A stretch of DNA of 64,000 nt from an uncultured Fibrobacterota bacterium (lineage in GTDB: Bacteria; Fibrobacterota; Chitinivibrionia; Chitinivibrionales; CAYFVL01), in NCBI GenBank assembly GCA_964419255.1, contig CAYQOU010000006.1, forward strand, positions 1,167 through 65,166, read 5' to 3'. This document shows positions 1 to 64,000 of this stretch, piece by piece. The stretch's first letter is position 1, and each line of letters starts with the position of its first letter. The notes under the pieces are model-generated. The model searched no databases and was not told where the DNA came from. It saw nothing but the letters and a program-made list of their open reading frames with translations. The position numbers and the translations under genes were made by a program.

Positions 1-1465
1 CATTCGCAAGATTGTCGATGTCTCTGTTGAGTATGACATTTCGTTCAACGATGATATCCTGTAAAGGTGCTAGCCCTTTTTTCTCACGCAGTGTGTTAAT
101 CATCGCAGCCGCGATTGTCGATGTGTCAAACAGGCCGTGCAGATATGTTCCCGCAACGTTCCCCGACTCGTTGGCAACCCCGATAACCGCGGCACTGCCG
201 GACTCATTATTCCTGGTGGTAAAGGGACGGCTGTCCGGTCCATATTCGCTCTGTCCCATATGAATTTCGTAGCCACTTACCTGAACGCCATTACAGCCGG
301 CAAACAGCCCGTGCGGTGTGCTTTGGATCGTAACCTGCGTTTGCTTTGTTGTTTTTTCCTCATGAAACACTGTTTTCATATCAAGCAGCCCCAGTCCCGG
401 TTCTCCATTACACCAACTCTCGCAATGACCGGGATCCAAAATCTCCATTCCCAACATTTGAAATCCGCCGCAGATGCCCAGCACCGCTCCGCCGCTTTCC
501 GCGTAGCATACGAGAGCCTGGGCAAGTCCGGTTTTCTTCAATACCTGAAGATCCCCGATTGTGGATTTGGTTCCGGGAAGAATGATTACATCCGGCCGGC
601 CGATAGTATCAACGGAGTCGCACCACCTGAGCCTGACCCCCGGAACAGCCTCCAGGGCAAGGAAATCAGTATAGTTTGAAATGCGGGGCAGACGGATAAC
701 GCAAATATCAATATCCGACTGAGAATATGCGACTCGATCGAACCGGTGTGTCACTCCGTCTTCTTCGTCAATCGTATGATTTATCCAGGGAACAACACCC
801 AGCACCGAAACGCCGCATATCTGCTGCAACTGGTCAAGTCCCGGCTGGAGCAGGCAGAGGTCTCCGCGAAATTTATTAATGACAAAGGCTTTGACCCGAT
901 CCCGTTCATGCTTATCAAGAAGTTCGATAGTCCCGACCAGCGCCGCAAATACGCCGCCTCTGTCGATGTCACCGACAAGAAGCACCGGAGCATCGGCCAT
1001 TTCAGCCATACCCATGTTGACAATATCGTTTTTTTTCAGATTGATCTCAGCTGGACTTCCAGCCCCCTCGATAACCATGATATCGTAATCCGCGGCAAGT
1101 GATTCATAGCATTTTCGTATGGATTCCCGTAGCTTTTCGCGCGTCTTGTGCCATTGCCGCGCTTTCATGGTGAACGCCGGTCTGCCTTTCAGGACAACTT
1201 GCGAACAGTTATCGGATGATGGTTTGAGAAGCACGGGGTTCATGCGAACATCAGGCTCAACTCCCGCGGCATACGCCTGTACAACCTGCGCACGCCCCAT
1301 CTCAAGTCCGTCACGGGTGACAAAAGAATTGTTTGACATATTCTGTGCCTTAAACGGCGCAACCCGATATCCATCCTGACGAAAGATCCGGCACAGTGCA
1401 GCAGCGATAAGCGATTTGCCGCTGGAGCTGGCCGTTCCCTGTATCATTAAAGATTTCGCACTCAA
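1..1465 (-). CDS. cobQ: Cobyric acid synthase CobQ/CbiP, N-terminal ~490 codons; the C-terminus lies beyond the left window edge. Absent from the ORF track because no stop codon falls inside the window.
   Basis: My own minus-strand translation from TTG 1465 (alternative ATG 1447) gives (M)SAKSLMIQGTASSSGKSLIAAALCRIFRQDGYRVAPFKAQNMSNNSFVT. Further on come VGDIDRGGVFAALVGT, the amidotransferase nucleophile motif AVLGICGGFQMLG, and YEIHMG. A GGAG lies 8 nt upstream of the TTG. Confidence 0.9.
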   Translation of the reverse strand, partial: MSAKSLMIQGTASSSGKSLIAAALCRIFRQDGYRVAPFKAQNMSNNSFVTRDGLEMGRAQVVQAYAAGVEPDVRMNPVLLKPSSDNCSQVVLKGRPAFTMKARQWHKTREKLRESIRKCYESLAADYDIMVIEGAGSPAEINLKKNDIVNMGMAEMADAPVLLVGDIDRGGVFAALVGTIELLDKHERDRVKAFVINKFRGDLCLLQPGLDQLQQICGVSVLGVVPWINHTIDEEDGVTHRFDRVAYSQSDIDICVIRLPRISNYTDFLALEAVPGVRLRWCDSVDTIGRPDVIILPGTKSTIGDLQVLKKTGLAQALVCYAESGGAVLGICGGFQMLGMEILDPGHCESWCNGEPGLGLLDMKTVFHEEKTTKQTQVTIQSTPHGLFAGCNGVQVSGYEIHMGQSEYGPDSRPFTTRNNESGSAAVIGVANESGNVAGTYLHGLFDTSTIAAAMINTLREKKGLAPLQDIIVERNVILNRDIDNLAN

Positions 1466-1508
1466 TTTTCTAACTCCTCGATTTTCTCATCAATCCGTAG
1501 GCTGGCTT

Positions 1509-1976
1509 TCAATATCTCCCTCGAGATGAAATCCCCCTCCTACCATTTCCTGTAAAGGGTATTCCGTCAATGAGAATTTTAACGTATTCTCCTTTCAGAC
1601 CGTTGAGTACGATGTTTGTTTGTGTTCGTGCCGGATCAATATCAACGCCAAGTATTCCGTCGAGCATCTCCATGGCGTTGAAGAAGCCCCCGCTTTCGAT
1701 TTGCCGCTTAGTGGCGACCTCTACATCTTCCACCACCAGATCGGCACTCATCGAAGACTTACTCGCCGTCACCACCATGCGATCAAGATTCATGGCCGGA
1801 TGATCCGATTGTGAAGTATCTTTCGGGAAGGTAACGACATCGGCATCAGAGGGTTCGGTTTCTTTTTCTTTGGAACAGGCCGCTGAAATACAAAACAACG
1901 CAGACAGCAAAACCACTGGCGCGGCTGCACGCAAAACAAGGGACGAACACAAAATGATTGCCTTTCTGAACCTCAA
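1509..1976 (-). CDS. TonB-dependent receptor N-terminal fragment (signal peptide + TonB box + plug only, ~155 aa); possible btuB-like remnant
   Basis: ORF track 1509..2054. Its first 26 codons overlap the riboswitch, so I prefer TTG 1976 as start (MRFRKAIILCSSLVLRAAAPVVLLSALFCISAAC signal). It has a TonB-box/plug pattern: DRMVVTASK...VEVATKRQIE...MLDGILGVDID...IVLNGLKGEYVKILIDGIPF. It stops after the plug; there is no barrel, and only 43 nt separate it from cobQ. Confidence 0.6.
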   Translation of the reverse strand: MRFRKAIILCSSLVLRAAAPVVLLSALFCISAACSKEKETEPSDADVVTFPKDTSQSDHPAMNLDRMVVTASKSSMSADLVVEDVEVATKRQIESGGFFNAMEMLDGILGVDIDPARTQTNIVLNGLKGEYVKILIDGIPFTGNGRRGISSRGRY

Positions 1977-2008
1977 ACCATGAAGGTTCAAAAAAATATC
2001 GAAAACTC

Positions 2009-2172
2009 TTTCAGGTAGGTCTCCTGGCTTTCCCGGTGCTGTCGGCCTTCCCATCCCGCAGAGCGAGACAGTGACCTGGATTGACAGCCCCCGCGCATAC
2101 CATTAGCGCAGTATTGGGATTACAGTGGCAGGACCGCTCCGGATTCTCACCGGTATTCCCTGGCACCTGAAA
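2009..2172 (-). promoter_or_regulatory. Cobalamin (B12) riboswitch
   Basis: The minus strand reads TTTCAGGTGCCAGGGAATACCGGTGAGAATCCGGAGCGGTCCTGCCACTGTAA...GGGAAGGCCGACAGCACCGGGAAAGCCAGGAGACCTACCTGAAA. This matches the conserved core (GGTGCC, AGGGAA, CCGGTGAGAATCCGG, GCCACTG) and the B12 box (AGCCAGGAGACCT). P1 can form between TTTCAGGT and ACCTGAAA. Confidence 0.85.
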
Positions 2173-2499
2173 TGCAAGAAAAATGTAACCTAAAATAGGT
2201 TTATGTGCATAGCATTGGCAAGAGGCACACCGGATTTGCGTGATCATTTGAAAATAATGGTGTTGATGATACCTATTGCTTGAATGAGAGAAATATCTTA
2301 AAGCTACATTCGCAATTTTCACAGACAACTTCACTAAAAAAACGAAGCTGTCGCCACTTTGGACAATAGAAACCTCTTGTCTCCTCCGGCCAAGGCCTTT
2401 TGTTAAGCGGACAGGCAACAATTCCTGCCGAAAGCACGCCTCGTATAATGTATTTTACTTACCGATACTATCTTTGATTTCATGACAATTTGAGGCTCT

Positions 2500-4983
2500 A
2501 TGCTGCTTGCAACACTTCCCTTCTCCGATCCGGTGCTTATTTTCGCCGCTGCTATGCTTCTGATCCTTCTGGCGCCACTTCTTGCCCGCAGGCTTCGTCT
2601 GCCCGATGTCGTGGGGCTGCTTCTGGCCGGTATCATTGTTGGGCCGTATGGATTCGGTATCCTTGCCCGGGATGATACCATCGAGCTTCTCGGGATCGTG
2701 GGCCTGCTTTTTATCATGTTTTCGGCAGGCCTGGAGATCGATCTCAATCAGATGCGGCGAAATAAGAACCATACCGCCGTGTTTGGGCTTATCACCTTCT
2801 CCATCCCCATGATCCTGGGCATCGCCATGGGAACGACGTTGTTTGGGATGAGTGTTCCGGTGGCGATTCTTCTGGCCAGCATGTTTTCATCCCATACCCT
2901 GGTCACCTACTCTATCGTCAATAAGCTGGGACTCACCAAATCGCCCTCGGTCACCACCACTCTGGGGGGTACGATTCTGACCGATACCCTGGCGCTGCTT
3001 ATTCTGGCGATTATCGCCGCCTCCAGCAAGGGGGAGATCAGCCCAAGTTTTTGGATTCAGCTCTTTTCGTACATGGCGATATATGTAACGGCGGTGATTA
3101 TTCTTGTTCCTCTGGTGGCGCGGTGGTTCTTCCGCTCTCTGAATGTGGATGAAAACGTACAGTTTGTGTTTGTGATCGCCCTCACCTTTCTGGTGGCCTA
3201 TCTGGCCCATGTCGCGGGGCTTGAGCCGATCATCGGGGCGTTTCTGGCGGGCCTGACACTCAATGCGTTTATTCCGGGAAAAAGCCTTCTCATGACAAGA
3301 ATTCACTTTGCGGGAGATGCGCTTTTCATTCCATTTTTCCTATTGTCGGTAGGAATGCTTGTCAATATCGAGCTTCTTCTCACCGGGAGTCGGGCATGGT
3401 TGATTTCCATTGGCATGACCGCTGTGGCGCTGGTGTCAAAGTACATTGCTGCCGATCTGACCGGCAGAATCCTCAAATATAACGGAAGCGAAAGATCTTT
3501 GATCTTTGGTCTAAGTGTCAACCAGGCAGCTGCAACCCTGGCGGCGGTGCTTGTAGGCTATGAGCTTGGTCTTTTCACCGAAAACATCATCACCGGCACT
3601 ATTTTGATGATTGCAGTCACCTGTATTGTCGGATCGATCTTTACCGACAAGGCGGGACGAAAGGTCGCCTTACAGGAAGAGCGGGCGGAAGTTTCTCCCG
3701 AGACTTACCAAAACCGAATTCTGATTCCGCTGGGCGGCCGCGAGGGGGCCCGTGAGCTTCTTGATATCGCCTTTCTTCTGCGGGAACGCTCTTCACACGA
3801 GCCGCTTTATCCCATACGGGTCGTGCAGGAGGGAGGGGATACTGACGCACAGGTCGCCTCCGCCGAGAAGATACTTGCGCATACGGTTGTGCGTTCCATG
3901 GCGGCCAACGTTCCGGTGATGCCTATCACCAGTGTCGATATCAATGTCATCTCCGGGACACTTCGTTCGATGAAAGACTACCGTATCTCTACGGTCGTGA
4001 TGGCCTGGAACGGCATACCGGGGCATAAAACACGGGTTTTTGGCCGTAATATCGATGCCATCGTGGAGCGCAGCCGCCAATTGATCATGTTAAACCGTAT
4101 CATAAGACCGGTCAACTCGGTGGGCCGCCTTGTGGTGATTCTTCCTCCCTTTGCACAAAGAGAAGTCGGATTCGGGCAGCTGACCGCTACAATCCGAACC
4201 CTTGCGGACCAGGCGGGCGCATCGATACTGGTTATCTGCGACTGCGATACCCAGGCAGCTACGGAGGATCTGATAAGCAGCGTGCGACCGACTGTGCGTA
4301 TACACTTTGCGTCATACACCTCATGGAAAAGTGTATTGGATGAGGTGCGTAAGCAGCTTCGGCCGAATGACTGGCTTATGCTGATGAGCGTGCGTAAGGG
4401 TGAAATCGCCTGGCAGCCAACGCTTGACAAACTGCCGAAGCAGACCGCGGTCATGTTTCCGGACAATACATTCTCCGTACTCGTATCGCCCACTGAGCGT
4501 TATGTCACACTGAAAAGCCCCGAAACGACCTCCCAGATCTTTACGGTCTTTAAGGAGGAGCGCATTCTTCTGTCGATTGATACATCCGACTGCCGCGAGG
4601 TTATTCACCTGCTTTTGGAGAGATACTACGAGGAAGGCAAAGAGATGCAGCGGCTTGAGGAAGAGCTTTACCTCATGAGCCAACACGAACCGGTGGAGCT
4701 GATTGAGGATGTGGTGCTACTTCACACCTATGTAAAAAGCGTGAATGAGACGGTTACATTTCTGGGCGTATCAAATCAACCGCTTGAGATCCCGCTTGCA
4801 TCCGGTAATCCCCGCGCAGTCATCATACTTCTTGATCCGGAAGGTCAGGAACCGGCCAAACATCTCGAAGCCCTGGCAAACATCGCCAAACTGATCCGCA
4901 TCCCCGGTGTAGTGGAAATATTGGAACAGGTAAATGATTTTGACTCTCTTGTGCTGGAGATTGCCTCCCGGACTGAGGAATAA
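2500..4983 (+). CDS. CPA2-family (Kef/NapA-like) cation:proton antiporter with a long cytoplasmic C-terminus ending in a PTS EIIA type-2 (EIIA-Ntr-like) domain
   Basis: 827-aa ORF. The N-terminal ~390 aa are polytopic with a Na+/H+ exchanger signature (LPDVVGLLLAGIIVGPYGFGIL, FIMFSAGLEIDL). The C-terminal ~145 aa resemble EIIA-2 (DVVLLHTYV with a candidate phospho-His, AVIILLDPEG, LANIAKLI). Confidence 0.8.
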   Translation: MLLATLPFSDPVLIFAAAMLLILLAPLLARRLRLPDVVGLLLAGIIVGPYGFGILARDDTIELLGIVGLLFIMFSAGLEIDLNQMRRNKNHTAVFGLITFSIPMILGIAMGTTLFGMSVPVAILLASMFSSHTLVTYSIVNKLGLTKSPSVTTTLGGTILTDTLALLILAIIAASSKGEISPSFWIQLFSYMAIYVTAVIILVPLVARWFFRSLNVDENVQFVFVIALTFLVAYLAHVAGLEPIIGAFLAGLTLNAFIPGKSLLMTRIHFAGDALFIPFFLLSVGMLVNIELLLTGSRAWLISIGMTAVALVSKYIAADLTGRILKYNGSERSLIFGLSVNQAAATLAAVLVGYELGLFTENIITGTILMIAVTCIVGSIFTDKAGRKVALQEERAEVSPETYQNRILIPLGGREGARELLDIAFLLRERSSHEPLYPIRVVQEGGDTDAQVASAEKILAHTVVRSMAANVPVMPITSVDINVISGTLRSMKDYRISTVVMAWNGIPGHKTRVFGRNIDAIVERSRQLIMLNRIIRPVNSVGRLVVILPPFAQREVGFGQLTATIRTLADQAGASILVICDCDTQAATEDLISSVRPTVRIHFASYTSWKSVLDEVRKQLRPNDWLMLMSVRKGEIAWQPTLDKLPKQTAVMFPDNTFSVLVSPTERYVTLKSPETTSQIFTVFKEERILLSIDTSDCREVIHLLLERYYEEGKEMQRLEEELYLMSQHEPVELIEDVVLLHTYVKSVNETVTFLGVSNQPLEIPLASGNPRAVIILLDPEGQEPAKHLEALANIAKLIRIPGVVEILEQVNDFDSLVLEIASRTEE

Positions 4984-5124
4984 AAATAACTAGCAATGAG
5001 CTAATGTGAGTTATGTGGAAATAAAACGTGAGTAGGCTTCTTTTTCCCAGTATAGAGCACGGAGAGGGCTGAAAATTATAAGCTGAGCTGTTCTATCGCG
5101 GCAAATCACACAGAACCACTCGAT

Positions 5125-7401
5125 TCAGGTATAAAGCATACGATTGGGTCTCTTCATAACCGTCAAATTTAATTCTTCACACAAATCAGCTGCGCTGCCG
5201 CCGCCTATTGAAACGCCATCGATACGGTGCACCGAAACCACACCCATGAGCGCATTGGTCATGAAAACGCAATCGGCTTTTTTCAGTTCATCAAGGGTTA
5301 TGAGGCGCGTTTCTACGGTTTCGCCCCGGGATTGCAGTAGATCGCACACTGCTTTTTCCATCGTTCCGGGAAGTACATGTTCCGAGGCAGGCCGATACCA
5401 GATACCGTCGATTATACAGAGAATATTTGCCGTAGCAGTCTCACTCACTGAGCCGTCATAGTTTAGTATAATCGCCTCATCCGCTCCCTGTTTTTTGGCC
5501 CATTGGTTGGCTATTTTGCTAAACATATAATTCATGGTTTTATGAGAAGACAGATGAGAGTACCTCCTGTTCGGATAAGCGGCACAATACAGCCCGTCCC
5601 TTCCGACAGTTTTCAGACGATGAACGTATGGCCGGGCAGTAACCATCATCGACATGGTATCTGGCTTACCCGATTCTCCGGCCGCTGCAAGTACCTTTAC
5701 AGCAGCGACATCTTCGTACAGTCCGCTACGATCAATGACCTGGCGTATAATATCATTCCAGGTAACATCGGGCGGTTCTGTCCCGAAAAAGTGCTGCCAG
5801 GATTTGTTAAACCGCTGGAGGTGCTGCTCCAGACGGCAGGGCACACCGTTTTGGACACGTATGGTTTCGAATATTCCGTACCCGTAAACAAATCCATCGC
5901 CGGTAACCGGCGCACTGATGCCCTCCAACGGCATGAACTTTCCATTGTACCATGCGATGAGGGAAGGCTTTTTACTTTTCGCGGATACTCCGCTGATTGC
6001 ATGCATCAGTGTCTGCCCCTTATGCAGCGTCTCTTCGAATTCGTCGGCCGGATCCGAATCGTACACGATACCGCCTCCAACAGAATACACAAGTCTACTG
6101 TCCTTGATTGTAGCTGTACGGATAGCGATTGACAGGTCCATTGTATCATGAAAACCAATATAGCCGATAGATCCGGTGTAGATATGACGTCGGACCGGTT
6201 CGAGTTCATCTATAATTTCCATAGATCTGATCTTCGGACAACCGGTAATCGATCCACCCGGAAACGTTGCACGAACCAAATCGACCATATCCTTATCATC
6301 GTCAAGCACACCATCAATGATAGAAACTAGATGGAATACATTTTCGTATGCTTCCACGCGCTTATGCTCACGCACCTTCACCGATCCGGCCGAGCAGACC
6401 TTCCCGATATCATTTCGTAAAAGATCAACAATCATCGACAGCTCGGCATCATCTTTACGGCTGTTTGCAAGCTGGTCCCGGTTGGCGGCGTCCTCCTGTG
6501 GTGTTTTACCCCTGGGTTTAGTACCCTTGATCGGACGGGTTTCAACACGTCTCCCACGAGCTTCAATGAATCGTTCCGGTGAAGTGGAAACGATATGATG
6601 ATCACCGGCATTAATGTAGGCAAAAAAAGGTGCCGGATTTCGTTGAAAGAGGGTAGAAAAAAGTGTGAAAGCATCGCCTTTAAAAGCCGTTTCGAACCGT
6701 TGAGACATGTTTACCTGATACACATGGCCGCGTGCGATATAATCACGTATAGTTTCGATCGAACGCATATATTCATCACGAGCGAAACCGGATTTCAAAC
6801 CGGTGCCGGTCTCGGGAGGTTTTGCTGCGCCCGCTGACACACCTTTTCTCAAGGCATACTCAAAAGATTCTATACGCTGTTGCGCATTACCGGCGGTCTC
6901 AGAAACGTATAGTGTTTTCTTTTTCTCAAAACGATCTTCAACTAAAATTATCGATGGTGCAACCATATACAGATGAGGCAGATGTAAATCCTCTATACTT
7001 GTCCTGGGAAGAACTTCTATGCAATCTTTCAGATCATAGGATAGGTAACCCATTAGACCGGCGCAAATCGGAAGCGGATATTCGGTGTCCGGCAATTTGT
7101 AGTACCGACATATGTATTGCAAAAAATTCAGAGGATCAGCCTCTATAGTCTTTGAGCATCGTTCCGATTCAATTGTTACACGATTCAGATCTGCTTTTAA
7201 TGAAAGCCACGGATGTATGCCCATGATATTGTATCGGGCACAATCGGCAGCTCCACCGCTGATGAGCGTGACGGTTCCGGGAAGGTGAGCAAATCTCGAT
7301 GCGATCTCAAGAAATGAAAGACCACTTTGCAAAGCAATCGAAACCACACGATGCGAAGGTTGGGGTAAAAATTCAAGTATCGACTCAAAAGAAGTAGTCA
7401 T
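5125..7401 (-). CDS. pabB: Aminodeoxychorismate synthase component I (PabB) fused to a class-IV aminotransferase-fold aminodeoxychorismate lyase (PabC)
   Basis: 758 aa. Chorismate-utilising enzyme motifs are present: HVYQVNMSQRF, SPERFIEARGRRVETRPIKGTKPRG, TFPGGSITGCPK. The C-terminal ~270 aa are class-IV like (GDGFVYGYGIFETIRV, VLPGTMEKAV). The start overlaps the pabA stop by 4 nt. Confidence 0.88.
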   Translation of the reverse strand: MTTSFESILEFLPQPSHRVVSIALQSGLSFLEIASRFAHLPGTVTLISGGAADCARYNIMGIHPWLSLKADLNRVTIESERCSKTIEADPLNFLQYICRYYKLPDTEYPLPICAGLMGYLSYDLKDCIEVLPRTSIEDLHLPHLYMVAPSIILVEDRFEKKKTLYVSETAGNAQQRIESFEYALRKGVSAGAAKPPETGTGLKSGFARDEYMRSIETIRDYIARGHVYQVNMSQRFETAFKGDAFTLFSTLFQRNPAPFFAYINAGDHHIVSTSPERFIEARGRRVETRPIKGTKPRGKTPQEDAANRDQLANSRKDDAELSMIVDLLRNDIGKVCSAGSVKVREHKRVEAYENVFHLVSIIDGVLDDDKDMVDLVRATFPGGSITGCPKIRSMEIIDELEPVRRHIYTGSIGYIGFHDTMDLSIAIRTATIKDSRLVYSVGGGIVYDSDPADEFEETLHKGQTLMHAISGVSAKSKKPSLIAWYNGKFMPLEGISAPVTGDGFVYGYGIFETIRVQNGVPCRLEQHLQRFNKSWQHFFGTEPPDVTWNDIIRQVIDRSGLYEDVAAVKVLAAAGESGKPDTMSMMVTARPYVHRLKTVGRDGLYCAAYPNRRYSHLSSHKTMNYMFSKIANQWAKKQGADEAIILNYDGSVSETATANILCIIDGIWYRPASEHVLPGTMEKAVCDLLQSRGETVETRLITLDELKKADCVFMTNALMGVVSVHRIDGVSIGGGSAADLCEELNLTVMKRPNRMLYT

Positions 7402-7988
7402 GTCAATCGCTCCTGAAGCGGACCCATTCTGAGAAAATTCTCGATGATTGTAAATCCATTCTCTGTAAGAAAGCTTTCCGGGTGAAACTGTACGCCATGA
7501 AGCGGAAAGACGCGGTGGGATAAGCCCATAACAACGCGATCCTCTGATCGTGCGGTGACTACCAGTTCTTTACTAACCTTATCAGCTGCAAGCGAGTGGT
7601 AACGGGCAACTATGGTGGGCAACCCGACTCCTTTGAAAAGCCCCGTTTGATTGTGTTCCACAGCACAGGTCTTGCCATGCATAGGCAAAGGTGCTCGAAC
7701 AGTTATTCCACCAAATGCTTCGTTGATACACTGCAAGCCCAGACAGACGCCAAGAATCGGAGTAGATTTGTATAATCGAAGGATTAAGTCAATAGAAATA
7801 CCGGCCGATGAGGGATCTTTGGGTCCCGGGCTGATAACAATATAATCAGGTGATCGTTGAGCTACGTCCTCGACCGAAATCTTATCTGCCCTGAATACAG
7901 ATACATCAATAGGATATGTACGAAACATCTGCACTAGATTAAAAGTGAATGAGTCGTAATTATCTATAACAAGTAGTGACCGATTCAT
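7398..7988 (-). CDS. pabA: Aminodeoxychorismate/anthranilate synthase component II (glutamine amidotransferase)
   Basis: 196 aa: LLVIDNYDSFTFNLVQMF, catalytic Cys in ILGVCLGLQC, and HGVQFHPES. Lies 12 nt downstream of the NRPS stop and overlaps pabBC. Confidence 0.9.
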   Translation of the reverse strand: MNRSLLVIDNYDSFTFNLVQMFRTYPIDVSVFRADKISVEDVAQRSPDYIVISPGPKDPSSAGISIDLILRLYKSTPILGVCLGLQCINEAFGGITVRAPLPMHGKTCAVEHNQTGLFKGVGLPTIVARYHSLAADKVSKELVVTARSEDRVVMGLSHRVFPLHGVQFHPESFLTENGFTIIENFLRMGPLQERLT

Positions 7989-8000
7989 TATCCACTTCCC

Positions 8001-11000
8001 TTACAACATAGTATACCCGCCATCGACGGGCAGGTATGTTCCTGTCATGAATTGAGAAAGATCACTTGCAAGAAAGAGTATGGCACCGGCGATATCACGC
8101 GGAAGTCCATTGCGCTGCAACGGGCAATTGGTAGCTGCAGTTTCTTTGATTTTGTTTGACATCGCCGCGGTCGCATCTGTTAAAGTTAATCCGGGAGCAA
8201 CAGTATTAATACGAACCCCATCCGGCCCCAGCTCAATAGCCAATGATCGTACGAATGCGTCAAGTGCCGATTTCGCAGCACTATGTGCGGCATACCCGGG
8301 ATGAGGATGTTTAGACATAGTGCTGGAGACGGCAATTATGCTGCCACTTTTCCGTTCGGCCATTTCAGGAATAACCTCTTGGGAAAGCAGAAAGAGCGAT
8401 TTAATTTCGTTTGTCAGTTTACGCTCGAATTCAATCCAGTTGCTCTCCTTAAACGGCTTGATTTCAAAACCGATTGCAGCGTTAGAGACGACTACGTCGA
8501 TTTTTCCATAATGACCGCGCACCTTTTCAATGAGGGACTTTACCTCCTTCGGGTCAGTCGTATCCCCTTGAAATATTTCGGCCTCTCCGCCATCCTCCTG
8601 AATGATCTCCTTTACCATCATTGCACGTTCTTCACTCTTCAGATAGTTAACAGCCACCGACGCACCCTGACTTGCAAGAAGGCGTACCGTGGCCCTGCCG
8701 ATACCACGGCTTCCACCGGTCACGAGCACAACTTTATTTTCGAGAAGTCCGGGTGCCCGCACCTGACTGATGTTGAACCCGCTTGTCCGGGTCTTTTCAA
8801 TGAATGTATCGCCATCGTCGTCTGGGGATTTATACGCATCATCCAGGCTTTCCGCAATTTCATTGAGATGAGGATATTTGAAAATATGCGAAAGACCAAT
8901 TTCTACTCCCAGGTGTTCCTTGATTCTTGCAATTAGACGAGTCGCTGACAGAGAATGGCCTCCCAGTTCAAAGAAATGAGCCCGCTTTCCGATACTGTCT
9001 TCTGCAATTTCTAGCACTTCCGACCACAACTCGGCAAGCGTCCGCTCCATTTTGGTTGTGGGAGCCTCATAGATATCACTCTGCTGAAGGATGCCGGAGG
9101 AAATTGTTAGTGCTTTACGATTAAGCTTCCCATTTGGTAATTTTGGCATCTCATCCAGGGTGATAAAAGCGGTGGGAACCATATAGGAAGGCAGTCTTTG
9201 ATCGAGGAATGCCCGTAATTGACTGATATCAATATTGTTATCCGGCTTTGGGATATAGAATGCAAGCAGCTGCCCCTTTTCTCCAACCACCGCCCGTAAG
9301 CCCATTCCCTCAAATTCACCCATCACCTTTTCCACATGGCGCACATCAACGCGAAATCCTCTAACCTTTACCTGGAAATCCCACCGCCCCATAAATTCCA
9401 GATTTCCGTCAGGAAGATAACGTACAACATCTCCAGTATTATAAATGATACCGCCATGTTCCTTACTGAATGGGTTTTGCTTGAACCGTTCCTTTGTGAT
9501 ATCGTCCAGATTATGATACCCCAGAGCCATGCCAGCTGACGCCACATGTGCTTCACCGGGTACTCCTTCCGGAACAGGTCGTCCCTGGCGATCAAGCACA
9601 TATATTTTTGTGTTCTGGATCGGTCTACCTACGGGCACAAAGCCCTGCGCGTCATCGAAATCGGTGGCATCGTAGTAGGCGATATCGTTAAGCTCGGTAC
9701 ATCCATAGTTGTTAAGCAATCGAGCCTGGGGAATGACAGATCGAAACAGTAATACGATTTCGGCGGTAAGTGGCTCCCCGGCAGTAAAACAGTAACGCAG
9801 GGAAGGAAGTGTAATGCCGGTCTTTTTCATATACGCAAGGACAGATTGCATATGTGAAGGGACCAGATTTACCCGGCTCGCATTACATTTACGAAGTGCG
9901 TCAACAAACAGGGACGGATCTTTAACCGTCTCAGTGTCAATAAAAATCAGCGGGCAGCCATTAAGCAATCCGGCAAAAATTTCTTTCACCGAAACGGCAA
10001 AAGCAATGGTAGTCTTCTGTACGATCATTTCATCGTCAGCAAAAGGCCACCTGGTTTCCATATTACTCAGCCAATTTATAAGCTGCCTGTGCGGTATTCT
10101 CGCGCCCTTTGGTATACCGGTCGAACCGGATGTGTACATCAGATATGCCAGATCATCCGGCCTTATTGATACAGTGGTCGGTGCAGGAATCTCATCATGA
10201 AAAAGCGGTAGCTTCTCCTCAACAACACAGCACGTATCCTTCGTCAGGCCAAATTGCTTTTTCTGCTTTTCTGTACATATGGTCAGTCTCGGATCGGCAT
10301 CCCGGGTAATCAGACGTAAATACTTTTCCGGATAGGATGGATCAAGGGGAACGTAGGCCGCCCCGGCTTTCCATATCGCGAGAATAGCCGCCAGTGCGGA
10401 GGCATTTCGTTCCATGCAAACAGCAACGATCTCACCCGGTTTCACGCCACGCTGAAGCAGTGTCGCCGCATATGCGTTTGCAGCCGCGGCTACATCCCTA
10501 AAGCGCCATTGTCCAAAAGAATCCAGGCAGGCAATGGCATCGGGCGTTTTAGCCACCTGTTCATCCCAACGGGTAACAAAATCAGGAAGATTTTCAATCG
10601 ACCGATTCGTCTGATTGAATTCTACAAACAAACGCCGGCGATCCGCTTCGGTAAACATTGTCAATTCAGACAGCTTTCTCTTGCCATTTTCCATCATCTC
10701 GCGCAGCAGTTGTTCATGATGTTTCAAGATATTTTTCAGAGTAGATGCATTATATAAATCCGAAGCATACATCACCTCGACTTGCAGGTCATTTCTGTTT
10801 CCGGTGTATGACAACTCGATTTCACATCGTGCGATAGCATTCTTACCCGTTGCCGTTCGGTATCCTTCATAGCCGGGGTATGAGCCAAACTTGACACCTC
10901 CGGGAAGAGAATGCTCAAGATGGGTTCGGGGAAAGTTCTGGTGACGGATAACCAGTGGTACAAGCGAACTCGTTGCATCACCGCGCTCAACCGCCGAAGA

Positions 11001-12017
11001 ATAGACGATGCGCTCGAAAGGTACGGTCTGATGATCAAAACCGCCAAGAGCAACCGAGCGCACTGCACCCATAAAATCATCGACAGTCACATCTTCGTCA
11101 ACAAAAATTCGCAATGGAAGTATGTTGACAAAAAAACCGATCATTCTTTCAACCTCCGGAAGAATCCTGCCGGAGGTTGTCGTTCCGATGCAAAGATCTT
11201 CCTTACCGGTATAACGTTTGACAGTCAATGCAAATCCGGCAAGAAGACACATAAACATCGTACACCCATGGGATTGGGCAAACCTTTCCAGTGATTCTGA
11301 AAACTCCTTGGGATAAGAATACTCCAACCTCTCACTGATACTGCCGCTGTTTGGGGTCCGCAGAAAATCGGTAGGTAATTCCAGTGATGCTTCATATCCC
11401 TCAAGGTGTTTGTGCCAATAGGCCAAATCTTTTGAATGATCAAGTTGTCTCTGCCAGTGAACAAAATCTGTATATTGAACGGGTAGTGACTCCAGCTGAT
11501 GATGCCGCCCGGCCGAAAAAGCTTCATAGAGATGCAGTAACTCAGAGAAAAGGATATTCTCTACAGACCATCCATCTGCGGCGATATGATGCACATTTAG
11601 AAGCAACAGGTGACGTTTCGGATTGATTCTGAGAAGCACACCCCTGATGATTGGCCCTTTCTCAAGATCAAATACATGGCGTGCGTTTTCTTCGATGTAA
11701 CCTTGAATGTCGCTTTCATCAATGTCGATAAGAGGTAGTGAAAAGTCGCTCCTTTCTGTGATTATCTGCACCATTTCCCCATGAGCATTTGTCGTAAAAC
11801 ATGCCCTCAACGTTTCATGCCGATTCAGTATTTCTGTAAGACTCCTGTTTAAAGCAGAAACATCCAGGCTTCCTTCAAGAACAAACACCACGGGAATATC
11901 ATAGCTGAGGTCCTGGGGATTTTTACGTTTAAGCAACCACATCCTCTCCTGAAACCATGAGAGTGGATGTTCTTTGGCCTCCCGTTTAACCGGTACTATA
12001 GTCGTTCTTTGAGTCAT
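8001..12017 (-). CDS. Single-module non-ribosomal peptide synthetase: condensation - adenylation - carrier protein - C-terminal SDR (FabL/FabI-like) domain
   Basis: C domain: SWFQERMWLL, RHETLRACF, HHIAADGWS. A domain: WKAGAAYVPLD, LAYLMYTSGSTGIPKG, A4 = IAFAVSVKEIF, NNYGCTE, YNTGDVVRY, GRWDFQVKVRGFRV, NGKLNRKAL. T domain: FFELGGHSLS. SDR: VVLVTGGSRGIG, SNAAIG, GYAAHSAAKSAL. The track ORF starts at TTG 12041; ATG 12017 with a GGAGG 9 nt upstream is more likely. Confidence 0.92.
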   Translation of the reverse strand: MTQRTTIVPVKREAKEHPLSWFQERMWLLKRKNPQDLSYDIPVVFVLEGSLDVSALNRSLTEILNRHETLRACFTTNAHGEMVQIITERSDFSLPLIDIDESDIQGYIEENARHVFDLEKGPIIRGVLLRINPKRHLLLLNVHHIAADGWSVENILFSELLHLYEAFSAGRHHQLESLPVQYTDFVHWQRQLDHSKDLAYWHKHLEGYEASLELPTDFLRTPNSGSISERLEYSYPKEFSESLERFAQSHGCTMFMCLLAGFALTVKRYTGKEDLCIGTTTSGRILPEVERMIGFFVNILPLRIFVDEDVTVDDFMGAVRSVALGGFDHQTVPFERIVYSSAVERGDATSSLVPLVIRHQNFPRTHLEHSLPGGVKFGSYPGYEGYRTATGKNAIARCEIELSYTGNRNDLQVEVMYASDLYNASTLKNILKHHEQLLREMMENGKRKLSELTMFTEADRRRLFVEFNQTNRSIENLPDFVTRWDEQVAKTPDAIACLDSFGQWRFRDVAAAANAYAATLLQRGVKPGEIVAVCMERNASALAAILAIWKAGAAYVPLDPSYPEKYLRLITRDADPRLTICTEKQKKQFGLTKDTCCVVEEKLPLFHDEIPAPTTVSIRPDDLAYLMYTSGSTGIPKGARIPHRQLINWLSNMETRWPFADDEMIVQKTTIAFAVSVKEIFAGLLNGCPLIFIDTETVKDPSLFVDALRKCNASRVNLVPSHMQSVLAYMKKTGITLPSLRYCFTAGEPLTAEIVLLFRSVIPQARLLNNYGCTELNDIAYYDATDFDDAQGFVPVGRPIQNTKIYVLDRQGRPVPEGVPGEAHVASAGMALGYHNLDDITKERFKQNPFSKEHGGIIYNTGDVVRYLPDGNLEFMGRWDFQVKVRGFRVDVRHVEKVMGEFEGMGLRAVVGEKGQLLAFYIPKPDNNIDISQLRAFLDQRLPSYMVPTAFITLDEMPKLPNGKLNRKALTISSGILQQSDIYEAPTTKMERTLAELWSEVLEIAEDSIGKRAHFFELGGHSLSATRLIARIKEHLGVEIGLSHIFKYPHLNEIAESLDDAYKSPDDDGDTFIEKTRTSGFNISQVRAPGLLENKVVLVTGGSRGIGRATVRLLASQGASVAVNYLKSEERAMMVKEIIQEDGGEAEIFQGDTTDPKEVKSLIEKVRGHYGKIDVVVSNAAIGFEIKPFKESNWIEFERKLTNEIKSLFLLSQEVIPEMAERKSGSIIAVSSTMSKHPHPGYAAHSAAKSALDAFVRSLAIELGPDGVRINTVAPGLTLTDATAAMSNKIKETAATNCPLQRNGLPRDIAGAILFLASDLSQFMTGTYLPVDGGYTML

Positions 12018-12068
12018 TGTACATTTGCCTCCGAAAAGCAAATCGTGTTGCTTTCTCCATTAAATATC

Positions 12069-12094
12069 TGAATTAAATATCTGATGCTGATTAA
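12069..12094. repeat. Perfect tandem duplication of a 13-nt unit (ATTAAATATCTGA x2) just upstream of the NRPS start
   Basis: Read directly: 12069-12081 and 12082-12094 are identical and abutting. They lie ~50 nt upstream of ATG 12017, inside a ~575-nt AT-rich untranslated region. Confidence 0.9.
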
Positions 12095-12593
12095 CGAAAT
12101 TATATAATAAGTGCTTAATTTCAGTGATGTTATCCTAAACAAATCATTCTTTATTATGAGCACGATACATGATCTTCGTCGATATATCATTCTACCAGTA
12201 TCGCACAAGTTACCAAAATCAAGGTGCTGTATTCAATCACTCTTAAGAATCTGTAACCTTTTTGTTCCAAAGGTAGTCCAGAGCTGTGATGATAAATCGT
12301 TCAATTATACATGCGGATACTGCAGTTATTTATACTCACTCACAATTGGCCACGATCCGTTTCGGCTATGTAAAATACCTATTTAACTCCATGAAAAAGC
12401 AATATATATCCTGCCTGTTTGTGAGGGACATTGGATGAGAATGAGATATTACGAAATTCACTCGCAAAAGAGCATACATCTCCTCTGATAAGCTTATCTA
12501 TCAGTTAGACTTATCATTCTATGTCTTCTCGATTAGCAAAAAGTAAATACTGCGCACAATTAGGCGGTGTTTGGATACCCGGGATCTTCCCGA

Positions 12594-14195
12594 TCAATGA
12601 TTCCTCTCCCCCTCTCCCATTATTTTCACCAGTACTTCTTTTATCTGATCGAAGCCAAAGGGCTTTTGCAGAAAGCCTTTGGCGCCATTCTCGATTGCAT
12701 GTTGTACGTTTTCAGTCAGCGTGTAGCCCGAAACCATGATAGCATTGATTTGCGGGTCGATTTCCTTGAGTTTAAAAAAAGTTCTCCCACCATCCATACC
12801 CGGCATAACCATGTCAATAAATACCGCCCGTATATCTCTGTGTTTATCTCGAAACACAGATACTGCCTCTTCTCCACTGTCCGCAACCATGACGCTATAA
12901 CCCAGAGAGCTGATCATATCCTTTATGGTCTGCGATACATCCCTGTCATCGTCTACTATCAGAATTTGCTCTTCTCGAACACTATTCAGAAATACATTCT
13001 TCTTTTTATCACCAGCTGAAACCTTATTGGTGATCGGCAGATACAGGTTGAAGGTAGTCCCTTTTCCTAATGTACTATCCACGGTAATCGCCCCACCATG
13101 ACTCTTGGCAATTCCATATACGGCGGCCAACCCCATACCGGTGCCCTTATTTTCCTTTTTTGTGGTGAAAAACGGTTCAAAAATATGGTCCAACACATCT
13201 TTCTCGATTCCGGTTCCGGTATCCTTTACCGAAACTACTACATAATTGCCAGTCTGAAAGGTAAAGCTCAGATCCCTGCCGAAATTCTGATCAAGGTGTT
13301 GGTTGAATGTTTCGATGGTTAGAATGCCACCATCGGGCATTGCATCTCGGGCGTTAAGTGCAAGATTCAGAATTGCATTCTGCAGATGTGAAGCACCGCC
13401 CCAGACATAGGGAGAAGCCGCTTCAGTCAACGATTGAATAGTAATATTCTTTTGCATGCTTCTGTTAAGCAGGTTTATCGTTTCGACGACTATACTGTTG
13501 ATATCAACCACCTGCTGATCATACATCCCCTGCCTGGAGAAAGCCAGAAGCTGTTTCGTTAAATCGGCGGATCTTTTACCCGAGTTATAAATCTGATTGA
13601 GTACCCTCTTAGCCTCCGAGCTCATTTCATGTCTGTTCAGAAGAAACTCACAATATCCCTGAATGATTGTCAGATGGTTATTGAAATCGTGAGCAACACC
13701 ACCGGCAAGCTGCCCGACCGCTTCCATTTTTTCTATCTGATGCAGCCGGGCATTGGCTTTCTCAAGCTCCTGGGTCCTTTTTGAAACCATATCCTCAAGG
13801 TTATTCTTATATTCCTCCAATCTCCTCTCAGCCTTTAGTCGCTCGGTGTTCTCTTTTTGAAGTTTACGAATAAGGGAACTTATGGTACCGATCACTATTG
13901 CAAACAGTATATGCATAATATTGCCCAACACCGATTCCATACTGAGAATATCATACGTCTGTATGTTTATCGTCTCTATAATCGTTGCGGTCAGAAATCT
14001 ACTGATGGCATGCATGATAAGTCCGGGAATGATTCCCCACCACCAGGCGATAAAGAAAATCGGTATCAACCCCAGATTAGCCGCCATCGTGCTTTCTGCG
14101 GCAGCAAAAGACACCCAGAACGCCAGGGAATACAGAACCGACAGAATGACTATGGTTAATGTACAACTCCTGAGAGGTGGTTTAATGATACTCAT
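12594..14195 (-). CDS. Hybrid sensor histidine kinase / response regulator (membrane N-terminus, HisKA, HATPase, C-terminal REC)
   Basis: 533 aa. Four predicted TM helices with the WWWGIIPG motif, then a coiled coil. H-box VAHDFNNHLTII, N/G boxes LNLALNARDAMP, DTGTGI, GTGMGLA. REC: ILIVDDDRDV...VFIDMVMPGMDG. Confidence 0.9.
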   Translation of the reverse strand: MSIIKPPLRSCTLTIVILSVLYSLAFWVSFAAAESTMAANLGLIPIFFIAWWWGIIPGLIMHAISRFLTATIIETINIQTYDILSMESVLGNIMHILFAIVIGTISSLIRKLQKENTERLKAERRLEEYKNNLEDMVSKRTQELEKANARLHQIEKMEAVGQLAGGVAHDFNNHLTIIQGYCEFLLNRHEMSSEAKRVLNQIYNSGKRSADLTKQLLAFSRQGMYDQQVVDINSIVVETINLLNRSMQKNITIQSLTEAASPYVWGGASHLQNAILNLALNARDAMPDGGILTIETFNQHLDQNFGRDLSFTFQTGNYVVVSVKDTGTGIEKDVLDHIFEPFFTTKKENKGTGMGLAAVYGIAKSHGGAITVDSTLGKGTTFNLYLPITNKVSAGDKKKNVFLNSVREEQILIVDDDRDVSQTIKDMISSLGYSVMVADSGEEAVSVFRDKHRDIRAVFIDMVMPGMDGGRTFFKLKEIDPQINAIMVSGYTLTENVQHAIENGAKGFLQKPFGFDQIKEVLVKIMGEGERNH

Positions 14196-14303
14196 AGGAT
14201 GTCACTTCTCCCGATAGTAAAAGACAATATTTGGTAAAAAAAAGATAAGACATTACTGGCACCAGGGATGAAATCAAAAATAAATCACTACCTAACCCCA
14301 AAA

Positions 14304-15887
14304 TCATGAAGAAATAGACACCAGCGTCTTTTTCAACTGCTCATAACTGAAAGGCTTTTGCAAAAATACTGCGGCCCCATTATCCAGTGCATGTTGAACA
14401 TTTTTAGTCACCGAAAACCCGGATATTATCACCGCCCTTATATCCGGGTTTATTTCCTTAAGCTTTGTGAATGTCTGCCCTCCATCCATACCGGGCATGA
14501 GCATATCTATGAAAACATATGTTATGTCTTTGTGTTTGCCGCGATACAATGAAACCGCTTCCTCACCGCTGCCCGCAACCAGGACCCGATAGCCAAGCCC
14601 CTTAAGCATTTGCCTGATTGTCTGAGAGACCTGCTGGTCATCATCCACAATTAGCACCTGCTCATCATAAGTTGTGCCCAATGTCAGGTTTTCCTTTTCA
14701 TATTTTTCAGCCCGTTTTTGCGTTACGGGAAGATACAGGAGAAAAGAGGTTCCCTCACCGATTTTTGAGTCAACGGTGATGGCTCCCCCGTGACTCTTTG
14801 CAATCCCGTATACCGCTGCCAATCCCATCCCCGTGCCCTGCTGCTCTTTTTTAGTCGTGAAAAACGGCTCGAAAATATGGTCAATCACCCCTTCTTCGAT
14901 TCCCGTTCCGCTATCCACAACAGAAACAACAACATAGTCGCCAGGCTGAAATGAAAACCCATGAACCTGACCAAGCGATTCGTCGAGGGATTTATTCTCT
15001 GTCTTTATGGTCAACACTCCCCCGTTCGGCATAGCATCGCGCGCATTGAGAGCCAGATTCAGTACTGCGTTCTGAAGTTGTGCGGAACCTCCCCATACCC
15101 AGGGATACGTCGCCTCAGATAACGGTATGAGCGTAATGTTCTTATGTATACTTCGCGAAAGAAGATTTGCCGTTTCATTGACGACTTCATTCATATCGAC
15201 AACCTGCATTTCGTACATTCCCCGACGGGAAAATGCCAGCAGCTGTCTGGTAAGATCGGCCGATCTTCTCCCCGAGTGATTGATCTGCTTAAGCACCCTT
15301 CTCAATTCCGGATCCAGTTCTGTTCGCCCAAGAAGAAACTCGCAATAGCCCTGAATAATAGTCAGATTGTTGTTGAAATCATGAGCGATACCACCCGCCA
15401 GCTGTCCAATAGCTTCCATCTTTTCAATCTGATGTAGCCTCCTGTTTGCACTATCAAGCTCCCGGGTTCTGAGTGCGACGAGTTCCTCGAGATTGGCCTT
15501 GTACTCCTTAAGCATATCCTCGGCCTTTCTCCTTTCCTCCACTTCCCGCTGAAGTCTGCGAATGAGAGCGCTAAACGAGCCAACCACCACCGCAGACATG
15601 ATATACATGCCCGTCCCCAGAACGCTTTGTAAGCTTAGGATTCCATGAGTTTCAACATCTGCGAAGGAAATCATTATCGATGTCCATACAGTATTCACGC
15701 ATTGCATTATGATTCCCGGAATGATCCCCCACCACCAGGAAACGAAGAATACCGGGATGAGGCTGAAGGCTGTCACGATAGTATCTTCAACCAAATTAAA
15801 ACAGGTGTAGAATATGGCCGCATAAAGAAAGGAAAAAATGAGGATAGAAAATGCAGGGCTTTTAAATGGAGGCTGAATTCTTATCAT
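14304..15887 (-). CDS. Hybrid sensor histidine kinase / response regulator, tandem paralogue of 12594..14195
   Basis: Same architecture, and by eye ~75% identical across the kinase core (IAHDFNNNLTIIQGYCEFLL, GTGMGLAAVYGIAKSHGGAITVDS). The track ORF begins at 16013. By parallel with the paralogue (MSIIKPPLRS vs MIRIQPPFKS), ATG 15887 is the likelier start. Confidence 0.88.
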   Translation of the reverse strand: MIRIQPPFKSPAFSILIFSFLYAAIFYTCFNLVEDTIVTAFSLIPVFFVSWWWGIIPGIIMQCVNTVWTSIMISFADVETHGILSLQSVLGTGMYIMSAVVVGSFSALIRRLQREVEERRKAEDMLKEYKANLEELVALRTRELDSANRRLHQIEKMEAIGQLAGGIAHDFNNNLTIIQGYCEFLLGRTELDPELRRVLKQINHSGRRSADLTRQLLAFSRRGMYEMQVVDMNEVVNETANLLSRSIHKNITLIPLSEATYPWVWGGSAQLQNAVLNLALNARDAMPNGGVLTIKTENKSLDESLGQVHGFSFQPGDYVVVSVVDSGTGIEEGVIDHIFEPFFTTKKEQQGTGMGLAAVYGIAKSHGGAITVDSKIGEGTSFLLYLPVTQKRAEKYEKENLTLGTTYDEQVLIVDDDQQVSQTIRQMLKGLGYRVLVAGSGEEAVSLYRGKHKDITYVFIDMLMPGMDGGQTFTKLKEINPDIRAVIISGFSVTKNVQHALDNGAAVFLQKPFSYEQLKKTLVSISS

Positions 15888-16373
15888 CGCGAAATTTTTC
15901 GTCTTGGATATGCTGGTTCCCAAATGATGGTCAATAATATACTTATTGAGAGAATAGAATGCACAGATGCCCCCCCAAAAAAGACTCAAAAGCTTGAAAC
16001 AATAAACATACACTCAACTGCGCGATTTTCTATCGGCGATTCGCTCAACTCCTGAAAACTTGAGAGCTTCAGCGATCTTGAAATTTCTTGGACGGCTATT
16101 CCGCACGACTGCCCCATTGCCTCAAATGCTTCTGTACTCCCGGGATTGCGCGATTCAGCCCCCCAACGCAATGTTTATGGCAGGGTAAAGTTATATTTTT
16201 TTGGCAGCAGAATGTGAGGCTATGAAGGCCAAACAGGCACCACATGGAGCAGTTTTGGAAACAAAACAGCCGTAACATTATAAGCAGAGTTTGCTGAATT
16301 GCCGCGGGTGAAAAGAAACCGCATCCTGTTACTCCGCGAGAATCATTGTTCCATGGCCTGTTGTAGAAAATGC

Positions 16374-17264
16374 TTACCCAATGTAAAAGATCACTATTGC
16401 CGCGGTCATGAGAACAGCCGCAAAAATCCTCCTAATGAAGATGTTTTTGTCTGTTTTCTGCTCGAGCGATACATGACCCATATGCGCTACGGCGGCTCCG
16501 ATAATGATCGACAGAATGCCGCGGGTAGACTGGACGATGTTTCCATAAACCACTCCGATTGTGGCGAAGCATGAGAACAGAAAAAACATCCCGCAAAACC
16601 AGCTGATTGCGTAGGGAGTTGCTCCTTTCCAGTGCTCCGGCCGGTGTTTTCGGCCAATGAGGGCGAACGGAACGGCCACGATACCGCAGAGAAGGTATAG
16701 AGCAGCCACCGAGAAGGCGGATGCGTGAGCAATAGAAAGATAGGACAGGCTGTCGATCAGCTGCTTGATATTTATATCTGAAAGCGAGTAACAGATAACC
16801 GACACGGCAACACCGGCAATTGATTTGAGAGGCAGTTTACCGCCGATTCGGTTCAGGAGTGCAGCAGCAGCTGAACTGAGGATAACCGCGCTCCACTGCA
16901 CCGGAGAGAGCTGTTTGCCAAGAAGCGGAATACTCAATGCTGCCAGAAAGAATACTTTCATGCCCAGAAGTGGTGCTATACGGGATGCCTCAACGGTGCT
17001 GAGAGTCAGAAAAAGCGAGGTTTGGGCGATCAAGTAAAATATTGCTGCTCCGGCCACCAGCCGGAAAACGGTTGCGGGGTTTGCGATTTGATCCGGCCAC
17101 AGCAAAACGAGTGCGGTGGCCGAAAGAAAACCCATGATCAGGTGAGCCAGAACCATAAGATGGTAGCTCCCCTCCTTGTGTTGTGTCACAAAGGCACGGG
17201 AAAAGACATAAGAAACAGACTGGCCCAGTGCAGCCCCCAGTCCCAGAAAGATGCCAACAATCAT
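16374..17264 (-). CDS. EamA/DMT-superfamily transporter
   Basis: 296 aa, ~10 hydrophobic helices arranged as two EamA-like halves; no soluble domain. Confidence 0.7.
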   Translation of the reverse strand: MIVGIFLGLGAALGQSVSYVFSRAFVTQHKEGSYHLMVLAHLIMGFLSATALVLLWPDQIANPATVFRLVAGAAIFYLIAQTSLFLTLSTVEASRIAPLLGMKVFFLAALSIPLLGKQLSPVQWSAVILSSAAAALLNRIGGKLPLKSIAGVAVSVICYSLSDINIKQLIDSLSYLSIAHASAFSVAALYLLCGIVAVPFALIGRKHRPEHWKGATPYAISWFCGMFFLFSCFATIGVVYGNIVQSTRGILSIIIGAAVAHMGHVSLEQKTDKNIFIRRIFAAVLMTAAIVIFYIG

Positions 17265-17524
17265 TGATTATCCTTTTCCAGCTATTGCGTTCAGAATCTT
17301 GCTGTAAAACAGGTGAATCACAAACGATTCGGTTTTCCCCTGCATTTGATTGACAGAAAATTCATTTACTCACATTTCCACTTTTTTTCAGTGGTGTGAA
17401 AATAGCATATGACCAGTCCAGCTTTGTTAAGCCGAGATACTGAAAAAAAAATCGGCAATTAGATTCCCTCTGCACTGTTCCGGACGTATTTTACCGATAA
17501 TATAAACCAGACACCGGAGGATAC

Positions 17525-18295
17525 ATGAAAAAAGCAGCAATGATGTTACTGGTTCTTTCCTGTGCAGTTGGTACTGCCTACTCTCAAACGGCACATGTAT
17601 TCGGTTCAGTCGGATACGGTTTCGGATATGGAGGATATACCGGCGATATTTTTCAATCATACACAGACGACAGGGGTGAGCTGAGCGACGTTGAAGATCA
17701 TTATTTCAATTATGGCAGAGGCATAAAGCTCGATGTAGGTGGCTGGTACGCACTTATGGAGGATTTGGGAGTTCAGGCGGCTCTCGGTTTCTCCTTCGGG
17801 GTACCCGATATTAATACTGAGCAGAACACGACTGCTTTAGTCGATACAAGAACCGATAACACAGAATATGATTTTTTCGTTTTTTCCATCAAGGTACAGG
17901 CGGTACCAAGATTTACCGTCGTTCAGCTTCTGGATATGTACCTGGGGGTAGGAACCGGACTATATTTTGCCAGCCTATCCTCGCAAACTGAGGCGGAGAT
18001 AGGTGGGACTACATATACCGAATCAGAAACATTCGATTCGAAAGCTGCTTTGGGATTCAATGGTTTTATGGGAGCAGATTTCCCCCTGATGGAAGATCTT
18101 TCTTTATTTGGAGAAATTGGATTCGAGCAGTTATCCTTCACCTGGAAGAAGCAGGAAATCACCGAAACAAACATCCCGGGTTCAAGCGAAAGTACTGTCA
18201 CCTTTGATAAGGATAGGCCGGATTTACCGGCCCCGCCAAAAATTCCCGGATCCAACTGGAGCCTCCGTGTAGGAGTCAAGTATTGGCTGTTTTGA
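17525..18295 (+). CDS. Outer-membrane beta-barrel protein (OmpA-beta-barrel/porin-like family)
   Basis: Signal peptide MKKAAMMLLVLSCAVGTAYSQ. Alternating hydrophobic/Gly-rich beta-strand pattern and a terminal aromatic residue (VGVKYWLF). Confidence 0.7.
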   Translation: MKKAAMMLLVLSCAVGTAYSQTAHVFGSVGYGFGYGGYTGDIFQSYTDDRGELSDVEDHYFNYGRGIKLDVGGWYALMEDLGVQAALGFSFGVPDINTEQNTTALVDTRTDNTEYDFFVFSIKVQAVPRFTVVQLLDMYLGVGTGLYFASLSSQTEAEIGGTTYTESETFDSKAALGFNGFMGADFPLMEDLSLFGEIGFEQLSFTWKKQEITETNIPGSSESTVTFDKDRPDLPAPPKIPGSNWSLRVGVKYWLF

Positions 18296-18330
18296 CGAAG
18301 AAAGCGACAAAAGGAAAAGACTAAGACATA

Positions 18331-18364
18331 AAGGTGGACACATATGTTCACCTTCTTTTGTTTA
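18331..18364 (+). terminator. Rho-independent terminator of the OM barrel gene
   Basis: AAGGTGGACA-cata-TGTTCACCTT forms a 10-bp stem with one G.U pair, followed by CTTTTGTTT. It lies 36 nt after the stop codon. Confidence 0.7.
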
Positions 18365-18453
18365 TATGGTCACAGAATTACAGCTACCCAATAACAGATG
18401 TTATTTTTCAGTCCCGTTCGCGCCCCCCCAACCATCGGATCCTGATTTTTTCA

Positions 18454-19344
18454 TCAGGCCTTTACCTCATTTTTTCCTGTTTCAATCTGCCCCTGTTCAT
18501 TGCGCCGGCCTTTACTCCACCGGATAATCCCCTCTACGATCCCACCCAGGCCGAAGATTGTCACCACCAGTTTTATCAGCCCTCCACCGATCGGAATCAG
18601 ACCGGCCAGCCAGAGAATCACCAGCCCGATAAGCACCTCCCAAATCATGGGAATTTCAGGCTTCTTTATGGCCATCCAAAACCGGTGCCCCACAATTTGT
18701 CCCACGGCAATATAGCCGAAAACGGCAGCGATTAAAAGCGCAGCAAACTCTACCGGCAGCAACACTATCCCAATAATGGAGACAGCAAGAACCACAGCCA
18801 CCGGTATTATAAGCACCAGTACCAAAAGCCCCCACAAAAAGGTCTTCAGCGGGTTTTGACTTATGCTGTCGGATACGCCTTCAAGCTGCCGGGGAAGAAT
18901 CGCGGCCAGCAGCAGTGCAAGGGCGGTAAAACCGATAAACATCAGCATGCTGAATGCGGTGGCAAAACCCCACCACACCTTTTCGAAACCCGGCCCGAAG
19001 AAATCCCCAAATCCACCTGCAATCTCCACAACATCACCTCTGATAATCGCCCCCGGCATCTGATTGACGCTCCCGCCAACCGATACCGCACTTCCCCCCA
19101 CAATGCCTTCGGGACCAATCGTTACCGATCCGCCGATTGCAACCGCATCCTGCGTAACTCTGCCATCTACGATCACCGAATCTCCGATGGATACGGCACT
19201 TTGCACTCTCATGTTTTTCGTAACATGTACCGGTCGACCGGTTCGGATTACGCTTCTGCCACGATTTTGCGCCCAGGCCAAAGAACAAAAGATAAATACA
19301 ATCAGACAGGACAGGAGACATCTTTTTATTGCAGAAGAGTTCAT
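18454..19344 (-). CDS. Membrane protein with a bactofilin-like (polymer-forming, beta-helical repeat) N-terminal domain and a multi-TM C-terminus
   Basis: Track ORF 18454..19449. The internal ATG 19344 gives a signal peptide (MNSSAIKRCLLSCLIVFIFCSLAWAQ). Repeats: SIGDSVIVDGRVTQDAVAIGGSVTIGPEGIVGGSAVSVGGSV. Four or five TM helices follow. Confidence 0.5.
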   Translation of the reverse strand: MNSSAIKRCLLSCLIVFIFCSLAWAQNRGRSVIRTGRPVHVTKNMRVQSAVSIGDSVIVDGRVTQDAVAIGGSVTIGPEGIVGGSAVSVGGSVNQMPGAIIRGDVVEIAGGFGDFFGPGFEKVWWGFATAFSMLMFIGFTALALLLAAILPRQLEGVSDSISQNPLKTFLWGLLVLVLIIPVAVVLAVSIIGIVLLPVEFAALLIAAVFGYIAVGQIVGHRFWMAIKKPEIPMIWEVLIGLVILWLAGLIPIGGGLIKLVVTIFGLGGIVEGIIRWSKGRRNEQGQIETGKNEVKA

Positions 19345-19480
19345 ACCGCTTCCCCTTGTGAAACAACCGAATCTTTTATGGGCGCAAAATAAATAAAGAC
19401 AATATGGAATAACCGGAAAAAAAAGAGGGCGAGAAGCTTTTTTTGGCATCCCGCCCCTTTCTTGTGTCGTTGTAATGATT

Positions 19481-20092
19481 TCAGGATGCCAGTTTTACGG
19501 CAATGTTTGCGACATGATTCCCCTGAAACCGTGCACCGGAAAGCTCATTCTCGCTTGGCATACGCTCACCCTTTGGTCCCGATATGGTGGATGCACCATA
19601 AGGTGAGCAGCCGGTTATCTCATTTACAATATTCTGGCCCGCAAACGCATAGGGCAGTCCCACATACACATAACCCAAATGAAGCAGTGTAGGCAAAAAA
19701 GACAAAATCGTGGATTCCTGACCACCATGCTGAGTGGCCGAGCCGGTAAATATGCTCCCCACTTTGCCCACCAGTGCACCACTTAACCATAAGGGCCCCG
19801 CACCATCCATAAATGCACGCATCTGCGCCGAAACGTTACCGAAGCGGGTGGGTGCCCCGAAAACGACCGCATCATAATCTGCCAGCTGTTCAACCTCAGC
19901 CACCGGTATGTGTGAGAAGGCTTTCTGCGCCTCGGTGATACCCAGTTTGGCGGTCAATTCAGCAGTCAGGGTCTCAGGCACGCGTTTTATATCGACCTCT
20001 ACGCCATCAACCGCTCGTGCTCCCTCTGCGACACTCTCGGCCAGTCTGTAAAGATGGCCATATGCCGAATAGAATAGAACCATCATCTTCAC
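19481..20092 (-). CDS. wrbA: NAD(P)H:quinone oxidoreductase, WrbA-type flavodoxin-like protein
   Basis: (V)KMMVLFYSAYGHLYRLAESVAEG...VVFGAPTRFGNVSAQMRAFMD...GSIFTGSATQHGGQEST. AGGAGG lies 7 nt upstream of GTG 20092 (first ATG at 20086). The track start at 20158 adds a non-homologous extension. Confidence 0.85.
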   Translation of the reverse strand: MKMMVLFYSAYGHLYRLAESVAEGARAVDGVEVDIKRVPETLTAELTAKLGITEAQKAFSHIPVAEVEQLADYDAVVFGAPTRFGNVSAQMRAFMDGAGPLWLSGALVGKVGSIFTGSATQHGGQESTILSFLPTLLHLGYVYVGLPYAFAGQNIVNEITGCSPYGASTISGPKGERMPSENELSGARFQGNHVANIAVKLAS

Positions 20093-20302
20093 GAAGTATC
20101 CTCCTTCTGAGTGTATAGAGTGAACATTTTTAATGAGCAAATCCTGTACCACAGTCAAAGGATGAAGGGCTCCACTCGCAGCTGTTTATGAATACGGGTG
20201 TGTTTTGGAACATCATTTGCTTTTTAGTTACCTCAATTCAAGCTCAAAGGCGTAGCAGCCCCGGGCTTTTCGGATAGTGTGATAAGTATCGGCTCGTGAA
20301 CT

Positions 20303-21070
20303 ATGGAGTTTTTTTGTATGTACACATTGGCGATTCTGACCGGTCCTTCCTGCGTGGGGAAAAGCCCCCTATTAAAAGCTGCCCGAGACCTCTACCCGGA
20401 GGCATTGGAGCCCTACGAGAAGGTAGTCTTGTACACCAGTCGTTCACCACGGCCGGGTGAGATTGATGGAAAAGACTATTATTTCCGCCCACGGAATACG
20501 ATTGATAAACTGGCCCACGGAGAGCACATCAGAGCATTCGAGGTGCGTGGGGATCTTCAGGCAATTGATGTGGAAGAGTTACAAAAGAACCTGCAGCACT
20601 CCCCTCTTATTTTTGAAGGAAATCCTTATGCCGCCAGGCTTATTGCACAGACAGCAGCAGATTTTGATATCTCGGTTCATTCTCTTTTTCTCTCCCCGGT
20701 AAACCAGGAGGAGCTCTCGGGTTTGATGGATATGCAAAGCATATCTGCAGCCGGCGTGATCACCGAGATGATGCGCCGAAAACTTCTTCGCCGCACCCGG
20801 GCTCAGAAGGGAAACCTGTCGCTGGAAGACCTTCAGATGGTGGAGCGGCGTGCCGGGGCGGCATTCGAGGAGATCAGGATGGCACCGCAGTTTGACTATG
20901 TACTTCCCAATCATGATGGTGAAGACAGTGAACATTGGGAGGCACTTTCGTTTCTTTTCGGAGATGCCCGCAAAGCGGTTCGAGCGTTTGTGCAACTGCT
21001 CGACGGCAAACAGAGCGCTCCGATAGAGACATGGTCAGAAAGCCTGTTTACTGGTAAGGATTTGGTATGA
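20303..21070 (+). CDS. Guanylate-kinase-like P-loop protein (divergent)
   Basis: P-loop ILTGPSCVGKSPLL and a GK-like segment LYTSRSPRPGEIDGKDYYF. Downstream GMP-site motifs are not recognisable and the protein is longer (255 aa) than Gmk. ATG 20318 is an alternative start, with GGAG 9 nt upstream. Confidence 0.6.
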   Translation: MEFFCMYTLAILTGPSCVGKSPLLKAARDLYPEALEPYEKVVLYTSRSPRPGEIDGKDYYFRPRNTIDKLAHGEHIRAFEVRGDLQAIDVEELQKNLQHSPLIFEGNPYAARLIAQTAADFDISVHSLFLSPVNQEELSGLMDMQSISAAGVITEMMRRKLLRRTRAQKGNLSLEDLQMVERRAGAAFEEIRMAPQFDYVLPNHDGEDSEHWEALSFLFGDARKAVRAFVQLLDGKQSAPIETWSESLFTGKDLV

Positions 21071-21981
21071 GTTATTCTCTTCACAAGGAAAAGAAACTGA
21101 ACGCTTCGGTTAAAAAAATTGTAACTCAACAGATTGAAAATGCAGTCGAAAGCCTGCAGTCTACCCGCGATGCTTCATCGGAAGGTATTCATGAGGCGAG
21201 GAAAAGCTTCAAAAAAATACGTGCCATCCTGCGCCTTGTCCGTCCGGCCATTAAAGGCAGATACAAGCAGGGAAACAGCATCTATCGTTCTTTTGGACAC
21301 AGACTATCAGATTGGCGTGATGCAAAGGTGGTTATCGCCACTCTCGAGGAGCTTCAAAAGACTTTTTCCGAAAGAATAAAAATGCATTTTTTCTCTTCCG
21401 CGCGCAAAGCGCTGGAAGCGCATTTCGATCCTGTCATGTCGGATATTGTCCGTCTCAGAATCACTGTCGAAGAACTTACCACCTCTCTTGCCGAGCAGAA
21501 AAAGAAATGGGGGGAAATGCCATTGACTATCTCGGTCGACGACATAACCGGTGGTGCGCAAAGGACATACGGCAAGGCACGTAAAGCCCGGCTGGTTGCC
21601 TATGAGCAGCCTTCCGGGCTAAACTTCCACCAGTGGCGCAAGTATGTCAAGTATCACTGGTACCATTTGCGTCTGCTCAAAGATATCTGGCCTCCGGTTA
21701 TGAATGCATTCATAGCACAGGCTCACAGCCTGGGAGACATGCTGGGCTCTGAACATGATCTTACTATTCTGCACGACAGCCTCACCGGCATGGATCAACG
21801 GCAGTTCGCCCCTGCCGATTTGGACATTCTTTTGGAGCTTATCGACATACAGCAGCAGAAACTTCGCCGACAGGCACAGGGATTGGGGATACGGCTTTTT
21901 TCAAGCACTCCCGGCGATTTTCGGCAGCGCCTTTCCTCCTGTATTTACGCCTGTCAAATGGAGGACGAGGTCAGGTGGTAG
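21067..21981 (+). CDS. CHAD domain-containing protein
   Basis: 304 aa, all-helical and rich in His/Arg/Lys. Characteristic IHEARKSFKKIRAILRLVRP and HQWRKYVKYHWYHLRLL segments. ATGA overlap with the upstream gene. Confidence 0.7.
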   Translation: MSYSLHKEKKLNASVKKIVTQQIENAVESLQSTRDASSEGIHEARKSFKKIRAILRLVRPAIKGRYKQGNSIYRSFGHRLSDWRDAKVVIATLEELQKTFSERIKMHFFSSARKALEAHFDPVMSDIVRLRITVEELTTSLAEQKKKWGEMPLTISVDDITGGAQRTYGKARKARLVAYEQPSGLNFHQWRKYVKYHWYHLRLLKDIWPPVMNAFIAQAHSLGDMLGSEHDLTILHDSLTGMDQRQFAPADLDILLELIDIQQQKLRRQAQGLGIRLFSSTPGDFRQRLSSCIYACQMEDEVRW

Positions 21982-22071
21982 TCGTCTTGGCACACTGTTC
22001 GCTGTCCTTTGTACGGCAGAAAGCATCCAGACAGACTCTTGCATCCAAGAGCCGAATCGAAAGGAACATGC

Positions 22072-24306
22072 ATGGCTTCCCGAACATACGCAGTAGGTAC
22101 CTGTCGTACGCTGATAATTTCACTGCTGGGATTGGGTGCCCTCTGTACGATGCAGGAAGGATCATCCGAAAGAAAGAGTAAATCGATGGAATGGGTTGGA
22201 AAGAATAGATTATCGGATCAAACAAGTCCCTACCTTCTGCAGCATGCCGACAATCCTGTCAACTGGCATCCCTGGGGAGACGAGGCATTCGAGCAGGCGC
22301 GTGCCCAAAATAAACCGGTCTTTCTGTCAATCGGTTATGCGGCATGCCACTGGTGCCATGTGATGGAACGAGAGTCGTTTGAGAATGCGGAAATCGCCTC
22401 CCTGCTAAATACTCATTTTATTTCGATCAAGGTAGACCGGGAACAGCGTCCGGATGTAGATGAGATATACATGAATGCGGTACAACTGATGACCGGCACC
22501 GGCGGATGGCCACTTACCGTGTTTCTGACCCCTGATAAAAAGCCTTTCTATGGTGGAACCTACTTTCCCCCGAGAGACCGGGAGAATCAGATGGGCCTGA
22601 TTTCACTTCTTAGCGCCGTTGCCTCGGCCTGGAAATCCGAGCAAAACAAAATTCTGTCAAATGCCTCCGATGTCACCATAGCGATGACACAGTACGCAGC
22701 CACTCTACAGGGGGACAAAAATACTCAGGCCAAGCTGACGGCAGAGGTTTTAGATAAGGCGACGCGCAAATTGGCCACAATTTTCGATCCCGATGAGGGA
22801 GGATTTGGAGAGGAGCCGAAATTTCCCCAGCCAATGGCTGTGGAAATTCTCTTGCGACAGTCATCAAATCGCGATTACACCCAGCCCATTGCCATGACTG
22901 TTTTGACATTACAGAAAATGGCTCGCGGTGGAATCTTCGACCATATAGGAGGAGGATTCCATCGATATGCGACCGACAAAAAATGGCGTGTGCCTCATTT
23001 TGAGAAGATGTTATATGACAATGCACTTCTGTGCGACAGCTATCTGCACGCCTATCAGGCAACCGGTGAGGAGCTGTTCGGCTCGACCGCAAGGCATATT
23101 CTCGATTACGTTCGACGCGAAATGACGCATCCAAAGGGAGGTTTTTTCTCCACGCAGGATGCCGACAGTGAGGGAAAAGAGGGTATGTTTTACCTCTGGA
23201 GCCGGGAAGAAATATTAAACATTCTGGGAGAGGAACAAGGGAAGGTTTTCATCGATTTTTTCAATGTGCGACAGGAAGGGAACTTCTCTTCACCACAGGA
23301 ATATCACAGAGGTAAAAATATCCTCTTTCGCAACGATTCAGAAAACCTGTTGGCGGAGAAACACGGTCTGACCACCAAGCAGCTGCTACAACTCGTCTCC
23401 AATGGATCGCATGCGCTGCTAAAAGAAAGATCTGGCCGAGTCCATCCGACAAAGGACGACAAAATTATAACCGCGTGGAATGGCATGATGATATCAGCCT
23501 TTACCCATGGTTATCAGATCCTGCGGGAAGAGCGATATCGTGACATTGCGGAAAAAGCGGCATTTTTCCTTCTCGATTCACTTTACGATGGAAAAAACCT
23601 CAGACACATGTACCGGGCGGGCAGAGCAGATAGTACTGCTTTTCTGGAAGACTATGCGGCCCTGATAATAGCCTTTATCGACCTTTACGAAACAACATTC
23701 GATCATAAGTGGCTGGTTCGGGCAGAAACATTAACCGAGCGCATGATAAGGCTTTTCTGGGATAAGAATGATGGTGGATTTTTTTTCCGCCCCCTGACAG
23801 AGCCTGCAATCATAACCCGCCTTAAACCGGCAAATGACGGCTCCACACCCTCGGGGAATGCACTGGCTGCATCCGCATTGCTGCGGCTTTCTGTCTTTCT
23901 GGATAATAATGACTACCGAACTAAAGCCGAGACGATTCTCCGCATGCACATAGAAAATATGATGACAAATCCCTTGGCTTATGCATCGATGATCTCTGCA
24001 CTCGACTTTTACATCCAGACTCCACTGGAAATTGCCATCGCGGGTGAGCCCGACGCGGCCGACACCAGACACCTGCTGTCGACCCTGCATAAGCAATACA
24101 TTCCAAACAAGATAGTGGCTCTGGTTTCACCCAATCAGGTGCATGGAACCGATATCCAGGACTATATCCCTTTGCTGTCTGGGAAAGGCCTTATCAATCA
24201 ACGAGCTACCGCCTACGTCTGCCAAAACTATTCCTGTGGGCCACCGGTGACCAATCCGAATTCATTCAGAGATATGCTTGTGGGTAGAACCACGACCCGG
24301 AGATAA
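22072..24306 (+). CDS. Thioredoxin-domain protein of the YyaL/DUF255 (SSP411-like) family with a six-hairpin glycosidase-like C-terminus
   Basis: [52 protein letters not shown] is the family signature. Track start is 22009; ATG 22072 follows AAGGAA and gives a hydrophobic leader. Confidence 0.85.
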
Positions 24307-24402
24307 CTATATTTCACAGGGTAGTAGAGCCTATAGATAGCAAATGCAGCAATGAGCCGATTTTCGATCTCGATCTATTCTAACTGGACGAAAGGGATCT
24401 AT

Positions 24403-25455
24403 ATGACAACAAAGCCAAAAGTAGCATTCTTTGACACCAAGCCTTACGACCGCCTTTCATTCGAACGGTTTATGAACGATTATCCCGTCGATATTCATTT
24501 TTATCATCCGCATCTGAGTGAGGAGACGGTGGCCTTGACTCAGGGGTTTGATGCTGTGTGTGTATTTGTAAACGACTCCGTATCACGGGAAGTAACAGAG
24601 CAGCTGTGTAACAATGGTGTTCGACTTATCGCACTTCGCTGCGCCGGATACAACAACGTCGAACTCGAATCGGTGTATGGCAAAATACATGTGGTGCGCG
24701 TTCCGGAATACTCCCCGTATGCCGTAGCCGAACATACGGTTGCATTGCTGCTGGCACTGAATCGAAAGACACACAAGGCATATTCCCGGACTCGTGACAG
24801 CAACTTCAGTATAAACGGCCTGTTGGGCTTTGATCTCCACGGCAAGACCGCCGGGATAATCGGCACGGGAAAAATCGGACGGGTCACCATAGGTATCCTC
24901 AGGGGATTCGGGATGAAGGTCCTGGCTTTCGACCCCTACCCTAACGAAAAAGCGGCCCAGGAACTGGGCTATACGCATGTGGATCTTGCTCAATTGTATG
25001 CGGAGTCGGATATCATCTCACTGCATTGTCCGCTGACGCCGGAAAACATGTACATGATCAACCGTAAATCGATAGCCCAGATGAAAGAAGGCGTATTTAT
25101 TCTTAATACCGGCCGCGGAAAGCTGATAAACACCTCCGATCTTATCGAAGGTCTGAAGAGTCAGAAAATCGGCGCAGCAGGCCTGGATGTGTACGAAGAG
25201 GAAACCGATTATTTCTTCGAGGATTTCTCCGGCGAGGTTCTCACCGATGATGTGCTTGCACGCCTGTTGACATTCCCTAACGTCCTGGTGACCTCACACC
25301 AGGCTTTTTTCACACGGGAGGCGCTCAACAACATCGCCAATACAACTCTGACAAACATAACCTCCTATTTCGAAAAGGGGGAGCTTGCACATGAAGTATG
25401 CTATCGATGCGGCAAGGGAGAGTGTATTCGTCAAAAAACCGGCAAATGTTTTTAG
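24403..25455 (+). CDS. ldhA: D-lactate dehydrogenase / D-isomer-specific 2-hydroxyacid dehydrogenase
   Basis: MTTKPKVAFFDTKPYD..., NAD site GIIGTGKIGR, and SLHCPLTPEN...LNTGRG...TSHQAFFT (catalytic His). Track start is 24352; ATG 24403 matches the N-termini of homologues. Carries a Cys-rich ~20-aa tail. Confidence 0.88.
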   Translation: MTTKPKVAFFDTKPYDRLSFERFMNDYPVDIHFYHPHLSEETVALTQGFDAVCVFVNDSVSREVTEQLCNNGVRLIALRCAGYNNVELESVYGKIHVVRVPEYSPYAVAEHTVALLLALNRKTHKAYSRTRDSNFSINGLLGFDLHGKTAGIIGTGKIGRVTIGILRGFGMKVLAFDPYPNEKAAQELGYTHVDLAQLYAESDIISLHCPLTPENMYMINRKSIAQMKEGVFILNTGRGKLINTSDLIEGLKSQKIGAAGLDVYEEETDYFFEDFSGEVLTDDVLARLLTFPNVLVTSHQAFFTREALNNIANTTLTNITSYFEKGELAHEVCYRCGKGECIRQKTGKCF

Positions 25456-25467
25456 GTGAACAGCTAA

Positions 25468-25493
25468 AGAGGCCCCTTGGGCGTCTCTTTTTA
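25468..25493 (+). terminator. Probable rho-independent terminator after ldhA
   Basis: AGAGGCCCC-TT-GGGCGTCTCT is an imperfect GC-rich hairpin followed by TTTTT, 13 nt after the stop codon. Confidence 0.55.
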
Positions 25494-25536
25494 TGGCTCC
25501 GCAGAAAAAAACAGAAACCCTGATACAATTCGGCAA

Positions 25537-26373
25537 CTAATTTCTTTTACGGATGCCAATTACATTGGGAAGCGGGTAAGACACGGAAAACGTTGCCCCC
25601 TCTTTTCCGTGCTCGTATAAACCATTAAGCTCGATGCCAGTATTACCCTTGGAAATGTACATTCCGGCGGGAGGGCCCCCCTCCAGGTACATCATTCTAT
25701 CGATGTTAAGTGGAAGATCCTGGCAGGTTTTGATGAAATTGTGAGTACTCATGGGCAGCTCCGAGAATATCATCATCAGCTCTCCATCATTATTGATGGC
25801 AAAAGAACAGATGCTTGTTTTTTTCTTCTGTTGCTGCCAGACATTTCTGCCGGTGCAGCTGATCATGCGAATATTCTGGATGACGCTCTGGTAGTGATTA
25901 CGTATAGAGTCAACATTATCACACTCCATGTCGAGCATTCTGAAACGGGGATCGGTTGAATCTTTGGGATTAAAGACCAGGACACTCTTATAATCGCGGC
26001 GAATACGCCCGTTATTCACATAATTAAACTGCTTCATATACCCGACATGCGTGCTGTAATCCTTTGCATACATCCCCGCATTTATAGCCGCTACAAGATT
26101 GTGCCTGCGGCACCATTCTTTCGTGGTTAAATTCGTGCTGTCAAGATTTCCGGCGCTGAGAAGATCCAGATCAAACTGCGATGTGTCGAACCGAAAAGCC
26201 GTGATCCGAAATGCATCAGTACTCCTGTCTTCGAATCGTCTCATGAAAACACCGGATGTTATCTCCTGCCATTTTCCCCTGGACGGGAATACCGTTTCAC
26301 TGGGAGTGATAAAGGCCAGGATCATGATCACAGGAACAATCGTTTTAAGTACTTTAGACACAGACACCTTCAT
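25537..26373 (-). CDS. Secreted protein, probably of the phosphodiester glycosidase (DUF2233/NAGPA-like) family
   Basis: N-terminal signal/anchor, then VAAINAGMY...VGYM and MMYLEGGPPAGMY. These resemble the NGGFF and DGGGS regions of the family. This is weak, by-eye similarity only. Confidence 0.4.
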   Translation of the reverse strand: MKVSVSKVLKTIVPVIMILAFITPSETVFPSRGKWQEITSGVFMRRFEDRSTDAFRITAFRFDTSQFDLDLLSAGNLDSTNLTTKEWCRRHNLVAAINAGMYAKDYSTHVGYMKQFNYVNNGRIRRDYKSVLVFNPKDSTDPRFRMLDMECDNVDSIRNHYQSVIQNIRMISCTGRNVWQQQKKKTSICSFAINNDGELMMIFSELPMSTHNFIKTCQDLPLNIDRMMYLEGGPPAGMYISKGNTGIELNGLYEHGKEGATFSVSYPLPNVIGIRKRN

Positions 26374-26461
26374 TGCAGCGATGAGTTTATCCTAATCCAG
26401 TCGAGCTGTGCTGTAGCAGACAAGCCCCACATTGAAATCAAAAGAAATCATGAAAAAAAGA

Positions 26462-26604
26462 TTTCTGTTCAGAAAAGCCACAATCAGTTCATCTGTCATC
26501 CCCGTCCCGCTGAAACGCAACAGAGATGACAAAAAACCGGCATGACCAACCTGCGCTAAAACTTCGGATGGTAAACATCCGTTCGGTACTTTTCTGAACA
26601 GAAA
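26462..26604. repeat. 143-bp structured element closed by a perfect 16-bp inverted repeat
   Basis: TTTCTGTTCAGAAAAG (26462-26477) is the exact reverse complement of CTTTTCTGAACAGAAA (26589-26604). Internal hairpins at 26494-26500/26525-26531 and at 26565-26581. A T7 run follows on the minus strand (26453-26459). Confidence 0.8.
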
Positions 26605-26862
26605 CTATTTAGGAAGATATACTTTTTTTACCTGTCACTGTGTGCGCAAAAACCCTTTTCTTCTATTGTACCATTATCAGACCCCACTTTCCAGCGGTAT
26701 TCGGAAAAATCAGCGAAATCATACCCTTGCAGAGATCAATCCGAAAGATATATGGCCCACTTGGGCTTCGGGTACCCTGTTATATTATCTAAAATATGCT
26801 TTGTATCACATAACCGCATGGAAAAAAAATAAGTGGATTCACCTTACCGGCGACCTCTATTG

Positions 26863-27666
26863 CTATCCACCCTTCAAGCAAGCATTTAATGAGCCGGAAA
26901 CATAACCAATCGGATCAAAGGCTACATAGGCAAATCCTGCTTGTTTACATATTGAACTGATTCGGTCACGCATTCGCCAGGCCTCCTCCAGCCTTCGCGC
27001 CTCAATTTCAATCCGCGCACATTCTCCATGAACCCTCACCCGCACAGCATCGAAACCATGTCGGCGAATCCCCTGCTCGGCAACCTCCACTTTCCTTAAC
27101 ATTTCTTCTGTTATCCTGTTTCCGTATGGAATACGGGATCCGAGACAGGCGCCCGACGGTTTTTGTGCCGATGGTAACATGTAACGTTCAGAAAGCCGCC
27201 GAATTTCATCTTTAGTGAACCCCGCCTGAGAAAGTGGCGAAACAACTCCTGCCTCCTTCACCGCCTTCAAACCGGGCCGGTAGTCGGTCTGGTCATCCCG
27301 ATTACTGCCGTCGAAAAGCACATCACATGAGAGTTTTTTCGCCTCCTGCATGATCCGCAGCAGTATCACCTTCTTGCAATGGTAGCACCGATCAGGGGGG
27401 TTTTCCGCCACGGAAGACACTGCCAGTTCATCCAGCGGGATCAGATGATGCGAAAGCCCCAGTTGGGAAGCAAATGCAACCGCATCGCGCCGTTCCCAGT
27501 CAGGTGTCATGTGCAAAGATACCGTAAACAACTCAACTTTGCTCTCACCTAGTATGATTTTTGCCGCGGCTGCCAAAAGGGTACTGTCTACACCGCCGGA
27601 AAACGCTATAGCCACCTTATTGTAGGAACCGATAATCGCCCGAAGCTTTTTTTCCTTATCATTCAT
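26863..27666 (-). CDS. larE: LarE-like PP-loop ATP pyrophosphatase / sulfur transferase (TIGR00268-type), three-cysteine variant
   Basis: KVAIAFSGGVDSTLLAAAA (PP-loop), DRCYHCKK, DYRPGLKA, SGACLGSRIPYG, VRVRVHGECARIEI. Track start is 27747. ATG 27666 overlaps the thiF stop (ATGAATGA) and matches the N-termini of homologues. Confidence 0.8.
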   Translation of the reverse strand: MNDKEKKLRAIIGSYNKVAIAFSGGVDSTLLAAAAKIILGESKVELFTVSLHMTPDWERRDAVAFASQLGLSHHLIPLDELAVSSVAENPPDRCYHCKKVILLRIMQEAKKLSCDVLFDGSNRDDQTDYRPGLKAVKEAGVVSPLSQAGFTKDEIRRLSERYMLPSAQKPSGACLGSRIPYGNRITEEMLRKVEVAEQGIRRHGFDAVRVRVHGECARIEIEARRLEEAWRMRDRISSICKQAGFAYVAFDPIGYVSGSLNACLKGG

Positions 27667-28426
27667 TATCGTTTCCCTTTCCGCATGCCCGACAGGCAGG
27701 TCGTCGTCTGACAGGGACGCGTCGAAATTCCATGGCAACACCATCAAAGGTTAGGAGCGTATCAGTCAGCAGTCTTCCGAATTGTGCGATATGTTTGATA
27801 CACTCCGTTGCCTGAATGGTACCGATAGTTCCCGCTACAGCCCCCAAGATACCGATGGTGCTGCTCTGATGCACGGCATCTTCCGGTGGCGGTGCGGAAA
27901 AGATACATCTGTAGCAGGCCGATTGACCGGGAACCACCGTCATTGTCTGACCTCCCAGACGAATCACTCCTGCATGACTAAAGGGAATACCCTTTCTCAC
28001 GCAGGCATCGTTGATAAGAAATTTGCTGATAAAACTATCTGTTGCATCAATGACAAACTGGTAGCCCTCTAACACATTGTCAATAGAATGTTCATCAAGG
28101 TGTAATGTATGTTGATTAATTTTAATATGCGGATTGAATTCGGCCACTTTACTTTCGGCGGAAGCGGTTTTAAACTCGCCGATATCGTCCGTGAAATGAA
28201 TTATCTGTCGGTTCAGATTGGACATATCAACCCGGTCGTGATCGGCTATTCCAAGGGTTCCCACTCCGGCTGCAGCCAGGTACAAAATAGCCGGCGAACC
28301 GAGCCCGCCGGCCCCGACCACAAGAACCCGCCCCCGGGCAAGTCTTTTCTGTCCCTCGATTCCGATCTCCGGCACTTTTATGGTGCGGTCGTATCGGGTT
28401 TTCTGAGCATCGGACAGTTTCTTCAT
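27659..28426 (-). CDS. thiF: ThiF/MoeB/HesA-family E1-like adenylyltransferase
   Basis: RYDRTIKVPEIGIEGQKRL, VLVVGAGGLGSPAILYLAAAGVG, DMSNLNRQ, and Zn-site pairs CYRC and CRAC. 4-nt overlap with cysE. Confidence 0.85.
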   Translation of the reverse strand: MKKLSDAQKTRYDRTIKVPEIGIEGQKRLARGRVLVVGAGGLGSPAILYLAAAGVGTLGIADHDRVDMSNLNRQIIHFTDDIGEFKTASAESKVAEFNPHIKINQHTLHLDEHSIDNVLEGYQFVIDATDSFISKFLINDACVRKGIPFSHAGVIRLGGQTMTVVPGQSACYRCIFSAPPPEDAVHQSSTIGILGAVAGTIGTIQATECIKHIAQFGRLLTDTLLTFDGVAMEFRRVPVRRRPACRACGKGNDNE

Positions 28427-29346
28427 GAGCCGGCTTTCGATTTACGGCCGATAACGGCCCCAGGCTCCACCGAACTGGTGATCCAGGTGTTGGCACCGAT
28501 GATCGCCGCTTTACCGATAACGGTCTTTCCGCCAAGTATTGTAGCATTTGCATAGATGATCACATCATCCTCGATGTCCGGGTGACGCTTAACACCTCGG
28601 GCAGGACTCCCCTCCTTGTCGAAAGGGGATGTCGCCCCGAGAGTAACCCCCTGATACACCTTCACATTGCGCCCGATAGTACAGGTTTCTCCGATTACCA
28701 CTCCCGTTCCATGATCTATGAAAAAGCGCGGACCGATCGTAGCTCCCGGATGAATGTCGATACCGGTTCTGGAATGGGCACGTTCGGACATAATACGGGG
28801 GATAATCGGAACATCAAGACGGTAAAGCTTATGCGCTATGCGATGAGTGGCAATCGCCTCAACACACGGATAGCTGAGAACGATTTCATCCAAAGATGTA
28901 GCGGCCGGATCCCCATCATAGGCGGCTTTTATGTCCTCCAGCAAAACAGCACGAATAGCCGGAAGTGATTCGATAAACGCCATCAGAGACTCTTCGGCCT
29001 TGCTCTGGCAGGTGCAGTTATCACAATTTCTCTTCAGACACCGATACTTAAACGACTCCCGGATGTGTTTTCCCAGTTTGAAGCTGATGTGGCGAAGGAT
29101 ATCTCCCAGATAGAAATTCATATCCCCCAGCGCCACGCTTTCCCGACCGTAACAGCCGGGAAACAATGCCGCCAGAATATCATCTAGCACTGTGTATATC
29201 TCGTTTCGCCCCGCAAGATCGAGCCCTTCGTGTGAAGCGATGCTGAAATCCTCCAGAATACTTTTCTCCAGTTTTCCAACCACCTCCGGAAGTATTCTGT
29301 TAAACCACATATCAATGGGTTGCCTATTCTTTTCATTCATTGTCAT
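28423..29346 (-). CDS. cysE: Serine O-acetyltransferase (long N-terminal form)
   Basis: Left-handed beta-helix hexapeptide region: GIDIHPGATIGPRFFIDHGTGVVIGETCTIGRNVKVYQGVTLG...IEDDVIIYANATILG. Confidence 0.88.
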   Translation of the reverse strand: MTMNEKNRQPIDMWFNRILPEVVGKLEKSILEDFSIASHEGLDLAGRNEIYTVLDDILAALFPGCYGRESVALGDMNFYLGDILRHISFKLGKHIRESFKYRCLKRNCDNCTCQSKAEESLMAFIESLPAIRAVLLEDIKAAYDGDPAATSLDEIVLSYPCVEAIATHRIAHKLYRLDVPIIPRIMSERAHSRTGIDIHPGATIGPRFFIDHGTGVVIGETCTIGRNVKVYQGVTLGATSPFDKEGSPARGVKRHPDIEDDVIIYANATILGGKTVIGKAAIIGANTWITSSVEPGAVIGRKSKAGS

Positions 29347-29389
29347 TCCCCGTTAATGCTCAGGTGCACTGTTGACAAATATGATGCAC

Positions 29390-30283
29390 TTAGTAGGTCG
29401 TGGACTCGTGTATCTGCCTGATCCACTCCTGAAACAGTGCGGTGCGGTGTCCCCGCCAGCGGTTTACCGGCTCGGTCATATCGAAATTGTCCGGCTCTGC
29501 CGCCTTGTTTCCATACACCTCCTTGTCATGCGTATACTGCTCGACCAGAGTTGACGCCTCATATTCTGGATTACCAAAATGCATAAGAAACCGCTGATCC
29601 GCCGTTTCCGCCATCACATAACCTACCCCGGGTGCATACGCGAGAAGATTAAGCGCCCCCTTCTCACGCTCAAGCTCCAGCATTTCGTCGGCCACCCCTG
29701 AGTGACGTGACTGAGGACACCAGAACGTATCATCCATCGCCCCCATGATATGGTGATCATCAACCAGATTATCTGTTTCGTACACACCGAAAAGCTTCTT
29801 TTTGTAATCTTCCCGGGGAATACCAAGAAAAGCCGCTATACCCAGCGCTCCCCAGCATATCCCAAGAGTGGCGGGTATATGTTTGCGCGCATAGTCCAGT
29901 ATGCGACATATCTCCTGCCAGTAGTCAAGTCTCTCAAACGGCACCCCAACCACAGGTGATCCTGTCAATAGTAACCCATCCAACCCGGCGGATTCTATCG
30001 CCTTGTCAAATACCACATAGTCACTTTCCAGATGGTCGATATCCTTTTTCTTATAAACACGATTTTCCAGCTTGATCCATACCGGCTCTATCTGCATGAC
30101 TGAATGGCCCATCGGATGAAGAATACTGCTTTCGTATTCCTCCTGCTGGGAGAAAATGTTAAGTATTCCGATCCGCAAGGCCCGTATGTCCGCATGCCGG
30201 GCCTCCTCCTGCGTAAGAAATGGTATACGTCGCTGCTTAAAGGCGGTCTCGGTCTGATCTCTTTTGGGTAAAACAATTGTCAT
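29390..30283 (-). CDS. metA: Homoserine O-acyltransferase, MetA family (copy 1)
   Basis: IRALRIGILNI, LLLTGSPV, catalytic Cys in TLGICWGALG, then PQSRHSG and FGNPEY. Track start is 30313; ATG 30283 (MTIVLPK) parallels the paralogue's MTVVLPQ. Confidence 0.85.
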   Translation of the reverse strand: MTIVLPKRDQTETAFKQRRIPFLTQEEARHADIRALRIGILNIFSQQEEYESSILHPMGHSVMQIEPVWIKLENRVYKKKDIDHLESDYVVFDKAIESAGLDGLLLTGSPVVGVPFERLDYWQEICRILDYARKHIPATLGICWGALGIAAFLGIPREDYKKKLFGVYETDNLVDDHHIMGAMDDTFWCPQSRHSGVADEMLELEREKGALNLLAYAPGVGYVMAETADQRFLMHFGNPEYEASTLVEQYTHDKEVYGNKAAEPDNFDMTEPVNRWRGHRTALFQEWIRQIHESTTY

Positions 30284-30511
30284 AGTCTGTTCCTGCTCAA
30301 AAAAACAATCCAAACCAACAGTGAGCGATTCTCTCGCGGCTTTTCTCTCAATCCTTGAGGTATAAGGGCATGATCACATCGCACAACAACCACAAATCGC
30401 ATCTCACGAGTGCACGACAGCTACAATAATTCTGTCCAAAGGGATTGCACGATTCATCAGCTTAATACCGTTTAATTCGGGTGTATCCCCCATAACATTA
30501 CAACTAGAGCA

Positions 30512-30535
30512 GGAGACGCGAACAGTCGCGCCTCC
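30512..30535 (-). other. Stable intercistronic hairpin between metY and metA (no U-tract)
   Basis: Minus strand GGAGGCGCGA-CTGT-TCGCGTCTCC forms a 10-bp stem (one G.U pair), ~25 nt after the metY stop. It is followed by ~230 nt of untranslated spacer. Confidence 0.6.
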
Positions 30536-30558
30536 CGGACACTTCACTGAAAATACAA

Positions 30559-31842
30559 TTATGCACTCTTGAGTGCCTGCTCCAGATCCTCCAGAAGATC
30601 ATCCACATGCTCAATTCCCACTGAAAGGCGAACCAGGTCGGGAGTCAAGCCTGCCTCCTTTGCCTGCTGCCTGGTCAGCTGGGAATGGGTGGTGCTCTGC
30701 GGATGAATCGCCAGACTCCTGGCGTCCCCCACATTCGCCAGATGGGAAAAAAGCCTTAGAGCCTCGATGAACTTCACCCCCGAATCATGCCCCCCTTTAA
30801 GCCCGAAAACCACCACGCCCCCGAAACCGTTTTCAAGCTGCTTGGAGGCTGTCTGATGGGAGGGATCATCCTCAAGCCCCGGGTATCGTATCCAGCTTAC
30901 CTTAGGATGATCGGCAAGGTATCGGGCTACCGCCAGCGCGTTGTCGCAATGCTTCTGCATGCGAAGGGGCAGGGTCTCGATACCCTGGAGAAACATCCAG
31001 GCGTTATCGGGACTTATGCACGCCCCGAGATTACGCAACGGCACAAGCCTCATCCGAAGAATATAGGCTAGCGAAGCCAGCTCCCCGAGGTCATGTCCGA
31101 ATCGCAGATCGTGATAGGAGGACTCCGGATCGTTATAAAGACTGAATTTCCGGTCTGTCCAGTCAAACTTTCCGCTGTCGACAACGATTCCGCCGATTCC
31201 CGTACCGTGGCCACCCAGCCACTTCGTCAACGAATGCACCACGATATCCGCACCATGATCAAGCGGCCGGAAAAGATACGGCGTGGTGAATGTCGAGTCG
31301 ACGATCAGCGGTAGATGATGCCTTCGGGCGACGGCCGAAATCGCCTCGATATGCGCCACATCAAGCACGGGATTGCCGATCACCTCGGTATACAGAGCAC
31401 GGGTCCTGTCGGTAATAGCCTCTTCGAAATTGTGCGGAGCCGCAGGATCGACAAAAGTCGTTTTAATCCCAAAGCCGGGAAGAATATCGTTAAGCATGGT
31501 AAAGGAGCCGCCATACAGATTGCGAGCCGATACAACCTCGTCACCCTGTTTGCAGATGTTTACAATGCTGTAGAATACCCCCGATGTCCCGGAGGCCACC
31601 GCCAATGCCGCCGCGCCGTTTTCGAGGGTAGCCATGCGCTGCTCCAGCACGTCTTGTGTCGGATTTTGCAGTCGGGTATAGATATTGCCCAGCTCCTTGA
31701 GACCAAAGAGATTGGCCGCGTGTTCGGCACTTTTGAACAGATACGAGCTTGTCCGGTGAACCGGAACGGCTCTGGCACCGGTTTCATCGACGCGTGCTCC
31801 TGCATGAAGCACCTGCGTTTCCAGCCTGTGTTGTTTACCCAT
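30559..31842 (-). CDS. metY: O-acetylhomoserine sulfhydrylase (aminocarboxypropyltransferase), PLP-dependent
   Basis: 427 aa: TQVLHAG, YTRLQNPT, and PLP-lysine motif VHSLTKWLGGHGTGIGG. Confidence 0.9.
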   Translation of the reverse strand: MGKQHRLETQVLHAGARVDETGARAVPVHRTSSYLFKSAEHAANLFGLKELGNIYTRLQNPTQDVLEQRMATLENGAAALAVASGTSGVFYSIVNICKQGDEVVSARNLYGGSFTMLNDILPGFGIKTTFVDPAAPHNFEEAITDRTRALYTEVIGNPVLDVAHIEAISAVARRHHLPLIVDSTFTTPYLFRPLDHGADIVVHSLTKWLGGHGTGIGGIVVDSGKFDWTDRKFSLYNDPESSYHDLRFGHDLGELASLAYILRMRLVPLRNLGACISPDNAWMFLQGIETLPLRMQKHCDNALAVARYLADHPKVSWIRYPGLEDDPSHQTASKQLENGFGGVVVFGLKGGHDSGVKFIEALRLFSHLANVGDARSLAIHPQSTTHSQLTRQQAKEAGLTPDLVRLSVGIEHVDDLLEDLEQALKSA

Positions 31843-31918
31843 TATATAGCTCCCTTCGGAGAAAATGACGCATTTCCATTATTATTTCGGCGATTTTATC
31901 TCTTCATGTCGTTTACTC

Positions 31919-32851
31919 TCACACCCCGGTATCCTCGAATACCCAGGTAGACAGGTAGCGCTCACCGGTATCGCAGAGGATCGTCACGATCAGCTTGCCC
32001 CTATTTTGGGGCCGTTTTGCCAGATTGTATGCGGCTAAGACATTGGCACCCGCCGATATTCCCACGAAAATACCCTCCTTCTGTGCAAGCCTCCTGGTCA
32101 TCTTACCGGCATCCTCGGAAGAAACCTGCACCACCTCATCGAAGACCTCTTTATTGACCACCTCGGGAATAAAGCCCGCACCGATACCTTGTATCTTATG
32201 CGAACCGGGATTTCCGCCGGAAAGCACAGGGGAGGTGTCCGGCTCGACCGCAACCACCTTGACGTCAGCTTTACGCTGCTTGAGTAATTCACCGCAGCCG
32301 CTTATGGTACCACCGGTTCCCACGCCCGCCACGAATATATCCACGCCGCCGTCGGTGTCGACCCATATCTCCTCGGCAGTGGTCCGACGATGGACATCCG
32401 GATTAGCCGGGTTTTTGAATTGCTGAGGCATAAAACTTCCCGGATTCTGCGCCTCTATCTCCTCGGCTTTTTCCACCGCCCCTTTCATGCCCTTGTCTCC
32501 CGGGGTCAGCACAAGCTGCGCCCCCAGCGCCTTTAAGAGCTTTCGGCGCTCCATACTCATGGACTCCGGCATTGTCAGGATAAGCTTGTAGCCGCGGGAT
32601 GCCGCCACAAAGGCCAGGCCGATACCGGTGTTTCCACTTGTCGGCTCGACAATCAGCCCCCCCGGCTTAAGCCGGCCGGAGCTTTCCGCCTCGTTTATCA
32701 TAGCAAGCGCGATTCGATCTTTGACACTTGACATCGGGTTCATATTTTCCAGTTTGCCGACTATTGTAGCTCCGGTCTCTTCGGAAAGAGAACGGAGCTC
32801 TACTAAAGGAGTTTTTCCAATCAGATCGGTTATGTTCCGGGCTATATTCAT
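31919..32851 (-). CDS. cysK: Cysteine synthase (O-acetylserine sulfhydrylase)
   Basis: MNIARNITDLIGKTPLVEL, PLP lysine in MNPMSSVKDRIA, PTSGNTGIGLA, and GVGTGGTISG. Track start is 32962; ATG 32851 follows GAGGAGGAGAAGGAAT. Confidence 0.9.
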   Translation of the reverse strand: MNIARNITDLIGKTPLVELRSLSEETGATIVGKLENMNPMSSVKDRIALAMINEAESSGRLKPGGLIVEPTSGNTGIGLAFVAASRGYKLILTMPESMSMERRKLLKALGAQLVLTPGDKGMKGAVEKAEEIEAQNPGSFMPQQFKNPANPDVHRRTTAEEIWVDTDGGVDIFVAGVGTGGTISGCGELLKQRKADVKVVAVEPDTSPVLSGGNPGSHKIQGIGAGFIPEVVNKEVFDEVVQVSSEDAGKMTRRLAQKEGIFVGISAGANVLAAYNLAKRPQNRGKLIVTILCDTGERYLSTWVFEDTGV

Positions 32852-33060
32852 ATTCCTTCTCCTCCTCGGTTTAAGATTCGATAGCCGGCATCCCCTCCTT
32901 ACTGCCCCGCACTCCCGTCCCGCTATAGCAGGACGGAACGGAAAGACAGAGAGGAAAAGCACCAGGCACAGATTGGTGTCTGAATGTTTCAGAGCATTTA
33001 CTCCCCTGGTATCTGAGAGACCCTATTGAGACCTTCAGACCCTGTCGGATCAGCTGCTGA

Positions 33061-33495
33061 TCATATTACATAGTCGATCTCAGGCACACGGTTTCTCTTA
33101 TCCATCAAATCCCGGAGAGTTGTATTGCGGAGGACTTCCTCCTCGGCCTCCTGGACTCTCCTCCAGACATCCCTGGTGACACAGGTATCGATTTTTGAAC
33201 AGCTGTCGGGTTTATCCAGACAATCCACCAGTGAAAGTGACCCTTCAAGAGCCGTGACAATATCAAAAAGAGTGATCCTCTCGGGTAACCGTGCCAATAT
33301 ATACCCCCCCTTTGCTCCCCTGACAGTCTCGATGATACCCGCGGTCTTCAGGGTAATGAGGATATTTTCCAGATAGGAATCTGAAAGCCCCTGAATCGCC
33401 GCAATATCTTTTCTCTTCGCCGGCGTATCACCGAAATGCAACGCGATCTCCACAAGCGCGCGTGCTCCGTAGCGACATTTTGTTGATAGTTTCAT
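33061..33495 (-). CDS. Rrf2-family transcriptional regulator (IscR/CymR-like) with a three-Cys cluster-ligand motif
   Basis: MKLSTKCRYGARALVEIA..., a wHTH region, and C-x6-C-x5-C (VDCLDKPDSCSKIDTCV). Confidence 0.85.
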   Translation of the reverse strand: MKLSTKCRYGARALVEIALHFGDTPAKRKDIAAIQGLSDSYLENILITLKTAGIIETVRGAKGGYILARLPERITLFDIVTALEGSLSLVDCLDKPDSCSKIDTCVTRDVWRRVQEAEEEVLRNTTLRDLMDKRNRVPEIDYVI

Positions 33496-34007
33496 AGCCT
33501 TACACCCGAATGTTAAGTTTGTTCACTAACTTTATTAACAATATGTATTATTTCGTCTGTGGTGTCAATTTGTTTTTAAAAAAGCCATTTTTTTCCGGAA
33601 AAACAGGTGGTCATGAGAGTGAGAGCCTAATAAGCAAAGCGCCGTCCGATATCCGAGAGTACATGCATTTGCATACCATGCCTTGCGCAGCAGTTAGCAT
33701 TAATTCGGCCAGAAAAAAGCTTCTGGTTTATGAAGGGAAAAAGAATCAAATCTTAGTTATTCGATCTCTCGCACCGATCCGCACATTTAGATTCTAAATC
33801 TGACCCCTCCTCCATATCCTGCCGTTGAGGCGGTACGACAGGAGGAGATGCAGGCTTTTTATCGTATGATTTATCTATCTTTGTCTTATTGTTTTTCGAG
33901 TAACCGCGAATCCGAACACCGAGAAATCGATTTCGACTCTACCGGATCAGGTTAAACGTGAAGCTCATGAGTGCGGTATTGGACAGAAAGTTTGCTGTAT
34001 TTGCGGT

Positions 34008-35120
34008 TCATCCACCGCTAAGCATGGCGTGCCAGTCGTGGAGCACCGGCTGAAACCCCCGCTTGAGCAGGTCCTGTTTCATCTCATCGACACTTCGTCG
34101 GTCTGCGATCTCAAACTGAGTGGTGGATGGATCATCACTGTGGGTTCCCACCGCGGTGGATACCCCCGCCGACATCCTGGTTACTCCTAGAGGAAGAACC
34201 CCATCGCGGAACTTTCCGGATTCTCGGGTGGATACGGTGATGCCCATATGGGGGAAAAGCAATCGAAATGCGGTGATTATCTGCACGAGCTGATGCTCGG
34301 AGACGGGGCTGGCCGGCTCGAAAGATCCTGCCTGAGGACGAATCCTCGGAAAGGACATCGAAAACTCTACCTCCGGGTAGGTTTGCTGCAGGTAATGCAT
34401 GTGAGCCGCCGTACAAAGACACTCCATTCTCCAGTCATACAAGCCAAGAAGGGGGCCTATGGCCACCGTGCGCATACCGGCTCGGCAGGCCCTCTCGGGA
34501 GCATCGAGGCGAAACGGGTAATTCTCCTTGGGCCCTCCCCTGTGCAGTCGGCGGTAGACCTGCTCGTTGTAGACCTCCTGGTAGATGGTCAGTCCATCTA
34601 CTCCCATAGAGACAAGTTCCGCATACTCTTCTTGTCTGAGAGGATAGACCTCGATCGAGACGGTGGAGAAGTAGCCCTTTATAACCGACAGCGCCTCGGC
34701 AAGTTTACCGAAGGGCATAACTTTACGGCTCTCCCCTGTCAGCACCAGTATGTGGCGCAGCCCCGTCTGCTTTATTCTTTCACACTCTCTGCGGATCTCA
34801 TCGATACTCAGATGTTTTCTTTTTATCTTATGCTGGCGAGCAAAAGAACAGTAGGGGCAGCAGTTTTCGCAGATATTCGATATGTAAAGAGGCGTGAAAA
34901 GAAAAATAACATTGCCGAAATGATTCCGTGTCAGCAGGGCAGCCTTCTGCGCCATCGGCTCAAGCCACGCCTCTGCTCCGGGAGCCAGAAGAGTCGGCAG
35001 ATCATCAAGGGTAAAATGCTCTTTTGCCAACACCCGCCGTATCCGGTTCCCATCTACGGGAGTGGTTATTTTTTCTCTATCTATGCTGCCCGCGCGCTTT
35101 ATCTGTTCGTAAAGAGTCAT
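34008..35120 (-). CDS. thiH: 2-iminoacetate synthase ThiH (radical SAM tyrosine lyase)
   Basis: 370 aa: CENCCPYCSF (C-x3-C-x2-C), VLTGES, and a ThiH/HydG-like C-terminus. Confidence 0.85.
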   Translation of the reverse strand: MTLYEQIKRAGSIDREKITTPVDGNRIRRVLAKEHFTLDDLPTLLAPGAEAWLEPMAQKAALLTRNHFGNVIFLFTPLYISNICENCCPYCSFARQHKIKRKHLSIDEIRRECERIKQTGLRHILVLTGESRKVMPFGKLAEALSVIKGYFSTVSIEVYPLRQEEYAELVSMGVDGLTIYQEVYNEQVYRRLHRGGPKENYPFRLDAPERACRAGMRTVAIGPLLGLYDWRMECLCTAAHMHYLQQTYPEVEFSMSFPRIRPQAGSFEPASPVSEHQLVQIITAFRLLFPHMGITVSTRESGKFRDGVLPLGVTRMSAGVSTAVGTHSDDPSTTQFEIADRRSVDEMKQDLLKRGFQPVLHDWHAMLSGG

Positions 35121-35129
35121 GACAAAAAC

Positions 35130-35912
35130 CTATTGAAGAAAACCGGTCAGCGGCGAGGATGCTCGGGCGGTGAAGGATGTCTGAGCAAGTCCGGCCCTGT
35201 ATGCCAGGCGCCCCGCAGCAACCGCATGTTTAAACGCCCGAGCCATCGTCACCGGATCGTCGGCGGTGGCTATCGCGGTGTTGAGAAGCACCGCAGCGGC
35301 ACCCATCTCCATTGCTTGTGCGGCATGAGAGGGCCGTCCGATCCCTGCATCCACGATCACCGGTATCGATATCTCCTCGACCAGAATGCGAATCATATCC
35401 CGGGTCTGCAACCCCTTATTCGATCCGATTGGCGCCCCCAACGGCATAACCGCAGCCGCTCCGGCATCGACCAGTCGGCGCGCAGTGGGCAAATCCGGAC
35501 ACATGTATGGAAGAACCACAAAGCCTTCTTTGGCAAGCGTTTCTGTGGCCCGCACAGTCTGTTCGTTGTCAGGAAGCAGATATTTCTGGTCGTTTATAAC
35601 CTCAATCTTAATCCAGTCGCCGCAGCCAGCGGCCTTTGCCAGGCGGGCGATTCTCACCGCCTCCTCGGCCGTGCGGGCGCCGGAAGTGTTGGGCAGAAGT
35701 GTCTTTCCTTCAGGAATATGGCTGAGGATATTGTCCCCGACATTTTCCAGGTCTACCCGGCGAAGCGCGATAGTTATCACATCACACTCCGCGGCAGCCA
35801 AAACATCCTTTATGATTCGATCGTCTCTGTATTTACCCGAGCCGGTGATCAGCCGTGAGCGGATTTCGGTTCCACCAATAACCAGTAAATCGTCGTGTAT
35901 ATCGTTCATCAT
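35130..35912 (-). CDS. thiG: Thiazole synthase ThiG
   Basis: [34 protein letters not shown], and [13 protein letters not shown]. 4-nt overlap with the thiS stop. Confidence 0.92.
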
Positions 35913-36124
35913 CCCCCACCAACAAACTGTAAAATCTCAACCGAATCCCCCTGCGCAAGCAGTGTGGACCGGTACTTTGCCTTATCGAGTATTTCTCTGT
36001 TCATCTCAACCACCACCGCATCGGGATTCATATTCTTCTGCAACAGGTAGGCATGCACATCCATTGCAGCGGTAAGAGTTTCGGCTTTTCCGTTGACCGT
36101 CAGAGAAATTGCTTCGTTTCCCAT
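35909..36124 (-). CDS. thiS: Sulfur-carrier protein ThiS
   Basis: From ATG 36124: [15 protein letters not shown]...[13 protein letters not shown], 71 aa with a beta-grasp pattern and a C-terminal Gly-Gly. Track start 36211 would overlap the end of the metA paralogue. Confidence 0.8.
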
Positions 36125-36141
36125 ATATGTCAATCCCTTAT

Positions 36142-37035
36142 TCAATACGTTGTCGTCTCGTGAAGATATTTGATCCACTGAGAGAAAAATTCGGTGCGGT
36201 GACCCCGCCACCTGTTGACCGGATTCTCCACATCGAAATTAGCAGGCGGCGGCACATCCGTTCTCCCCCGCTTTATGTCACGCTGATATTCCTCCACCAG
36301 CCGGCGGGAATTGTACTCGGGATGGCCCAGATGCATCAGAAATCGCTGATCGGTGCTTTCAAAAATCGTGTATCCGGCATGTTTGGAGTGGGCCAGAAGG
36401 TTAATCGTCCCCTCATCCCGCGCCTTCTCCAGATCCTCATCGCTGATTCCGGAATGTCTGCTCTGCGGACACCAGAAAATGTCATCCATACCACCGGTTA
36501 TCCGATGATTGGGATCGAGATTGCGTGTCTCGAAAATGCCAAACAGCTTGCCTGAATAATCGGTCTTTTCAATCCCCAGAAACTTTGCCAGTGCCAACCC
36601 GCCCCAGCATATCCCTAGAGTAGAAGCGATGTTTTTCCGAGCGTATCGAAGGATTCGCAAGATTTCCTGCCAGTAGGTTATCTGCTCAAAAGGCCGCTCC
36701 TCCACCGGTGCCCCCGTGATGATCAGCCCGTCCAGACTCTGCCGATCGATTGCCTCCTGAAAAGGAATATACAGACTGTCCAGGTGCTCATGGGAGGTGC
36801 TCTTGTAGATATGGGTTTTCAACCGTATCCACACCGGCTCGATCTGCAGAATCGACCTGCCCAGGGGGTGCAGAAGGTTAAACTCGTATGTCTCGGCCTT
36901 GGGCATGATATTGAGAATGCCTATGCGAAGCGCACGAATATCCTCACGAAGAGCCTGCTGTTGGGTCTTGCACAGGATCTTGCGTTTCTCCAGAGCCGCT
37001 TTGGCGTGATAGTCTTGAGGCAGAACAACGGTCAC
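36142..37035 (-). CDS. metA: Homoserine O-acyltransferase, MetA family (copy 2), first gene of the thiSGH operon
   Basis: GTG start. IRALRIGILNIMPKAETYE, LIITGAPV, TLGICWGGLA, PQSRHSG, LGHPEY. By eye ~60% identical to copy 1, including the identical tail NRWRGHRT...HE(S/T)TTY. Confidence 0.85.
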   Translation of the reverse strand: MTVVLPQDYHAKAALEKRKILCKTQQQALREDIRALRIGILNIMPKAETYEFNLLHPLGRSILQIEPVWIRLKTHIYKSTSHEHLDSLYIPFQEAIDRQSLDGLIITGAPVEERPFEQITYWQEILRILRYARKNIASTLGICWGGLALAKFLGIEKTDYSGKLFGIFETRNLDPNHRITGGMDDIFWCPQSRHSGISDEDLEKARDEGTINLLAHSKHAGYTIFESTDQRFLMHLGHPEYNSRRLVEEYQRDIKRGRTDVPPPANFDVENPVNRWRGHRTEFFSQWIKYLHETTTY

Positions 37036-37246
37036 TACACCACTCCACGAGTTTTCCTAAATAAATACTACGAATCAAAACAAGTAAAAATAACTCATGG
37101 GGAGGGTTTTACGCAGCACGAATACGTGAAGATGAGATTGAATGCGCGTCTTATTTACCGATTGCAAAAACGCCATTTTTGCGCTGCAAATCCTTATTTG
37201 TTCGATTACAATCTATATAAATCCCGTTTTCCGCCGCCGCTCCCGA

Positions 37247-39565
37247 CTATTTCTTCCTCACCGCTCTTTTTTTCCGCTTCTTGGCCGGGGCTTCGGCGAT
37301 CAGTTTCTCGCACTGTTGCTGTGTCAACTGTTCGGGTTCGTAGTCTTTGGGAATCTTGACGTTTTTGCCGTTGGTGGAGATATACGGTCCATAGCGCCCG
37401 CGAAGTACCCGTATGTCTAAATCTGGAAATTCCTTAATCACCTTTTTGTCGGCGGCCTTTTTCTTTTCCTCCAAAAGGTAAATCGCCTGATCCAGTGTCA
37501 CCGTATGCGGGTCGTACTCCTTGCCCAAAGAAACGTAGGTGGCGTTGTGACGTACGTATGGGCCGTAGCGGCCGATACCGGCACTGACTACCTTACCATC
37601 ATATTCGCCGATCTCCCTGGGGAGGCTCAGGAGGTTGAGAGCATCCTCGAGAGTCACCGTCTCGATTAGCTGTCCGGGGAGAAGTCCTGCGAATTCCGGC
37701 TTCTCGTTTTCATCGCGGGCGGTTTTTTCCACCACCGGCCCGAATCGGGCCATTCTGGCAACGATGCGTCTGCCGGATTTCGGATCGACTCCCAGCTCGC
37801 GTGTCACCACCGCGTCGGATCGGTTGACATTTTCCTCCGTTTCGTGCAGCTTCGTGGAAAAATCCTTGTAAAATCCAGCAATCATCTTCTTCCACTGCTT
37901 CCTGCCGGCAGCTACCGCATCGAAATCCTGCTCGACATCGGCGGTGAAAGAGAGGTCGACGATGTTGGGAAAATTGTTGACCAGAAAATCGTTAACAATC
38001 ATGGCCATATCGGTAGGAAACAGCTTCCCCTTCTCTGTGCCGGTGATCTCGGTCTTGTTTTCGACCTCGATACTCCCTCCACGAAGAATCAGATCCAGAT
38101 ATTTTCGTTCCTCCCCTTCCCGTGTCTCCTTGGTCACATATCCACGATGCTGTATCGTGGTGATTGTAGGCGCATAGGTGGATGGACGTCCGATACCGCG
38201 TTCTTCCATCGCCTTAACAAGCGACGCCTCGGAATACCGGGGCTTGGAGCGGGTAAAACGCTGGGTGGCATGCATGTGGATTAGATCGAGTTCCTGTCCC
38301 ACCTTCAGAGGCGGCAGGAGTCCGCCGGTTTTTTCTTCATTTTCCTCATCGGTATCAACTTCGTAGACCTTCAGGAAACCATCGAAGATCACCACCTCGC
38401 CTTTGGCCACCAGAGTGCGGGGGTCGGTGGAGATTGAAATGGTCACGGTTGTACGCTCAAGCTTGGCATCGGCCATCTGGGATGCAATCGCCCGTTTCCA
38501 GATAAGCTCATAGAGCCGCTGCTCGGTGCGGTCGGCACCGGCGACCTTGTTGTTAAAATTCGTGGGACGAATCGCCTCGTGAGCCTCCTGAGCCTGGGCG
38601 GCTTTTGTCTGATAACGCCTGGTTTTCACGTGATCGGCACCAAACATGTCGGTGATGGCCGATGCCGCACCACTGAGTGCATCATTCGAAAGGGCAACCG
38701 AGTCGGTACGCATGTAACTTATATGACCGGCCTCGTACAGCCGCTGCGCCAGAAGCATAGTACGGGACACCGAATAGCCCAGCTTACGTCCCGCCTCCTG
38801 CTGAAGCGTGGAGGTGGTAAAAGGAGGAGCGGGAGATTTCTTAGCCGGTTTCTTTTCAAGATTGGTTATGGTAAACCGGGCGTTTCTGCAGCGCTCAAGA
38901 AGCTCGCGGGCAACCGGCTCGCTTTGGAGCCGTTCGGGTAGATCCGCCCTGAGTTTCTTACCTTTTTCGACCCCGAAGAGAGCCTCCACCTTGAAAAAAT
39001 CCTGAGGAGTAAATCCCAGAATCTCGCGTTCGCGTTCCACGATCAGCCGTACCGCCGCAGATTGGACACGTCCGGCGGACAGGCCGCGTTTGATCTTTTT
39101 CCACAAAACGGGAGAAAGCTGGTATCCGACCAGACGATCCAGCACCCGTCGAGCCTGCTGAGCATCCACCAGGTTATGATCTATTGACCGCGGATGCTTT
39201 ACGGCGGAACGAATGGCGTTTTTAGTTATCTCACGAAATACGATACGCCGTATCTTATCGGCAGGCAGATCCAGTGACTGCTCCAGATGCCACGAAATCG
39301 CCTCCCCTTCACGATCCTCATCTGTAGCCAGCCATACCAGCTCATACTCCTTGGAGGCCTTCTTCAGCCTGGATACCAGATCCCGCTTATCGGGTAAAAT
39401 TTCGTATTCCGGATCGAAATCGTGTTCTATATCTACGGACAGCCCCTTCTTTTTCAGATCGCGGACATGACCATAGCAGGAGACAACCGAAAAATCCTTT
39501 CCCAGAAAGGATTCCATGGTCTTTGCCTTGGCCGGAGACTCAACGATTACTAAATTTTTTCCCAT
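37247..39565 (-). CDS. topA: DNA topoisomerase I
   Basis: MGKNLVIVESPAKAKT (TOPRIM), ATDEDREGEAI, active-site Tyr in GHISYMRTDS, and a Lys-rich tail. Confidence 0.95.
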   Translation of the reverse strand: MGKNLVIVESPAKAKTMESFLGKDFSVVSCYGHVRDLKKKGLSVDIEHDFDPEYEILPDKRDLVSRLKKASKEYELVWLATDEDREGEAISWHLEQSLDLPADKIRRIVFREITKNAIRSAVKHPRSIDHNLVDAQQARRVLDRLVGYQLSPVLWKKIKRGLSAGRVQSAAVRLIVEREREILGFTPQDFFKVEALFGVEKGKKLRADLPERLQSEPVARELLERCRNARFTITNLEKKPAKKSPAPPFTTSTLQQEAGRKLGYSVSRTMLLAQRLYEAGHISYMRTDSVALSNDALSGAASAITDMFGADHVKTRRYQTKAAQAQEAHEAIRPTNFNNKVAGADRTEQRLYELIWKRAIASQMADAKLERTTVTISISTDPRTLVAKGEVVIFDGFLKVYEVDTDEENEEKTGGLLPPLKVGQELDLIHMHATQRFTRSKPRYSEASLVKAMEERGIGRPSTYAPTITTIQHRGYVTKETREGEERKYLDLILRGGSIEVENKTEITGTEKGKLFPTDMAMIVNDFLVNNFPNIVDLSFTADVEQDFDAVAAGRKQWKKMIAGFYKDFSTKLHETEENVNRSDAVVTRELGVDPKSGRRIVARMARFGPVVEKTARDENEKPEFAGLLPGQLIETVTLEDALNLLSLPREIGEYDGKVVSAGIGRYGPYVRHNATYVSLGKEYDPHTVTLDQAIYLLEEKKKAADKKVIKEFPDLDIRVLRGRYGPYISTNGKNVKIPKDYEPEQLTQQQCEKLIAEAPAKKRKKRAVRKK

Positions 39566-40123
39566 ACCGTGCCTTTTTTCTGCAAATTATTACCCGAGTT
39601 GAACAACCGTACCACAACATTCCATGTCTGGATTTGAGAAACATTATCACCGATTACTTTCACCCACATCTGCTGTTCGATGAACATGCACACAAAATCG
39701 CGTTCTCGTTTTCCTGCTCAACACAGGTGCTTTTCCTTCTCTTCTCACAAACGCTTACGCATAAATTCAAAGGTGCATAAATACATTATGCTCAAAGCGC
39801 ATATGTAATCTAATCAATTCGACTGGTTTTTCAAAACATTTGACCATTTCCCGTAATTCAGCAAATATCGGGTCATATACGGCTCACATATGGTATGCCA
39901 TAAAGTCCTCCAGAGCCCGACATTTGTGTAAAAACAGGAAAAAAGCCGTGCGTGAAATTTCTGGATCAAAAACGATTAGGAAAACCGGAGCCTGGCATCA
40001 TGCCCCTCCGATATCTCTGCTGCGGAATCCGATCTCACCGTTTTGGCAAAATACGGTTTGGGAAGAGTGTTTTTCCAGATTTGCAAAAATTGGAGTTTCT
40101 GACTCTCCCGTGATATCCGTATC

Positions 40124-41800
40124 TCAGCCTTGTGGGGAGCGAGTCAGTATCTCATCGACCATTTTCGCAATCTGATTAAAATCAAAAGGTTTCCTCAAAA
40201 AACAGGCATTGTTGCCATTTACTCGTTTTTTGGTTTCATCCGACACCGCATGGCCTGTCATGATTATCGTACGCACCCGCGGATCGATACTCCGCATCTC
40301 CTCGAGACAATCTATGCCATTCATCACCGGCATATTGATATCGAGTATGATCAGATCGATATTCTCCTGATGTGCCGCAAAATAATCCCTGGCCTGAAGG
40401 CCATTTTCACACGCGATCACGGTGTAGCCCACATCCGAAAGCATATGCAACAATAGATCACGGATAATAGATTCATCATCTATAACAAGGATGTTGCCCT
40501 TTTTTGCCCTTGCCTCCTGATCACGCAAGGGCTCAGCGGAAATAGTTGCCGGTGCGGATGCGGCCGGGAAATAGAGGGTGAATGCGGTTCCCTCACCGGG
40601 AGCGCTTTTGACGGATATTTCTCCCAGATGATTCTTCATGGTACTCTGTACGCTTGCCAGCCCCAATCCTGTGCCCTTGCCCTCAGGCTTTGTCGTGAAG
40701 AAAGGTTTGAAGATATGCTCCTGGAGTTTTTTATCCATGCCGATACCGGTATCTTTAATTTCCATGACGACGTATTTTCCCGGCGTCAGTCGCTGAAACG
40801 GCTCGTCTGTCTCATTATTCTGCTCACTAATCTGTTCCACCCGGGTGCTCAGGGTGATTTTTCCTCCTTTAGACATTGCGTCGCGCGCATTCATGGCCAG
40901 ATTGAGGATTGCGCTCTGGATCTGAGCAGGATCCCCGGTGATAAGACAGTGCGGGGCGATGAGCTGTTTGGTGATTTCGATACCCCGGTCGATTGTACGC
41001 TCCAGCAAAAGCACCGATTCACTGATGACATGATGAAGATCCACGGTTTTTATCTCATACTTACCCTGACGGGAGAATGCAAGCAGTTTACTTGACAGCT
41101 CCGCAGCCCGTTTGGATGCATTGATAACCGTCTGGATATATAAAGCCAGGCGTTTGTCTTTGAGATTTCCCTTCTCATCGCGATTGTCGCGACTGATGAT
41201 CTCCGCATAGCCACTTATCCCCGAGAGCATGTTGTTGAAATCGTGAGCAATTCCGCCTGCGAGCTGTCCCAGCACCTCGGTTTTCTGAGCCTGATTAAGC
41301 TGCGCCTCCAGTTGCTTGAACCGAGCCTCCGTTTTTCTCTGAACGGTCACATCCTGAATAACCCCGATCGTGCCCAGAAAAGAAGGTGCTTCCGCTATGT
41401 TTTCATAATATCCGGATGCATTTACCTGAACATGGAGACATTGATCAGCGCCCCGAGTTTGCCGTGCATTTGTTTTAAGCCGGATCTCAAGCCCGGTTGT
41501 GCCACGCAAACCCGACCGGCGCTCATCGAAGAGCTTGGGGGCATTGGATTCACCGGTCATCTTACCCGCAAATGCGGGCAGCACATGATTTCTGCTGACT
41601 CGCTGATAATCCTCATCATGAATCAGTTCACTGAAGTGTTTACCGATGAGCTGCTCCGGCTTATACCCCAGGATACGAACAGCATCGTTTACATAGGTAA
41701 ATTTACCGTCCTGATCTACCTGATAGACGATATTTGGTAACAACTCCATTACTGATGAATACCATTCGGGTGCCCCGGAGTTTGGTGTCGGTAAAGCCAT
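40124..41800 (-). CDS. PAS-domain hybrid histidine kinase / response regulator (cytoplasmic)
   Basis: PAS: LLPNIVYQVDQDGKFTYVNDAV. H-box IAHDFNNMLSGISGY, then LNLAMNARDAM and GTGLGLA. REC: ILVIDDESIIRD...IILDINMPVMNG. Confidence 0.9.
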   Translation of the reverse strand: MALPTPNSGAPEWYSSVMELLPNIVYQVDQDGKFTYVNDAVRILGYKPEQLIGKHFSELIHDEDYQRVSRNHVLPAFAGKMTGESNAPKLFDERRSGLRGTTGLEIRLKTNARQTRGADQCLHVQVNASGYYENIAEAPSFLGTIGVIQDVTVQRKTEARFKQLEAQLNQAQKTEVLGQLAGGIAHDFNNMLSGISGYAEIISRDNRDEKGNLKDKRLALYIQTVINASKRAAELSSKLLAFSRQGKYEIKTVDLHHVISESVLLLERTIDRGIEITKQLIAPHCLITGDPAQIQSAILNLAMNARDAMSKGGKITLSTRVEQISEQNNETDEPFQRLTPGKYVVMEIKDTGIGMDKKLQEHIFKPFFTTKPEGKGTGLGLASVQSTMKNHLGEISVKSAPGEGTAFTLYFPAASAPATISAEPLRDQEARAKKGNILVIDDESIIRDLLLHMLSDVGYTVIACENGLQARDYFAAHQENIDLIILDINMPVMNGIDCLEEMRSIDPRVRTIIMTGHAVSDETKKRVNGNNACFLRKPFDFNQIAKMVDEILTRSPQG

Positions 41801-41987
41801 GAGTCATGTATCTCCAAAAGGTAAAAAGCTTATCCTGAATTGAGCCTTTCTCTCGCATCAATTCGCATAATCAATGGGGTGCATATGGGTTTGAACAATC
41901 GTGAAAAACCCCGGGAGGGTATTTCGCACGATTGCGCAATTCACCCCATAAGGGATTGTGCGACTCATCTGCTTAGAGCCACTCGAT

Positions 41988-42947
41988 TTAATCAAAACAT
42001 TCAAAATCATATGCCCCGTCAAGGTACCGGATAAATGCGTTGAAATCCGGCGGGTATGGTGCCTGGATCCGACACTGCGCACCGGTAAATGGATGAATAA
42101 ATTCCAGGGATTTACAATGCAGTGCCTGGCGTTGCATGGGGAAAACCCCGGCGAAGGCCTCGGGTGTTTCTCTCCACCGTGTAAACTGCTCATCGGAAAG
42201 GCCGTATAGTTTGTCTCCGGCTATCACGTGCCCCAGATGAGCCATATGTACACGCAGCTGATGAGTACGCCCGGTGTGTGGTTTGAGACGGATCAATGAG
42301 TAGCAGGTTCCCCATCGTTTGAGCAGTCGCATTTCGGTAACCGCCGTTTTCGCGTTATGTCCATCAACACAAAACCGACTATTTACAGATGAGCTGGTAT
42401 CCCGGCCGACAGGCGCATCGATACGAGTCGACCGGACGGATGGAACTCCAATGATTACAGCTCGGTAATCCTTTTCGACGTCTCTCCCGGCAAACAGCTT
42501 CTGCATTGCAGTAAGAGCATCTTTGTGCTTTGCGACCATCACCACACCGGAAGTCTCGCGATCCAGCCGATTGGCTATATGTGCATCAACCCAGCATGGT
42601 TTATGTACGTATCGTAATTGGTAAATAAGATTTGATCTCACCGACTTTCCCGAACGGTGTACCAAAAGATTACCCGGCTTGTTTATCCCCAGGAAATAAT
42701 CATCCTCGTAGATTATCGAATAGGACAGATCAGCCGGTGGTTCGGTGAAATCGGGCATGTTGTAGGTGATTCGGTCCCCTGCCGAGACCACCGAATCGAC
42801 CATACAGAGCCTGTCATTGCAGTATAGTCGCCCTTCCACAACCCGTTCGCGCCACTGCTCTTCAGTCAAGTAGGTAAACCGGCGGGTCAGATAGATGATT
42901 AACTCAGTTTTTTTAATATTACCCGGTACGGTTGAGCTGGTTTTCAT
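41988..42947 (-). CDS. RluA-family pseudouridine synthase (RluC/D-like, with an S4-like N-terminus)
   Basis: Catalytic motif ANRLDRETSGVVMVAK, then YRAVI and TGRTHQLRVHMAHLGH. The start overlaps the upstream gene's stop by 4 nt. Confidence 0.85.
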   Translation of the reverse strand: MKTSSTVPGNIKKTELIIYLTRRFTYLTEEQWRERVVEGRLYCNDRLCMVDSVVSAGDRITYNMPDFTEPPADLSYSIIYEDDYFLGINKPGNLLVHRSGKSVRSNLIYQLRYVHKPCWVDAHIANRLDRETSGVVMVAKHKDALTAMQKLFAGRDVEKDYRAVIIGVPSVRSTRIDAPVGRDTSSSVNSRFCVDGHNAKTAVTEMRLLKRWGTCYSLIRLKPHTGRTHQLRVHMAHLGHVIAGDKLYGLSDEQFTRWRETPEAFAGVFPMQRQALHCKSLEFIHPFTGAQCRIQAPYPPDFNAFIRYLDGAYDFECFD

Positions 42948-43885
42948 AGTTCATTGATATACAAAGGTTTTGATCCCTGATAGATCTCGTTGAGATAATT
43001 AAGCACGATCACCTCGGTTTTTTTCTGCGGATCGATATTGATGATAAGCCGATCGATATATTGGCGCGCGATAAAAAAGCCGCGCCCATGGGAATCATAT
43101 ACTCCAAGAGGCATATTATCGTTACCTCGCGATGTCTGACGATGCAGCCAGTACAGCACGTCCTTTTTGCGCAGTCGCCCACCCTGGTCTACGATGGATA
43201 TGGCGTACATTTTCTCATCCCAGACCACCGATACCATCACTGCCTGTTCCCCCGGAAGTTCAAAATCGTAGTTCCACCGTGCCTTATCATCCGGCTTTTC
43301 GTTGCGGGCTCCGTAAAATACCGCATTTGTCAAAAGCTCCATAAGAACCAGATCCAATTTCCGGTACTTGGCCCAAGGAGGAAGAAGCGATATGATGCCT
43401 TTTGCCTCCTCATCGATACAGCATCCCTGTGAAATGGTAAACGAACGCTGGTGAACCGTGGATGAAACATCGAAGAAACGCCGGGCACCAAAGATGTCCC
43501 GCGTCAGCAATCTCTCAATAATGCCCGAAAGCTCCCTGAAATTGAATGGGGTGGTCTTTACAAATATATTTCCTATGTCATGGAAAAGAGCAAGTTCGAT
43601 GTAGTTTTCGACATCAAATGCGGTTATAAGAACCCGTAAAATGTCAGGATAGGCTCGGCGGACCTCCTGAAGCAGCTCAAAGCCTTTCATCTCAGGCATA
43701 TTTATATCAGATATCACCAGATCAATATGATGGTTTGGAAGAACGGAATCTAAAGCATCCCGCCCGTTTTCTGCAGTATACACCGTATATCCAAGCTCTT
43801 CAGACAGATACTCTCGCAGTAGTCCCCGTATCTCCCGCTCATCATCGACAATGAGAATCGAAAACCTTGTATTATCGATAGACAT
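42944..43885 (-). CDS. Response-regulator receiver fused to an RsbW/SpoIIAB-like (HATPase_c_2) serine-kinase-type ATPase domain
   Basis: REC: ILIVDDEREIRGLL...DLVISDINMPEMKG...VLITAF. C-terminus: LVLMELLTNAVFYG (N-box), ISIVDQGG, and SHGRGFFIARQYIDRL (G-box). Confidence 0.7.
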   Translation of the reverse strand: MSIDNTRFSILIVDDEREIRGLLREYLSEELGYTVYTAENGRDALDSVLPNHHIDLVISDINMPEMKGFELLQEVRRAYPDILRVLITAFDVENYIELALFHDIGNIFVKTTPFNFRELSGIIERLLTRDIFGARRFFDVSSTVHQRSFTISQGCCIDEEAKGIISLLPPWAKYRKLDLVLMELLTNAVFYGARNEKPDDKARWNYDFELPGEQAVMVSVVWDEKMYAISIVDQGGRLRKKDVLYWLHRQTSRGNDNMPLGVYDSHGRGFFIARQYIDRLIINIDPQKKTEVIVLNYLNEIYQGSKPLYINEL

Positions 43886-43976
43886 CCGTTTTTATTCGCC
43901 CTGTGCAAAAACCGTTTATAATCGCAGAGTTTTTCATGTGCGGAATCTATTTTTCCTGGTAGAAAGGAGACGACTT

Positions 43977-46262
43977 ATGCGGCTTCCTTCCTCCCGGACA
44001 CATCCACCTCTTTTTAACCGCTCGATATTGCATCAGCCGGCTTTCTGGGCCTGGCTCATACTCAGTGCGGGTATCCTGCTTGGTGATTTTGTTTCCACCG
44101 CACTTTCTTCTCCCCGATTATACCATGGCTTCTGGGTCTGTGCAATCGTTTTTACCACAGCACTGGGGATCATACTCTCCCGAAGCTTGCACTGGCGCGT
44201 TCTCTTTTTCATCGCTGCAGGGGCATTTGCCATTCTTGCCTCAAAAGAAAAAAACCGCACCTATCTTCAGGAGAACATGCGTGGAATGGACCGAATCGAA
44301 CAGGTTTTCATAAGCGGCACTCCGAATAGAGCATCTGTTCCGCTTCTCAATATATACCGTACGGAGATTTCAGCGGTTTCCCTGACAGACAGCTCGGGAA
44401 CATATCCCCTCAATAAAAAAAACTATCGCTGCTACTCAAACGACTCCATCCCCCAGGCAGCATCGGTACGCATTCTGGGCACTCTACGCAATCCGGCACC
44501 ACGCTATTATCCCGGTGGATTTGATGCCCCTCGCCACTTCCGCGCCGCCGATATGTGGGGGACGATCGATGCTGATTCCGTGCAGATTGTTGGGCATTCG
44601 AATTCGATTTTGCGCACCGCATCCCGCGCTTTCCGATCATACATACATAAATTGCTTTCACTCTCTCCCGATCCAACGCAGGCAGCTATTCTCAGCGCCT
44701 CATTTCTTGGGGAAAAGCACCATCTGACCGAAGATATTAAATCGCTTTTTCGTGAAGCAGGGATTTTTCATCTTCTGGCAATCTCGGGTCTGCATATGGG
44801 TATACTGATCATAAGTACATTCCTGGTTCTATCAGTGATTCCTTGTGACCGGAGATGCAAGACGGTTGCTACCCTGGTTGTCATATGGAGCTATGTTCTG
44901 TTTATCGGGGCCATTCCCTCGCTGGTCAGATCAGCAATCATGGCTTCGGTTATTCTAACGACTTATCTGTTTCAGCGTAAACAATATACCCTCAACACAC
45001 TGGGGATCGCCGGATGTATCTGGCTTCTCTTTTCACCTCACTCTCTGTTTACCCCCGGCTACCAGCTCTCTTTTGGCGCTACACTCTCAATTGTTGCCGC
45101 CCAGCCTGTCATCCGTCGCATAAACCATCTGTTACCCCGACTTCCTCTCGACATGTTTACCCGGGGCACTCTGGGATCGTTTATGGTTTCAGCAGCCGGA
45201 TTTCTGGGCACCGCTCCTGTGCTGCATTATCATTTCGGCTCGCTTTCGTTTGTAGGATTGGTAACAAACGTTGCGGCGGTATTCTGCATGTCCGTGGGTA
45301 TGAATCTGTTTTTCATTGCAGCAGGCCTGTTTTGGATATGCCCCGCTCTGTCGCCGTTTTTGATGAAGGCGGTAAGTATCCCTTTATCTATGGTGATTAT
45401 GCTTGCGGAAAAAACGACAACCTTACAACAGTCTGCAACTCTTCCCTCGGTTCCGGCTACTGTATGGCTTCTGTACGCGATCTGTTTCTTATGCCTTCTC
45501 TCTATCCACCCCACACGTATTGGGCAGTATGTCAGATGGGTTTTGCCGATTTTCTTTCTGCTCTCCGCAACGATTATGGTTGTGGATAAAAATGCGGAAT
45601 ACGCCGAAATCGTTGTGTTTAATCTCGACGGTGATAACATGGCGGGGATACGATATCCAAGCGGTAAAATATGGCTTATCGGTGTAGCAGATTCGAGACG
45701 GTGGGAGTACCTGTATCGAAACCGGCTACTTCCGTGGCAAAGAGATGCCGGTAAGCTTGAGGTCCTTGTCATTCCACGTGTAAACAACAATGTTTCTCAT
45801 TTTCTTTCACCACTTTTGCTCAACGGCGCACCCGAGAAGCTGATTACGGATGGTCAAAACGACCTTTCGCCATTTGGTAGCCGCGATCTGACCGGACTTC
45901 TTGTCACCCATGGGGTAGAAAGGTTCCTTGTGCCTTCGGCCGCCATGTTGTATCCGGCCGAGGAATGTACGATAACCGTGCGGTCTCCTCCAAATAAACA
46001 CAGCGGTTTGTCGGTACGAGCAAACGTACTGGGAGCCCGGATTACTTTGGAATCAAAGCCATCAGACAAACCATCAGAGGCATTGGAATCATCTGATGTA
46101 AACATCTTTTTTAACTCACCAACAGTCTCACTGCCGGCGTTCAGCCCGCAATCGAGTCTTGATCTCAAGAAAGGAGCGGGCAGACTTCGTATTGGAAAAA
46201 ACGGAAATATTACCATCCACCAGTTTACCGGTGAGCGGTGGAAACGAATCGGAGAAGGCTAA
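43977..46262 (+). CDS. comEC: ComEC/Rec2-family DNA internalisation channel protein
   Basis: Polytopic, with the competence-domain signature FREAGIFHLLAISGLHMGIL. Track start is 43851; ATG 43977 follows AGGAG by 7 nt. Confidence 0.8.
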   Translation: MRLPSSRTHPPLFNRSILHQPAFWAWLILSAGILLGDFVSTALSSPRLYHGFWVCAIVFTTALGIILSRSLHWRVLFFIAAGAFAILASKEKNRTYLQENMRGMDRIEQVFISGTPNRASVPLLNIYRTEISAVSLTDSSGTYPLNKKNYRCYSNDSIPQAASVRILGTLRNPAPRYYPGGFDAPRHFRAADMWGTIDADSVQIVGHSNSILRTASRAFRSYIHKLLSLSPDPTQAAILSASFLGEKHHLTEDIKSLFREAGIFHLLAISGLHMGILIISTFLVLSVIPCDRRCKTVATLVVIWSYVLFIGAIPSLVRSAIMASVILTTYLFQRKQYTLNTLGIAGCIWLLFSPHSLFTPGYQLSFGATLSIVAAQPVIRRINHLLPRLPLDMFTRGTLGSFMVSAAGFLGTAPVLHYHFGSLSFVGLVTNVAAVFCMSVGMNLFFIAAGLFWICPALSPFLMKAVSIPLSMVIMLAEKTTTLQQSATLPSVPATVWLLYAICFLCLLSIHPTRIGQYVRWVLPIFFLLSATIMVVDKNAEYAEIVVFNLDGDNMAGIRYPSGKIWLIGVADSRRWEYLYRNRLLPWQRDAGKLEVLVIPRVNNNVSHFLSPLLLNGAPEKLITDGQNDLSPFGSRDLTGLLVTHGVERFLVPSAAMLYPAEECTITVRSPPNKHSGLSVRANVLGARITLESKPSDKPSEALESSDVNIFFNSPTVSLPAFSPQSSLDLKKGAGRLRIGKNGNITIHQFTGERWKRIGEG

Positions 46263-46480
46263 AAGGCTAACAATTCTCGATAAAAGGAGTATCCTTAGCG
46301 AATCAGGGAGGGGAAAAAAGTATCTGAGAGGCGTTTCGAGTGATGTTTATGGCGGTAAGTGACAGAGTTTTGCGCAATATCGAGTCCGAACCGATTTTTG
46401 GCCTGCTCTCAGCCACCTCCCCACATTTCCATCTTCTATATTATTGCCTGTTTCGGGGTTCGTGTTCAATAAGGGTATTT

Positions 46481-47677
46481 ATGAGGTATGTGGTATATAT
46501 ATACGTTTCACTGCTCTTGCTGTTAACGGGATGTAACAACAGGCTTCCGGAGAATGCTGCGGCGCTGTTTGGCACCTGGTTTATACATCCAACTTTTCAA
46601 AACCGTACTGCGGTTGAGGAGCTTGCGTTGTCAGCCGAGGGGGTCGACTCACTGGTGCAGGTGATTCGTTCCCGTACTCTTCTCTCAGGCCCGGCAACCG
46701 TGCAGCTTCGAGATGAAAACCACACCCGGTATACGGTCGGCTACGATACACCGGATTCCTTCTCCTTCGATTCGACATATCCGCTGATCATCTATCTGCA
46801 TGGTGGTGTGGGTACCCTGAAAAACACCAAGGGAGAAAAAGCCTACCTGATGTTTTCGGATTTGCAAGACAGCATGCCGCTTTTTCTGGCCAGCCCCTCG
46901 GCCAACCGGCAGGCTCCTTGGTGGAGCGAGGCGGGGCTCAACCGCATTCTTCAGACCCTGCGTTTTATGTCGCTTCACTTCCCTGTCGATCCGCAAAAAG
47001 TTTTTCTGGCGGGGGTATCGGATGGAGCCACCGGATGTTATGCTGCCGCAAACACTATTGCGGCCCCGTTCGCCGGTTTTTTTTCAATCTCGGGCTTCGG
47101 TGGAATGCTTCCCCGCCTGGGCATGGAGCTATATCCAGCCAACCTGATGCAACGCCCGATTTATGACATACATGCGGGGAAAGACCGATTATACCCGATA
47201 GAGATGGTAAATGGATTTTTAGATCAGCTGGAGAGAAACGGTGTGGCCATCAAACGGAAGGTATATCCGGAAGAACAGCACGGCTTTGATTATCGATCAG
47301 AAGAGTACGATACACTGACAGCACTGATCAGACGATGGTCGAAACCGCAAAGAGCCTCGGTGAAATGGCATTTTCTTCCCGGCTATCCTGCCCGCCCTGA
47401 CAATCTGCTTTCCTGGCGGGTACAGCAAAACGGAAAAGCTTCATGCAGCGCGTTCTGGCGGAATGATTCGCTGCATATAAGTACCGACAATCTCAAGAGT
47501 GTTGGCGTGATTTCCCCGATAAGCGAGCGCAGAAAGATAACGGTCAAAACCGAGGATTTCTCCATGTCCATATCCCCCGCACATGAATCAAACCAGCTTC
47601 TAATGGATAAGATGCAGCACTTCTGCTTTCCGAACATCAACAGGAAAAACTGCTACAGAATAGAGCTGAATATTTGA
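46481..47677 (+). CDS. Lipoprotein, alpha/beta-hydrolase (esterase / prolyl-oligopeptidase-like) fold
   Basis: Lipobox in MRYVVYIYVSLLLLLTGCNN (ATG 46481; track start 46340). Also LIIYLHGG, a nucleophile elbow VFLAGVSDGATG, and a late HGFD. Confidence 0.55.
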   Translation: MRYVVYIYVSLLLLLTGCNNRLPENAAALFGTWFIHPTFQNRTAVEELALSAEGVDSLVQVIRSRTLLSGPATVQLRDENHTRYTVGYDTPDSFSFDSTYPLIIYLHGGVGTLKNTKGEKAYLMFSDLQDSMPLFLASPSANRQAPWWSEAGLNRILQTLRFMSLHFPVDPQKVFLAGVSDGATGCYAAANTIAAPFAGFFSISGFGGMLPRLGMELYPANLMQRPIYDIHAGKDRLYPIEMVNGFLDQLERNGVAIKRKVYPEEQHGFDYRSEEYDTLTALIRRWSKPQRASVKWHFLPGYPARPDNLLSWRVQQNGKASCSAFWRNDSLHISTDNLKSVGVISPISERRKITVKTEDFSMSISPAHESNQLLMDKMQHFCFPNINRKNCYRIELNI

Positions 47678-47691
47678 ACAGGGAGTGAGTG

Positions 47692-48030
47692 ATGTTAAAA
47701 CGGGCAATGATGATTTTGGCGGAAGGCTTCGAGTAAATGGAAGCTGTTACTGTTGCGGAAATGCTCAGGAGTGAAGACATAGAGACAACGATTGCCGGCC
47801 TGACCGACACTGCTGCTACAGGATCTCACAATATAACAGTGATTGCTGATACCACTCTGGACAGCTATTTAGGCAGCTTTGATGTGATCGTTCTGCCCGG
47901 CGGCATGCCCGGCACTACCAGTAGAGGTGTTGGTACGGCTATTGCTTTTAGCCGGCGGATCATCAGGTACCTCAAAGATGAGCGGACGGCGGAACAGCTA
48001 TCCCAATCGATTTTGTACCACCCACGGTGA
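47692..48030 (+). pseudogene. Decayed DJ-1/PfpI (ThiJ)-family gene: in-frame stop plus an internal deletion
   Basis: My own translation: MLKRAMMILAEGFE*MEAVTVAEMLRSEDIE...FDVIVLPGGMPGTT|SRGVGTAIAFSRRIIRYL. The TAA sits where the family has GFEE-xEA. About 90 residues, including the nucleophile-elbow Cys, are missing between LPGG and GxGTAI. Confidence 0.75.
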
Positions 48031-48245
48031 ACGGTTCAAGGCCGATGAGTCACGCAATTTCCTGAGGGCAGATGGAATAAGGTAATCGCGTGGAAACCCT
48101 CTCAAGGCTTTCCAGGATTACTCATGCTCTTGTACCCTCATAAAAGGTTCGTGCGAATCACAGCCAGAAGAGTTAGTCAATGTGGGCATCAGAGAATGAT
48201 ACTTTCAGATGCGTTTAGCACCCGGCAGAGAGGGAGCGGCAAAGA

Positions 48246-49244
48246 ATGAGCGAAAGCGTGCATCTTTACTATCATGGTTTAAACATCTACCCCCCATCGG
48301 AAGACGAAGAGTGTTGGAAATTTTGTGAAGGTTTGGAAGCAAGCGGCTTTTACAGCAATACGATTCTCAAATGGCTGAAAGTGGACCTGAATAATCCATC
48401 ATCTATCAACTGTATTAACAATTCCGACAGTCTGGGAGTCATTTTCCTTTCGGCAAACAATCTGAACACACCCAACAGAGTGCTGCAGATAAAACGACCC
48501 CTCGTCTTTACCGATTTTTCGCTTTCGTTTAACAGGAGCGTTATAGCGTCTCACCCGGATGCATATCTGCTGACGAAAAACGAAGAGGTTGCGGCAGGAA
48601 TGGTTGCCCGCCATCTGGTAGCCAACGGGCATAAGCGAATCTTTTTTCTTAAATCGGTCGAGAATCTCCCCTGGGAAGTTGATCGTCTGAATCTGTTTTC
48701 AAGCACGATTAAACATTTTGATCCTCATATCAGGATTATCAGCGCCGAGCACGATCCGATCACCGAAAAAAGTTATCGTTTGAAGATGAGATTTTTATAT
48801 AAAAAAATCGATCACATCGATGTAAAAAGCCTCACCTATAAGCTGGGATACAAACCTTCCGAAACAATATCCCCCGCCAGACTGGGCAAAATCATCTCCA
48901 GAACTCGTTTTAATCAGATGAGAATAGCCGAAACTGCCCTGTTTAAGCAGATTCCACGCTTTGGATGTACAGCTGTTGTGGGAAGCAATGATAAGACCGC
49001 TGTGAGATATATGTATTTTTGCCAAGAAAACGGAATCCGGATACCCGAGGATATTTCTTTGGTGGGATTCGATAATAACACTACAGGCGATCACAGGCTT
49101 ACTTCGGTTGATTTCGGCTATCACTCCGGTGGAACAGTGGCCGCCAACATAATCACCCAACCCGAGATACGTCATCACCAAAAATCTTCGATAATAGAAC
49201 TGCCCTGCCGGCTGATCGACCGTAATACGGTCGGCAGTATTTAA
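48246..49244 (+). CDS. LacI/GalR-type periplasmic-binding-fold (ligand-binding) domain protein without a recognisable HTH
   Basis: The C-terminal two-thirds resemble LacI-family cores (VARHLVANGHKRIFFL, VVGSNDKTAVRYMYFCQENGIRIPEDISLVGFDN). The N-terminal 60 aa show no HTH pattern. Confidence 0.5.
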   Translation: MSESVHLYYHGLNIYPPSEDEECWKFCEGLEASGFYSNTILKWLKVDLNNPSSINCINNSDSLGVIFLSANNLNTPNRVLQIKRPLVFTDFSLSFNRSVIASHPDAYLLTKNEEVAAGMVARHLVANGHKRIFFLKSVENLPWEVDRLNLFSSTIKHFDPHIRIISAEHDPITEKSYRLKMRFLYKKIDHIDVKSLTYKLGYKPSETISPARLGKIISRTRFNQMRIAETALFKQIPRFGCTAVVGSNDKTAVRYMYFCQENGIRIPEDISLVGFDNNTTGDHRLTSVDFGYHSGGTVAANIITQPEIRHHQKSSIIELPCRLIDRNTVGSI

Positions 49245-49334
49245 ATGCTTTATTTGGTAAATACTTTAATGCCATCCGTGCCTTTTTTTATTTTGCTATC
49301 CCTATACTTTCCTCCGACCAGATGAGGCCCATAG

Positions 49335-50447
49335 ATGAGTGAACAATCATCCAAAAAGACCGTCCTTTATGATAAGCACCTCCAGCTTGGCGCCAAAATG
49401 GCTCCTTTCGGCGGCTTTGAGATGCCGATTCAGTATGAAAGCATCTTAAAAGAGCATCACTGGACCCGAAAGGAGGCAACGTTATTTGATACCTGTCATA
49501 TGGGTGAGTTTCGTGTATTCGGGCAAAATGCTGTCGAAGATCTGGAAAACCTTCTCAGCTGCCCTGTTGGCACCATGCAGATCGGGCAATGCCGGTATGG
49601 GTTTCTGTGTAACGAGTCAGGAGGAGTTATCGATGATCAGATAATCTACCGGATGGGAGAAGATGAGTTTTTCATGGTGGTTAATGCAGGCACTCAGTTC
49701 ACCGATTTCGACTGGATCAACTTACACCTTTCCACCAATACCCGCATCGAGAACCTCTCCCCGCAGACGGCAAAACTGGATGTGCAGGGGCCAATGTCGG
49801 CCCGACTTGTTGAGCGGGTGATGACGGAGTCGATTCGGGATATGCGATATTTTCGATTCATGCATAATTACTATAAGCAAGAGCGTATAATTATCAGCAG
49901 AACAGGATACACCGGAGAGATCGGTTTCGAAATATACCTTCCAAGCGAGCTTGCGCAGTCGCTGTGGGATGATCTGACCGATCTCGGAGCGCATCCAGCA
50001 GGGTTAGGTGCACGCGATACCCTTCGTCTGGAGATGGGCATGCCTCTGTATGGCCATGAACTGGATGAGAGCACCAACCCGGCCCAAACCGGCTTTTCCC
50101 ATGCAATCGCATCGGATAAGAAGTTTATCGGCTCAGACATTGTCTGTTCCCCGGAAAATGCTCCACGGCGGCTGATCGGGTTGAAACTGGAGGGAAAGAG
50201 AGCCGCAAGAGCCTCGGACTGCATCGTATCTGAGACAGGAAGACAGATTGGCACCGTGACAAGCGGAAGTTTTGGTCCTTCGGTGGGAACCGCTATCGCA
50301 TTAGGCTATATTGACAAGGAATATGGCACACCGGAGTCCTCAGTGAAAATCAGGACCGGACGACGAGAGCTTGACGCAGTAGTTACAGAACTTCCTCTGT
50401 ACAGACAGGCGACAGGAAAGAAAAAGCTTACGGAATTTGTCGATTAA
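49335..50447 (+). CDS. gcvT: Glycine cleavage system T protein (aminomethyltransferase)
   Basis: KKTVLYDKHLQLGAKMAPFGGFEMPIQY, FDTCHMGEF, SRTGYTGEIGFEI, and ARDTLRLEMGMPLYGHEL. Confidence 0.93.
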   Translation: MSEQSSKKTVLYDKHLQLGAKMAPFGGFEMPIQYESILKEHHWTRKEATLFDTCHMGEFRVFGQNAVEDLENLLSCPVGTMQIGQCRYGFLCNESGGVIDDQIIYRMGEDEFFMVVNAGTQFTDFDWINLHLSTNTRIENLSPQTAKLDVQGPMSARLVERVMTESIRDMRYFRFMHNYYKQERIIISRTGYTGEIGFEIYLPSELAQSLWDDLTDLGAHPAGLGARDTLRLEMGMPLYGHELDESTNPAQTGFSHAIASDKKFIGSDIVCSPENAPRRLIGLKLEGKRAARASDCIVSETGRQIGTVTSGSFGPSVGTAIALGYIDKEYGTPESSVKIRTGRRELDAVVTELPLYRQATGKKKLTEFVD

Positions 50448-50508
50448 TGTGGTTTTTTTTATCCAAAACAACATATACGAAAAACCTTTTTGAAGGGAGA
50501 ATTAGCCG

Positions 50509-50892
50509 ATGATACCCGAAGAGTTACTGTATACCGAAACACATGAATGGGTCAAACTGCAGGGTGATACAGCAGTGATTGGCATCAGCGATCACGCGCA
50601 GGATTCCCTGGGAGATATCACCTTTGTTGAACTCCCTCAGGTGGGCTCTCAGCTGGAAAAAGGTAAAGAATGCGGAGTCATCGAATCGGTGAAAGCCGCC
50701 AGTGACATTTACTCACCTGTTAGAGGAGAAGTAAGCGAAATAAACGAAGATCTGGAGAGCGAACCGGAAAAAATTAACAGTTCCCCCTACCAGGAGGGGT
50801 GGTTGTATAAGGTGAAGAATATCGATACCGCATCACTCGATTCTCTCATGGATGCAGATGCCTACAAGCAGTTTTTGGAGAAAAATGCATGA
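50509..50892 (+). CDS. gcvH: Glycine cleavage system H protein
   Basis: YTETHEWVK...ITFVELPQVG...GVIESVKAASDIYSP (lipoyl-lysine motif). Confidence 0.93.
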   Translation: MIPEELLYTETHEWVKLQGDTAVIGISDHAQDSLGDITFVELPQVGSQLEKGKECGVIESVKAASDIYSPVRGEVSEINEDLESEPEKINSSPYQEGWLYKVKNIDTASLDSLMDADAYKQFLEKNA

Positions 50893-52226
50893 GCTATATA
50901 GCAAATACTGCAGAGCAGCAAGAAGAGATGCTTCGGGTATGCGGAGTCGAAAAGATCGAGGATCTGTTCAACGACATTCCTCAACGACTGCGCCCCCGAT
51001 CCTTTGCACTGCCACAGGGTAAATCTGAATTTGAGGTTACAAACATTTTATCCGATCTTGCATCTCACAACTACTCTCACCTCACCAGTTTTATCGGCGC
51101 CGGCTTCTACGACCATTACATTCCGGCCGCCGTGGATGCGTTGTCTTCCCGCAGCGAGTTCTACACGGCCTATACGCCTTATCAGCCTGAGCTTTCTCAG
51201 GGGACCCTGCAGGCGATTTACGAATACCAGTCCAACATATGCAGATTGACCGGCATGGAGGTATCCAATGCGTCCGTATATGACGGTGGTACTGCGCTGT
51301 ATGAAGCGTGTCAGATGGCTATAAACGCTACCGGACGTAACCGAATCGTTATCGATGGCGGTGTCAATCCTATTTACCGCAAGATGCTCTATTCCTATAC
51401 CGGCAATCTGTCGATAGAGTTTTGTGAGGTTCCGGTCTCCCACGGCCAGAGCGATCGCAATCACCTGTATGAGAAGATAAACGACAAAACGGCTGCGGTC
51501 GTGTTGCAGAATCCCAATTTCTTCGGAGTTATCGATGATCACGCCGATATCGCCGAGAAATGCAAGAGTCTGGGTATTCTGAGCATTCAATCGGTCTATC
51601 CGATAGCTATGTCTCTGCTGAAAACCCCCGGTGAGATGGGTATCGATATCGCAACCGGGGAAGGACAATCTTTGGGAATACCGCTTTCTTTCGGTGGTCC
51701 CTATCTGGGATTTATGGCGACAACCAAAAAGCTTGTCCGTAAGATGCCGGGACGAATCGTCGGGCGTACGGTTGACACAAACGGCAGGGAAGGCTTCGTG
51801 CTAACGCTTCAGGCGCGCGAGCAGCATATACGACGCGAGAAGGCCACTTCCAACATCTGTACCAACCAGGCACTGTGTGCCCTTCGTGCTCATATCTACC
51901 TCAGTCTGTTGGGGCCGAGCGGACTCCAGGATGTGGCGGGGCTTTGTCTTGAGAAGGCACACTATGCCAAGATGCGTATGAAGGCGATTCCCGGCATTGA
52001 AGTGATGCAATCCTCTCCTACTTTCAACGAATTTACCGTACGGCTCCGATGCGATGCGGGAGAAATAGCCGGTAAAATGATAGAGCGGGGCTTTGCAGCC
52101 GGCTTTCCTCTGGGGCGCTATTACCCTGGAATGGAGAATTACCTGCTTATTGCAGTCACCGAAAAACGATCTAAATTTGAAATCGGCCAGTTGGCTGAAG
52201 CGCTGGAGGCGGCTTTATGTCAGTGA
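50889..52226 (+). CDS. gcvPA: Glycine dehydrogenase (decarboxylating) subunit 1
   Basis: 445 aa: FIGAGFYDHYIPAAV, YTPYQPELSQGTLQAIYEYQ, and ATSNICTNQAL. ATGA-type overlap with gcvH. Confidence 0.92.
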   Translation: MSYIANTAEQQEEMLRVCGVEKIEDLFNDIPQRLRPRSFALPQGKSEFEVTNILSDLASHNYSHLTSFIGAGFYDHYIPAAVDALSSRSEFYTAYTPYQPELSQGTLQAIYEYQSNICRLTGMEVSNASVYDGGTALYEACQMAINATGRNRIVIDGGVNPIYRKMLYSYTGNLSIEFCEVPVSHGQSDRNHLYEKINDKTAAVVLQNPNFFGVIDDHADIAEKCKSLGILSIQSVYPIAMSLLKTPGEMGIDIATGEGQSLGIPLSFGGPYLGFMATTKKLVRKMPGRIVGRTVDTNGREGFVLTLQAREQHIRREKATSNICTNQALCALRAHIYLSLLGPSGLQDVAGLCLEKAHYAKMRMKAIPGIEVMQSSPTFNEFTVRLRCDAGEIAGKMIERGFAAGFPLGRYYPGMENYLLIAVTEKRSKFEIGQLAEALEAALCQ

Positions 52227-53665
52227 TATTCGACAAATCGGTTTCAGGAAGGCGCGGAGTTGCCCTTCCTGCCTGTGATGTCCCAAAATCAGCGTCGATT
52301 CCCGATGCCTATATACGAAGAAAGCCCCTTCAAATCAGTGAGCTGTCGGAGCTGGACGTGGTTCGCCATTTCACCGAGTTGTCCAGAAGAAACTATGGGG
52401 TAGATACAAACCTCTACCCGCTGGGCTCCTGTACGATGAAATACAATCCCAAGTTCACCGAGCATATTGCGGGCCTGAAAGGGTTTTCATCTCTGCACCC
52501 TCTGCTTCCCCAACTTCGCAGAGGCGGGATGCTCACTCAGGGAGCGCTGGCGGTCCTCTATGAACTCGAGCAACTGTTGTGCGAAATTTGCGGCATGGAG
52601 GCCTTTACGCTTCAACCCATGGCGGGGGCACATGGTGAGCTGACAGGCATGATGCTTATTGCGGCGTATCACAAAGATAAAGGTAACAGGAAAACGGAAG
52701 TTTTAATTCCGGATGAGGCTCATGGGACCAACCCATCCAGCGCGGCTATAGCAGGCTATAAGGTTCGGGCTGTACCCACGGCACGAGATTCCGGAGCACT
52801 GGACATTTCCACTCTCGAGGAGATGGTCAGTGACCAGACTGCCGCTATTATGCTTACCAATCCCAACACTCTGGGTATCTTTAACAACCAGATAGACAGG
52901 ATCGCCCAAATTGCGCATAAGCATGATGCTCTTCTCTACTATGACGGAGCTAACCTGAATGCAATTATGGGTAAGTTTCGCCCCGGTGATGCACAGTTTG
53001 ATGTCATGCATGTAAACCTGCACAAAACATTTGCGACGCCCCACGGCGGCGGTGGCCCCGGAGCCGGTCCGGTTGGAGTCAGCAGGAAGCTGGTCGACTA
53101 TCTGCCGATCTCACGGATATGCAAACGAGAGGACGGAACCTACGCCCTTAACTACGATTATCCGAAGTCCATCGGCTATATAGCTCCTTTCTACGGAAAT
53201 TTTGCCGTCTGTCTGAAGGCGTATGCCTATATTCTGGCACTCGGGGCTCGAGGACTGACAGAGGTTTCCGAGAATGCCGTTCTCAATGCCAACTATCTAA
53301 TGCATTCGCTTAAAGATCATTACGAAATACCGTTTTTGCGCACCTGCATGCACGAGTTTGTGATGACGAGTAAGCGACAGCTGGAAAGGGGCATTCACGC
53401 TATCGACATTGCAAAGGGGTTGGCGGATAAGGGGTTTCATCCCCCTACAGTCTATTTTCCGCTGATCGTAAAGGAAGCTTTAATGGTTGAGCCGACGGAG
53501 ACGGAAAGTAAAGAAACCCTGGATCAGTTTGTGAACGCGATGAAGGATATTGCGCACAAAGTAGATACAGAGCCGGATCGGCTTCGCTCGGCTCCACAGA
53601 CCACCTTTGTATCGCGTCTGGACGAAACAAAGGCCGTAAAAGACATGGATTTTGCTTCCATATGA
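52217..53665 (+). CDS. gcvPB: Glycine dehydrogenase (decarboxylating) subunit 2
   Basis: 482 aa: YPLGSCTMKYNP, and PLP lysine in HVNLHKTFATPHGGGGPG. Overlaps gcvPA by 10 nt. Confidence 0.92.
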   Translation: MSVIFDKSVSGRRGVALPACDVPKSASIPDAYIRRKPLQISELSELDVVRHFTELSRRNYGVDTNLYPLGSCTMKYNPKFTEHIAGLKGFSSLHPLLPQLRRGGMLTQGALAVLYELEQLLCEICGMEAFTLQPMAGAHGELTGMMLIAAYHKDKGNRKTEVLIPDEAHGTNPSSAAIAGYKVRAVPTARDSGALDISTLEEMVSDQTAAIMLTNPNTLGIFNNQIDRIAQIAHKHDALLYYDGANLNAIMGKFRPGDAQFDVMHVNLHKTFATPHGGGGPGAGPVGVSRKLVDYLPISRICKREDGTYALNYDYPKSIGYIAPFYGNFAVCLKAYAYILALGARGLTEVSENAVLNANYLMHSLKDHYEIPFLRTCMHEFVMTSKRQLERGIHAIDIAKGLADKGFHPPTVYFPLIVKEALMVEPTETESKETLDQFVNAMKDIAHKVDTEPDRLRSAPQTTFVSRLDETKAVKDMDFASI

Positions 53666-53787
53666 AAAAGCGCCGAAAAGTAAAAAAAACATGGCGTAAT
53701 GTTGATTTTTTTCCAGCATTTATTTATTATTATAGTAGTGAAAAACCGCCAATCACGATACGATATCAAGGATAAAGGAGACAAATT

Positions 53788-54225
53788 ATGCGCTTAACCA
53801 CACTAGCTTTGCTATTTGTAGTGGCTTCTTCAAGCCTAATTGCCGCTGCACCAAAGTTTGTACAACCAACCAAGGGTAATGTTGGTATCTACGAGAAGCA
53901 GACTCGTGGCACCTACGATGAGGCGATCATGACAGTCGGTGTCGAAGAACGTTTACGGGTGATGGAATCCGGAAGAAATCATTATAAGGTCAAAACGGAT
54001 AACGGTACAGTAGGTTGGGTGGAAAAACGTCTGGTTGCAGCCTCTTCCGGTAAGGAATTTATGTTCGATGATGCGGAAGTTATCGGTTATCTGGATAATC
54101 CGACCCCGGTGTACATTATCGATGCCGACTCAAAGGACGCCACTCCGATCAAACTCGACCGTTCATTTGCAGATGCTCTGCGCAACAATGTCGATCGGGA
54201 AACTGTGGAGCGTCAAACGAAATAA
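53788..54225 (+). CDS. Secreted bacterial SH3-domain protein
   Basis: Signal peptide MRLTTLALLFVVASSSLIAAAP, then SH3_3-like LRVMESGRNHYKVKTDNGTVGWVEKRLV. Confidence 0.6.
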   Translation: MRLTTLALLFVVASSSLIAAAPKFVQPTKGNVGIYEKQTRGTYDEAIMTVGVEERLRVMESGRNHYKVKTDNGTVGWVEKRLVAASSGKEFMFDDAEVIGYLDNPTPVYIIDADSKDATPIKLDRSFADALRNNVDRETVERQTK

Positions 54226-54261
54226 CACCTCCTTTGTGAAAGTGTGTATGTGATGGGGAAA

Positions 54262-54296
54262 AGAGGGATGATAATCTTATCATCCCTCTTTTTTTG
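54262..54296 (+). terminator. Rho-independent terminator (possibly bidirectional, between convergent genes)
   Basis: AGAGGGATGATA-atct-TATCATCCCTCT is a perfect 12-bp stem followed by T7. Confidence 0.85.
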
Positions 54297-54488
54297 CGCC
54301 ATCATACATTCCCTTGGTCGGCAGAGCTGGAGAATCAAGGAACAAACTCACCCCTGTCTTTTTATTTATCAGCTTTGCCGGATTCGTCAGGAGGGGAAGT
54401 AGAGCAGTTTGCTTTACATTAAAGGAGTGATGGTCGTAAGAGATAGGGTTTAATAGTTGTTACTAATTCAGCCGCATTGTTAAGACAA

Positions 54489-56183
54489 TCACAGAAAGCT
54501 ACCTTCCTCCTTCTTCTTCATCAGAATTCGCCATATCTTCTCCACCAGTTCCCTGCCGCTAAACGGCTTTACAATGAAATCGTCTGCGCCACTGGCAAAG
54601 CAGCGTTGCATTTCGTCATTCTGAGTGCCGGCGGAGAAAAAAGCGACAGGAATATCTCTGGTCTCCTCTTGTGAACGCAGGATACGGCAGATGCGACTAC
54701 CATCCAGACCCGGCAAATACAGATCGAGCAAAATCATGGAGGGCTTCCGTTCGAAAGCCAAGGTTAACCCGTGTTCTCCACTTTCGGCAACGATGATGTC
54801 AAATGCATTTTCAAGCACCATCCTTGCGATTTCAATCGCCTCACGATCATCGTCAATAAGCAGAATGAGAGGCTTTTGATTGACTGCGGCCTCTTCCTTC
54901 CCCTCAATGTCTTCTTCACGGTTGGATTGTGCGGTTGCAATGGTAATCACTTTGGTATCATCATCATCCCAGGGAATCCTCGCTTCAACAGGTAACACAA
55001 TGTGAAATTCACTTCCCGGGTATTCCCCTTCCTTGGTTCCCTTACTTTCCGCCCATATACGTCCGCCATGACGTTCAATGATTCCCTTTACGATAGAGAG
55101 CCCCAGGCCCGTTCCTCCTCCCAGAAACTTGCTGAAATCGGTACTGTGGCGCGTGGCTTTCCCAATTTCATAAAAGGCATCGAAAATCTTGTCCTGCTCG
55201 CCCGGATCAATTCCGATCCCATAGTCTCTAACAGTTATGTGAAACTTATCGTTTTCTTTTTCAATTATGACGTCCACAGTAGAGTTGTCGGGAGAGTATT
55301 TGAGTGCGTTACTAAAAAGATTTGTAAACACCTGCTGTATTCGCATCTTATCACCATAAAACGGAGGAAGTCCCTCCTGGATTATGGGATTGAATGTTAT
55401 CTGACGTTGTGCGGAAAACTGGAGAAGATCTTCTATACAATCCTGAGCGGTCTGAGCCAAATCCATCTGCTCAGGATGAAGCCGCAATCGTTTCTGCTCG
55501 ATGCGGGTAACATCAAGCATGTTGTTAATCACCTTATGAAGACGGTCGGCAGCTCTGCTGATACTCTCGATCATCTTAAATACCCCGCCATCAAGCTTGT
55601 CCTGCATGTTTTCGATGATTATCTCAGAATATCCTTTTATGGATGTCAGAGGGGTTTTCAGCTCATGAGAGGCGATACTGAGGAAATTTGATTTCAGCTC
55701 GCTCACCCGTTTGAGTTCCAGATTCGAACGGATCAGCTCGCTGTTCATCTTTGCCATTTCAAGATTCTTCCGTTCAAGCTCAGCGGCTATGCGCTGCTGT
55801 TTGGTAATGTCACGGAATATGATTACAATCTCAGGTCTTTTGGCCTTTGCACGAGGGCTCTGTGAGTCGGTACCATTGCTATAGATGACAAAACAGTGCA
55901 GAGAACATAGCCGTTCGGTGTGATCGACACAGATGAAGTGTCCCTTGCCGACAAACAATTCACCTTTTTGAATAATCGAGACTACATCCTGCCACTCCTG
56001 TCCATCTTCCGTGCCAAGAAAGATATCGTAAATGGATTGCTTTAAAAGATTCTCGTTTCCATACCCCAGGCACTCCGCAGCATTCGCATTTGCATATTCA
56101 ATGCTGCCCGACAGGCTGGTTACAACAACCCCCTCAGGTATCAGTTCGATAATGTTCATTATAAGGTTATCATCAGGCCGCAT
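54489..56183 (-). CDS. PAS-domain hybrid histidine kinase / response regulator
   Basis: PAS: IPEGVVVTSLSGSIEYANANAAECLGY. H-box ASHELKTPLTSIKGY, then NLFSNALKYSP and GTGLGLSIVKG. REC: ILLIDDDREAIE...ILLDLYLPGLDG. Confidence 0.9.
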   Translation of the reverse strand: MRPDDNLIMNIIELIPEGVVVTSLSGSIEYANANAAECLGYGNENLLKQSIYDIFLGTEDGQEWQDVVSIIQKGELFVGKGHFICVDHTERLCSLHCFVIYSNGTDSQSPRAKAKRPEIVIIFRDITKQQRIAAELERKNLEMAKMNSELIRSNLELKRVSELKSNFLSIASHELKTPLTSIKGYSEIIIENMQDKLDGGVFKMIESISRAADRLHKVINNMLDVTRIEQKRLRLHPEQMDLAQTAQDCIEDLLQFSAQRQITFNPIIQEGLPPFYGDKMRIQQVFTNLFSNALKYSPDNSTVDVIIEKENDKFHITVRDYGIGIDPGEQDKIFDAFYEIGKATRHSTDFSKFLGGGTGLGLSIVKGIIERHGGRIWAESKGTKEGEYPGSEFHIVLPVEARIPWDDDDTKVITIATAQSNREEDIEGKEEAAVNQKPLILLIDDDREAIEIARMVLENAFDIIVAESGEHGLTLAFERKPSMILLDLYLPGLDGSRICRILRSQEETRDIPVAFFSAGTQNDEMQRCFASGADDFIVKPFSGRELVEKIWRILMKKKEEGSFL

Positions 56184-56282
56184 ATTCGAAAACTATTTAC
56201 TCCCTGCAAAAACGAGGATTCAGGCTAATTTCATGTACAATTTACATATAAAATACGGATATCAGGCCGACACATTCATTTA

Positions 56283-57011
56283 TTATACACCAATCCCTCC
56301 CAAACTGTCTACTTTTTCCACCAGAGAGTCGATCGCATCGGAAAACTCGAAATAGAGCTGCTCATACCGATTCTTCAGCCGGGCATTTTTTGAGAACAGT
56401 ATTTCGGATAGTACCGAAGGACCAAGACCGTATAAATCTTCAACCTGTGCGACGATATCACTTCTGGAATAAGGGATCTTACGATCTTTCAAAACAACCA
56501 GAGCCTTGAAAACCGGCTCCAACTCTGTGATTAGATCGTACAAAACCTTCTGAATGGCTTTTCCCTCTCCTGCTTGTAATACGTAGTGCTGTCTTAAAGA
56601 AAGTGCGCATTTTCGCAACTCGCGTTCACACAGGAGTCTAATATGTACAGGGCTGAGAGTAACCCCATCTACGACATCGACCCCGAAAACCACCCTGTAA
56701 TTTGCCTGCAAATCCAGATATTCAACAGGGAGAGTATCCAACGAAGATTGAAGCCATTCAGGGGTTATAAAGATTGGAGTCTCGATCCCCCATTTGTTCC
56801 ACTTTTTATGCATCGAAGCGCTGGCGGCAATGGTGGAAAGTTTGGTATCGGTGAGTACTATCGCCAGCTTAACGGCTGATTTCCCAGGAATATACTCATG
56901 AGTGACGGCCGGTCCGTACATGATAACGCTGACAAGCCGTTCGCCAAAAGACTCCTGGCAATCGGAGACAAAAGAATCTACTATTTGATTTGGATTGCGA
57001 ATTTTTTTCAT
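56283..57011 (-). CDS. Hypothetical protein with a degenerate nucleotidyltransferase-like N-terminus and a helical C-terminus
   Basis: LVSVIMYGPAVTHEYIPGKSAVKLAIVLTD aligns by eye with the minimal-NTase pattern hhLFGSxARG...SDxDLhhh. However, Gly-Ser and both Asp residues are substituted. Confidence 0.35.
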   Translation of the reverse strand: MKKIRNPNQIVDSFVSDCQESFGERLVSVIMYGPAVTHEYIPGKSAVKLAIVLTDTKLSTIAASASMHKKWNKWGIETPIFITPEWLQSSLDTLPVEYLDLQANYRVVFGVDVVDGVTLSPVHIRLLCERELRKCALSLRQHYVLQAGEGKAIQKVLYDLITELEPVFKALVVLKDRKIPYSRSDIVAQVEDLYGLGPSVLSEILFSKNARLKNRYEQLYFEFSDAIDSLVEKVDSLGGIGV

Positions 57012-57072
57012 CTAATACTATTCACCAGCTCAAACAATCATATGGTGTATGCTGGTGGTAATGAGGCTGCGA

Positions 57073-57942
57073 TCATTCGGAAAGCCCCTTTTCCAGATCT
57101 GCAATAGACTGATTTATACTGTCCACCTCAGAATAATTCTCACTGCTGATTACGGCTATTTTTCGTGCATACAGCTCAAGCAGCTGATAGTGTTGCGCAC
57201 TAAGATTGATTGGCCGTTCGATAAGCTTGATTATGTGGGTGGCATCCTCTTCGAAACGCTCCCCTAAAAATTTGCGAAACTGTGCTTCTGTAGACTTAAG
57301 CACCGGTTTGTCATTTCTACAGTACAGCATCTGGGGAATATACTCCTTGAGGATCTTCTGTTCAAGCTCCTTTCCTGACAACGCAGGACTAACCTGCGTG
57401 CGCTCAACCTGAAAGATGAGCTGCTCGATTTCACTCTTTACCCGGTCTATCTGCTGCTCTCTGAAACGGGCCTGATAGAGAATGGGAAAAGAGTTTACGC
57501 TGAGGTTGGCATTAGCCACATTTTTAAACATCCCTGTAAAGAAGACATCCCCCTGCTGAGAGATAATCTCCTCCTCCGAATTAAACGGGACGATTTTGGC
57601 CGGCGTTGGAATAAAATCCTGAATATCATCCAGATGATCCATCTTATCTTTGAGTTTCTGAGGATCGAGAGCAGATTCCAGTCCGTCGAGTTTTTCTATA
57701 AACTCGCCCAACCCCTCTTCCAGTGACAGCCCCATCTCCGATTTGAGAAAATCCCGAAGGTTGTTTTGATCCCTATAATTTCCCTGAGCAACAAGCAAAC
57801 CGTTGTGGATCATCGAAGCAATGGGATGCTTTGGCTCCACCACCTCAGAGGGATCCAGATCGACTCTTGCATACACCGTCAGATGACCATCAAGGTTGTG
57901 AGGATCGCCTTTTTTCTGAACTATGCCCATAAAGCTCATCAT
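57073..57942 (-). CDS. Hypothetical cytoplasmic protein (289 aa, acidic, helical C-terminal half)
   Basis: Clean ORF abutting the upstream stop (TAA|ATG). I recognise no motif. Confidence 0.5.
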   Translation of the reverse strand: MMSFMGIVQKKGDPHNLDGHLTVYARVDLDPSEVVEPKHPIASMIHNGLLVAQGNYRDQNNLRDFLKSEMGLSLEEGLGEFIEKLDGLESALDPQKLKDKMDHLDDIQDFIPTPAKIVPFNSEEEIISQQGDVFFTGMFKNVANANLSVNSFPILYQARFREQQIDRVKSEIEQLIFQVERTQVSPALSGKELEQKILKEYIPQMLYCRNDKPVLKSTEAQFRKFLGERFEEDATHIIKLIERPINLSAQHYQLLELYARKIAVISSENYSEVDSINQSIADLEKGLSE

Positions 57943-58788
57943 TTACTCTCCTGAGTTGTTTGCGGATACCTCATCCGGATTTACTCCAGTGGCTCTGATA
58001 GCACGAAACAAAACCACTGAAGAGATAATTAAAGCCGCCTGCCCCGTCCATGCCATGGAGGTCATGGAAAGAGCCTCCAGAATGTTGGCTACCGCTATGG
58101 AGCTTATTGCAAAGGAGGCAATTTTTACCGAATACACAAGATCTCTTCTTCCGTTTCTGAATATATATGCTGCAATAGCGAGAAAAAATAGTGCAAAAAG
58201 AATGTCTCTTCCGCTCTTCAGCATATGGGAAATAATAAAAAAGAACGAAACCGCAACAATATTGCTCTCCAGAAAAGATTCTATTTCCTCAGAGGTAAAG
58301 TATATCTGGCCCTTGTCGCCAAAAAGATCGGTGTATTCGATCGGAATGGTTCCAGCCCCGTTACTAAACTCCACTCTCCTGCGCATCAGGCGAATAGTAT
58401 TCCTATTCGGATTCGGCCCCTTCCGCGATTGCGCACGCGTATCGACTACCAGAGAGGAATCACCTACATTTACATACTCCATCGGTACTGCGCCAAGAAA
58501 TGCCACCAAATCACGCACATAGTTTCCTGGTGGGGTGTATAAATCATCGGTTTCGGAAACAAGTTCACCATTGCGTAGCGACACACCCTGCAGAACTCTT
58601 GAAAAAAGATACGGTAGTCCGGTTTCTGTATCGAATGCCTGCCAGGTATGCACGGCACCTTCAACCAATGCAGTCAGGATAATCAGCCGCACAACATACC
58701 ATAATACCTTCATGCCGGAAAACGAGATTATCTTCCGGTAAAAAAACGGCGAAACAATGCTTTCATGGATCTGTTTGAAAAAATTCAC
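57943..58788 (-). CDS. DUF1189 (YvdJ-like) family membrane protein
   Basis: MNFFKQIHESIVSPFFYRKIISFSGMKVLWYVVRLIILTAL is the typical DUF1189 N-terminus. A soluble loop follows, then three or four C-terminal TM helices. Confidence 0.6.
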   Translation of the reverse strand: MNFFKQIHESIVSPFFYRKIISFSGMKVLWYVVRLIILTALVEGAVHTWQAFDTETGLPYLFSRVLQGVSLRNGELVSETDDLYTPPGNYVRDLVAFLGAVPMEYVNVGDSSLVVDTRAQSRKGPNPNRNTIRLMRRRVEFSNGAGTIPIEYTDLFGDKGQIYFTSEEIESFLESNIVAVSFFFIISHMLKSGRDILFALFFLAIAAYIFRNGRRDLVYSVKIASFAISSIAVANILEALSMTSMAWTGQAALIISSVVLFRAIRATGVNPDEVSANNSGE

Positions 58789-59056
58789 TGTGTCGTTATC
58801 CCGAGTTGGCTATTTTTATCCTGCAAAGGTGAATCTATCCTATTGATACTTCGTCTATAAAGGGAATTGTATTGCGCCCCGAAAAATTCAAAATAGTACA
58901 TTCGCACGCGTTTTGTATCCCCTGATTCTTTCATTAAAATAGAAGATGGCGCAAAATGAGAGAGAATGATATGCCGGAATAAGAAAATTCGCAAATCGAA
59001 ACCCGCACGACTGTATTTTCTTATTACTATCTTTTTCGGATCACGGGAGCAGACTG

Positions 59057-59581
59057 ATGGCAAAAAAAGCAGCATTTTTCTTGATCGTTTTACTTCACCT
59101 TGCAGGATGTCGGGAAGAGAACGTACAGAACAGTTCTCAACAAACCACAGCACAAACCGGGGAAGATGTCTCTGCGCAAACCGATTCGGCTCGCCGGCAG
59201 GATTACGACTCTCTCATATACGCCCTTGCAGCACTGGAGGGAGAAATTATGCGTCATCCAACTGATACCAATCTGCGAAAACGTTTCCTTAAACTCTCTT
59301 TTGATACACTCAAGGGTGGATTCATGGTTGTCGGGATGGGGCTAACAAAACCGGACTCATCAACCACTGATGCCCTTCTGGCCCAAAAAGCATCCAAAAA
59401 AACCTCTCTTAGATGGGCCCTATACGCAAAAGCCTGGCATACGAATCACATGATAGCGTTCGGTACCCCGATATCCGGTGACATAGCCTACCACCAGAGC
59501 CTTTTGACAACCGTGCGTGATGATACGACTTTTCAGCTGACTTTCGTGCCGCTGGGAAGTATTCGTATAAAGGCTGATTGA
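59057..59581 (+). CDS. Hypothetical lipoprotein
   Basis: Lipobox in MAKKAAFFLIVLLHLAGCREE; 174 aa with no other motif. Confidence 0.55.
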   Translation: MAKKAAFFLIVLLHLAGCREENVQNSSQQTTAQTGEDVSAQTDSARRQDYDSLIYALAALEGEIMRHPTDTNLRKRFLKLSFDTLKGGFMVVGMGLTKPDSSTTDALLAQKASKKTSLRWALYAKAWHTNHMIAFGTPISGDIAYHQSLLTTVRDDTTFQLTFVPLGSIRIKAD

Positions 59582-59761
59582 AAAGGTTCAAAGGCTTTGT
59601 CCCCGTGGAACTCAATGGCATGACTTTTGTACAATCTGGATTCGTTCGGATGTTATTCATACACATTGCCCATACCCATTCGGGCATGGAAACTGAGTTC
59701 ACGCAGCAGAATTCGGTCTCTGATCAGAAACATACGTAAGGAGCATAGAGGAAGCATTAAC

Positions 59762-60229
59762 ATGGCTCAGAAACAAACCTCCCGGAGCAGATCCGGGGTC
59801 TTCCCGCTAATCGGCGAGGGCCGTTGGGCAAAAACCGTACTAATCACATCAAGGAGTGCAAAGACATGGATTCTTCCCAAAGGCCGTGTCGAGGCCGATA
59901 TGACTCCCCAGCAATCCGCCCTCAAAGAGGCGCTGGAGGAAGCCGGAATAACCGGAACACTCCTATCAAACGCCCCACTGGGATCGTATACCGCCTGTAA
60001 ATCCGGAAGAAAGCATCCGATCGACATCTACCCAATGGCGGTGGATGAAATCTTGGATAACTGGCCGGAGAAAAACATCAGAAGCCGTAGGATTGTGAGC
60101 CTGAATGAAGCCCTTACATTGATTTCCAACCCTTCACTGTGCAAAATCGTGCACCGGGGTTTTGCCGGTATACATCGTCACCAGTCGAGCAGGAGGGCGT
60201 TGCCAAATGATCAGTGTAAGAATAGATAA
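59762..60229 (+). CDS. NUDIX-family hydrolase (partly degenerate Nudix box)
   Basis: WILPKGRVEADMTPQQSALKEALEEAGITG. The box has Lys for Arg and Met for the first Glu. Track start is 59627; ATG 59762 follows AGGAGCATAGAGGAAG. Confidence 0.65.
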   Translation: MAQKQTSRSRSGVFPLIGEGRWAKTVLITSRSAKTWILPKGRVEADMTPQQSALKEALEEAGITGTLLSNAPLGSYTACKSGRKHPIDIYPMAVDEILDNWPEKNIRSRRIVSLNEALTLISNPSLCKIVHRGFAGIHRHQSSRRALPNDQCKNR

Positions 60230-60462
60230 ACGGCACTTAAATGTGCATCGACACGATCTGCTCTGCCGGACACTTGTCATAAGATTTGTACTCGGCTCTT
60301 TTGTCCACATCCGCCAACTGCCGGTTGTCGTAAGAATTCAGACAAATGGCACTATCAGCAGATTGTGGATCATCGATTACACACGTCTTATTCAAGCGGT
60401 AGCAATCACTTTACCCGTACTGTTATTTTGTCTGACTCACCTGCACCGAAAAGAGGTTTCAT

Positions 60463-60882
60463 ATGGAAAGTAACCACAAGGGGTTCAAAGCATTTCGGGT
60501 TGATGGAGAGAAAGTGATGGAGATATTACAGGATATGGCTTCCATCGCAAAGCCGTCCGGTGCATTTGGCGAACCGACCACAGCCGGTGAGTATACCGTT
60601 ATTCCCGCCGCAGAGGTAAGCACTTCACTGGGGGCCGGCTTCGGCTACGGCTCTTGTTCGCCCCACGGCTCTCATCACAACCAGGACACCAATCCGTGCG
60701 GTGGCGGAGGCGGGGGGGGTGGTGGAATAAGCATGGCCCGGCCAGTTGCTTCGATTGCAATCGGCCCCCACGGCGTTTCAGTAAATCCGATAATCGATTT
60801 TACCAAAATAGGGCTGGCACTCATCACCGCATTTGGAAGCGTGCTGCTTATAATGGGAAAGATAGCCAAAACGGTTAAGTAA
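60463..60882 (+). CDS. GerW/YtfJ-family protein with a poly-Gly linker and a C-terminal hydrophobic helix
   Basis: EYTVIPAAEVSTSLGAGFGYG...CGGGGGGGGGISMARPVASIAIGPHGVSVNPI matches the family pattern (VIPV.KVSFGFG.GGG...PVA.lvi...v). Confidence 0.65.
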   Translation: MESNHKGFKAFRVDGEKVMEILQDMASIAKPSGAFGEPTTAGEYTVIPAAEVSTSLGAGFGYGSCSPHGSHHNQDTNPCGGGGGGGGGISMARPVASIAIGPHGVSVNPIIDFTKIGLALITAFGSVLLIMGKIAKTVK

Positions 60883-60924
60883 ACAGATCGACACGGGAGC
60901 TGCTTTAAAAAACTCCGGCAAGCC

Positions 60925-60944
60925 ACCTTTGTTTCCAAAGGTGA
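60925..60944. terminator. Hairpin between convergent genes (candidate bidirectional terminator)
   Basis: CACCTTTG-tttc-CAAAGGTG, a perfect 8-bp stem. Flanking T/A runs are weak. Confidence 0.45.
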
Positions 60945-60963
60945 TGATTCGAAAGTCTTTTCA

Positions 60964-63651
60964 CTATAACCGGAAGGCTGTTTTGATCCCCAATGTAAAC
61001 GCAAACCCTTCCCCTATGATTTCCCTTTTTTTCATGTCTTCATCCCAGTAATAATCCTTTACGACAGCCCCCTTGAAAGCACTTTCGACCCCGGTATATA
61101 CATCCCAGCGGTAAAAATACCTATGCTCGATATTTTTAATGCTGATCTGGGCCTTGAAACGGCCTCCAATTTGTTGATTGAGTCTTTGATAGTCGTGTGA
61201 AGAAAAATCATAGTAGTAATTCCCGTCACGAATGAAACCATGCAAATTCAGGCTGACGATCTCCTCCAAAAAAGATGCACGAACACCACATTTGACAGTA
61301 TAGGGAATCTCCCACTCGTAGATATCTTTCTCTGAGGTCCCCTTTCTGTGCGCATCCATAAAACTCAGCTGCAGATATGTACTCAGCCAGTCGGAAGGAA
61401 CAATATCAACTTGGGCATCGATTCCCTTTGCAAGCAGCCCGCCGGGTAGTTTTTCTTCCCACGTAAAGGTAGCCGGATCGAGTCGCGGGACCTTATCCTG
61501 AATTCGAAGGTAGGGCTCGAGGTGAATATGAAGCCATGGCAGGCCGGTGTAGAGTAACTTCAACGAACCGATGTATGACTTCATACGGAGCTGTTGCATT
61601 TTTTTGTCAGGAAGACCTCTGTAATCCGGATACACGGAAACCAGACCGGAAGATGCCCCGACAGTTAAGCCATAATCACTCCATTCAGCCGATATCCCCG
61701 GATCACAGCTAAAATCGAGGTTCTCATCAGTAATCCTGCCGCCCCCCACCAGACGAGCGCCAAAGGACAACTTCTTGTGCTCATACTCCAAACTCCCGTG
61801 CAGATGCCCACTGTATCTGCGGCTTTCTCTGTCGACTGCTGTATCCAAGCCCCTCAAGTCGCGTTGTTTGAGTTGCCCCTGCCAGAGTTCATGATCGATT
61901 CGCCCCCGAAGAGAATATTTCAGATTTCCGCATCTTCTCTCACGCATCTCCCCCATGATCATCGCATTGGTTAAGTAAGTTTTGTTAAGAAAAGCATTTA
62001 TTCCATTTCGTTTTCCTTCCACAAAATACTGCCGTCCCCCACCGACGGATATCTTTAGGTTTTCGATTTTTCGCGGCTCGATCTGCATGCTTGCCATCCC
62101 CCATGGAATAGTTTCATCGGCCCGACGGACCTCAAAGGGATCAGACTCAACACCCTCGAATCTGTTGTACGAATCCCAGGCAAACCAGACGAAGGTGTTT
62201 AGCTCTGCATTATCGGACGGAAATTTCCAGTTGGCTGTCAGGTCTCCAAAACCAATCGGATACCCAATACCCGTAAGGGCATCTTCAGACAAATTATATC
62301 GATTTCTGTTCCATTTCAGCATGTATGCGTTAGCACCCTTAAAACCAAGCTGTAAAGAGTGTCCGGGTATTTTCCTTGTCTTAAAAGATACCAAAATATC
62401 CGCGCCCGTATCTGAAAAGTCAATAACAACCTGCGGCCTGGCATATTTACCACTTCGCAGCGCCCTTGACACATCAGGATCGGCTTCAATGACCACACCG
62501 CTGATAGAGGGGTAATACCCGGCGACACTGTTTACTACGACATCCATATGGTTGAGCGATACAACCGTCAGTGCATCGATTTCTCCAAATGAGTATCCCC
62601 CGAAGTGAAATGGTGCGCTAAATGGAACACCTCTGATGAGATACATGTTATCATAGGGACTTCCGCCCCGAACCACCATTGCACTTTTGGATTTTATGCT
62701 TCTGTTTATCACCGGTTGAGCCTGAAGTATTTCACTGACACTATGGGTCAATCCGATGAACTTATCAGATTCGTCAATGACTACTTGTTCTTCTCCTGAC
62801 TCTAATTGTCCCTGCACAACTATTTCATATTTCTCGCTCTCAGGCACATATTCTTCCATAAAGAATTTTTTCTGAGCGGTTGACGATTCTTTTATATCAA
62901 TTGCGGTTTTTTGCGTCCGGTATCCCGGAGAAATGACACCGATGTATATGCGACCTGGCGGCAAGAGACGAAAATCGAAGTATCCGTTTGAATCGGAATG
63001 TGTCGAAAAAAGACCGTTGGAAAAAGACTGTCCGGGAATCTCATCCGCCAGTTTAAAAAATTCCTCATACCCTGTCGAGATGGTCGTATCTACTGTGGTG
63101 TCGATATACTGCAGGTTAATACGCGCTCCCCCGATTGGCTCTCCGGTCTGCTCACCAATGACTGTGCCGCACAATTGAGGCGATGACATACTAAATGTCT
63201 TTGCCATTTGTGTCGGTTCGTAATCGATTTCGAAGCGTATGATCGAAGCAACAGGCTTTCCTTGTTCATAAGCTGGCGAAAACAAGGAATTCTTTACATG
63301 GTATGAAGACAGCGAATCCAGCAGGGGATCGATATGTGTTATAAGGCTGCAGCTTTCAACCATTCCACTGTCATCTATATACGCTTTTACTACAGATTTG
63401 CCTTGAAGCCCTCTTTTGAGGGCGATCAGTGGTATACTGTAGTCCGGTTCACGAACAAGCACCGGTGCAATATGTAGACTGGTATCGGCAGAAAGGCTAT
63501 CCACCCGGTGTTGCTGTGCGTTTGACAATGATGGGGTGGATAGGAATGCGAAGGAAAATAAAAAAATTAAACATCGTATGCGCACACTATCACAAAATAA
63601 GCTCAGGGGTATATTCACTTTTAAGGTAGCTAAATTGGCGGAGCAGTGCAT
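60964..63651 (-). CDS. TonB-dependent-receptor-like outer-membrane protein with N-terminal TonB_C-like and carboxypeptidase-regulatory-like domains
   Basis: TonB_C-like: LKRGLQGKSVVKAYIDDSGMVESCSLI...FSPAYEQGKPVASIIRFEIDY. CarbPepD_reg-like: CGTVIGEQTGEPIGGARINLQY...GYFDFRLLPPGRIYIGVISPGYR. Plug: MVVRGGSPYDNMYLIRGVPF. Long barrel ending GIKTAFRL. GTG 63585 gives a cleaner signal peptide (MRIRCLIFLFSFAFLSTPSLSNA). Confidence 0.75.
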   Translation of the reverse strand: MHCSANLATLKVNIPLSLFCDSVRIRCLIFLFSFAFLSTPSLSNAQQHRVDSLSADTSLHIAPVLVREPDYSIPLIALKRGLQGKSVVKAYIDDSGMVESCSLITHIDPLLDSLSSYHVKNSLFSPAYEQGKPVASIIRFEIDYEPTQMAKTFSMSSPQLCGTVIGEQTGEPIGGARINLQYIDTTVDTTISTGYEEFFKLADEIPGQSFSNGLFSTHSDSNGYFDFRLLPPGRIYIGVISPGYRTQKTAIDIKESSTAQKKFFMEEYVPESEKYEIVVQGQLESGEEQVVIDESDKFIGLTHSVSEILQAQPVINRSIKSKSAMVVRGGSPYDNMYLIRGVPFSAPFHFGGYSFGEIDALTVVSLNHMDVVVNSVAGYYPSISGVVIEADPDVSRALRSGKYARPQVVIDFSDTGADILVSFKTRKIPGHSLQLGFKGANAYMLKWNRNRYNLSEDALTGIGYPIGFGDLTANWKFPSDNAELNTFVWFAWDSYNRFEGVESDPFEVRRADETIPWGMASMQIEPRKIENLKISVGGGRQYFVEGKRNGINAFLNKTYLTNAMIMGEMRERRCGNLKYSLRGRIDHELWQGQLKQRDLRGLDTAVDRESRRYSGHLHGSLEYEHKKLSFGARLVGGGRITDENLDFSCDPGISAEWSDYGLTVGASSGLVSVYPDYRGLPDKKMQQLRMKSYIGSLKLLYTGLPWLHIHLEPYLRIQDKVPRLDPATFTWEEKLPGGLLAKGIDAQVDIVPSDWLSTYLQLSFMDAHRKGTSEKDIYEWEIPYTVKCGVRASFLEEIVSLNLHGFIRDGNYYYDFSSHDYQRLNQQIGGRFKAQISIKNIEHRYFYRWDVYTGVESAFKGAVVKDYYWDEDMKKREIIGEGFAFTLGIKTAFRL

Positions 63652-63800
63652 GCAGTTCCTTAGCTGTTATTCATACAATTTTCACACTCTCTCTCAACCT
63701 AAGTGTTCAGTATTCGCTCCGGTAAAAAGATTATTTGAAATAGTGTTAATGCACAGTTTTTATATACCACCGGGTGCATGCATGATTCCACCAGTCTTAC

Positions 63801-63998
63801 TTACTTTCGCCTGCCGCGTTTTCTGACAGGTTTTCTCGGTCGCCCTCCCCTGGAGGGCTGATACGATTCGACTTCCCTGCGGTCCAAAAGAGCCCTTCCG
63901 ACGCCTTCGTAAACGGTAAACCTTTTCCGTTTAACCAGAGTGGACATGGTCTGCCGGGTAACATTACGAAGCCGTGCGGCCTGAGAGATTGTAATCAA
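63801..63998 (-). CDS. Small excisionase/MerR-like helix-turn-helix protein with a basic tail (may extend beyond the right window edge)
   Basis: ITISQAARLRNVTRQTMSTLVKRKRFTVYEGVGRALLDRREVESY, then RGGRPRKPVRKRGRRK. The listed start is a TTG 2 nt from the window end. Confidence 0.45.
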   Translation of the reverse strand: MITISQAARLRNVTRQTMSTLVKRKRFTVYEGVGRALLDRREVESYQPSRGGRPRKPVRKRGRRK

Positions 63999-64000
63999 AT

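Follow-up and report, generated by a model that had tools for sequence, protein, structure and literature searches.

Three genes on the minus strand of the analyzed DNA (hereafter the window, a 64-kb stretch from an uncultured Fibrobacterota bacterium) on balance probably constitute a self-contained biosynthetic cassette for an amide metabolite derived from 4-aminobenzoate (PABA). This reading is drawn from sequence and builds on the substrate pocket of a single-module nonribosomal peptide synthetase (NRPS), on the genes for PABA synthesis located directly behind it, and on the recurrence of this arrangement in distant taxa.

Organization of the cassette

According to the ORF list, the cassette (~6.9 kb) consists of an NRPS with the domains condensation (C), adenylation (A), thiolation (T), and SDR, followed head to tail by pabA and a pabB-pabC fusion. 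Its features are:

12018..12593, minus strand: untranslated AT-rich leader, 576 nt, with the ribosome binding site GGAGG at 12031-12027 (sequence, GC 0.35)
8001..12017, minus strand: single-module NRPS, C-A-T-SDR, 1338 aa (ORF, Pfam, 100% match to P0001)
10629..11975, minus strand: C domain, elongation type, HHIAADG (Pfam 4e-93)
9126..10565, minus strand: A domain, predicted substrate PABA (Pfam AMP-binding 6e-76)
8850..9041, minus strand: T (carrier) domain, GGHSL (Pfam PP-binding 4e-17)
8004..8735, minus strand: C-terminal FabG-like classical SDR domain (Pfam adh_short_C2 4e-62)
7398..7988, minus strand: pabA, class I glutamine amidotransferase of aminodeoxychorismate synthase, 196 aa (GATase 2e-51)
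5125..7401, minus strand: pabB-pabC fusion, 758 aa (ORF; Chorismate_bind 1e-90 and Aminotran_4 5e-51)
6019..7317, minus strand: PabB part, aminodeoxychorismate synthase component I (TIGR00553, PIKGT lysine)
5221..5877, minus strand: PabC-like part, fold-type IV PLP domain, HKT lysine (Aminotran_4 5e-51)

The Pfam E-values obtained for the domains of the NRPS, PabA, and PabBC are far beyond chance. The tight packing described in the first-pass annotation was reproduced with the ORFs 8001..12041, 7398..7988, and 5125..7401 (all minus strand): 12 nt separate the NRPS stop codon (8001-8003) from the pabA start (7988), and 4 nt (7398-7401) are shared by pabA and pabBC. The NRPS ORF as listed begins with a TTG at 12041 and encodes 1346 aa. 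An ATG at 12017, resulting in 1338 aa, is the more likely start, because it is preceded by GGAGG at 12031-12027 and because a public protein of this length from a Chitinispirillaceae MAG (P0001) matches the window NRPS by 100%. Consequently, position 12094, formerly regarded as the end of the locus, falls into the leader and outside of the NRPS gene.

The leader itself had been estimated at ~575 nt and was measured as 576 nt, its upstream limit being the stop of a kinase gene; GC content is 0.35 over 12001-12500 compared with 0.45-0.51 within the genes. The search for riboswitches or conserved RNAs in this region gave no Rfam match, comparison with five relatives revealed nothing kept apart from the ribosome binding site, and promoter-like matches were not more frequent than in shuffled sequence. 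A 13-nt tandem repeat is present at 12054-12079.

Complete core motifs had been claimed for the C, A, and T domains, and all of them are in place. The C domain carries HHIAADG, with both His and the Asp of HHxxxDG kept in each of the 117 family members used for residue counts. The A domain contains A3, A5, A7, A8, and A10 including the A10 lysine (conserved motifs YTSGSTGxPKG, NNYGCTE, YNTGD, GRWDFQVKVRGFR, and PNGK) and reaches a score of 362 against TIGR01733 (cut-off 317). The carrier Ser of GGHSL is found in 117/117 members. Pfam detected no thioesterase (TE), no NAD_binding_4 reductase (R) domain, and no second C domain in the NRPS; chain release by a TE, R, or terminal C domain is therefore not encoded in this protein, in line with the initial description of a lone module lacking TE and R domains. 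The domain order C-A-T-SDR also stands, whereas an SDR domain acting as standard ketoreductase does not, its catalytic Tyr and Asn being missing.

The pab assignments hold as well. PabA scores 177.5 against TIGR00566 trpG_papA (cut-off 121) and PabB 355.8 against TIGR00553 pabB (cut-off 328.4), with trpE_most remaining below its cut-off and the nucleophilic lysine motif PIKGT present in the PabB translation. The PabC-like domain falls below every curated lyase cut-off, its lyase scores being about equal to its scores as BCAT and DAAT; from its fusion to PabB we infer an aminodeoxychorismate lyase.

The adenylation domain is predicted to load PABA

In A domains, Asp235 binds the alpha-amino group of the substrate. 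Mapping of the window A domain by alignment to LgrA, in which FAVSVKE of the window pairs with FDISVAE of LgrA, placed an Ala at this position. The complete pocket code reads AVKNFANDIK (Ala235, Lys239, Asn322, Asp330, Lys517) and is nearly invariant throughout the family: Ala235 is found in 115 of the 117 members, and Lys239, Asn322, Asp330, and Lys517 in 117/117 each. p-Aminophenylalanine was considered as a substrate and ruled out, as Asp235 is missing from the pocket and neither a mutase nor a dehydrogenase is encoded in the operon. A literature search for a PABA specificity code found none; the albicidin code, which we take to be AVKYVANDAK, would match the window pocket in 7 of 10 positions.

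The pocket was compared with those of a set of unrelated NRPSs. A contig search with a profile of the whole-protein alignment returned 80 loci, but this profile had picked generic NRPS motifs, so that only two of the 80 were true family members and the other 78 served as controls. Giant multi-module NRPSs from an A-domain search of protein representatives were added; this search, being ranked by summed score, is uninformative on nearest neighbors. Among the resulting 1209 A domains, the pocket type occurred in two proteins only, P0175 (VPKNTANDIK) and L066 (VVKFVANDTK). Both are adjoined by pabA and a PabB-type gene with PIKGT or PMKGT, and the remaining 77 control loci contain no pab genes.

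The A domain is hence predicted to load PABA, because its pocket carries Ala235, as known PABA-specific A domains do (PMC8837603; the comparison with these characterized domains refers to position 235), and because the same pocket type appears elsewhere only beside pab genes. This supports, at the level of sequence, the earlier proposal of a PABA-loading module. Ala235 in itself excludes only alpha-amino acids, and the lyase function of the PabC-like domain is deduced from its fusion; a different non-alpha-amino acid such as 4-hydroxybenzoate, anthranilate, aminodeoxychorismate, or a keto acid might thus be activated, with an indirect link to the pab genes. We consider this quite improbable, as in three independent contexts the pocket type goes along with PabB-type genes, which have the Lys274-type lysine and are not of the TrpE type, and Asp330 together with Asn322 at the pocket bottom would suit a para-amino group.

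The gene order recurs in distant phyla

Synteny in relatives had been suggested as a check of the NRPS-pab linkage. The order NRPS-pabA-pabBC was present in ~27 of 36 informative loci in a first survey and again in 4/5 further loci, i.e., it is kept in approximately three quarters of the family loci and in two phyla. The cassette occurs in Fibrobacterota and Polyangia (Polyangiaceae) as well as on many metagenome contigs, and is found widely in metagenomes from soil and wetlands. Approximately one quarter of the family members have no adjacent pab genes, and these retain the same A pocket. The window contains no further NRPS paralogue. In one locus (L169), an Sfp-type PPTase adjoins the cassette.

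These data bear on the caveat, raised with the original description, that ordinary folate-pathway pab genes happen to be co-transcribed with an unrelated NRPS. Several observations could be read this way: no second pab set is located within the 64-kb window, a PabBC orthologue exists without the NRPS (L172), and the NRPS of close relatives exists without pab genes (L170). However, distant phyla maintain the same gene order amid flanking genes that all differ between loci, leaving no other conserved neighbors, and the A pocket belongs to the PABA-associated type that lacks a binding site for alpha-amino groups. Recurrent order and pocket together argue that the linkage does not result from chance co-transcription, and a coincidence, which we regard as extremely improbable, is largely refuted by synteny.

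The terminal SDR domain deviates from ketoreductases

Alignment of the SDR domain to S. aureus FabG showed that the catalytic residues N-S-Y-K are replaced by E-S-H-K (Asn to Glu and Tyr to His), with Glu, Ser, and His at E1204, S1231, and H1245 of the 1338-aa protein. Within the 117 family members, Glu, Ser, and Lys are each found 117 times, the Tyr position is occupied by His in 87 and Gln in 30, and Tyr is never found. The complete FabG-type tetrad is absent, and the Gly-rich TGxxxGxG pattern is present: the NRPS has an intact NADP(H) motif, TGGSRGIG, which is kept in 116-117 of the 117 members. With the NADP(H) site kept but Tyr and Asn gone, the domain is, as judged from its sequence, not a canonical ketoreductase. 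Nevertheless, it is the most conserved domain of the NRPS family (0.75), shares 35-37% identity and the fold with FabG, and its structure model of moderate confidence (pLDDT 72) matches only FabG and 7-alpha-HSDH-type structures. None of ~230 other large NRPSs contained an SDR domain of this kind.

The window SDR domain groups with a large, uncharacterized family of standalone SDRs (~249 aa), currently annotated as “FabG,” in which E-S-H-K was found in 120/120 sequences. The genomic contexts of this family provided no functional clue, with a recurrent MFS neighbor only and no carrier protein nearby.

Two other assignments were examined and rejected. A hydrolase-like Ser-His-Glu triad is ruled out by Gln in place of His in 30/117 members, which also argues against His as catalytic base. 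A FabI-like enoyl reductase with Tyr-x6-Lys is ruled out because the Tyr present at this place in the window NRPS is Phe in 8 of 13 aligned members.

Proposed pathway and alternative explanations

We propose the following route. PabA and the PabB domain would convert chorismate to 4-amino-4-deoxychorismate, from which the fused PabC-like domain would free PABA. The A domain, devoid of the alpha-amino-binding Asp, is predicted to adenylate PABA and load it onto the T domain. The C domain would then transfer an acyl group from a thioester donor to the aromatic amine of the PABA on the T domain. By sequence, this C domain is of the elongation type: Among solved structures, Txo2, Txo1, and TycC6 come nearest to it, and not starter C domains. 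Its closest relative among 1140 C domains directly precedes the PABA-like A domain of L066, which makes T-bound PABA the probable acceptor.

When a C domain precedes its own T domain, the donor normally has to come from another carrier. No such carrier is conserved near the cassette, which counts against the explanation we favor. The first-pass annotation assumed a partner supplied in trans; we correct this in that a self-contained cassette would not require another protein. As no other carrier or A domain is conserved in the cassette, the simplest donor would be a second PABA-S-T on another protomer, leading to PABA-PABA oligomers; alternatively, an acyl-CoA or acyl-ACP may serve this purpose. 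FabG acts on carrier-protein-bound substrates and forms tetramers, and the FabG-derived SDR domain is placed where a release domain normally sits. There, it may act on the tethered product in an NADPH-dependent step of a non-canonical type, perhaps releasing it reductively, or it may hold the modules together so that they act on each other in a putative oligomerization. Both the donor and the release step in this scheme are guesses.

Donor and release would be settled together if PABA-S-T were itself the donor and the C domain passed PABA to a free amine or alcohol of primary metabolism, e.g., an amino acid or polyamine, resulting in a PABA amide or ester. Such an aminolysis needs no thioesterase, fits the missing TE and R domains as well as a self-contained cassette without conserved second carrier, and would leave the SDR domain to prepare or modify the acceptor. 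We consider it fairly unlikely, given that the C domain precedes the A-T pair of its own module, an arrangement in which T feeds the acceptor site, that its closest relative has a PABA-like module as acceptor, and that the acceptor cannot be named.

The position of the SDR domain and its retained NADP(H) motif, Ser, and Lys could also speak for a function similar to a terminal R domain, i.e., NADPH-dependent reduction of a T-bound (N-acyl-)4-aminobenzoyl thioester to the aldehyde, at which stage the missing Tyr proton donor might halt the reaction. Known thioester reductases, however, are extended SDRs (PF07993) with Tyr; the window domain gave no PF07993 match and is a classical SDR without Tyr. 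In addition, the standalone ~249-aa family has the same E-S-H-K with no carrier protein near it. Release as an aldehyde is thus distinctly unlikely. The favored reading remains the self-contained cassette in which T-bound PABA is acylated.

Significance and comparison with known systems

No paper or curated family describing the combination of C-A-T-SDR, pabA, and pabBC was found, which agrees with the earlier statement that it matches no characterized system; the cassette product is apparently undescribed. To our knowledge, few PABA-using pathways have been described, and topoisomerases are potently inhibited by peptides built on PABA, among them albicidin, the cystobactamids, and lapcin. The cassette investigated here is minimal, its host phyla are hardly explored for natural products, and, being small, it lends itself to expression and assays. 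We tentatively suggest, as a possibility more than an expectation, that small molecules derived from PABA, e.g., short p-benzamide oligomers or N-acyl-PABA, form an as yet undescribed class produced by many uncultured Fibrobacterota and Polyangia, and that the E-S-H/Q-K SDR represents a new NRPS terminal domain, either releasing the product by non-canonical NADPH chemistry or assembling modules into an iterative machine. The cassette thereby bears on how a lone C-A-T module obtains its donor and releases its product, on the role of an SDR without catalytic tyrosine at an NRPS end, and on that of the standalone E-S-H-K SDR family.

The assembly lines of albicidin, cystobactamid/coralmycin, and lapcin share with the window the Ala in place of Asp235 (PMC8837603) and are otherwise set beside it by description only. 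They combine dedicated PABA-synthesis genes within the cluster with a C domain acylating the amine of carrier-bound PABA, as proposed for the cassette. These lines consist of many modules, several of them for PABA, and have a TE, enzymes that tailor PABA, and a resistance gene of the pentapeptide-repeat type. In contrast, the cassette is limited to one module that ends in a FabG-like domain, and it lacks a TE as well as genes for tailoring or resistance; Pfam detected no albicidin/cystobactamid-type tailoring or pentapeptide-repeat genes in the larger ORFs of the window. The uncharacterized multi-module NRPSs L066 (Burkholderiaceae MAG) and P0175 share the pocket type with the cassette and are likewise located next to pabA and PabB(-PabC) genes, but their PABA-like module is embedded among ordinary amino-acid modules, both lack an SDR, and P0175 terminates with a TE.

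Carboxylic acid reductases and fungal A-T-R(-SDR) enzymes, e.g., the glycine betaine reductase ATRR, are single-module systems as well that load a non-alpha-amino acid and end in an NAD(P)H-dependent SDR-type domain. These have no C domain, and theirs is an extended SDR with Tyr-Lys, compared with the classical FabG-type SDR without Tyr in the window. Rhabdopeptide-type NRPSs consist of stand-alone C-A-T modules that work iteratively, one copy handing its product to another, and provide the precedent required by a homo-oligomer model of the cassette; they differ by docking domains, by release through a terminal C domain that is separate, and by ordinary amino acids as substrates. Finally, FabG and other classical SDR ketoreductases have the NADPH motif TGxSRGIG in common with the window SDR, along with Ser and Lys of the catalytic site, whereas every member of the window SDR family has exchanged Asn for Glu and Tyr for His or Gln.

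Operon architecture and upstream region

ORF calls and Pfam domain assignments confirmed the three-gene arrangement proposed in the first-pass annotation, with the NRPS (Condensation, AMP-binding, PP-binding, and classical SDR domains) followed head to tail by pabA after 12 nt and by pabBC with a 4-nt overlap to pabA.

8001-12041, minus strand: NRPS ORF, first start TTG, 1346 aa
7398-7988, minus strand: pabA, 196 aa
5125-7401, minus strand: pabBC (PabB-PabC fusion), 758 aa

Neither a thioesterase nor an R domain was found in the NRPS by Pfam, as already described from the sequence. ATG 12017 is the likelier NRPS start, since it is preceded by GGAGG at 12031-12027 and the NRPS matches a 1338-aa public protein of a Chitinispirillaceae MAG by 100%. 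The end coordinate initially assigned to the locus, 12094, thus falls inside the leader and outside the NRPS gene. This leader (12018-12593, 576 nt) corresponds to the AT-rich region of ~575 nt noticed before, with a GC content of 0.35 (12001-12500) versus about 0.45-0.51 in genes. It hosts a 13-nt tandem direct repeat (TCTCCATTAAATA / TCTGAATTAAATA, plus strand, 12054-12079) just upstream of the NRPS ribosome binding site and, farther up, a perfect 12-nt palindrome (GATAAGCTTATC, 12487-12498). Either could be an operator site; both are also short enough to occur by chance. Two tandem paralogous hybrid histidine kinases directly precede the leader on the same strand.

12594-14195, minus strand: hybrid histidine kinase, DUF4118-HisKA-HATPase-REC
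14304-16013, minus strand: hybrid histidine kinase, DUF4118-HisKA-HATPase-REC

A kinase gene is also located directly upstream of the NRPS in two retrieved loci (L098, L104) and 2.4 kb upstream in a third (L169). The kinases may regulate the cassette or may be placed there by chance. Elsewhere in the window, a cobalamin riboswitch (74 bits, 1997-2208, minus strand) lies ahead of a 181-aa ORF (1509-2054, minus strand) with only the Plug domain of a TonB-dependent receptor, a gene that looks truncated or frameshifted.

Assignment and conservation of the pab genes

The second gene encodes a class I amidotransferase passing TIGR00566 (PabA), the third combines Chorismate_bind and Aminotran_4. Its PabB part scored 355.8 against the curated pabB cut-off of 328.4, failed the trpE model, and contains PIKGT, the lysine of which marks aminodeoxychorismate synthases, anthranilate synthases having Ala there. 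The C-terminal fold-type IV PLP domain retains the HKT lysine; as sequence alone gives no distinction from BCAT or DAAT, fusion to PabB is the basis for inferring a PabC-like lyase role.

No second pab set was found within the 64-kb window. The organism uses folate, as seen from a housekeeping neighborhood (27659-37035 and 49335-53665) encoding ThiF, ThiG, and ThiH-like proteins, two paralogous homoserine O-succinyltransferases (29390-30313 and 36142-37035), and the T and P proteins of the glycine cleavage system. Mere coincidence would be a rival explanation for the linkage of NRPS and pab genes, and it had been cautioned that folate-pathway genes might just happen to be co-transcribed. Synteny in relatives argues otherwise. 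The NRPS family is tight (about 1340 aa, at least 50% identity over full length), and NRPS, pabA, and pabBC occur in this order, again with the 4-nt overlap, in a complete Fibrobacterota genome and a Polyangiaceae MAG, where all flanking genes differ. The same order was found in roughly 27 of 36 metagenome contigs with enough downstream sequence and in four of five further loci, and all-against-all clustering of neighboring ORFs returned no other conserved neighbors. Members without adjacent pab genes, presumably using copies elsewhere in the genome, keep both pocket and SDR variant. On these comparative grounds, chance co-transcription with folate genes is excluded. A PabBC orthologue (54% identity) also stands alone, without NRPS and pabA.

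In close relatives, the following genes occur immediately 3' of pabBC.

L169, 14880-15524, minus strand: Sfp-type phosphopantetheinyl transferase
L168, 15283-16458: MFS transporter
L171, 9265-11539: pirin and MFS transporter

One subgroup lacking pab genes (L095, L097, L099, L101, L103) shares an upstream ECF sigma factor, TPR protein, and solute-binding protein; L095 additionally carries an arylamine N-acetyltransferase 3.5 kb downstream. A 961-aa A-T-SDR form without C domain (P0075, 69% identity, 20 member sequences) could reflect either natural variation or a gene call that was split.

Substrate prediction for the A domain

Pocket positions, assigned via LgrA alignment and standard anchor motifs, gave the code A-V-K-N-F-A-N-D-I-K. 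The 117 full-length family members all share Lys239, Asn322, Asp330, and Lys517, and 115 of them have Ala at position 235; position 299 varies. A domains without Asp235 do not bind alpha-amino acids. The albicidin PABA code, which we take to be AVKYVANDAK, would agree at seven of ten positions and was given no weight. Instead, 1209 A domains of about 230 unrelated large NRPSs fetched by other searches served as internal test: 1161 have Asp235, and a similar pocket was present in only two, VPKNTANDIK (P0175) and VVKFVANDTK (L066, a Burkholderiaceae MAG locus). Of the 78 control loci, L066 alone contains pab-like genes, a PabB-PabC fusion (PMKGT) followed by pabA and then immediately by the NRPS; a GATase gene and PabB with PIKGT immediately precede the P0175 gene. 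Judged by gene context, this type of pocket thus goes together with genes for PABA synthesis in three settings independent of each other. Together with Ala235, a feature of known PABA-specific A domains according to the lapcin paper (PMC8837603), this favors the originally proposed loading of PABA over another substrate and supports, at sequence level, PABA being made in situ and loaded on the T domain.

Two uncharacterized multi-module clusters with one PABA-like module each, L066 (4024-20425, VVKFVANDTK) and L166/L167 (7740-26974, VPKNTANDIK), both with pabA and PabB genes adjoining the NRPS, probably produce unknown peptides that contain PABA.

C and SDR domains

The nearest solved structures of the C domain are the elongation domains Txo2, Txo1, and TycC6, starter C domains scoring far lower. 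Among 1140 control C domains, it best matches the one that immediately precedes the PABA-like A domain of L066 (293.8 versus 282.4 bits for the runner-up), suggesting descent of the C-A pair from an elongation module with carrier-bound PABA as acceptor. The modules neighboring the PABA-like one in L066 and P0175 are ordinary amino-acid modules; no donor carrier is conserved near the cassette in the present family.

According to alignment, predicted structure, and fold search, the SDR domain is FabG-like (35-37% identity, same fold). It keeps TGxSRGIG as NADP(H) motif and the catalytic Ser and Lys, with His replacing Tyr and Glu replacing Asn. Across the 117 members, Glu, Ser, and Lys are invariant, the Tyr position holds His (87) or Gln (30), and Tyr never occurs. 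Being the most conserved domain of the family, it can be considered functional, but not a canonical ketoreductase. None of roughly 230 other NRPSs has a comparable domain, P0175 carrying a TE at this position.

A large standalone SDR family (about 249 aa) has E-S-H-K instead of N-S-Y-K in 120/120 sampled sequences, reached no cut-off of curated NCBIfam equivalogs, and in two contexts lies beside an MFS transporter gene, which gives no functional clue.

L108, 2334-3086: standalone SDR, annotated FabG
P0391-P0510: standalone SDRs, annotated FabG
L174, L175: standalone SDRs, annotated FabG

Proposed pathway and comparison with known systems

The C domain would N-acylate T-bound PABA. As donor we favor PABA-S-T of another protomer, resulting in PABA-PABA coupling between protomers, because this is the only thioester that the conserved genes can supply; acyl-CoA or acyl-ACP would be the alternative. 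The SDR might act on the tethered product in a non-canonical reaction that depends on NADPH, possibly releasing it by reduction. Alternatively, it might be an oligomerization scaffold, FabG-type proteins being natural oligomers. A rival to this pathway would be aminolytic release to a free nucleophile.

Neither curated family models nor the literature yielded a description of the cassette, consistent with the initial impression of an uncharacterized gene combination. Its C domain and classical SDR set the NRPS apart from CAR- and ATRR-type enzymes. In its mode of working, the cassette would resemble the PABA modules in the assembly lines for albicidin, cystobactamid, and lapcin, but with its single module and its lack of a TE and of genes for tailoring or resistance it does not belong to their kind. 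It is compact and easy to test.

Follow-up and report, generated by a model that had tools for sequence, protein, structure and literature searches.

The segment at 9981-10001 on the reverse strand of the window (the whole stretch of 64,000 nucleotides that was analysed) encodes the A4 core of an adenylation (A) domain that, judged from sequence comparisons, is of the p-aminobenzoate (PABA) type and probably works in a four-step PABA pathway. The A domain is part of a stand-alone synthetase in which it stands between a condensation (C) domain and a thiolation (T) domain followed by an SDR domain.

8001..12017, reverse strand: gene of the 1338-aa stand-alone C-A-T-SDR synthetase (ORF list and Pfam)
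10629..11975, reverse strand: condensation domain, residues 15-463 (Pfam)
9105..10565, reverse strand: adenylation domain, residues 485-971 (Pfam, NCBIfam and GrsA alignment)
8850..9041, reverse strand: thiolation (carrier) domain (Pfam)
8952-8954, reverse strand: phosphopantetheine serine S1022 in GGHSL, invariant in the family (family alignment)
8004..8735, reverse strand: FabG-like classical SDR domain, residues 1095-1338 (Pfam and 3osu alignment)

The ATG of the synthetase gene lies at 12017, and an alternative in-frame TTG upstream, at 12041, is a less likely start. Pfam assigned Condensation to residues 15-463, AMP-binding to 485-835 followed by AMP-binding_C, PP-binding to 993-1056, and adh_short_C2 to 1104-1336. 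The protein has a near-twin of 1338 aa in a Chitinispirillaceae MAG, from which it differs by two residues, and the family comprises more than 120 clusters of one-module enzymes at 90% identity. With TIGR01733 the A domain scored 362.4, above the cutoff of 317.4, which places it among NRPS adenylation domains, and its core motifs A3 (YTSGSTGIPKG), A7 (YNTGD), A8 (GRWDFQVKVRG) and A10 (NGKLNRK) are intact. A PDB match to LgrA (608 bits) was rejected as a sign of special kinship because its score sums two A domains.

To read the substrate pocket, the A domain was aligned to GrsA-PheA. Over residues 65-526 the reference GrsA sequence was 100% identical to PDB 1amu_A, in which the chain index is the same as the Stachelhaus numbering (D235, K517).

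9981..10001, reverse strand: A4 core F673-A674-V675-S676-V677-K678-E679 (translation, GrsA alignment and family alignment)
9996-9998, reverse strand: Stachelhaus position 235, Ala674 (GrsA alignment, as for the nine positions that follow)
9993-9995, reverse strand: position 236, Val675
9984-9986, reverse strand: position 239, Lys678
9867-9869, reverse strand: position 278, N717
9786-9788, reverse strand: position 299, F744
9780-9782, reverse strand: position 301, A746
9708-9710, reverse strand: position 322, N770
9684-9686, reverse strand: position 330, D778
9681-9683, reverse strand: position 331, I779
9126-9128, reverse strand: position 517, the A10 lysine K964
9681..9869, reverse strand: pocket residues outside A4 (278 to 331), A5 included (GrsA alignment)
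9693-9713, reverse strand: A5 motif NNYGCTE, residues 769-775 (family alignment)
9516..9557, reverse strand: A6 motif GEAHVASAGMALGY, residues 821-834 (sequence)

The first-pass annotation had read the A4 motif as F-A-V-S-V-K-E, with Ala, Val and Lys at positions 235, 236 and 239. Translation of the reverse strand gives exactly FAVSVKE, in the context TTIAFAVSVKEIF of the open reading frame 8001-12017, and the GrsA-PheA alignment confirmed all three positions. In the pairwise alignment the motif falls on GrsA F234-D235-A236-S237-V238-W239-E240 with identical flanking F, S, V and E, and it is Ala674, not an Asp, that faces D235 of 1AMU. The variant A5 (NNYGCTE) and the A6 motif GEAHVASAGMALGY were likewise found as described; the family consensus of A6 is GELHVASVGMPEGY. 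The complete ten-residue code is AVKNFANDIK. Of the 116 full-length homologues, 114 have Ala and two have Val at position 235, while Lys239, Ala301, Asn322, Asp330 and the Cys of A5 are kept in all 116, and Asn278 in 114. For the background, 877 A domains of 150 unrelated large NRPSs were taken from the output of a whole-library HMMER search with the A domain, in which giant NRPSs come top by summed score, so that its ranking does not point to nearest neighbours; Asp235 is present in 866 of these domains and the pocket x-x-K-N-x-A-N-D-I in one. Since Asp235 is so rarely missing in the background and position 235 is never Asp in the homologues, a chance origin of the motif is ruled out.

Asp235 and Lys517 are conserved in all A domains that activate alpha-amino acids. 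With Ala674 in place of D235, and Asp in none of the 116 homologues, the A domain falls outside that class. Because Asp235 is absent, the substrate is judged not to be an alpha-amino acid; the first-pass annotation had come to the same view, and the register on which it relied is right. The PABA code of the albicidin and cystobactamid synthetases, which we take to be AVKYVANDAK, matches AVKNFANDIK at seven of ten positions. A235, V236, K239, A301, N322, D330 and K517 would then be common to the albicidin code and the family, and position 278, Asn in the family, would presumably be Tyr in the known modules. The string AVKYVANDAK itself had no match in the full-text papers searched, and the lapcin and cystobactamid supplements list no code. 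CysK and CysG have modules that load pABA in vitro. Known PABA-specific A domains have Ala at position 235 (PMC8837603), as does the A domain of the window.

Directly downstream of the synthetase gene are genes for making PABA.

7398..7988, reverse strand: pabA-like glutamine amidotransferase, 196 aa (Pfam GATase)
5977..7401, reverse strand: PabB half of a 758-aa PabB-PabC fusion (Pfam Chorismate_bind and Anth_synt_I_N)
6520-6534, reverse strand: PIKGT motif with the ADC-synthase lysine (RPIKGTKPRG, residues 288-297; read from the sequence)
5125..5976, reverse strand: class IV PLP-enzyme half of the fusion, putative ADC lyase (PabC) (Pfam Aminotran_4, residues 509-727)

The three genes are co-oriented and tightly packed into one unit: pabA starts 12 nt beyond the synthetase stop codon, and the pabB-pabC fusion gene (pabBC) overlaps pabA by 4 nt. 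PabA scored 177.5 with TIGR00566 (trpG_papA; cutoff 121.05). The PabB half belongs to the PabB class, with a score of 355.8 against TIGR00553 (pabB; cutoff 328.4) and the lysine of PIKGT in place, and it scored below the cutoff of trpE_most (386.8 vs 517.7). The class IV half reached about 100 bits with each of the pabC, BCAT and DAAT models, below their cutoffs, and its PDB matches were mixed; PabC is described as hard to distinguish from BCAT. It is assigned as a putative PabC on account of its fusion to PabB. Joining of the large ADC-synthase subunit to ADC lyase is described as common, and PabB-PabC fusions are an established route to PABA.

Of the 15 informative loci, which belong to Fibrobacterota, Sorangium/Polyangiaceae, Cellvibrionaceae, Actinoplanes and Kineosporiaceae, 13 carry the synthetase-pabA-pabBC unit, and it spans four phyla (Fibrobacterota, Myxococcota, Actinomycetota and Pseudomonadota/Gammaproteobacteria). 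The other two family members, L005 and L008, have no pab genes downstream. Across the loci the identities of the three proteins move together (synthetase 50-72%, PabA 64-76%, PabBC 51-70%). All flanking genes differ, and no other neighbour is conserved among the loci compared. Neither the unit nor the 64-kb window encodes an acyl donor, a second carrier protein, a thioesterase (TE) or an R domain, and no small partner ORF (MbtH-like or ACP) adjoins the synthetase gene. No self-resistance or folate gene linked to the unit was found, and neither an Rfam match nor sequence conservation upstream pointed to a conserved leader or to a riboswitch linked to folate. Glycine-cleavage enzymes, which depend on folate, are also encoded in the window. 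Literature searches for a C-A-T-KR or C-A-T-SDR architecture, or for pab genes with an NRPS and an SDR, returned no description of the family.

An independent five-module NRPS, P0179, shows the same association. Its last module, C-A-T-TE, has the pocket VPKNTANDIK, and directly before the P0179 gene lie genes for a GATase and for a PIKGT-bearing protein whose score exceeds the pabB cutoff. The last C domain of P0179 is 32% identical to the C domain of the window, compared with 21-25% for its other C domains. The P0179 cluster also contains monooxygenases besides pabA and pabB. For comparison with the known PABA modules, the N-terminal fragment of CysK and the AMDH domain of CysH were taken from the cystobactamid source data. 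The 133-aa C-domain fragment of CysK, which belongs to a PABA module, matched the family C domains with a median of 96.7 bits and 733 other C domains with a median of 63.2 bits, and 72 of the 119 family matches exceeded every one of the 733; the C domain of the window, at 95.5 bits, only ties with the best background match (95.1). As a query, the CysK fragment gave no protein match, and in metagenomes only ordinary NRPSs with 36% identity. The search with the CysH AMDH domain recovered neither CysH nor AlbIV. It gave an albicidin-like locus in Spartinivicinus marinus, on a contig that ends before the NRPS genes, and two other loci with His and beta-Ala-type codes, not PABA.

From the pab linkage across phyla, the Ala235 literature, the pocket and pab genes of P0179 and the likeness of the C domains, we strongly infer that PABA is the best-supported substrate of the A domain. 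This agrees with the first-pass annotation, to which PABA had seemed to fit the neighbouring genes. The A domain very probably loads PABA, from which the synthetase would build its product.

The A domain might instead load another chorismate-derived acid, such as 3-hydroxy-PABA, 4-hydroxybenzoate, benzoate or anthranilate. A non-aromatised aminocyclohexadiene carboxylate derived from ADC, to be oxidised or reduced afterwards by the SDR, is a further candidate. In favour of such an acid are a class IV domain that is only putatively an ADC lyase, an SDR whose role has yet to be accounted for, and the monooxygenases that accompany pabA and pabB in the P0179 cluster. However, besides the synthetase the unit encodes only PabA and PabB-PabC; hydroxylases, isochorismatases and UbiC-like enzymes are absent from it. 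The PabB half carries the lysine of ADC synthases and not the Ala of anthranilate synthases, and PabB-PabC fusions lead to PABA by an established route. We consider such an acid unlikely.

The C domain has the motif HHIAADG at residues 143-149, in which H143, H144 and D148 are invariant across the family. Its nearest solved structures are of the elongation type (Txo2, 212 bits; TycC6, 190 bits), while starter (Cs-type) C domains gave at most 62 bits (RzmA-Cs 62, CDA-C1 49), which sets it apart from the starter class. These features bear on whether PABA serves as the acceptor or the donor. As a donor, its p-aminobenzoyl group would be moved by the C domain to a soluble nucleophile, which could be PABA, oligo-PABA (the logic of epsilon-poly-lysine synthetase) or an amine such as glutamate, giving pABA-Glu. 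This rather improbable arrangement is at odds with a C domain that lies N-terminal of A-T and is homologous to an elongation C domain using the same monomer as acceptor, and with the missing self-resistance or folate gene and folate-type riboswitch; it likewise leaves the SDR unaccounted for. In its favour, transfer to a soluble nucleophile would make a thioesterase unnecessary, and the unit has neither a TE or R domain, a second carrier protein nor a conserved partner gene, and is self-contained with its own monomer supply.

The SDR begins about 40 residues past the T domain and occupies the place that the thioesterase has in the terminal module of P0179. It is approximately 35% identical to S. 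aureus FabG (3osu), and in the alignment it keeps the NADP motif TGGSRGIG, Ser1231 and Lys1249; the Asn of the catalytic tetrad is also present. The catalytic Tyr is replaced:

8283-8285, reverse strand: His1245 at the position of the catalytic Tyr (alignment to S. aureus FabG 3osu)

Of the 116 homologues, 81 have His at position 1245 and 35 have Gln; none has Tyr. All NCBIfam SDR models scored below their cutoffs (TIGR01830, 198.8 vs 297.75). With an N-S-Y-K tetrad that lacks its Tyr and a curated score below cutoff, the domain falls outside the classical SDR/FabG class, and as Pfam gives adh_short, adh_short_C2 and KR with no match to NAD_binding_4, it is not a terminal R domain either. An enoyl-reductase reading, with Tyr1242 in a Y-x6-K motif, was rejected since this residue is Phe in 75 of the 116 homologues (Tyr in 41).

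The main alternative of the first-pass annotation was an alpha-keto acid reduced by the C-terminal SDR. The acid could be p-aminophenylpyruvate or a branched one, and its reduction on the carrier would give an alpha-hydroxy acid. Keto-acid modules such as those for cereulide, valinomycin and kutzneride operate in this manner, with a KR that interrupts the A domain (A-KR-T). The absence of Asp235 and a reductase-fold domain in the same protein would both fit, but the A domain of the window is uninterrupted: the GrsA alignment runs through A8-A10 with no domain-sized insertion, and the SDR comes after the T domain. With no KR inside its A domain and no catalytic Tyr, the synthetase stands apart from the A-KR-T class. 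The SDR is of the FabG type (245 aa), with His or Gln for the catalytic Tyr in all 116 homologues, and what is conserved alongside the synthetase are genes for ADC synthase and lyase, not for enzymes that form keto acids; PapB- or PapC-like genes are not present. The keto-acid alternative is thus disfavoured and appears very improbable.

Least credible of all is an incidental linkage, in which pabA and pabBC would serve the folate synthesis of the cell and the substrate of the synthetase would be some unrelated non-amino acid. The glycine-cleavage enzymes indicate that the organism needs PABA anyway, and L005 and L008 lack adjoining pab genes. Against it, even very distant phyla retain the order of the three genes between entirely different flanks, the identities of the three proteins co-vary, and P0179, a second type of NRPS, combines the same pocket with adjacent pab genes.

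In the PABA pathway as we propose it, PabA and PabB-PabC of the same operon would convert chorismate and glutamine into p-aminobenzoate. The A domain, with its code AVKNFANDIK and no Asp235, would adenylate the carboxylate of PABA and attach it as a thioester to Ser1022 in the T domain. An amide bond would next be made by the elongation-type C domain and its intact HHxxxDG, most likely with the 4-amino group of the tethered PABA as acceptor, by analogy with the terminal module of P0179 and the cystobactamid and albicidin lines. Finally, the Tyr-less, NADP(H)-binding SDR, at the place of the thioesterase in the homologous module, may process or release the product. The analysis establishes the motif, the code, the order of the domains and the conserved linkage of the genes; PABA as substrate and as acceptor, and all that concerns the acyl donor, the SDR and the product, is inferred. 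A bolder and less probable reading is that the self-contained three-gene unit has spread horizontally and makes a PABA metabolite by a chemistry unseen in NRPSs, with the Tyr-less but highly conserved SDR as a new releasing, processing or oligomerising domain. Oligo-p-benzamides, p-aminobenzoyl conjugates or reduced aminobenzoyl compounds would then be possible products.

To our knowledge, PABA-activating NRPS domains are known only from a few antibiotics that target gyrase or topoisomerase, namely albicidin, the cystobactamids/coralmycins and lapcin/tapcin. The analysis reveals a large family of minimal one-module enzymes that combine a PABA-type pocket with their own PABA supply; its members come from Fibrobacterota, myxobacteria, actinomycetes and Cellvibrionaceae. 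With only three genes in 6.9 kb (5125-12017), the unit is an easy target for heterologous expression. This could give a new metabolite made from PABA, in a phylum from which very few natural products are known. It could also define a second, checkable PABA specificity code, A-[V/P]-K-N-x-A-N-D-[I/M/V]-K, and reveal the role of a Tyr-less SDR behind a carrier domain.

Among known systems, the PABA modules of albicidin (Alb01/Alb09), cystobactamid (CysK/CysG) and lapcin share with the synthetase an A domain of the amino-acid NRPS type within C-A-T, Ala235 and a PABA supply in the cluster, and the family C domains partly resemble that of the PABA module of CysK. These lines are multimodular and include tailoring enzymes, a TE and resistance genes of the pentapeptide-repeat type, whereas the synthetase of the window is a single module that ends in a Tyr-less SDR and has no TE, no other gene nearby is conserved, and the phyla differ. 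CesA/B of cereulide, Vlm1/2 of valinomycin and KtzG of kutzneride similarly lack Asp235 and carry a reductase-fold domain in the same polypeptide. Their KR, inserted in the A domain, is catalytically complete, in contrast to the FabG-like, Tyr-less SDR after the T domain, and the genes linked in the window make PABA, not keto acids. CmlP of chloramphenicol biosynthesis is, by its description, another single-module enzyme (A-T-reductase) with a C-terminal reductase fold and an ADC-derived aromatic building block. It differs in loading p-aminophenylalanine, an alpha-amino acid, in having no C domain, and in ending in a domain of the thioester-reductase type. The SDR shares its fold, its length, the NADP motif TGxSRGIG and three tetrad residues (Asn, Ser, Lys) with FabG and the classical SDR 3-oxoacyl-ACP reductases, and departs from them in having His or Gln for Tyr, in its sub-cutoff FabG scores and in its fusion behind an NRPS carrier domain. 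As for the supply genes, PabA and PabB-PabC of the folate branch have the same make-up, a GATase followed by a PIKGT-bearing chorismate-binding domain fused to a class IV PLP enzyme, but the pair in the window travels with an NRPS gene across distant phyla, like the genes dedicated to precursor supply in secondary-metabolite clusters.

FAVSVKE is the minus-strand translation of 9981-10001 and lies inside TTIAFAVSVKEIF of the 1338-residue synthetase ORF (8001-12017, minus strand), for which Pfam gave the following domains:

Residues 15-463: Condensation (C)
Residues 485-835: AMP-binding, plus AMP-binding_C (A)
Residues 993-1056: PP-binding (T)
Residues 1095-1336: adh_short / adh_short_C2 (SDR)

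The GrsA-PheA reference used for numbering agreed with PDB 1amu_A at every residue from 65 to 526, where the chain index corresponds to Stachelhaus numbering. In the pairwise alignment, F-A-V-S-V-K-E paired with GrsA F234-D235-A236-S237-V238-W239-E240, placing Ala674 on Asp235. The by-eye reading of the first-pass annotation, an A4 core lacking Asp235, thus held, and the A5 and A6 strings that it had called off-consensus, NNYGCTE and GEAHVASAGMALGY, were recovered from the same ORF. The ten-residue code is AVKNFANDIK (A674, V675, K678, N717, F744, A746, N770, D778, I779, and K964). For the PABA (p-aminobenzoic acid) domains of the albicidin and cystobactamid synthetases the putative code is AVKYVANDAK, with which AVKNFANDIK would share seven of ten residues. 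As the A3, A7, A8, and A10 catalytic motifs are canonical and the curated TIGR01733 cutoff was exceeded, the A domain looks active rather than degenerate.

A protein from a Chitinispirillaceae (Fibrobacterota) MAG differs from the synthetase by two residues, and more than 120 full-length relatives with 50-73% identity all have the C-A-T-SDR order. Pocket conservation was counted after multiple alignment of 116 relatives from this set; the catalytic residues of their C, A, and T domains do not vary. The variation at 330/331 seen in pairwise-derived codes was an alignment artefact.

Pocket residues in the family (n = 116)
Position 235: Ala 114, Val 2
Position 236: Val 81, Pro 35
Position 239: Lys 116
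Position 278: Asn 114, His 2
Position 299: Ile, Val, Thr or Phe
Position 301: Ala 116
Position 322: Asn 116
Position 330: Asp 116
Position 331: Ile, Met or Val

Asp235 and Lys517 are reported to be kept by all A domains that activate alpha-amino acids. A background set drawn from 150 unrelated large NRPSs comprised 877 A domains, 866 of them with Asp235.

The first-pass annotation had also proposed that PABA would fit the neighbouring genes, and their content supports this:

7398-7988, minus strand: pabA-like glutamine amidotransferase (196 residues)
5125-7401, minus strand: PabB-PabC fusion, pabBC (758 residues)

The amidotransferase gene starts 12 nt past the synthetase stop codon and its product passes the trpG_papA model. 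It is overlapped by 4 nt by the fusion gene, which encodes a chorismate-binding domain and a class IV PLP domain. Of the two halves, the chorismate-binding one exceeds the pabB cutoff (355.8 versus 328.4), fails that for anthranilate synthase, and contains RPIKGTKPRG with the lysine of aminodeoxychorismate (ADC) synthases. The sequence of the class IV half does not separate ADC lyase from BCAT or DAAT, an ambiguity noted in the literature as a general problem, so it is called a putative ADC lyase because it is fused to PabB; proteins that join ADC lyase to the large subunit of ADC synthase are described as common. The rest of the 64-kb window encodes no further NRPS, PKS or carrier protein and has a housekeeping content (hybrid histidine kinases; thiamine, methionine, and cysteine genes; topoisomerase; ComEC; the glycine-cleavage system). 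The 576-bp leader upstream of the synthetase (12018-12593) is AT-rich and non-coding; it matches nothing in Rfam and shows no conservation in the related Fibrobacterota loci.

Further loci were sampled from Sorangium sp. So ce394, two Fibrobacterota genomes, several Chitinispirillaceae and Fibrobacter MAGs, Polyangiaceae, Cellvibrionaceae, and Kineosporiaceae MAGs, and one Actinoplanes isolate. The pocket code was essentially constant across them, e.g., AVKNIANDIK in Sorangium and Actinoplanes. With the window counted, the synthetase is directly followed by pabA and pabBC in 13 of the 15 loci with sufficient downstream DNA. The exceptions, L005 and L008, have the synthetase at about 8000-12000 (69-70% identical, code AVKNIANDIK) and neither pab gene downstream; the source of L008 is a MAG that carries a Bacillota label, perhaps through misbinning. 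When the flanking ORFs were clustered all against all, no other gene proved to be conserved across taxa. Together with the linkage, this argues that synthetase-pabA-pabBC is a self-contained cassette of three genes that has been transferred between phyla. Directly upstream of the window synthetase are tandem paralogous hybrid histidine kinases (12594-14195 and 14304-16013, minus strand) with a DUF4118-like N-terminus, HisKA, HATPase, and receiver; similar kinase ORFs precede the synthetase in L015 (Polyangiaceae) and L018.

The sole other domain in the background set that lacks Asp235 and has this type of pocket, VPKNTANDIK, is the last A domain of P0179, a five-module NRPS ending in C-A-T-TE (gene 10001-26974 in locus L019/L020, 1-30000). 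Its five codes are DFWNVGMVHK, DVWHVSLVDK, DAWVLGNVVK, DAMHLGCTFK, and VPKNTANDIK. Directly before its gene stand a GATase gene and a 499-codon gene, the product of which passes the pabB cutoff and contains AKPIKGTRPRG. The last C domain of P0179 shares 32% identity with that of the window synthetase, compared with 21-25% for the remaining P0179 C domains. The pocket and the C domain paired with it thus accompany ADC-synthase genes in two architectures. The P0179 cluster, which also encodes a class I/II aminotransferase, an FAD monooxygenase, an FMO-like enzyme, an ABM protein, a cupin/JmjC protein, and an MFS transporter, is probably a cluster for a PABA-terminated pentapeptide.

The SDR (8004-8735, minus strand) is the best conserved synthetase domain (mean column identity 0.75). 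It keeps the TGxSRGIG NADP motif and the tetrad Asn, Ser, and Lys, while the position of the FabG catalytic Tyr is His1245 (8283-8285). Among the 116 relatives this position is His in 81 (the Fibrobacterota clade), Gln in 35 (the clade of Sorangium, Actinoplanes, and Cellvibrionaceae), and Tyr in none; three positions upstream, 75 have Phe and 41 Tyr. Because of this replacement, a canonical ketoreductase is unlikely. The alternative put forward initially, that the A domain activates a keto acid which the C-terminal SDR then reduces, is weakened accordingly, and also by the placement of the SDR after the T domain and not within the A domain. As the SDR occupies the place of the thioesterase in the homologous P0179 module, it may have a role in processing or release.

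For PABA as the substrate, the sequence evidence leads us to infer strongly that PabA and PabBC would make PABA, which the A domain would adenylate and load onto Ser1022. Judged by its closest solved structures, the C domain belongs to the elongation type, and it is homologous to the P0179 C domain that must use the monomer as acceptor; it would therefore most likely acylate the 4-amino group of the tethered PABA. Genes for a second carrier protein, a TE or an R domain are absent from the cassette and from the whole 64-kb window. Synthetase-pabA-pabBC is a compact orphan cassette.

Elsewhere in the window, the following features were observed:

1997-2208, minus strand: cobalamin riboswitch (Rfam RF00174, 74 bits), preceding the next ORF
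1509-2054: 181-residue ORF with solely a TonB-dependent-receptor Plug domain, perhaps a BtuB-like gene that has been truncated or frameshifted
2500-4983, plus strand: 827-residue Na+/H+ exchanger with a fused C-terminal PTS EIIA-2 domain
27659-37035: thiamine and sulfur-amino-acid block, with ThiF (27659-28426), two homoserine O-acyltransferase paralogues (29390-30313 and 36142-37035), a ThiH-like radical SAM gene (34008-35120), ThiG (35130-35912), a Cys/Met PLP enzyme, and a PALP enzyme
32962-34008: about 1 kb without a long ORF or an Rfam match at the gathering threshold

Literature searches yielded no description of a one-module C-A-T-SDR protein whose SDR lacks the Tyr and which comes with its own pabA-pabBC in four phyla. 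The edge of an albicidin/cystobactamid-like cluster was found in Spartinivicinus marinus (L021, JAPJZK010000002.1, 1-11555), where the contig stops before the NRPS genes; it encodes an AMDH-T protein with 66% identity to the CysH AMDH domain, an MFS transporter, a UbiC-like lyase, TauD, a type II thioesterase, and a PabA-PabB fusion. CysK is a cystobactamid NRPS; its N-terminal 133 residues cover part of the C domain of a PABA module and were compared with 119 C domains of the family and with 733 C-domain matches outside it. The median was 96.7 bits for the family versus 63.2 bits for the others, and 72 of the 119 family matches outscored every one of the 733. The window synthetase (95.5 bits) equalled the best background match, and the last C domain of P0179 (90.5 bits) was among the best of the others. 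With a control fragment of CysK, made up of the T domain and the beginning of the C domain that follows, the family was not preferred. At the family level, there is modest support for a C-domain clade that would handle a PABA acceptor. CysK and CysG modules have been loaded with PABA in vitro. According to the lapcin paper (PMC8837603), Ala replaces Asp at position 235 in the known PABA-specific A domains. The window domain is alike by its Ala235 and its gene context, which support its assignment as a PABA-type, Asp235-less NRPS adenylation domain.

Follow-up and report, generated by a model that had tools for sequence, protein, structure and literature searches.

A PABA-type single-module NRPS with a terminal classical-fold SDR domain carrying His or Gln in the catalytic Tyr column

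Introduction

Chain release from NRPSs is thought to be covered by thioesterase (TE), reductase (R) and terminal condensation (C) domains and a few rarer domains. The R domains of NRPSs and carboxylic acid reductases, such as that of the C-A-T-R protein MxcG, are NAD(P)H-binding Rossmann domains located C-terminally after the carrier; they are extended SDRs (NAD_binding_4, about 400 aa) with a Thr/Ser-Tyr-Lys triad. Among other SDRs, FabG works on carrier-tethered substrates, while FabL and FabI have a Tyr seven residues before the Lys, with the published signatures Asn-Xn-Ser-Xn-Tyr-X6-Lys for FabL and Gx5SxA plus Yx2Mx3K for FabI (PMC9260719). A non-R SDR that reduces an aryl thioester is also on record: the alpha subunit of petunia benzaldehyde synthase converts benzoyl-CoA to the aldehyde with NADPH (PMC13418739). 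PABA-loading modules occur in the albicidin, cystobactamid and lapcin NRPSs, which are multi-module lines ending in a TE and whose adenylation (A) domains combine Ala at position 235 with a PABA-specific DNA signature (published as 47 bp; PMC8837603).

Here we compare these systems with an NRPS encoded in a 64,000-nucleotide stretch of DNA (the window) from an uncultured Fibrobacterota bacterium. A preliminary description of the window had assigned the terminal domain of this NRPS to the FabI/FabL-like reductases on account of a Tyr-x6-Lys motif. It had proposed profile and structure searches and a phylogeny as checks, and had named one observation that would speak against the assignment, a placement among FabG-type enzymes with, for example, a His aligned x3 away from the Lys. 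Neither a C-A-T-SDR synthetase nor a bacterial His-x3-Lys SDR was described in the literature that we searched.

Results

Architecture of the synthetase

The NRPS gene, which like all features described below is on the minus strand, occupies positions 8001..12041 and encodes a single C-A-T-SDR module in an open reading frame of 1346 aa without internal stops. Because a 99% identical database protein is 1338 aa long, translation probably begins at the ATG at 12017 (residue 9), giving a protein of 1338 aa. The 5' leader matched no Rfam family. The C domain (residues 23–471; 10629..11975; Pfam) has an intact HHIAADGWS motif and is followed by an A domain (residues 493–980; 9102..10565; Pfam AMP-binding match at residues 493–843), in which Ala replaces Asp235, and by a carrier (T/PCP) domain with the motif GGHSL (residues 1001–1064; 8850..9041; Pfam PP-binding). 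A poorly conserved linker (residues 1065–1099; 8745..8849; 19.5% mean identity among orthologues) leads to the terminal SDR domain (residues 1100–1346; 8004..8744). The latter is better conserved than any other domain of the protein, with 64% mean identity and 28% of columns invariant in the orthologue alignment, and it takes the C-terminal position typical of R domains, straight after the carrier and with no TE.

Pfam assigns residues 1112–1344 to adh_short_C2 (E = 4e-62), with only 5e-13 for the KR model, and neither a thioesterase nor the R-domain family NAD_binding_4 (PF07993) matches the NRPS protein. The earlier view that the synthetase terminates in a classical short-chain reductase, and in neither a TE nor an extended-SDR R domain, is thus upheld.

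C-A-T-SDR is the sole architecture in more than 200 proteins from several phyla and fungi; near-full-length homologues, also more than 200, are 48–72% identical over 1340 aa and are found in Fibrobacterota, Myxococcota and fungi. Apparent A-T-SDR variants lacking the C domain proved to be truncated gene calls starting inside that domain. A scan of genome contigs with the full-length alignment, which picked generic NRPS motifs, returned a single true orthologue (locus L009).

Predicted PABA specificity and the three-gene unit

The PABA-specific signature ARAARA-N11-TTYGCNRT-N7-AARGAR is matched exactly at 9981..10018 in the A domain; this is the sole match in the window, where 0 are expected. 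The residues F-A-V-S-V-K-E are invariant among the A domains of the orthologues. With both Ala235 and the published signature present, as in the albicidin, cystobactamid and lapcin modules, the C-A-T-SDR synthetase is predicted to load PABA. Unlike those multi-module lines, it consists of a single C-A-T module with an atypical SDR and is accompanied by no tailoring genes.

A pabA-like glutamine amidotransferase gene (7398..7988) begins 12 nt past the NRPS stop, and next to it lies a pabB-pabC fusion (5125..7401) that joins aminodeoxychorismate synthase I (TIGR00553 above cut-off) to a class IV aminotransferase-fold lyase domain. The synthetase, pabA and pabB-pabC form a self-contained three-gene unit. 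The NRPS-pabA-pabBC order is retained at eight of nine loci, Polyangia included, with no further conserved neighbour, and the synthetase is almost always accompanied by such a private PABA supply. In the Fibrobacterota operons we found no release enzyme. At the Polyangia locus, the NRPS gene and pabA are separated by a gene for a BtrH/DarH-like acyltransferase.

Fold and relationships of the terminal domain

The AlphaFold2 model of the SDR domain is confident (mean pLDDT 93.8, pTM 0.91) and agrees with the classical SDR fold of ~245 aa described previously; the strings quoted in that description (VVLVTGGSRGIG, VNY, SNAAIG and PGYAAHSAAKSALDAFVR) are all found in the translation. The domain has the ~250-aa Rossmann fold, the TGxxxGxG motif, which FabL also has, and the PG motif of classical SDRs. 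Its best Foldseek matches are ketoreductase, FabG and glucose dehydrogenase entries (TM 0.86–0.91). The same three types of enzyme make up the lists obtained when the family profile is searched against the PDB, with FabG entries in the lead (best E 2e-65), and neither FabL nor FabI appears in the top 50 Foldseek or the top 60 PDB profile matches. Since FabGs head the family-profile search, no solved structure in the PDB belongs to the family. A search of the ESM Atlas gave generic SDR names only.

The best matches by sequence, profile and fold alike are FabG enzymes (S. aureus 3OSU, B. anthracis 2UVD and E. coli FabG), which have in common with the window domain the TGxSRGIG NADPH motif, the catalytic Ser and Lys, the PG motif and the overall length; we count the action of FabG on carrier-tethered substrates as a further likeness. 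Identity to FabG is nevertheless limited to 35–40% (35% to E. coli FabG, with 31% to FabL and 24% to FabI), and none of the curated family models reaches its own cut-off with the domain. The top-scoring model, PRK07231, gives 214.8 bits against a cut-off of 215, the FabG equivalog TIGR01830 gives 198.9 against 297.75, and the FabL equivalog NF005975 gives 182.6 against 328. In the phylogenetic tree, the domain belongs to a His/Gln-x3-Lys family that forms one clade (99% SH-aLRT); FabI and FabL branch outside it, and the FabG-like clade is also separate. Fused domains are nested within stand-alone enzymes (99%). From the extended-SDR R domains the window domain differs in being a classical SDR of 247 aa with no catalytic Tyr.

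Neither the searches nor the tree proposed in the preliminary description thus place the domain with FabI or FabL. We consider it reasonably probable that the terminal domain is an NADP(H)-binding, predicted active SDR of classical fold, from an undescribed family sister to the FabG-like reductases.

Active-site residues and the family signature

Residue equivalences were read from a MAFFT alignment with E. coli FabG, Bacillus FabL and E. coli FabI, which is free of gaps around Tyr1250, His1253 and Lys1257, and conservation was assessed in 121 fused orthologues, 103 stand-alone relatives and 34 comparison SDRs. The dinucleotide-binding motif TGGSRGIG (residues 1108–1115; 8697..8720) has its T, G, S, R, G and G invariant family-wide, and within the family the cofactor motif TGxSRGIG, N1187-A1188, P1283-G1284 and T1288 do not vary. 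Ser1240 (8322..8324) occupies the catalytic Ser column (FabG Ser138, FabL Ser141), and the invariant Lys1257 (8271..8273), the Lys of catalysis and of cofactor-ribose binding, shares a column with the catalytic Lys of FabG, FabL and FabI.

The other two members of the Asn-Ser-Tyr-Lys tetrad are replaced, and the domain reads Glu1212-Ser1240-His1253-Lys1257. The Asn column is filled by Glu1212 (8406..8408), which is invariant in the family. His1253 (CAT, 8283..8285) stands in the canonical catalytic-Tyr column, where it pairs with Tyr151 of E. coli FabG in the MAFFT alignment and in the HMMER alignment to 3osu; this is the very arrangement that had been named beforehand as speaking against a FabI/FabL assignment. 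Position 1253 is His in 93 and Gln in 28 of the fused proteins, with Gln in the fungal homologues, and His in 102 of the stand-alone relatives. Lys1208 (8418..8420), which together with Glu1212 lies on helix alpha-E (8406..8420), is likewise family-invariant, and both residues are absent from FabG, FabL and FabI. Tyr1336 (8034..8036), in TGTYLPVDGG, is specific to the family, FabG-like SDRs having Thr or Val. Altogether, K1208, E1212, S1240, K1257 and Y1336 show little or no variation, whereas the comparison SDRs have V/I, N, S, Q, Y, K and T/V in the columns of residues 1208, 1212, 1240, 1250, 1253, 1257 and 1336. The window domain fits the family pattern K-x3-E on alpha-E, SS-x2-S, G-[FY]-x-A-[HQ]-S-x-A-K-x-A-L-D-x-F-V-R and T-G-x-Y-x-P-V-[DS]-G-G. 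Judged from these alignments, the N-S-Y-K tetrad has been rewritten in the family as E-S-(H/Q)-K, with an aromatic Phe or Tyr seven residues ahead of the Lys.

The codons given earlier for the Tyr-x6-Lys pair, TAT at 8292..8294 (Tyr1250) and AAA for Lys1257, are correct, as is the statement that the canonical Tyr-x3-Lys is missing. The spacing is also genuine: Tyr1250, which shares the active-site segment PGYAAHSAAK with His1253, and Lys1257 fall without gaps in the columns of FabL Tyr151/Lys158 and FabI Tyr156/Lys163. As a mark of FabI/FabL, however, the motif fails, for position 1250 is Phe (TTC in most relatives) in 75 of the 121 fused proteins (62%) and in 99 of the 103 stand-alone ones (96%). 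Tyr is found in the remaining 46 fused proteins, throughout the window's own clade, and a single base separates the Tyr codon TAY from TTC. In the comparison SDRs this column holds Gln in 27 of 34, and Tyr-x6-Lys is unusual for FabG-like enzymes. The extended signatures do not fit either, with Glu1212 at the FabL Asn column, TGGSRGIG as the cofactor motif, His rather than the FabI Met four residues before the Lys, and no Gx5SxA motif. The Tyr-x6-Lys of the window is best read as a lineage-specific, conservative Phe-to-Tyr change in its clade and not as the FabI/FabL catalytic signature. A motif seen in a single sequence may mislead until it is compared with orthologues.

Stand-alone relatives

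Stand-alone relatives of ~248 aa are 52–60% identical to the domain and keep every signature residue. The stand-alone enzyme is single-copy in every Chlorobaculum-like genome found, and identity across 33 genomes is 80–100%; Paenibacillus has such an enzyme too. Neighbouring genes are Ogt, RND efflux or MarR/MFS genes, with no carrier-protein or NRPS context. A metagenome scan with the stand-alone alignment, dominated by the generic TGASRGIG pattern, detected the His motif in 0 of 80 loci. With the fused domains nested among the stand-alone ones, the tree indicates that the SDR domain was recruited from such enzymes into a PABA-loading synthetase; since the relatives lack a carrier or NRPS context, the ancestral substrate need not have been a thioester.

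Two other roles were considered and rejected. A FabG homologue (53–54%) and a FabI-like gene are also present in the Chlorobaculum-like genomes, which argues against the stand-alone enzyme being their FabG or FabI. FolA is missing from genome G000 and from three Chlorobaculum-like genomes in which FolP and FolC are present, but its absence is nearly order-wide, with or without the NRPS, which does not fit a role of the NRPS domain as the missing dihydrofolate reductase; in family f4, FolA is found in 2 of 46 genomes, a tally that takes in one unpublished genome (G194) on which none of our conclusions depends. In a search for FabV, the control matched nowhere.

Discussion

Possible functions of the SDR domain

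We tentatively propose that the SDR domain may use NADPH to off-load the tethered aminobenzoyl thioester reductively, in which case its task would be that of an R domain. Standing in for a TE or R domain at the synthetase terminus, it would transfer the NADPH hydride to the carbonyl of a carrier-bound 4-aminobenzoyl thioester or its N-acylated form; Ser1240 and His/Gln1253 would serve as hydrogen-bond donors to the oxyanion, not as a proton source, and the off-loaded product would be an aryl aldehyde. This proposal gains from the fact that the protein has neither a TE nor an R domain and the Fibrobacterota operons no release enzyme, and the petunia alpha subunit is a chemical precedent for a non-R SDR acting on an aryl thioester. 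That enzyme differs in that it has the canonical Asn-Ser-Tyr-Lys tetrad, requires an inactive beta subunit and uses a CoA ester. To our knowledge, every characterised thioester reductase (NRPS R domains, CCR and benzaldehyde synthase alpha) keeps the catalytic Tyr, so a Tyr-less thioester reductase would be without precedent, which counts against off-loading. At the Polyangia locus, the acyltransferase points to an acyl-transfer mode of release, in which case the SDR would be a tailoring domain.

The domain could instead be an ordinary on-line ketoreductase in which His1253, a residue able to donate a proton, acts as general acid on a keto group, for example that of a 3-oxoacyl chain put on the PABA amine by the C domain. 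FabG-type ketoreductases are its nearest characterised relatives, Ser1240 and Lys1257 are kept, and, with no partner module for the N-terminal C domain, fatty-acid metabolism may supply an acyl donor. We regard this as unlikely, however: 28 of the 121 fused proteins, as well as the fungal homologues, have Gln, which is not an acid, instead of His, the tetrad Asn is replaced too, the FabG equivalog models stay below cut-off (199 against 298 bits), and there is no sign of a keto-bearing donor.

Still less likely, in our judgement, is action in trans on a free small molecule (reduction of the released aldehyde to the alcohol, or of an imine of the PABA amine), with the fusion serving only co-expression or channelling. 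The stand-alone relatives with their full set of signature residues and the long, unconserved T-SDR linker are compatible with it, and iminium reduction requires no general acid. Yet the fusion is strictly conserved, with one architecture across phyla and fungi, the SDR occupies the exact position of a release domain, and the operon encodes no candidate free substrate.

The FabL/FabI-type enoyl reductase, which would use Tyr1250 and Lys1257 to reduce an intermediate (enoyl or conjugated) bound to the neighbouring carrier, now appears very improbable. Beyond the gapless Tyr/Lys alignment and the retention of Tyr across the window's clade, it can draw on helix alpha-F, which follows the FabL/FabI pattern AK-x-AL-[DE]-A-x-x-R and whose sequence AKSALDAFVRSLA is nearer to FabL SKAALEALTRYLA and FabI AKASLEANVRYMA than to FabG AKAGLIGFSKSLA, on a FabL score (183 bits) slightly under that of the FabG models (199), and on the observation that in G000 and the Chlorobaculum-like genomes a family member ranks second only to true FabI as a match to FabI. 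The predominance of Phe at position 1250, the invariant Glu in place of the signature Asn, a FabL score well under the 328-bit cut-off and the position of FabL and FabI outside both the top matches and the family clade weigh against it, and PABA, the predicted loaded substrate, is aromatic with no enoyl bond. A catalytically inert SDR, acting as an oligomerisation scaffold or NADPH-sensing module of an iterative PABA-condensing synthetase, is scarcely credible even though the acid/base Tyr and tetrad Asn are both gone, SDRs are obligate dimers or tetramers and fungal PKS-NRPS enzymes have redox-inactive SDR-fold R* domains, because known R* domains have degenerate cofactor sites whereas this SDR is the synthetase's most conserved domain, with invariant cofactor-binding residues, Ser and Lys, and the signature is strongly constrained in the stand-alone enzymes.

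Returning to reductive off-loading by the SDR domain, a wider and more speculative extension is that reductive release enzymes directed at carriers or thioesters evolved a second time, independently, as the His/Gln-x3-Lys SDRs, from FabG-like ancestors and not from extended-SDR R domains. An oxyanion hole of Ser and His/Gln would replace the proton relay and halt the reaction at the aldehyde, the stand-alone Chlorobaculum-like members would be acyl-thioester reductases, and the C-A-T-SDR synthetase with pabA-pabBC would make an (N-acyl-)4-aminobenzaldehyde-type metabolite common to Fibrobacterota, Polyangia and some fungi.

Significance

A conserved classical SDR without the catalytic Tyr at the release position is an uncharted case for NRPS chain release. 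The stand-alone family appears to be large, routinely annotated as 'FabG' and, from its residues, unable to follow the textbook mechanism, and it therefore bears on annotation and on SDR enzymology. Given more than 200 homologues in Fibrobacterota, Myxococcota and fungi, nearly always with their own PABA supply, the product of the synthetase is likely a widespread, undescribed PABA-derived metabolite.

Architecture of the synthetase

The synthetase gene (positions 8001–12041, minus strand) encodes 1346 amino acids; a database protein 99% identical to it has 1338, so translation probably begins at the ATG of residue 9. Pfam matches are to Condensation (residues 23–471), AMP-binding (493–843, with AMP-binding_C to 972), PP-binding (1001–1064) and adh_short_C2 (1112–1344, E 4e-62); the PKS/NRPS-type KR model reaches just 50 bits, and neither a thioesterase nor an R-domain (NAD_binding_4) model matches the protein. 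The preliminary description, in which the NRPS ends in a classical short-chain reductase (SDR) rather than in a TE or R domain, is borne out, and its sequence strings and codon positions were all correct. A confident AlphaFold2 model of residues 1088–1346, built from 49 homologues (pLDDT 93.8, pTM 0.91), displays the classical SDR topology with seven strands. Conservation among orthologues peaks in the SDR (8004–8744, minus strand), where 28% of columns are invariant and identity to the window protein averages 64%, compared to 58% for the A domain, 54% for the C and T domains and 19.5% for the 35-residue T-SDR linker.

A search limited to the SDR region returned 211 proteins of 740–2356 aa. 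The best 120 of these are all C-A-T-SDR, with SDR identities of 56–99%; the only other architectures to emerge among homologues are truncated gene calls. Named sources of the fused homologues are Chitinispirillaceae, Fibrobacteria, Polyangiaceae, Myxococcales and Sorangium. Three C-A-T-SDR proteins (P0274, P0276 and P0119) with a Gln variant of the motif (GFLAQSTAK) are annotated in assemblies of the fungi Cercophora sp., Immersiella caudata and the chytrid Rhizophlyctis rosea. Their location on large contigs (0.7–8.8 Mb) of fungal assemblies suggests that the synthetase passed across kingdoms.

The SDR family lacks the catalytic tyrosine

The SDR domain was aligned using MAFFT with FabL from a Bacillus mojavensis genome (458.6 bits; FabL equivalog cut-off, 328) and with FabI and FabG of E. 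coli K-12. No gap falls between the catalytic Ser and the Lys. Tyr1250 (codon 8292–8294) falls in the column of FabL Tyr151 and FabI Tyr156, His1253 in that of FabG Tyr151, Lys1257 (codon 8271–8273) in the Lys column of all three enzymes, and Glu1212 in the tetrad-Asn column of FabG and FabL. The equivalence of His1253 and the catalytic Tyr was repeated in a HMMER alignment to S. aureus FabG (3osu). Given these placements in both alignments, the reported Tyr-x6-Lys in place of Tyr-x3-Lys is exact. The published signatures are Asn-Xn-Ser-Xn-Tyr-X6-Lys for FabL and Gx5SxA plus Yx2Mx3K for FabI (PMC9260719).

The claim that this spacing marks a FabI/FabL-like enzyme, in contrast, is overturned by conservation. 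In 121 fused sequences, Lys1257 and Ser1239 never vary, and Ser1240 and Ser1243 are each kept in 120. Column 1250 holds Phe in 75 sequences and Tyr in the other 46, and at column 1253 there are 93 His and 28 Gln. Tyr1250 (TAT/TAC) is limited to the window's own clade; in another family of this phylum the codon is TTC (Phe). With Phe in most orthologues, this column cannot supply the family's catalytic proton donor.

A domain-only search revealed stand-alone proteins of ~248 aa with identities of 50–60%, true FabGs reaching only 35–40%. In 103 of these stand-alone relatives, the family columns hold Lys1208, Glu1212, Ser1240, Phe at 1250 (99 sequences), His at 1253 (102), Lys1257 and Tyr1336; 34 comparison SDRs, including paralogues from the window's own genome, have V/I, Asn, Ser, Gln, Tyr, Lys and Thr/Val in these columns. 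A related stand-alone SDR on a metagenome contig (L127) has Leu in place of the His/Tyr and, seven residues ahead of the Lys, Met, yet it retains Lys1208, Glu1212 and Tyr1336, so that the Lys-Glu-Tyr trio may be the more fundamental family feature.

A third lineage among classical SDRs

When a profile of the stand-alone family was compared with all PDB sequences, the top matches were FabGs (E 2e-65 or weaker), and Foldseek with the SDR model retrieved ketoreductase, FabG and glucose dehydrogenase entries (TM 0.86–0.91); FabL and FabI were absent from the top matches of both. The alternative allowed for in the preliminary description, a His aligned at x3 from the Lys, is what the FabG alignment shows. 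Neither the fused nor the stand-alone form takes any NCBIfam model past its cut-off. Pairwise identity of the SDR domain is 35% to FabG, 31% to FabL and 24% to FabI, by which measure it is nearer FabG.

In an unrooted maximum-likelihood tree of 96 sequences, the family forms one clade (99% SH-aLRT), within which the fused domains are nested among the stand-alone ones (99%); it is separate from a FabG-like clade (85%), and FabI (100%) and FabL lie beyond a 96% branch. The domain thus groups with neither enoyl reductase, and by this tree the family is a third lineage, joined at a single node to the FabG-like clade and the enoyl-reductase branch. One real likeness to FabL and FabI is left, the alpha-F helix AK-x-AL-D/E-A-x-x-R, which explains why the family is the second-best match of FabI searches. 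The NRPS ends in an unusual classical SDR, one from a Tyr-less family, and not in a FabI/FabL-like enzyme.

Stand-alone relatives

Among 401 sampled Bacteroidota genomes of 2.0–3.1 Mb, 33 carry one copy each of the stand-alone SDR, 80–100% identical to a Chlorobaculum parvum protein; database names of the group are Chlorobiaceae and Chlorobaculum. In Chlorobaculum-like genomes (L229–L234) the gene's neighbours are an RND efflux operon and an Ogt-like gene, and it is often divergent from a UbiA-family prenyltransferase gene. A Paenibacillus representative (L208:9393–10142) follows a MarR regulator beside an MFS transporter. The stand-alone His-x3-Lys SDRs are annotated as FabG by their sources. 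That the family is the housekeeping FabG or FabI is rejected, since the Chlorobaculum-like genomes have, in addition, a normal FabG (53–54% identical to that of E. coli) as well as a FabI-like gene.

The operon and p-aminobenzoate supply

A pabA-like amidotransferase gene begins 12 nt after the NRPS stop and is followed by a pabB-pabC fusion (5125–7401; TIGR00553 for pabB above cut-off). The trio is syntenic in eight of nine loci examined, from seven Fibrobacterota genomes of three families and one Polyangia MAG; no further neighbour is common to them beyond close relatives. Position 235 of the A domain is Ala, and this domain contains the window's one match (0 expected) to the 47-bp signature with which Wang et al. 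2022 (PMC8837603) pick A domains specific for p-aminobenzoate (PABA). Upstream of the NRPS, the long AT-rich leader (12042–12600) has no Rfam match at E <= 1.

In the Fibrobacterota operons there is no gene for any other release function. At the Polyangia locus, a BtrH_N + DUF4872 protein (L009:14055–15038), absent from those operons, separates the NRPS from pabA; related to the acyltransferase DarH (167 bits, under the cut-off of 300), it is a candidate trans-acting off-loading enzyme.

Folate and enoyl reductase genes

FolA-type dihydrofolate reductase (PF00186) was not found in the source genome (95% complete) or in three Chlorobaculum-like genomes, all of which have FolP and FolC. Nor was it found in most members of the source genome's order, where one family (f4) has it in 2 of 46 genomes; in two other families of the phylum, 76/78 and 21/22 genomes have it. 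The idea that the SDR family is the missing reductase finds no support for the fused domain, FolA being absent almost order-wide with or without the NRPS. In the source genome and its congener G061, the only PabB-like gene found besides a TrpE-like one (C27:19789–21081 in the former) is the operon's pabB-pabC, so the operon may also feed folate synthesis; NRPS-less relatives have a separate PabB-like gene (open frame ~580–680 aa). FabI homologues are absent from the source genome, where FabI matches the NRPS SDR domain best (59 bits), and a FabK-like gene (C28:37327–38283; 227 bits, under the equivalog cut-off of 453) is probably its housekeeping enoyl reductase.

Proposed chemistry

In the NRPS, a PABA-type A domain loads the carrier and a conserved NADP(H)-type SDR follows, its tetrad retaining Ser and Lys, with the acid/base Tyr and the Asn replaced. 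Because His and Gln interchange at 1253, this residue would donate a hydrogen bond instead of acting as a general acid. Ser and His/Gln could form an oxyanion hole for hydride transfer onto the thioester carbonyl, the thiohemiacetal collapsing to an aldehyde; with the partnerless C domain N-acylating the PABA amine, a stable N-acyl-4-aminobenzaldehyde would result. We tentatively rank reductive off-loading of tethered PABA first, because this substrate lacks an enoyl bond and the SDR stands at the R-domain position. Petunia benzaldehyde synthase, a non-R SDR, likewise reduces an aryl thioester but keeps its Tyr (PMC13418739), leaving the proposal without direct precedent.

A ketoreductase with His as the acid is at odds with the His/Gln interchange and seems rather unlikely. 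Action in trans on a free substrate is more doubtful still. The same oxyanion hole would suit hydride transfer onto an enoyl thioester (via the enolate), but tethered PABA offers none, making a FabL-like enoyl reductase improbable. A purely structural role is the least credible: TGxSRGIG, Asn1132, Asp1160, Asn1187-Ala1188, Pro1283-Gly1284 and Thr1288 are invariant or nearly so in fused and stand-alone forms, and from this conservation the domain is almost certainly functional. Some further chemistry takes the remaining probability.

The interest of this locus thus lies in a Tyr-less SDR family and a widespread orphan PABA synthetase, rather than in the Tyr-x6-Lys spacing.
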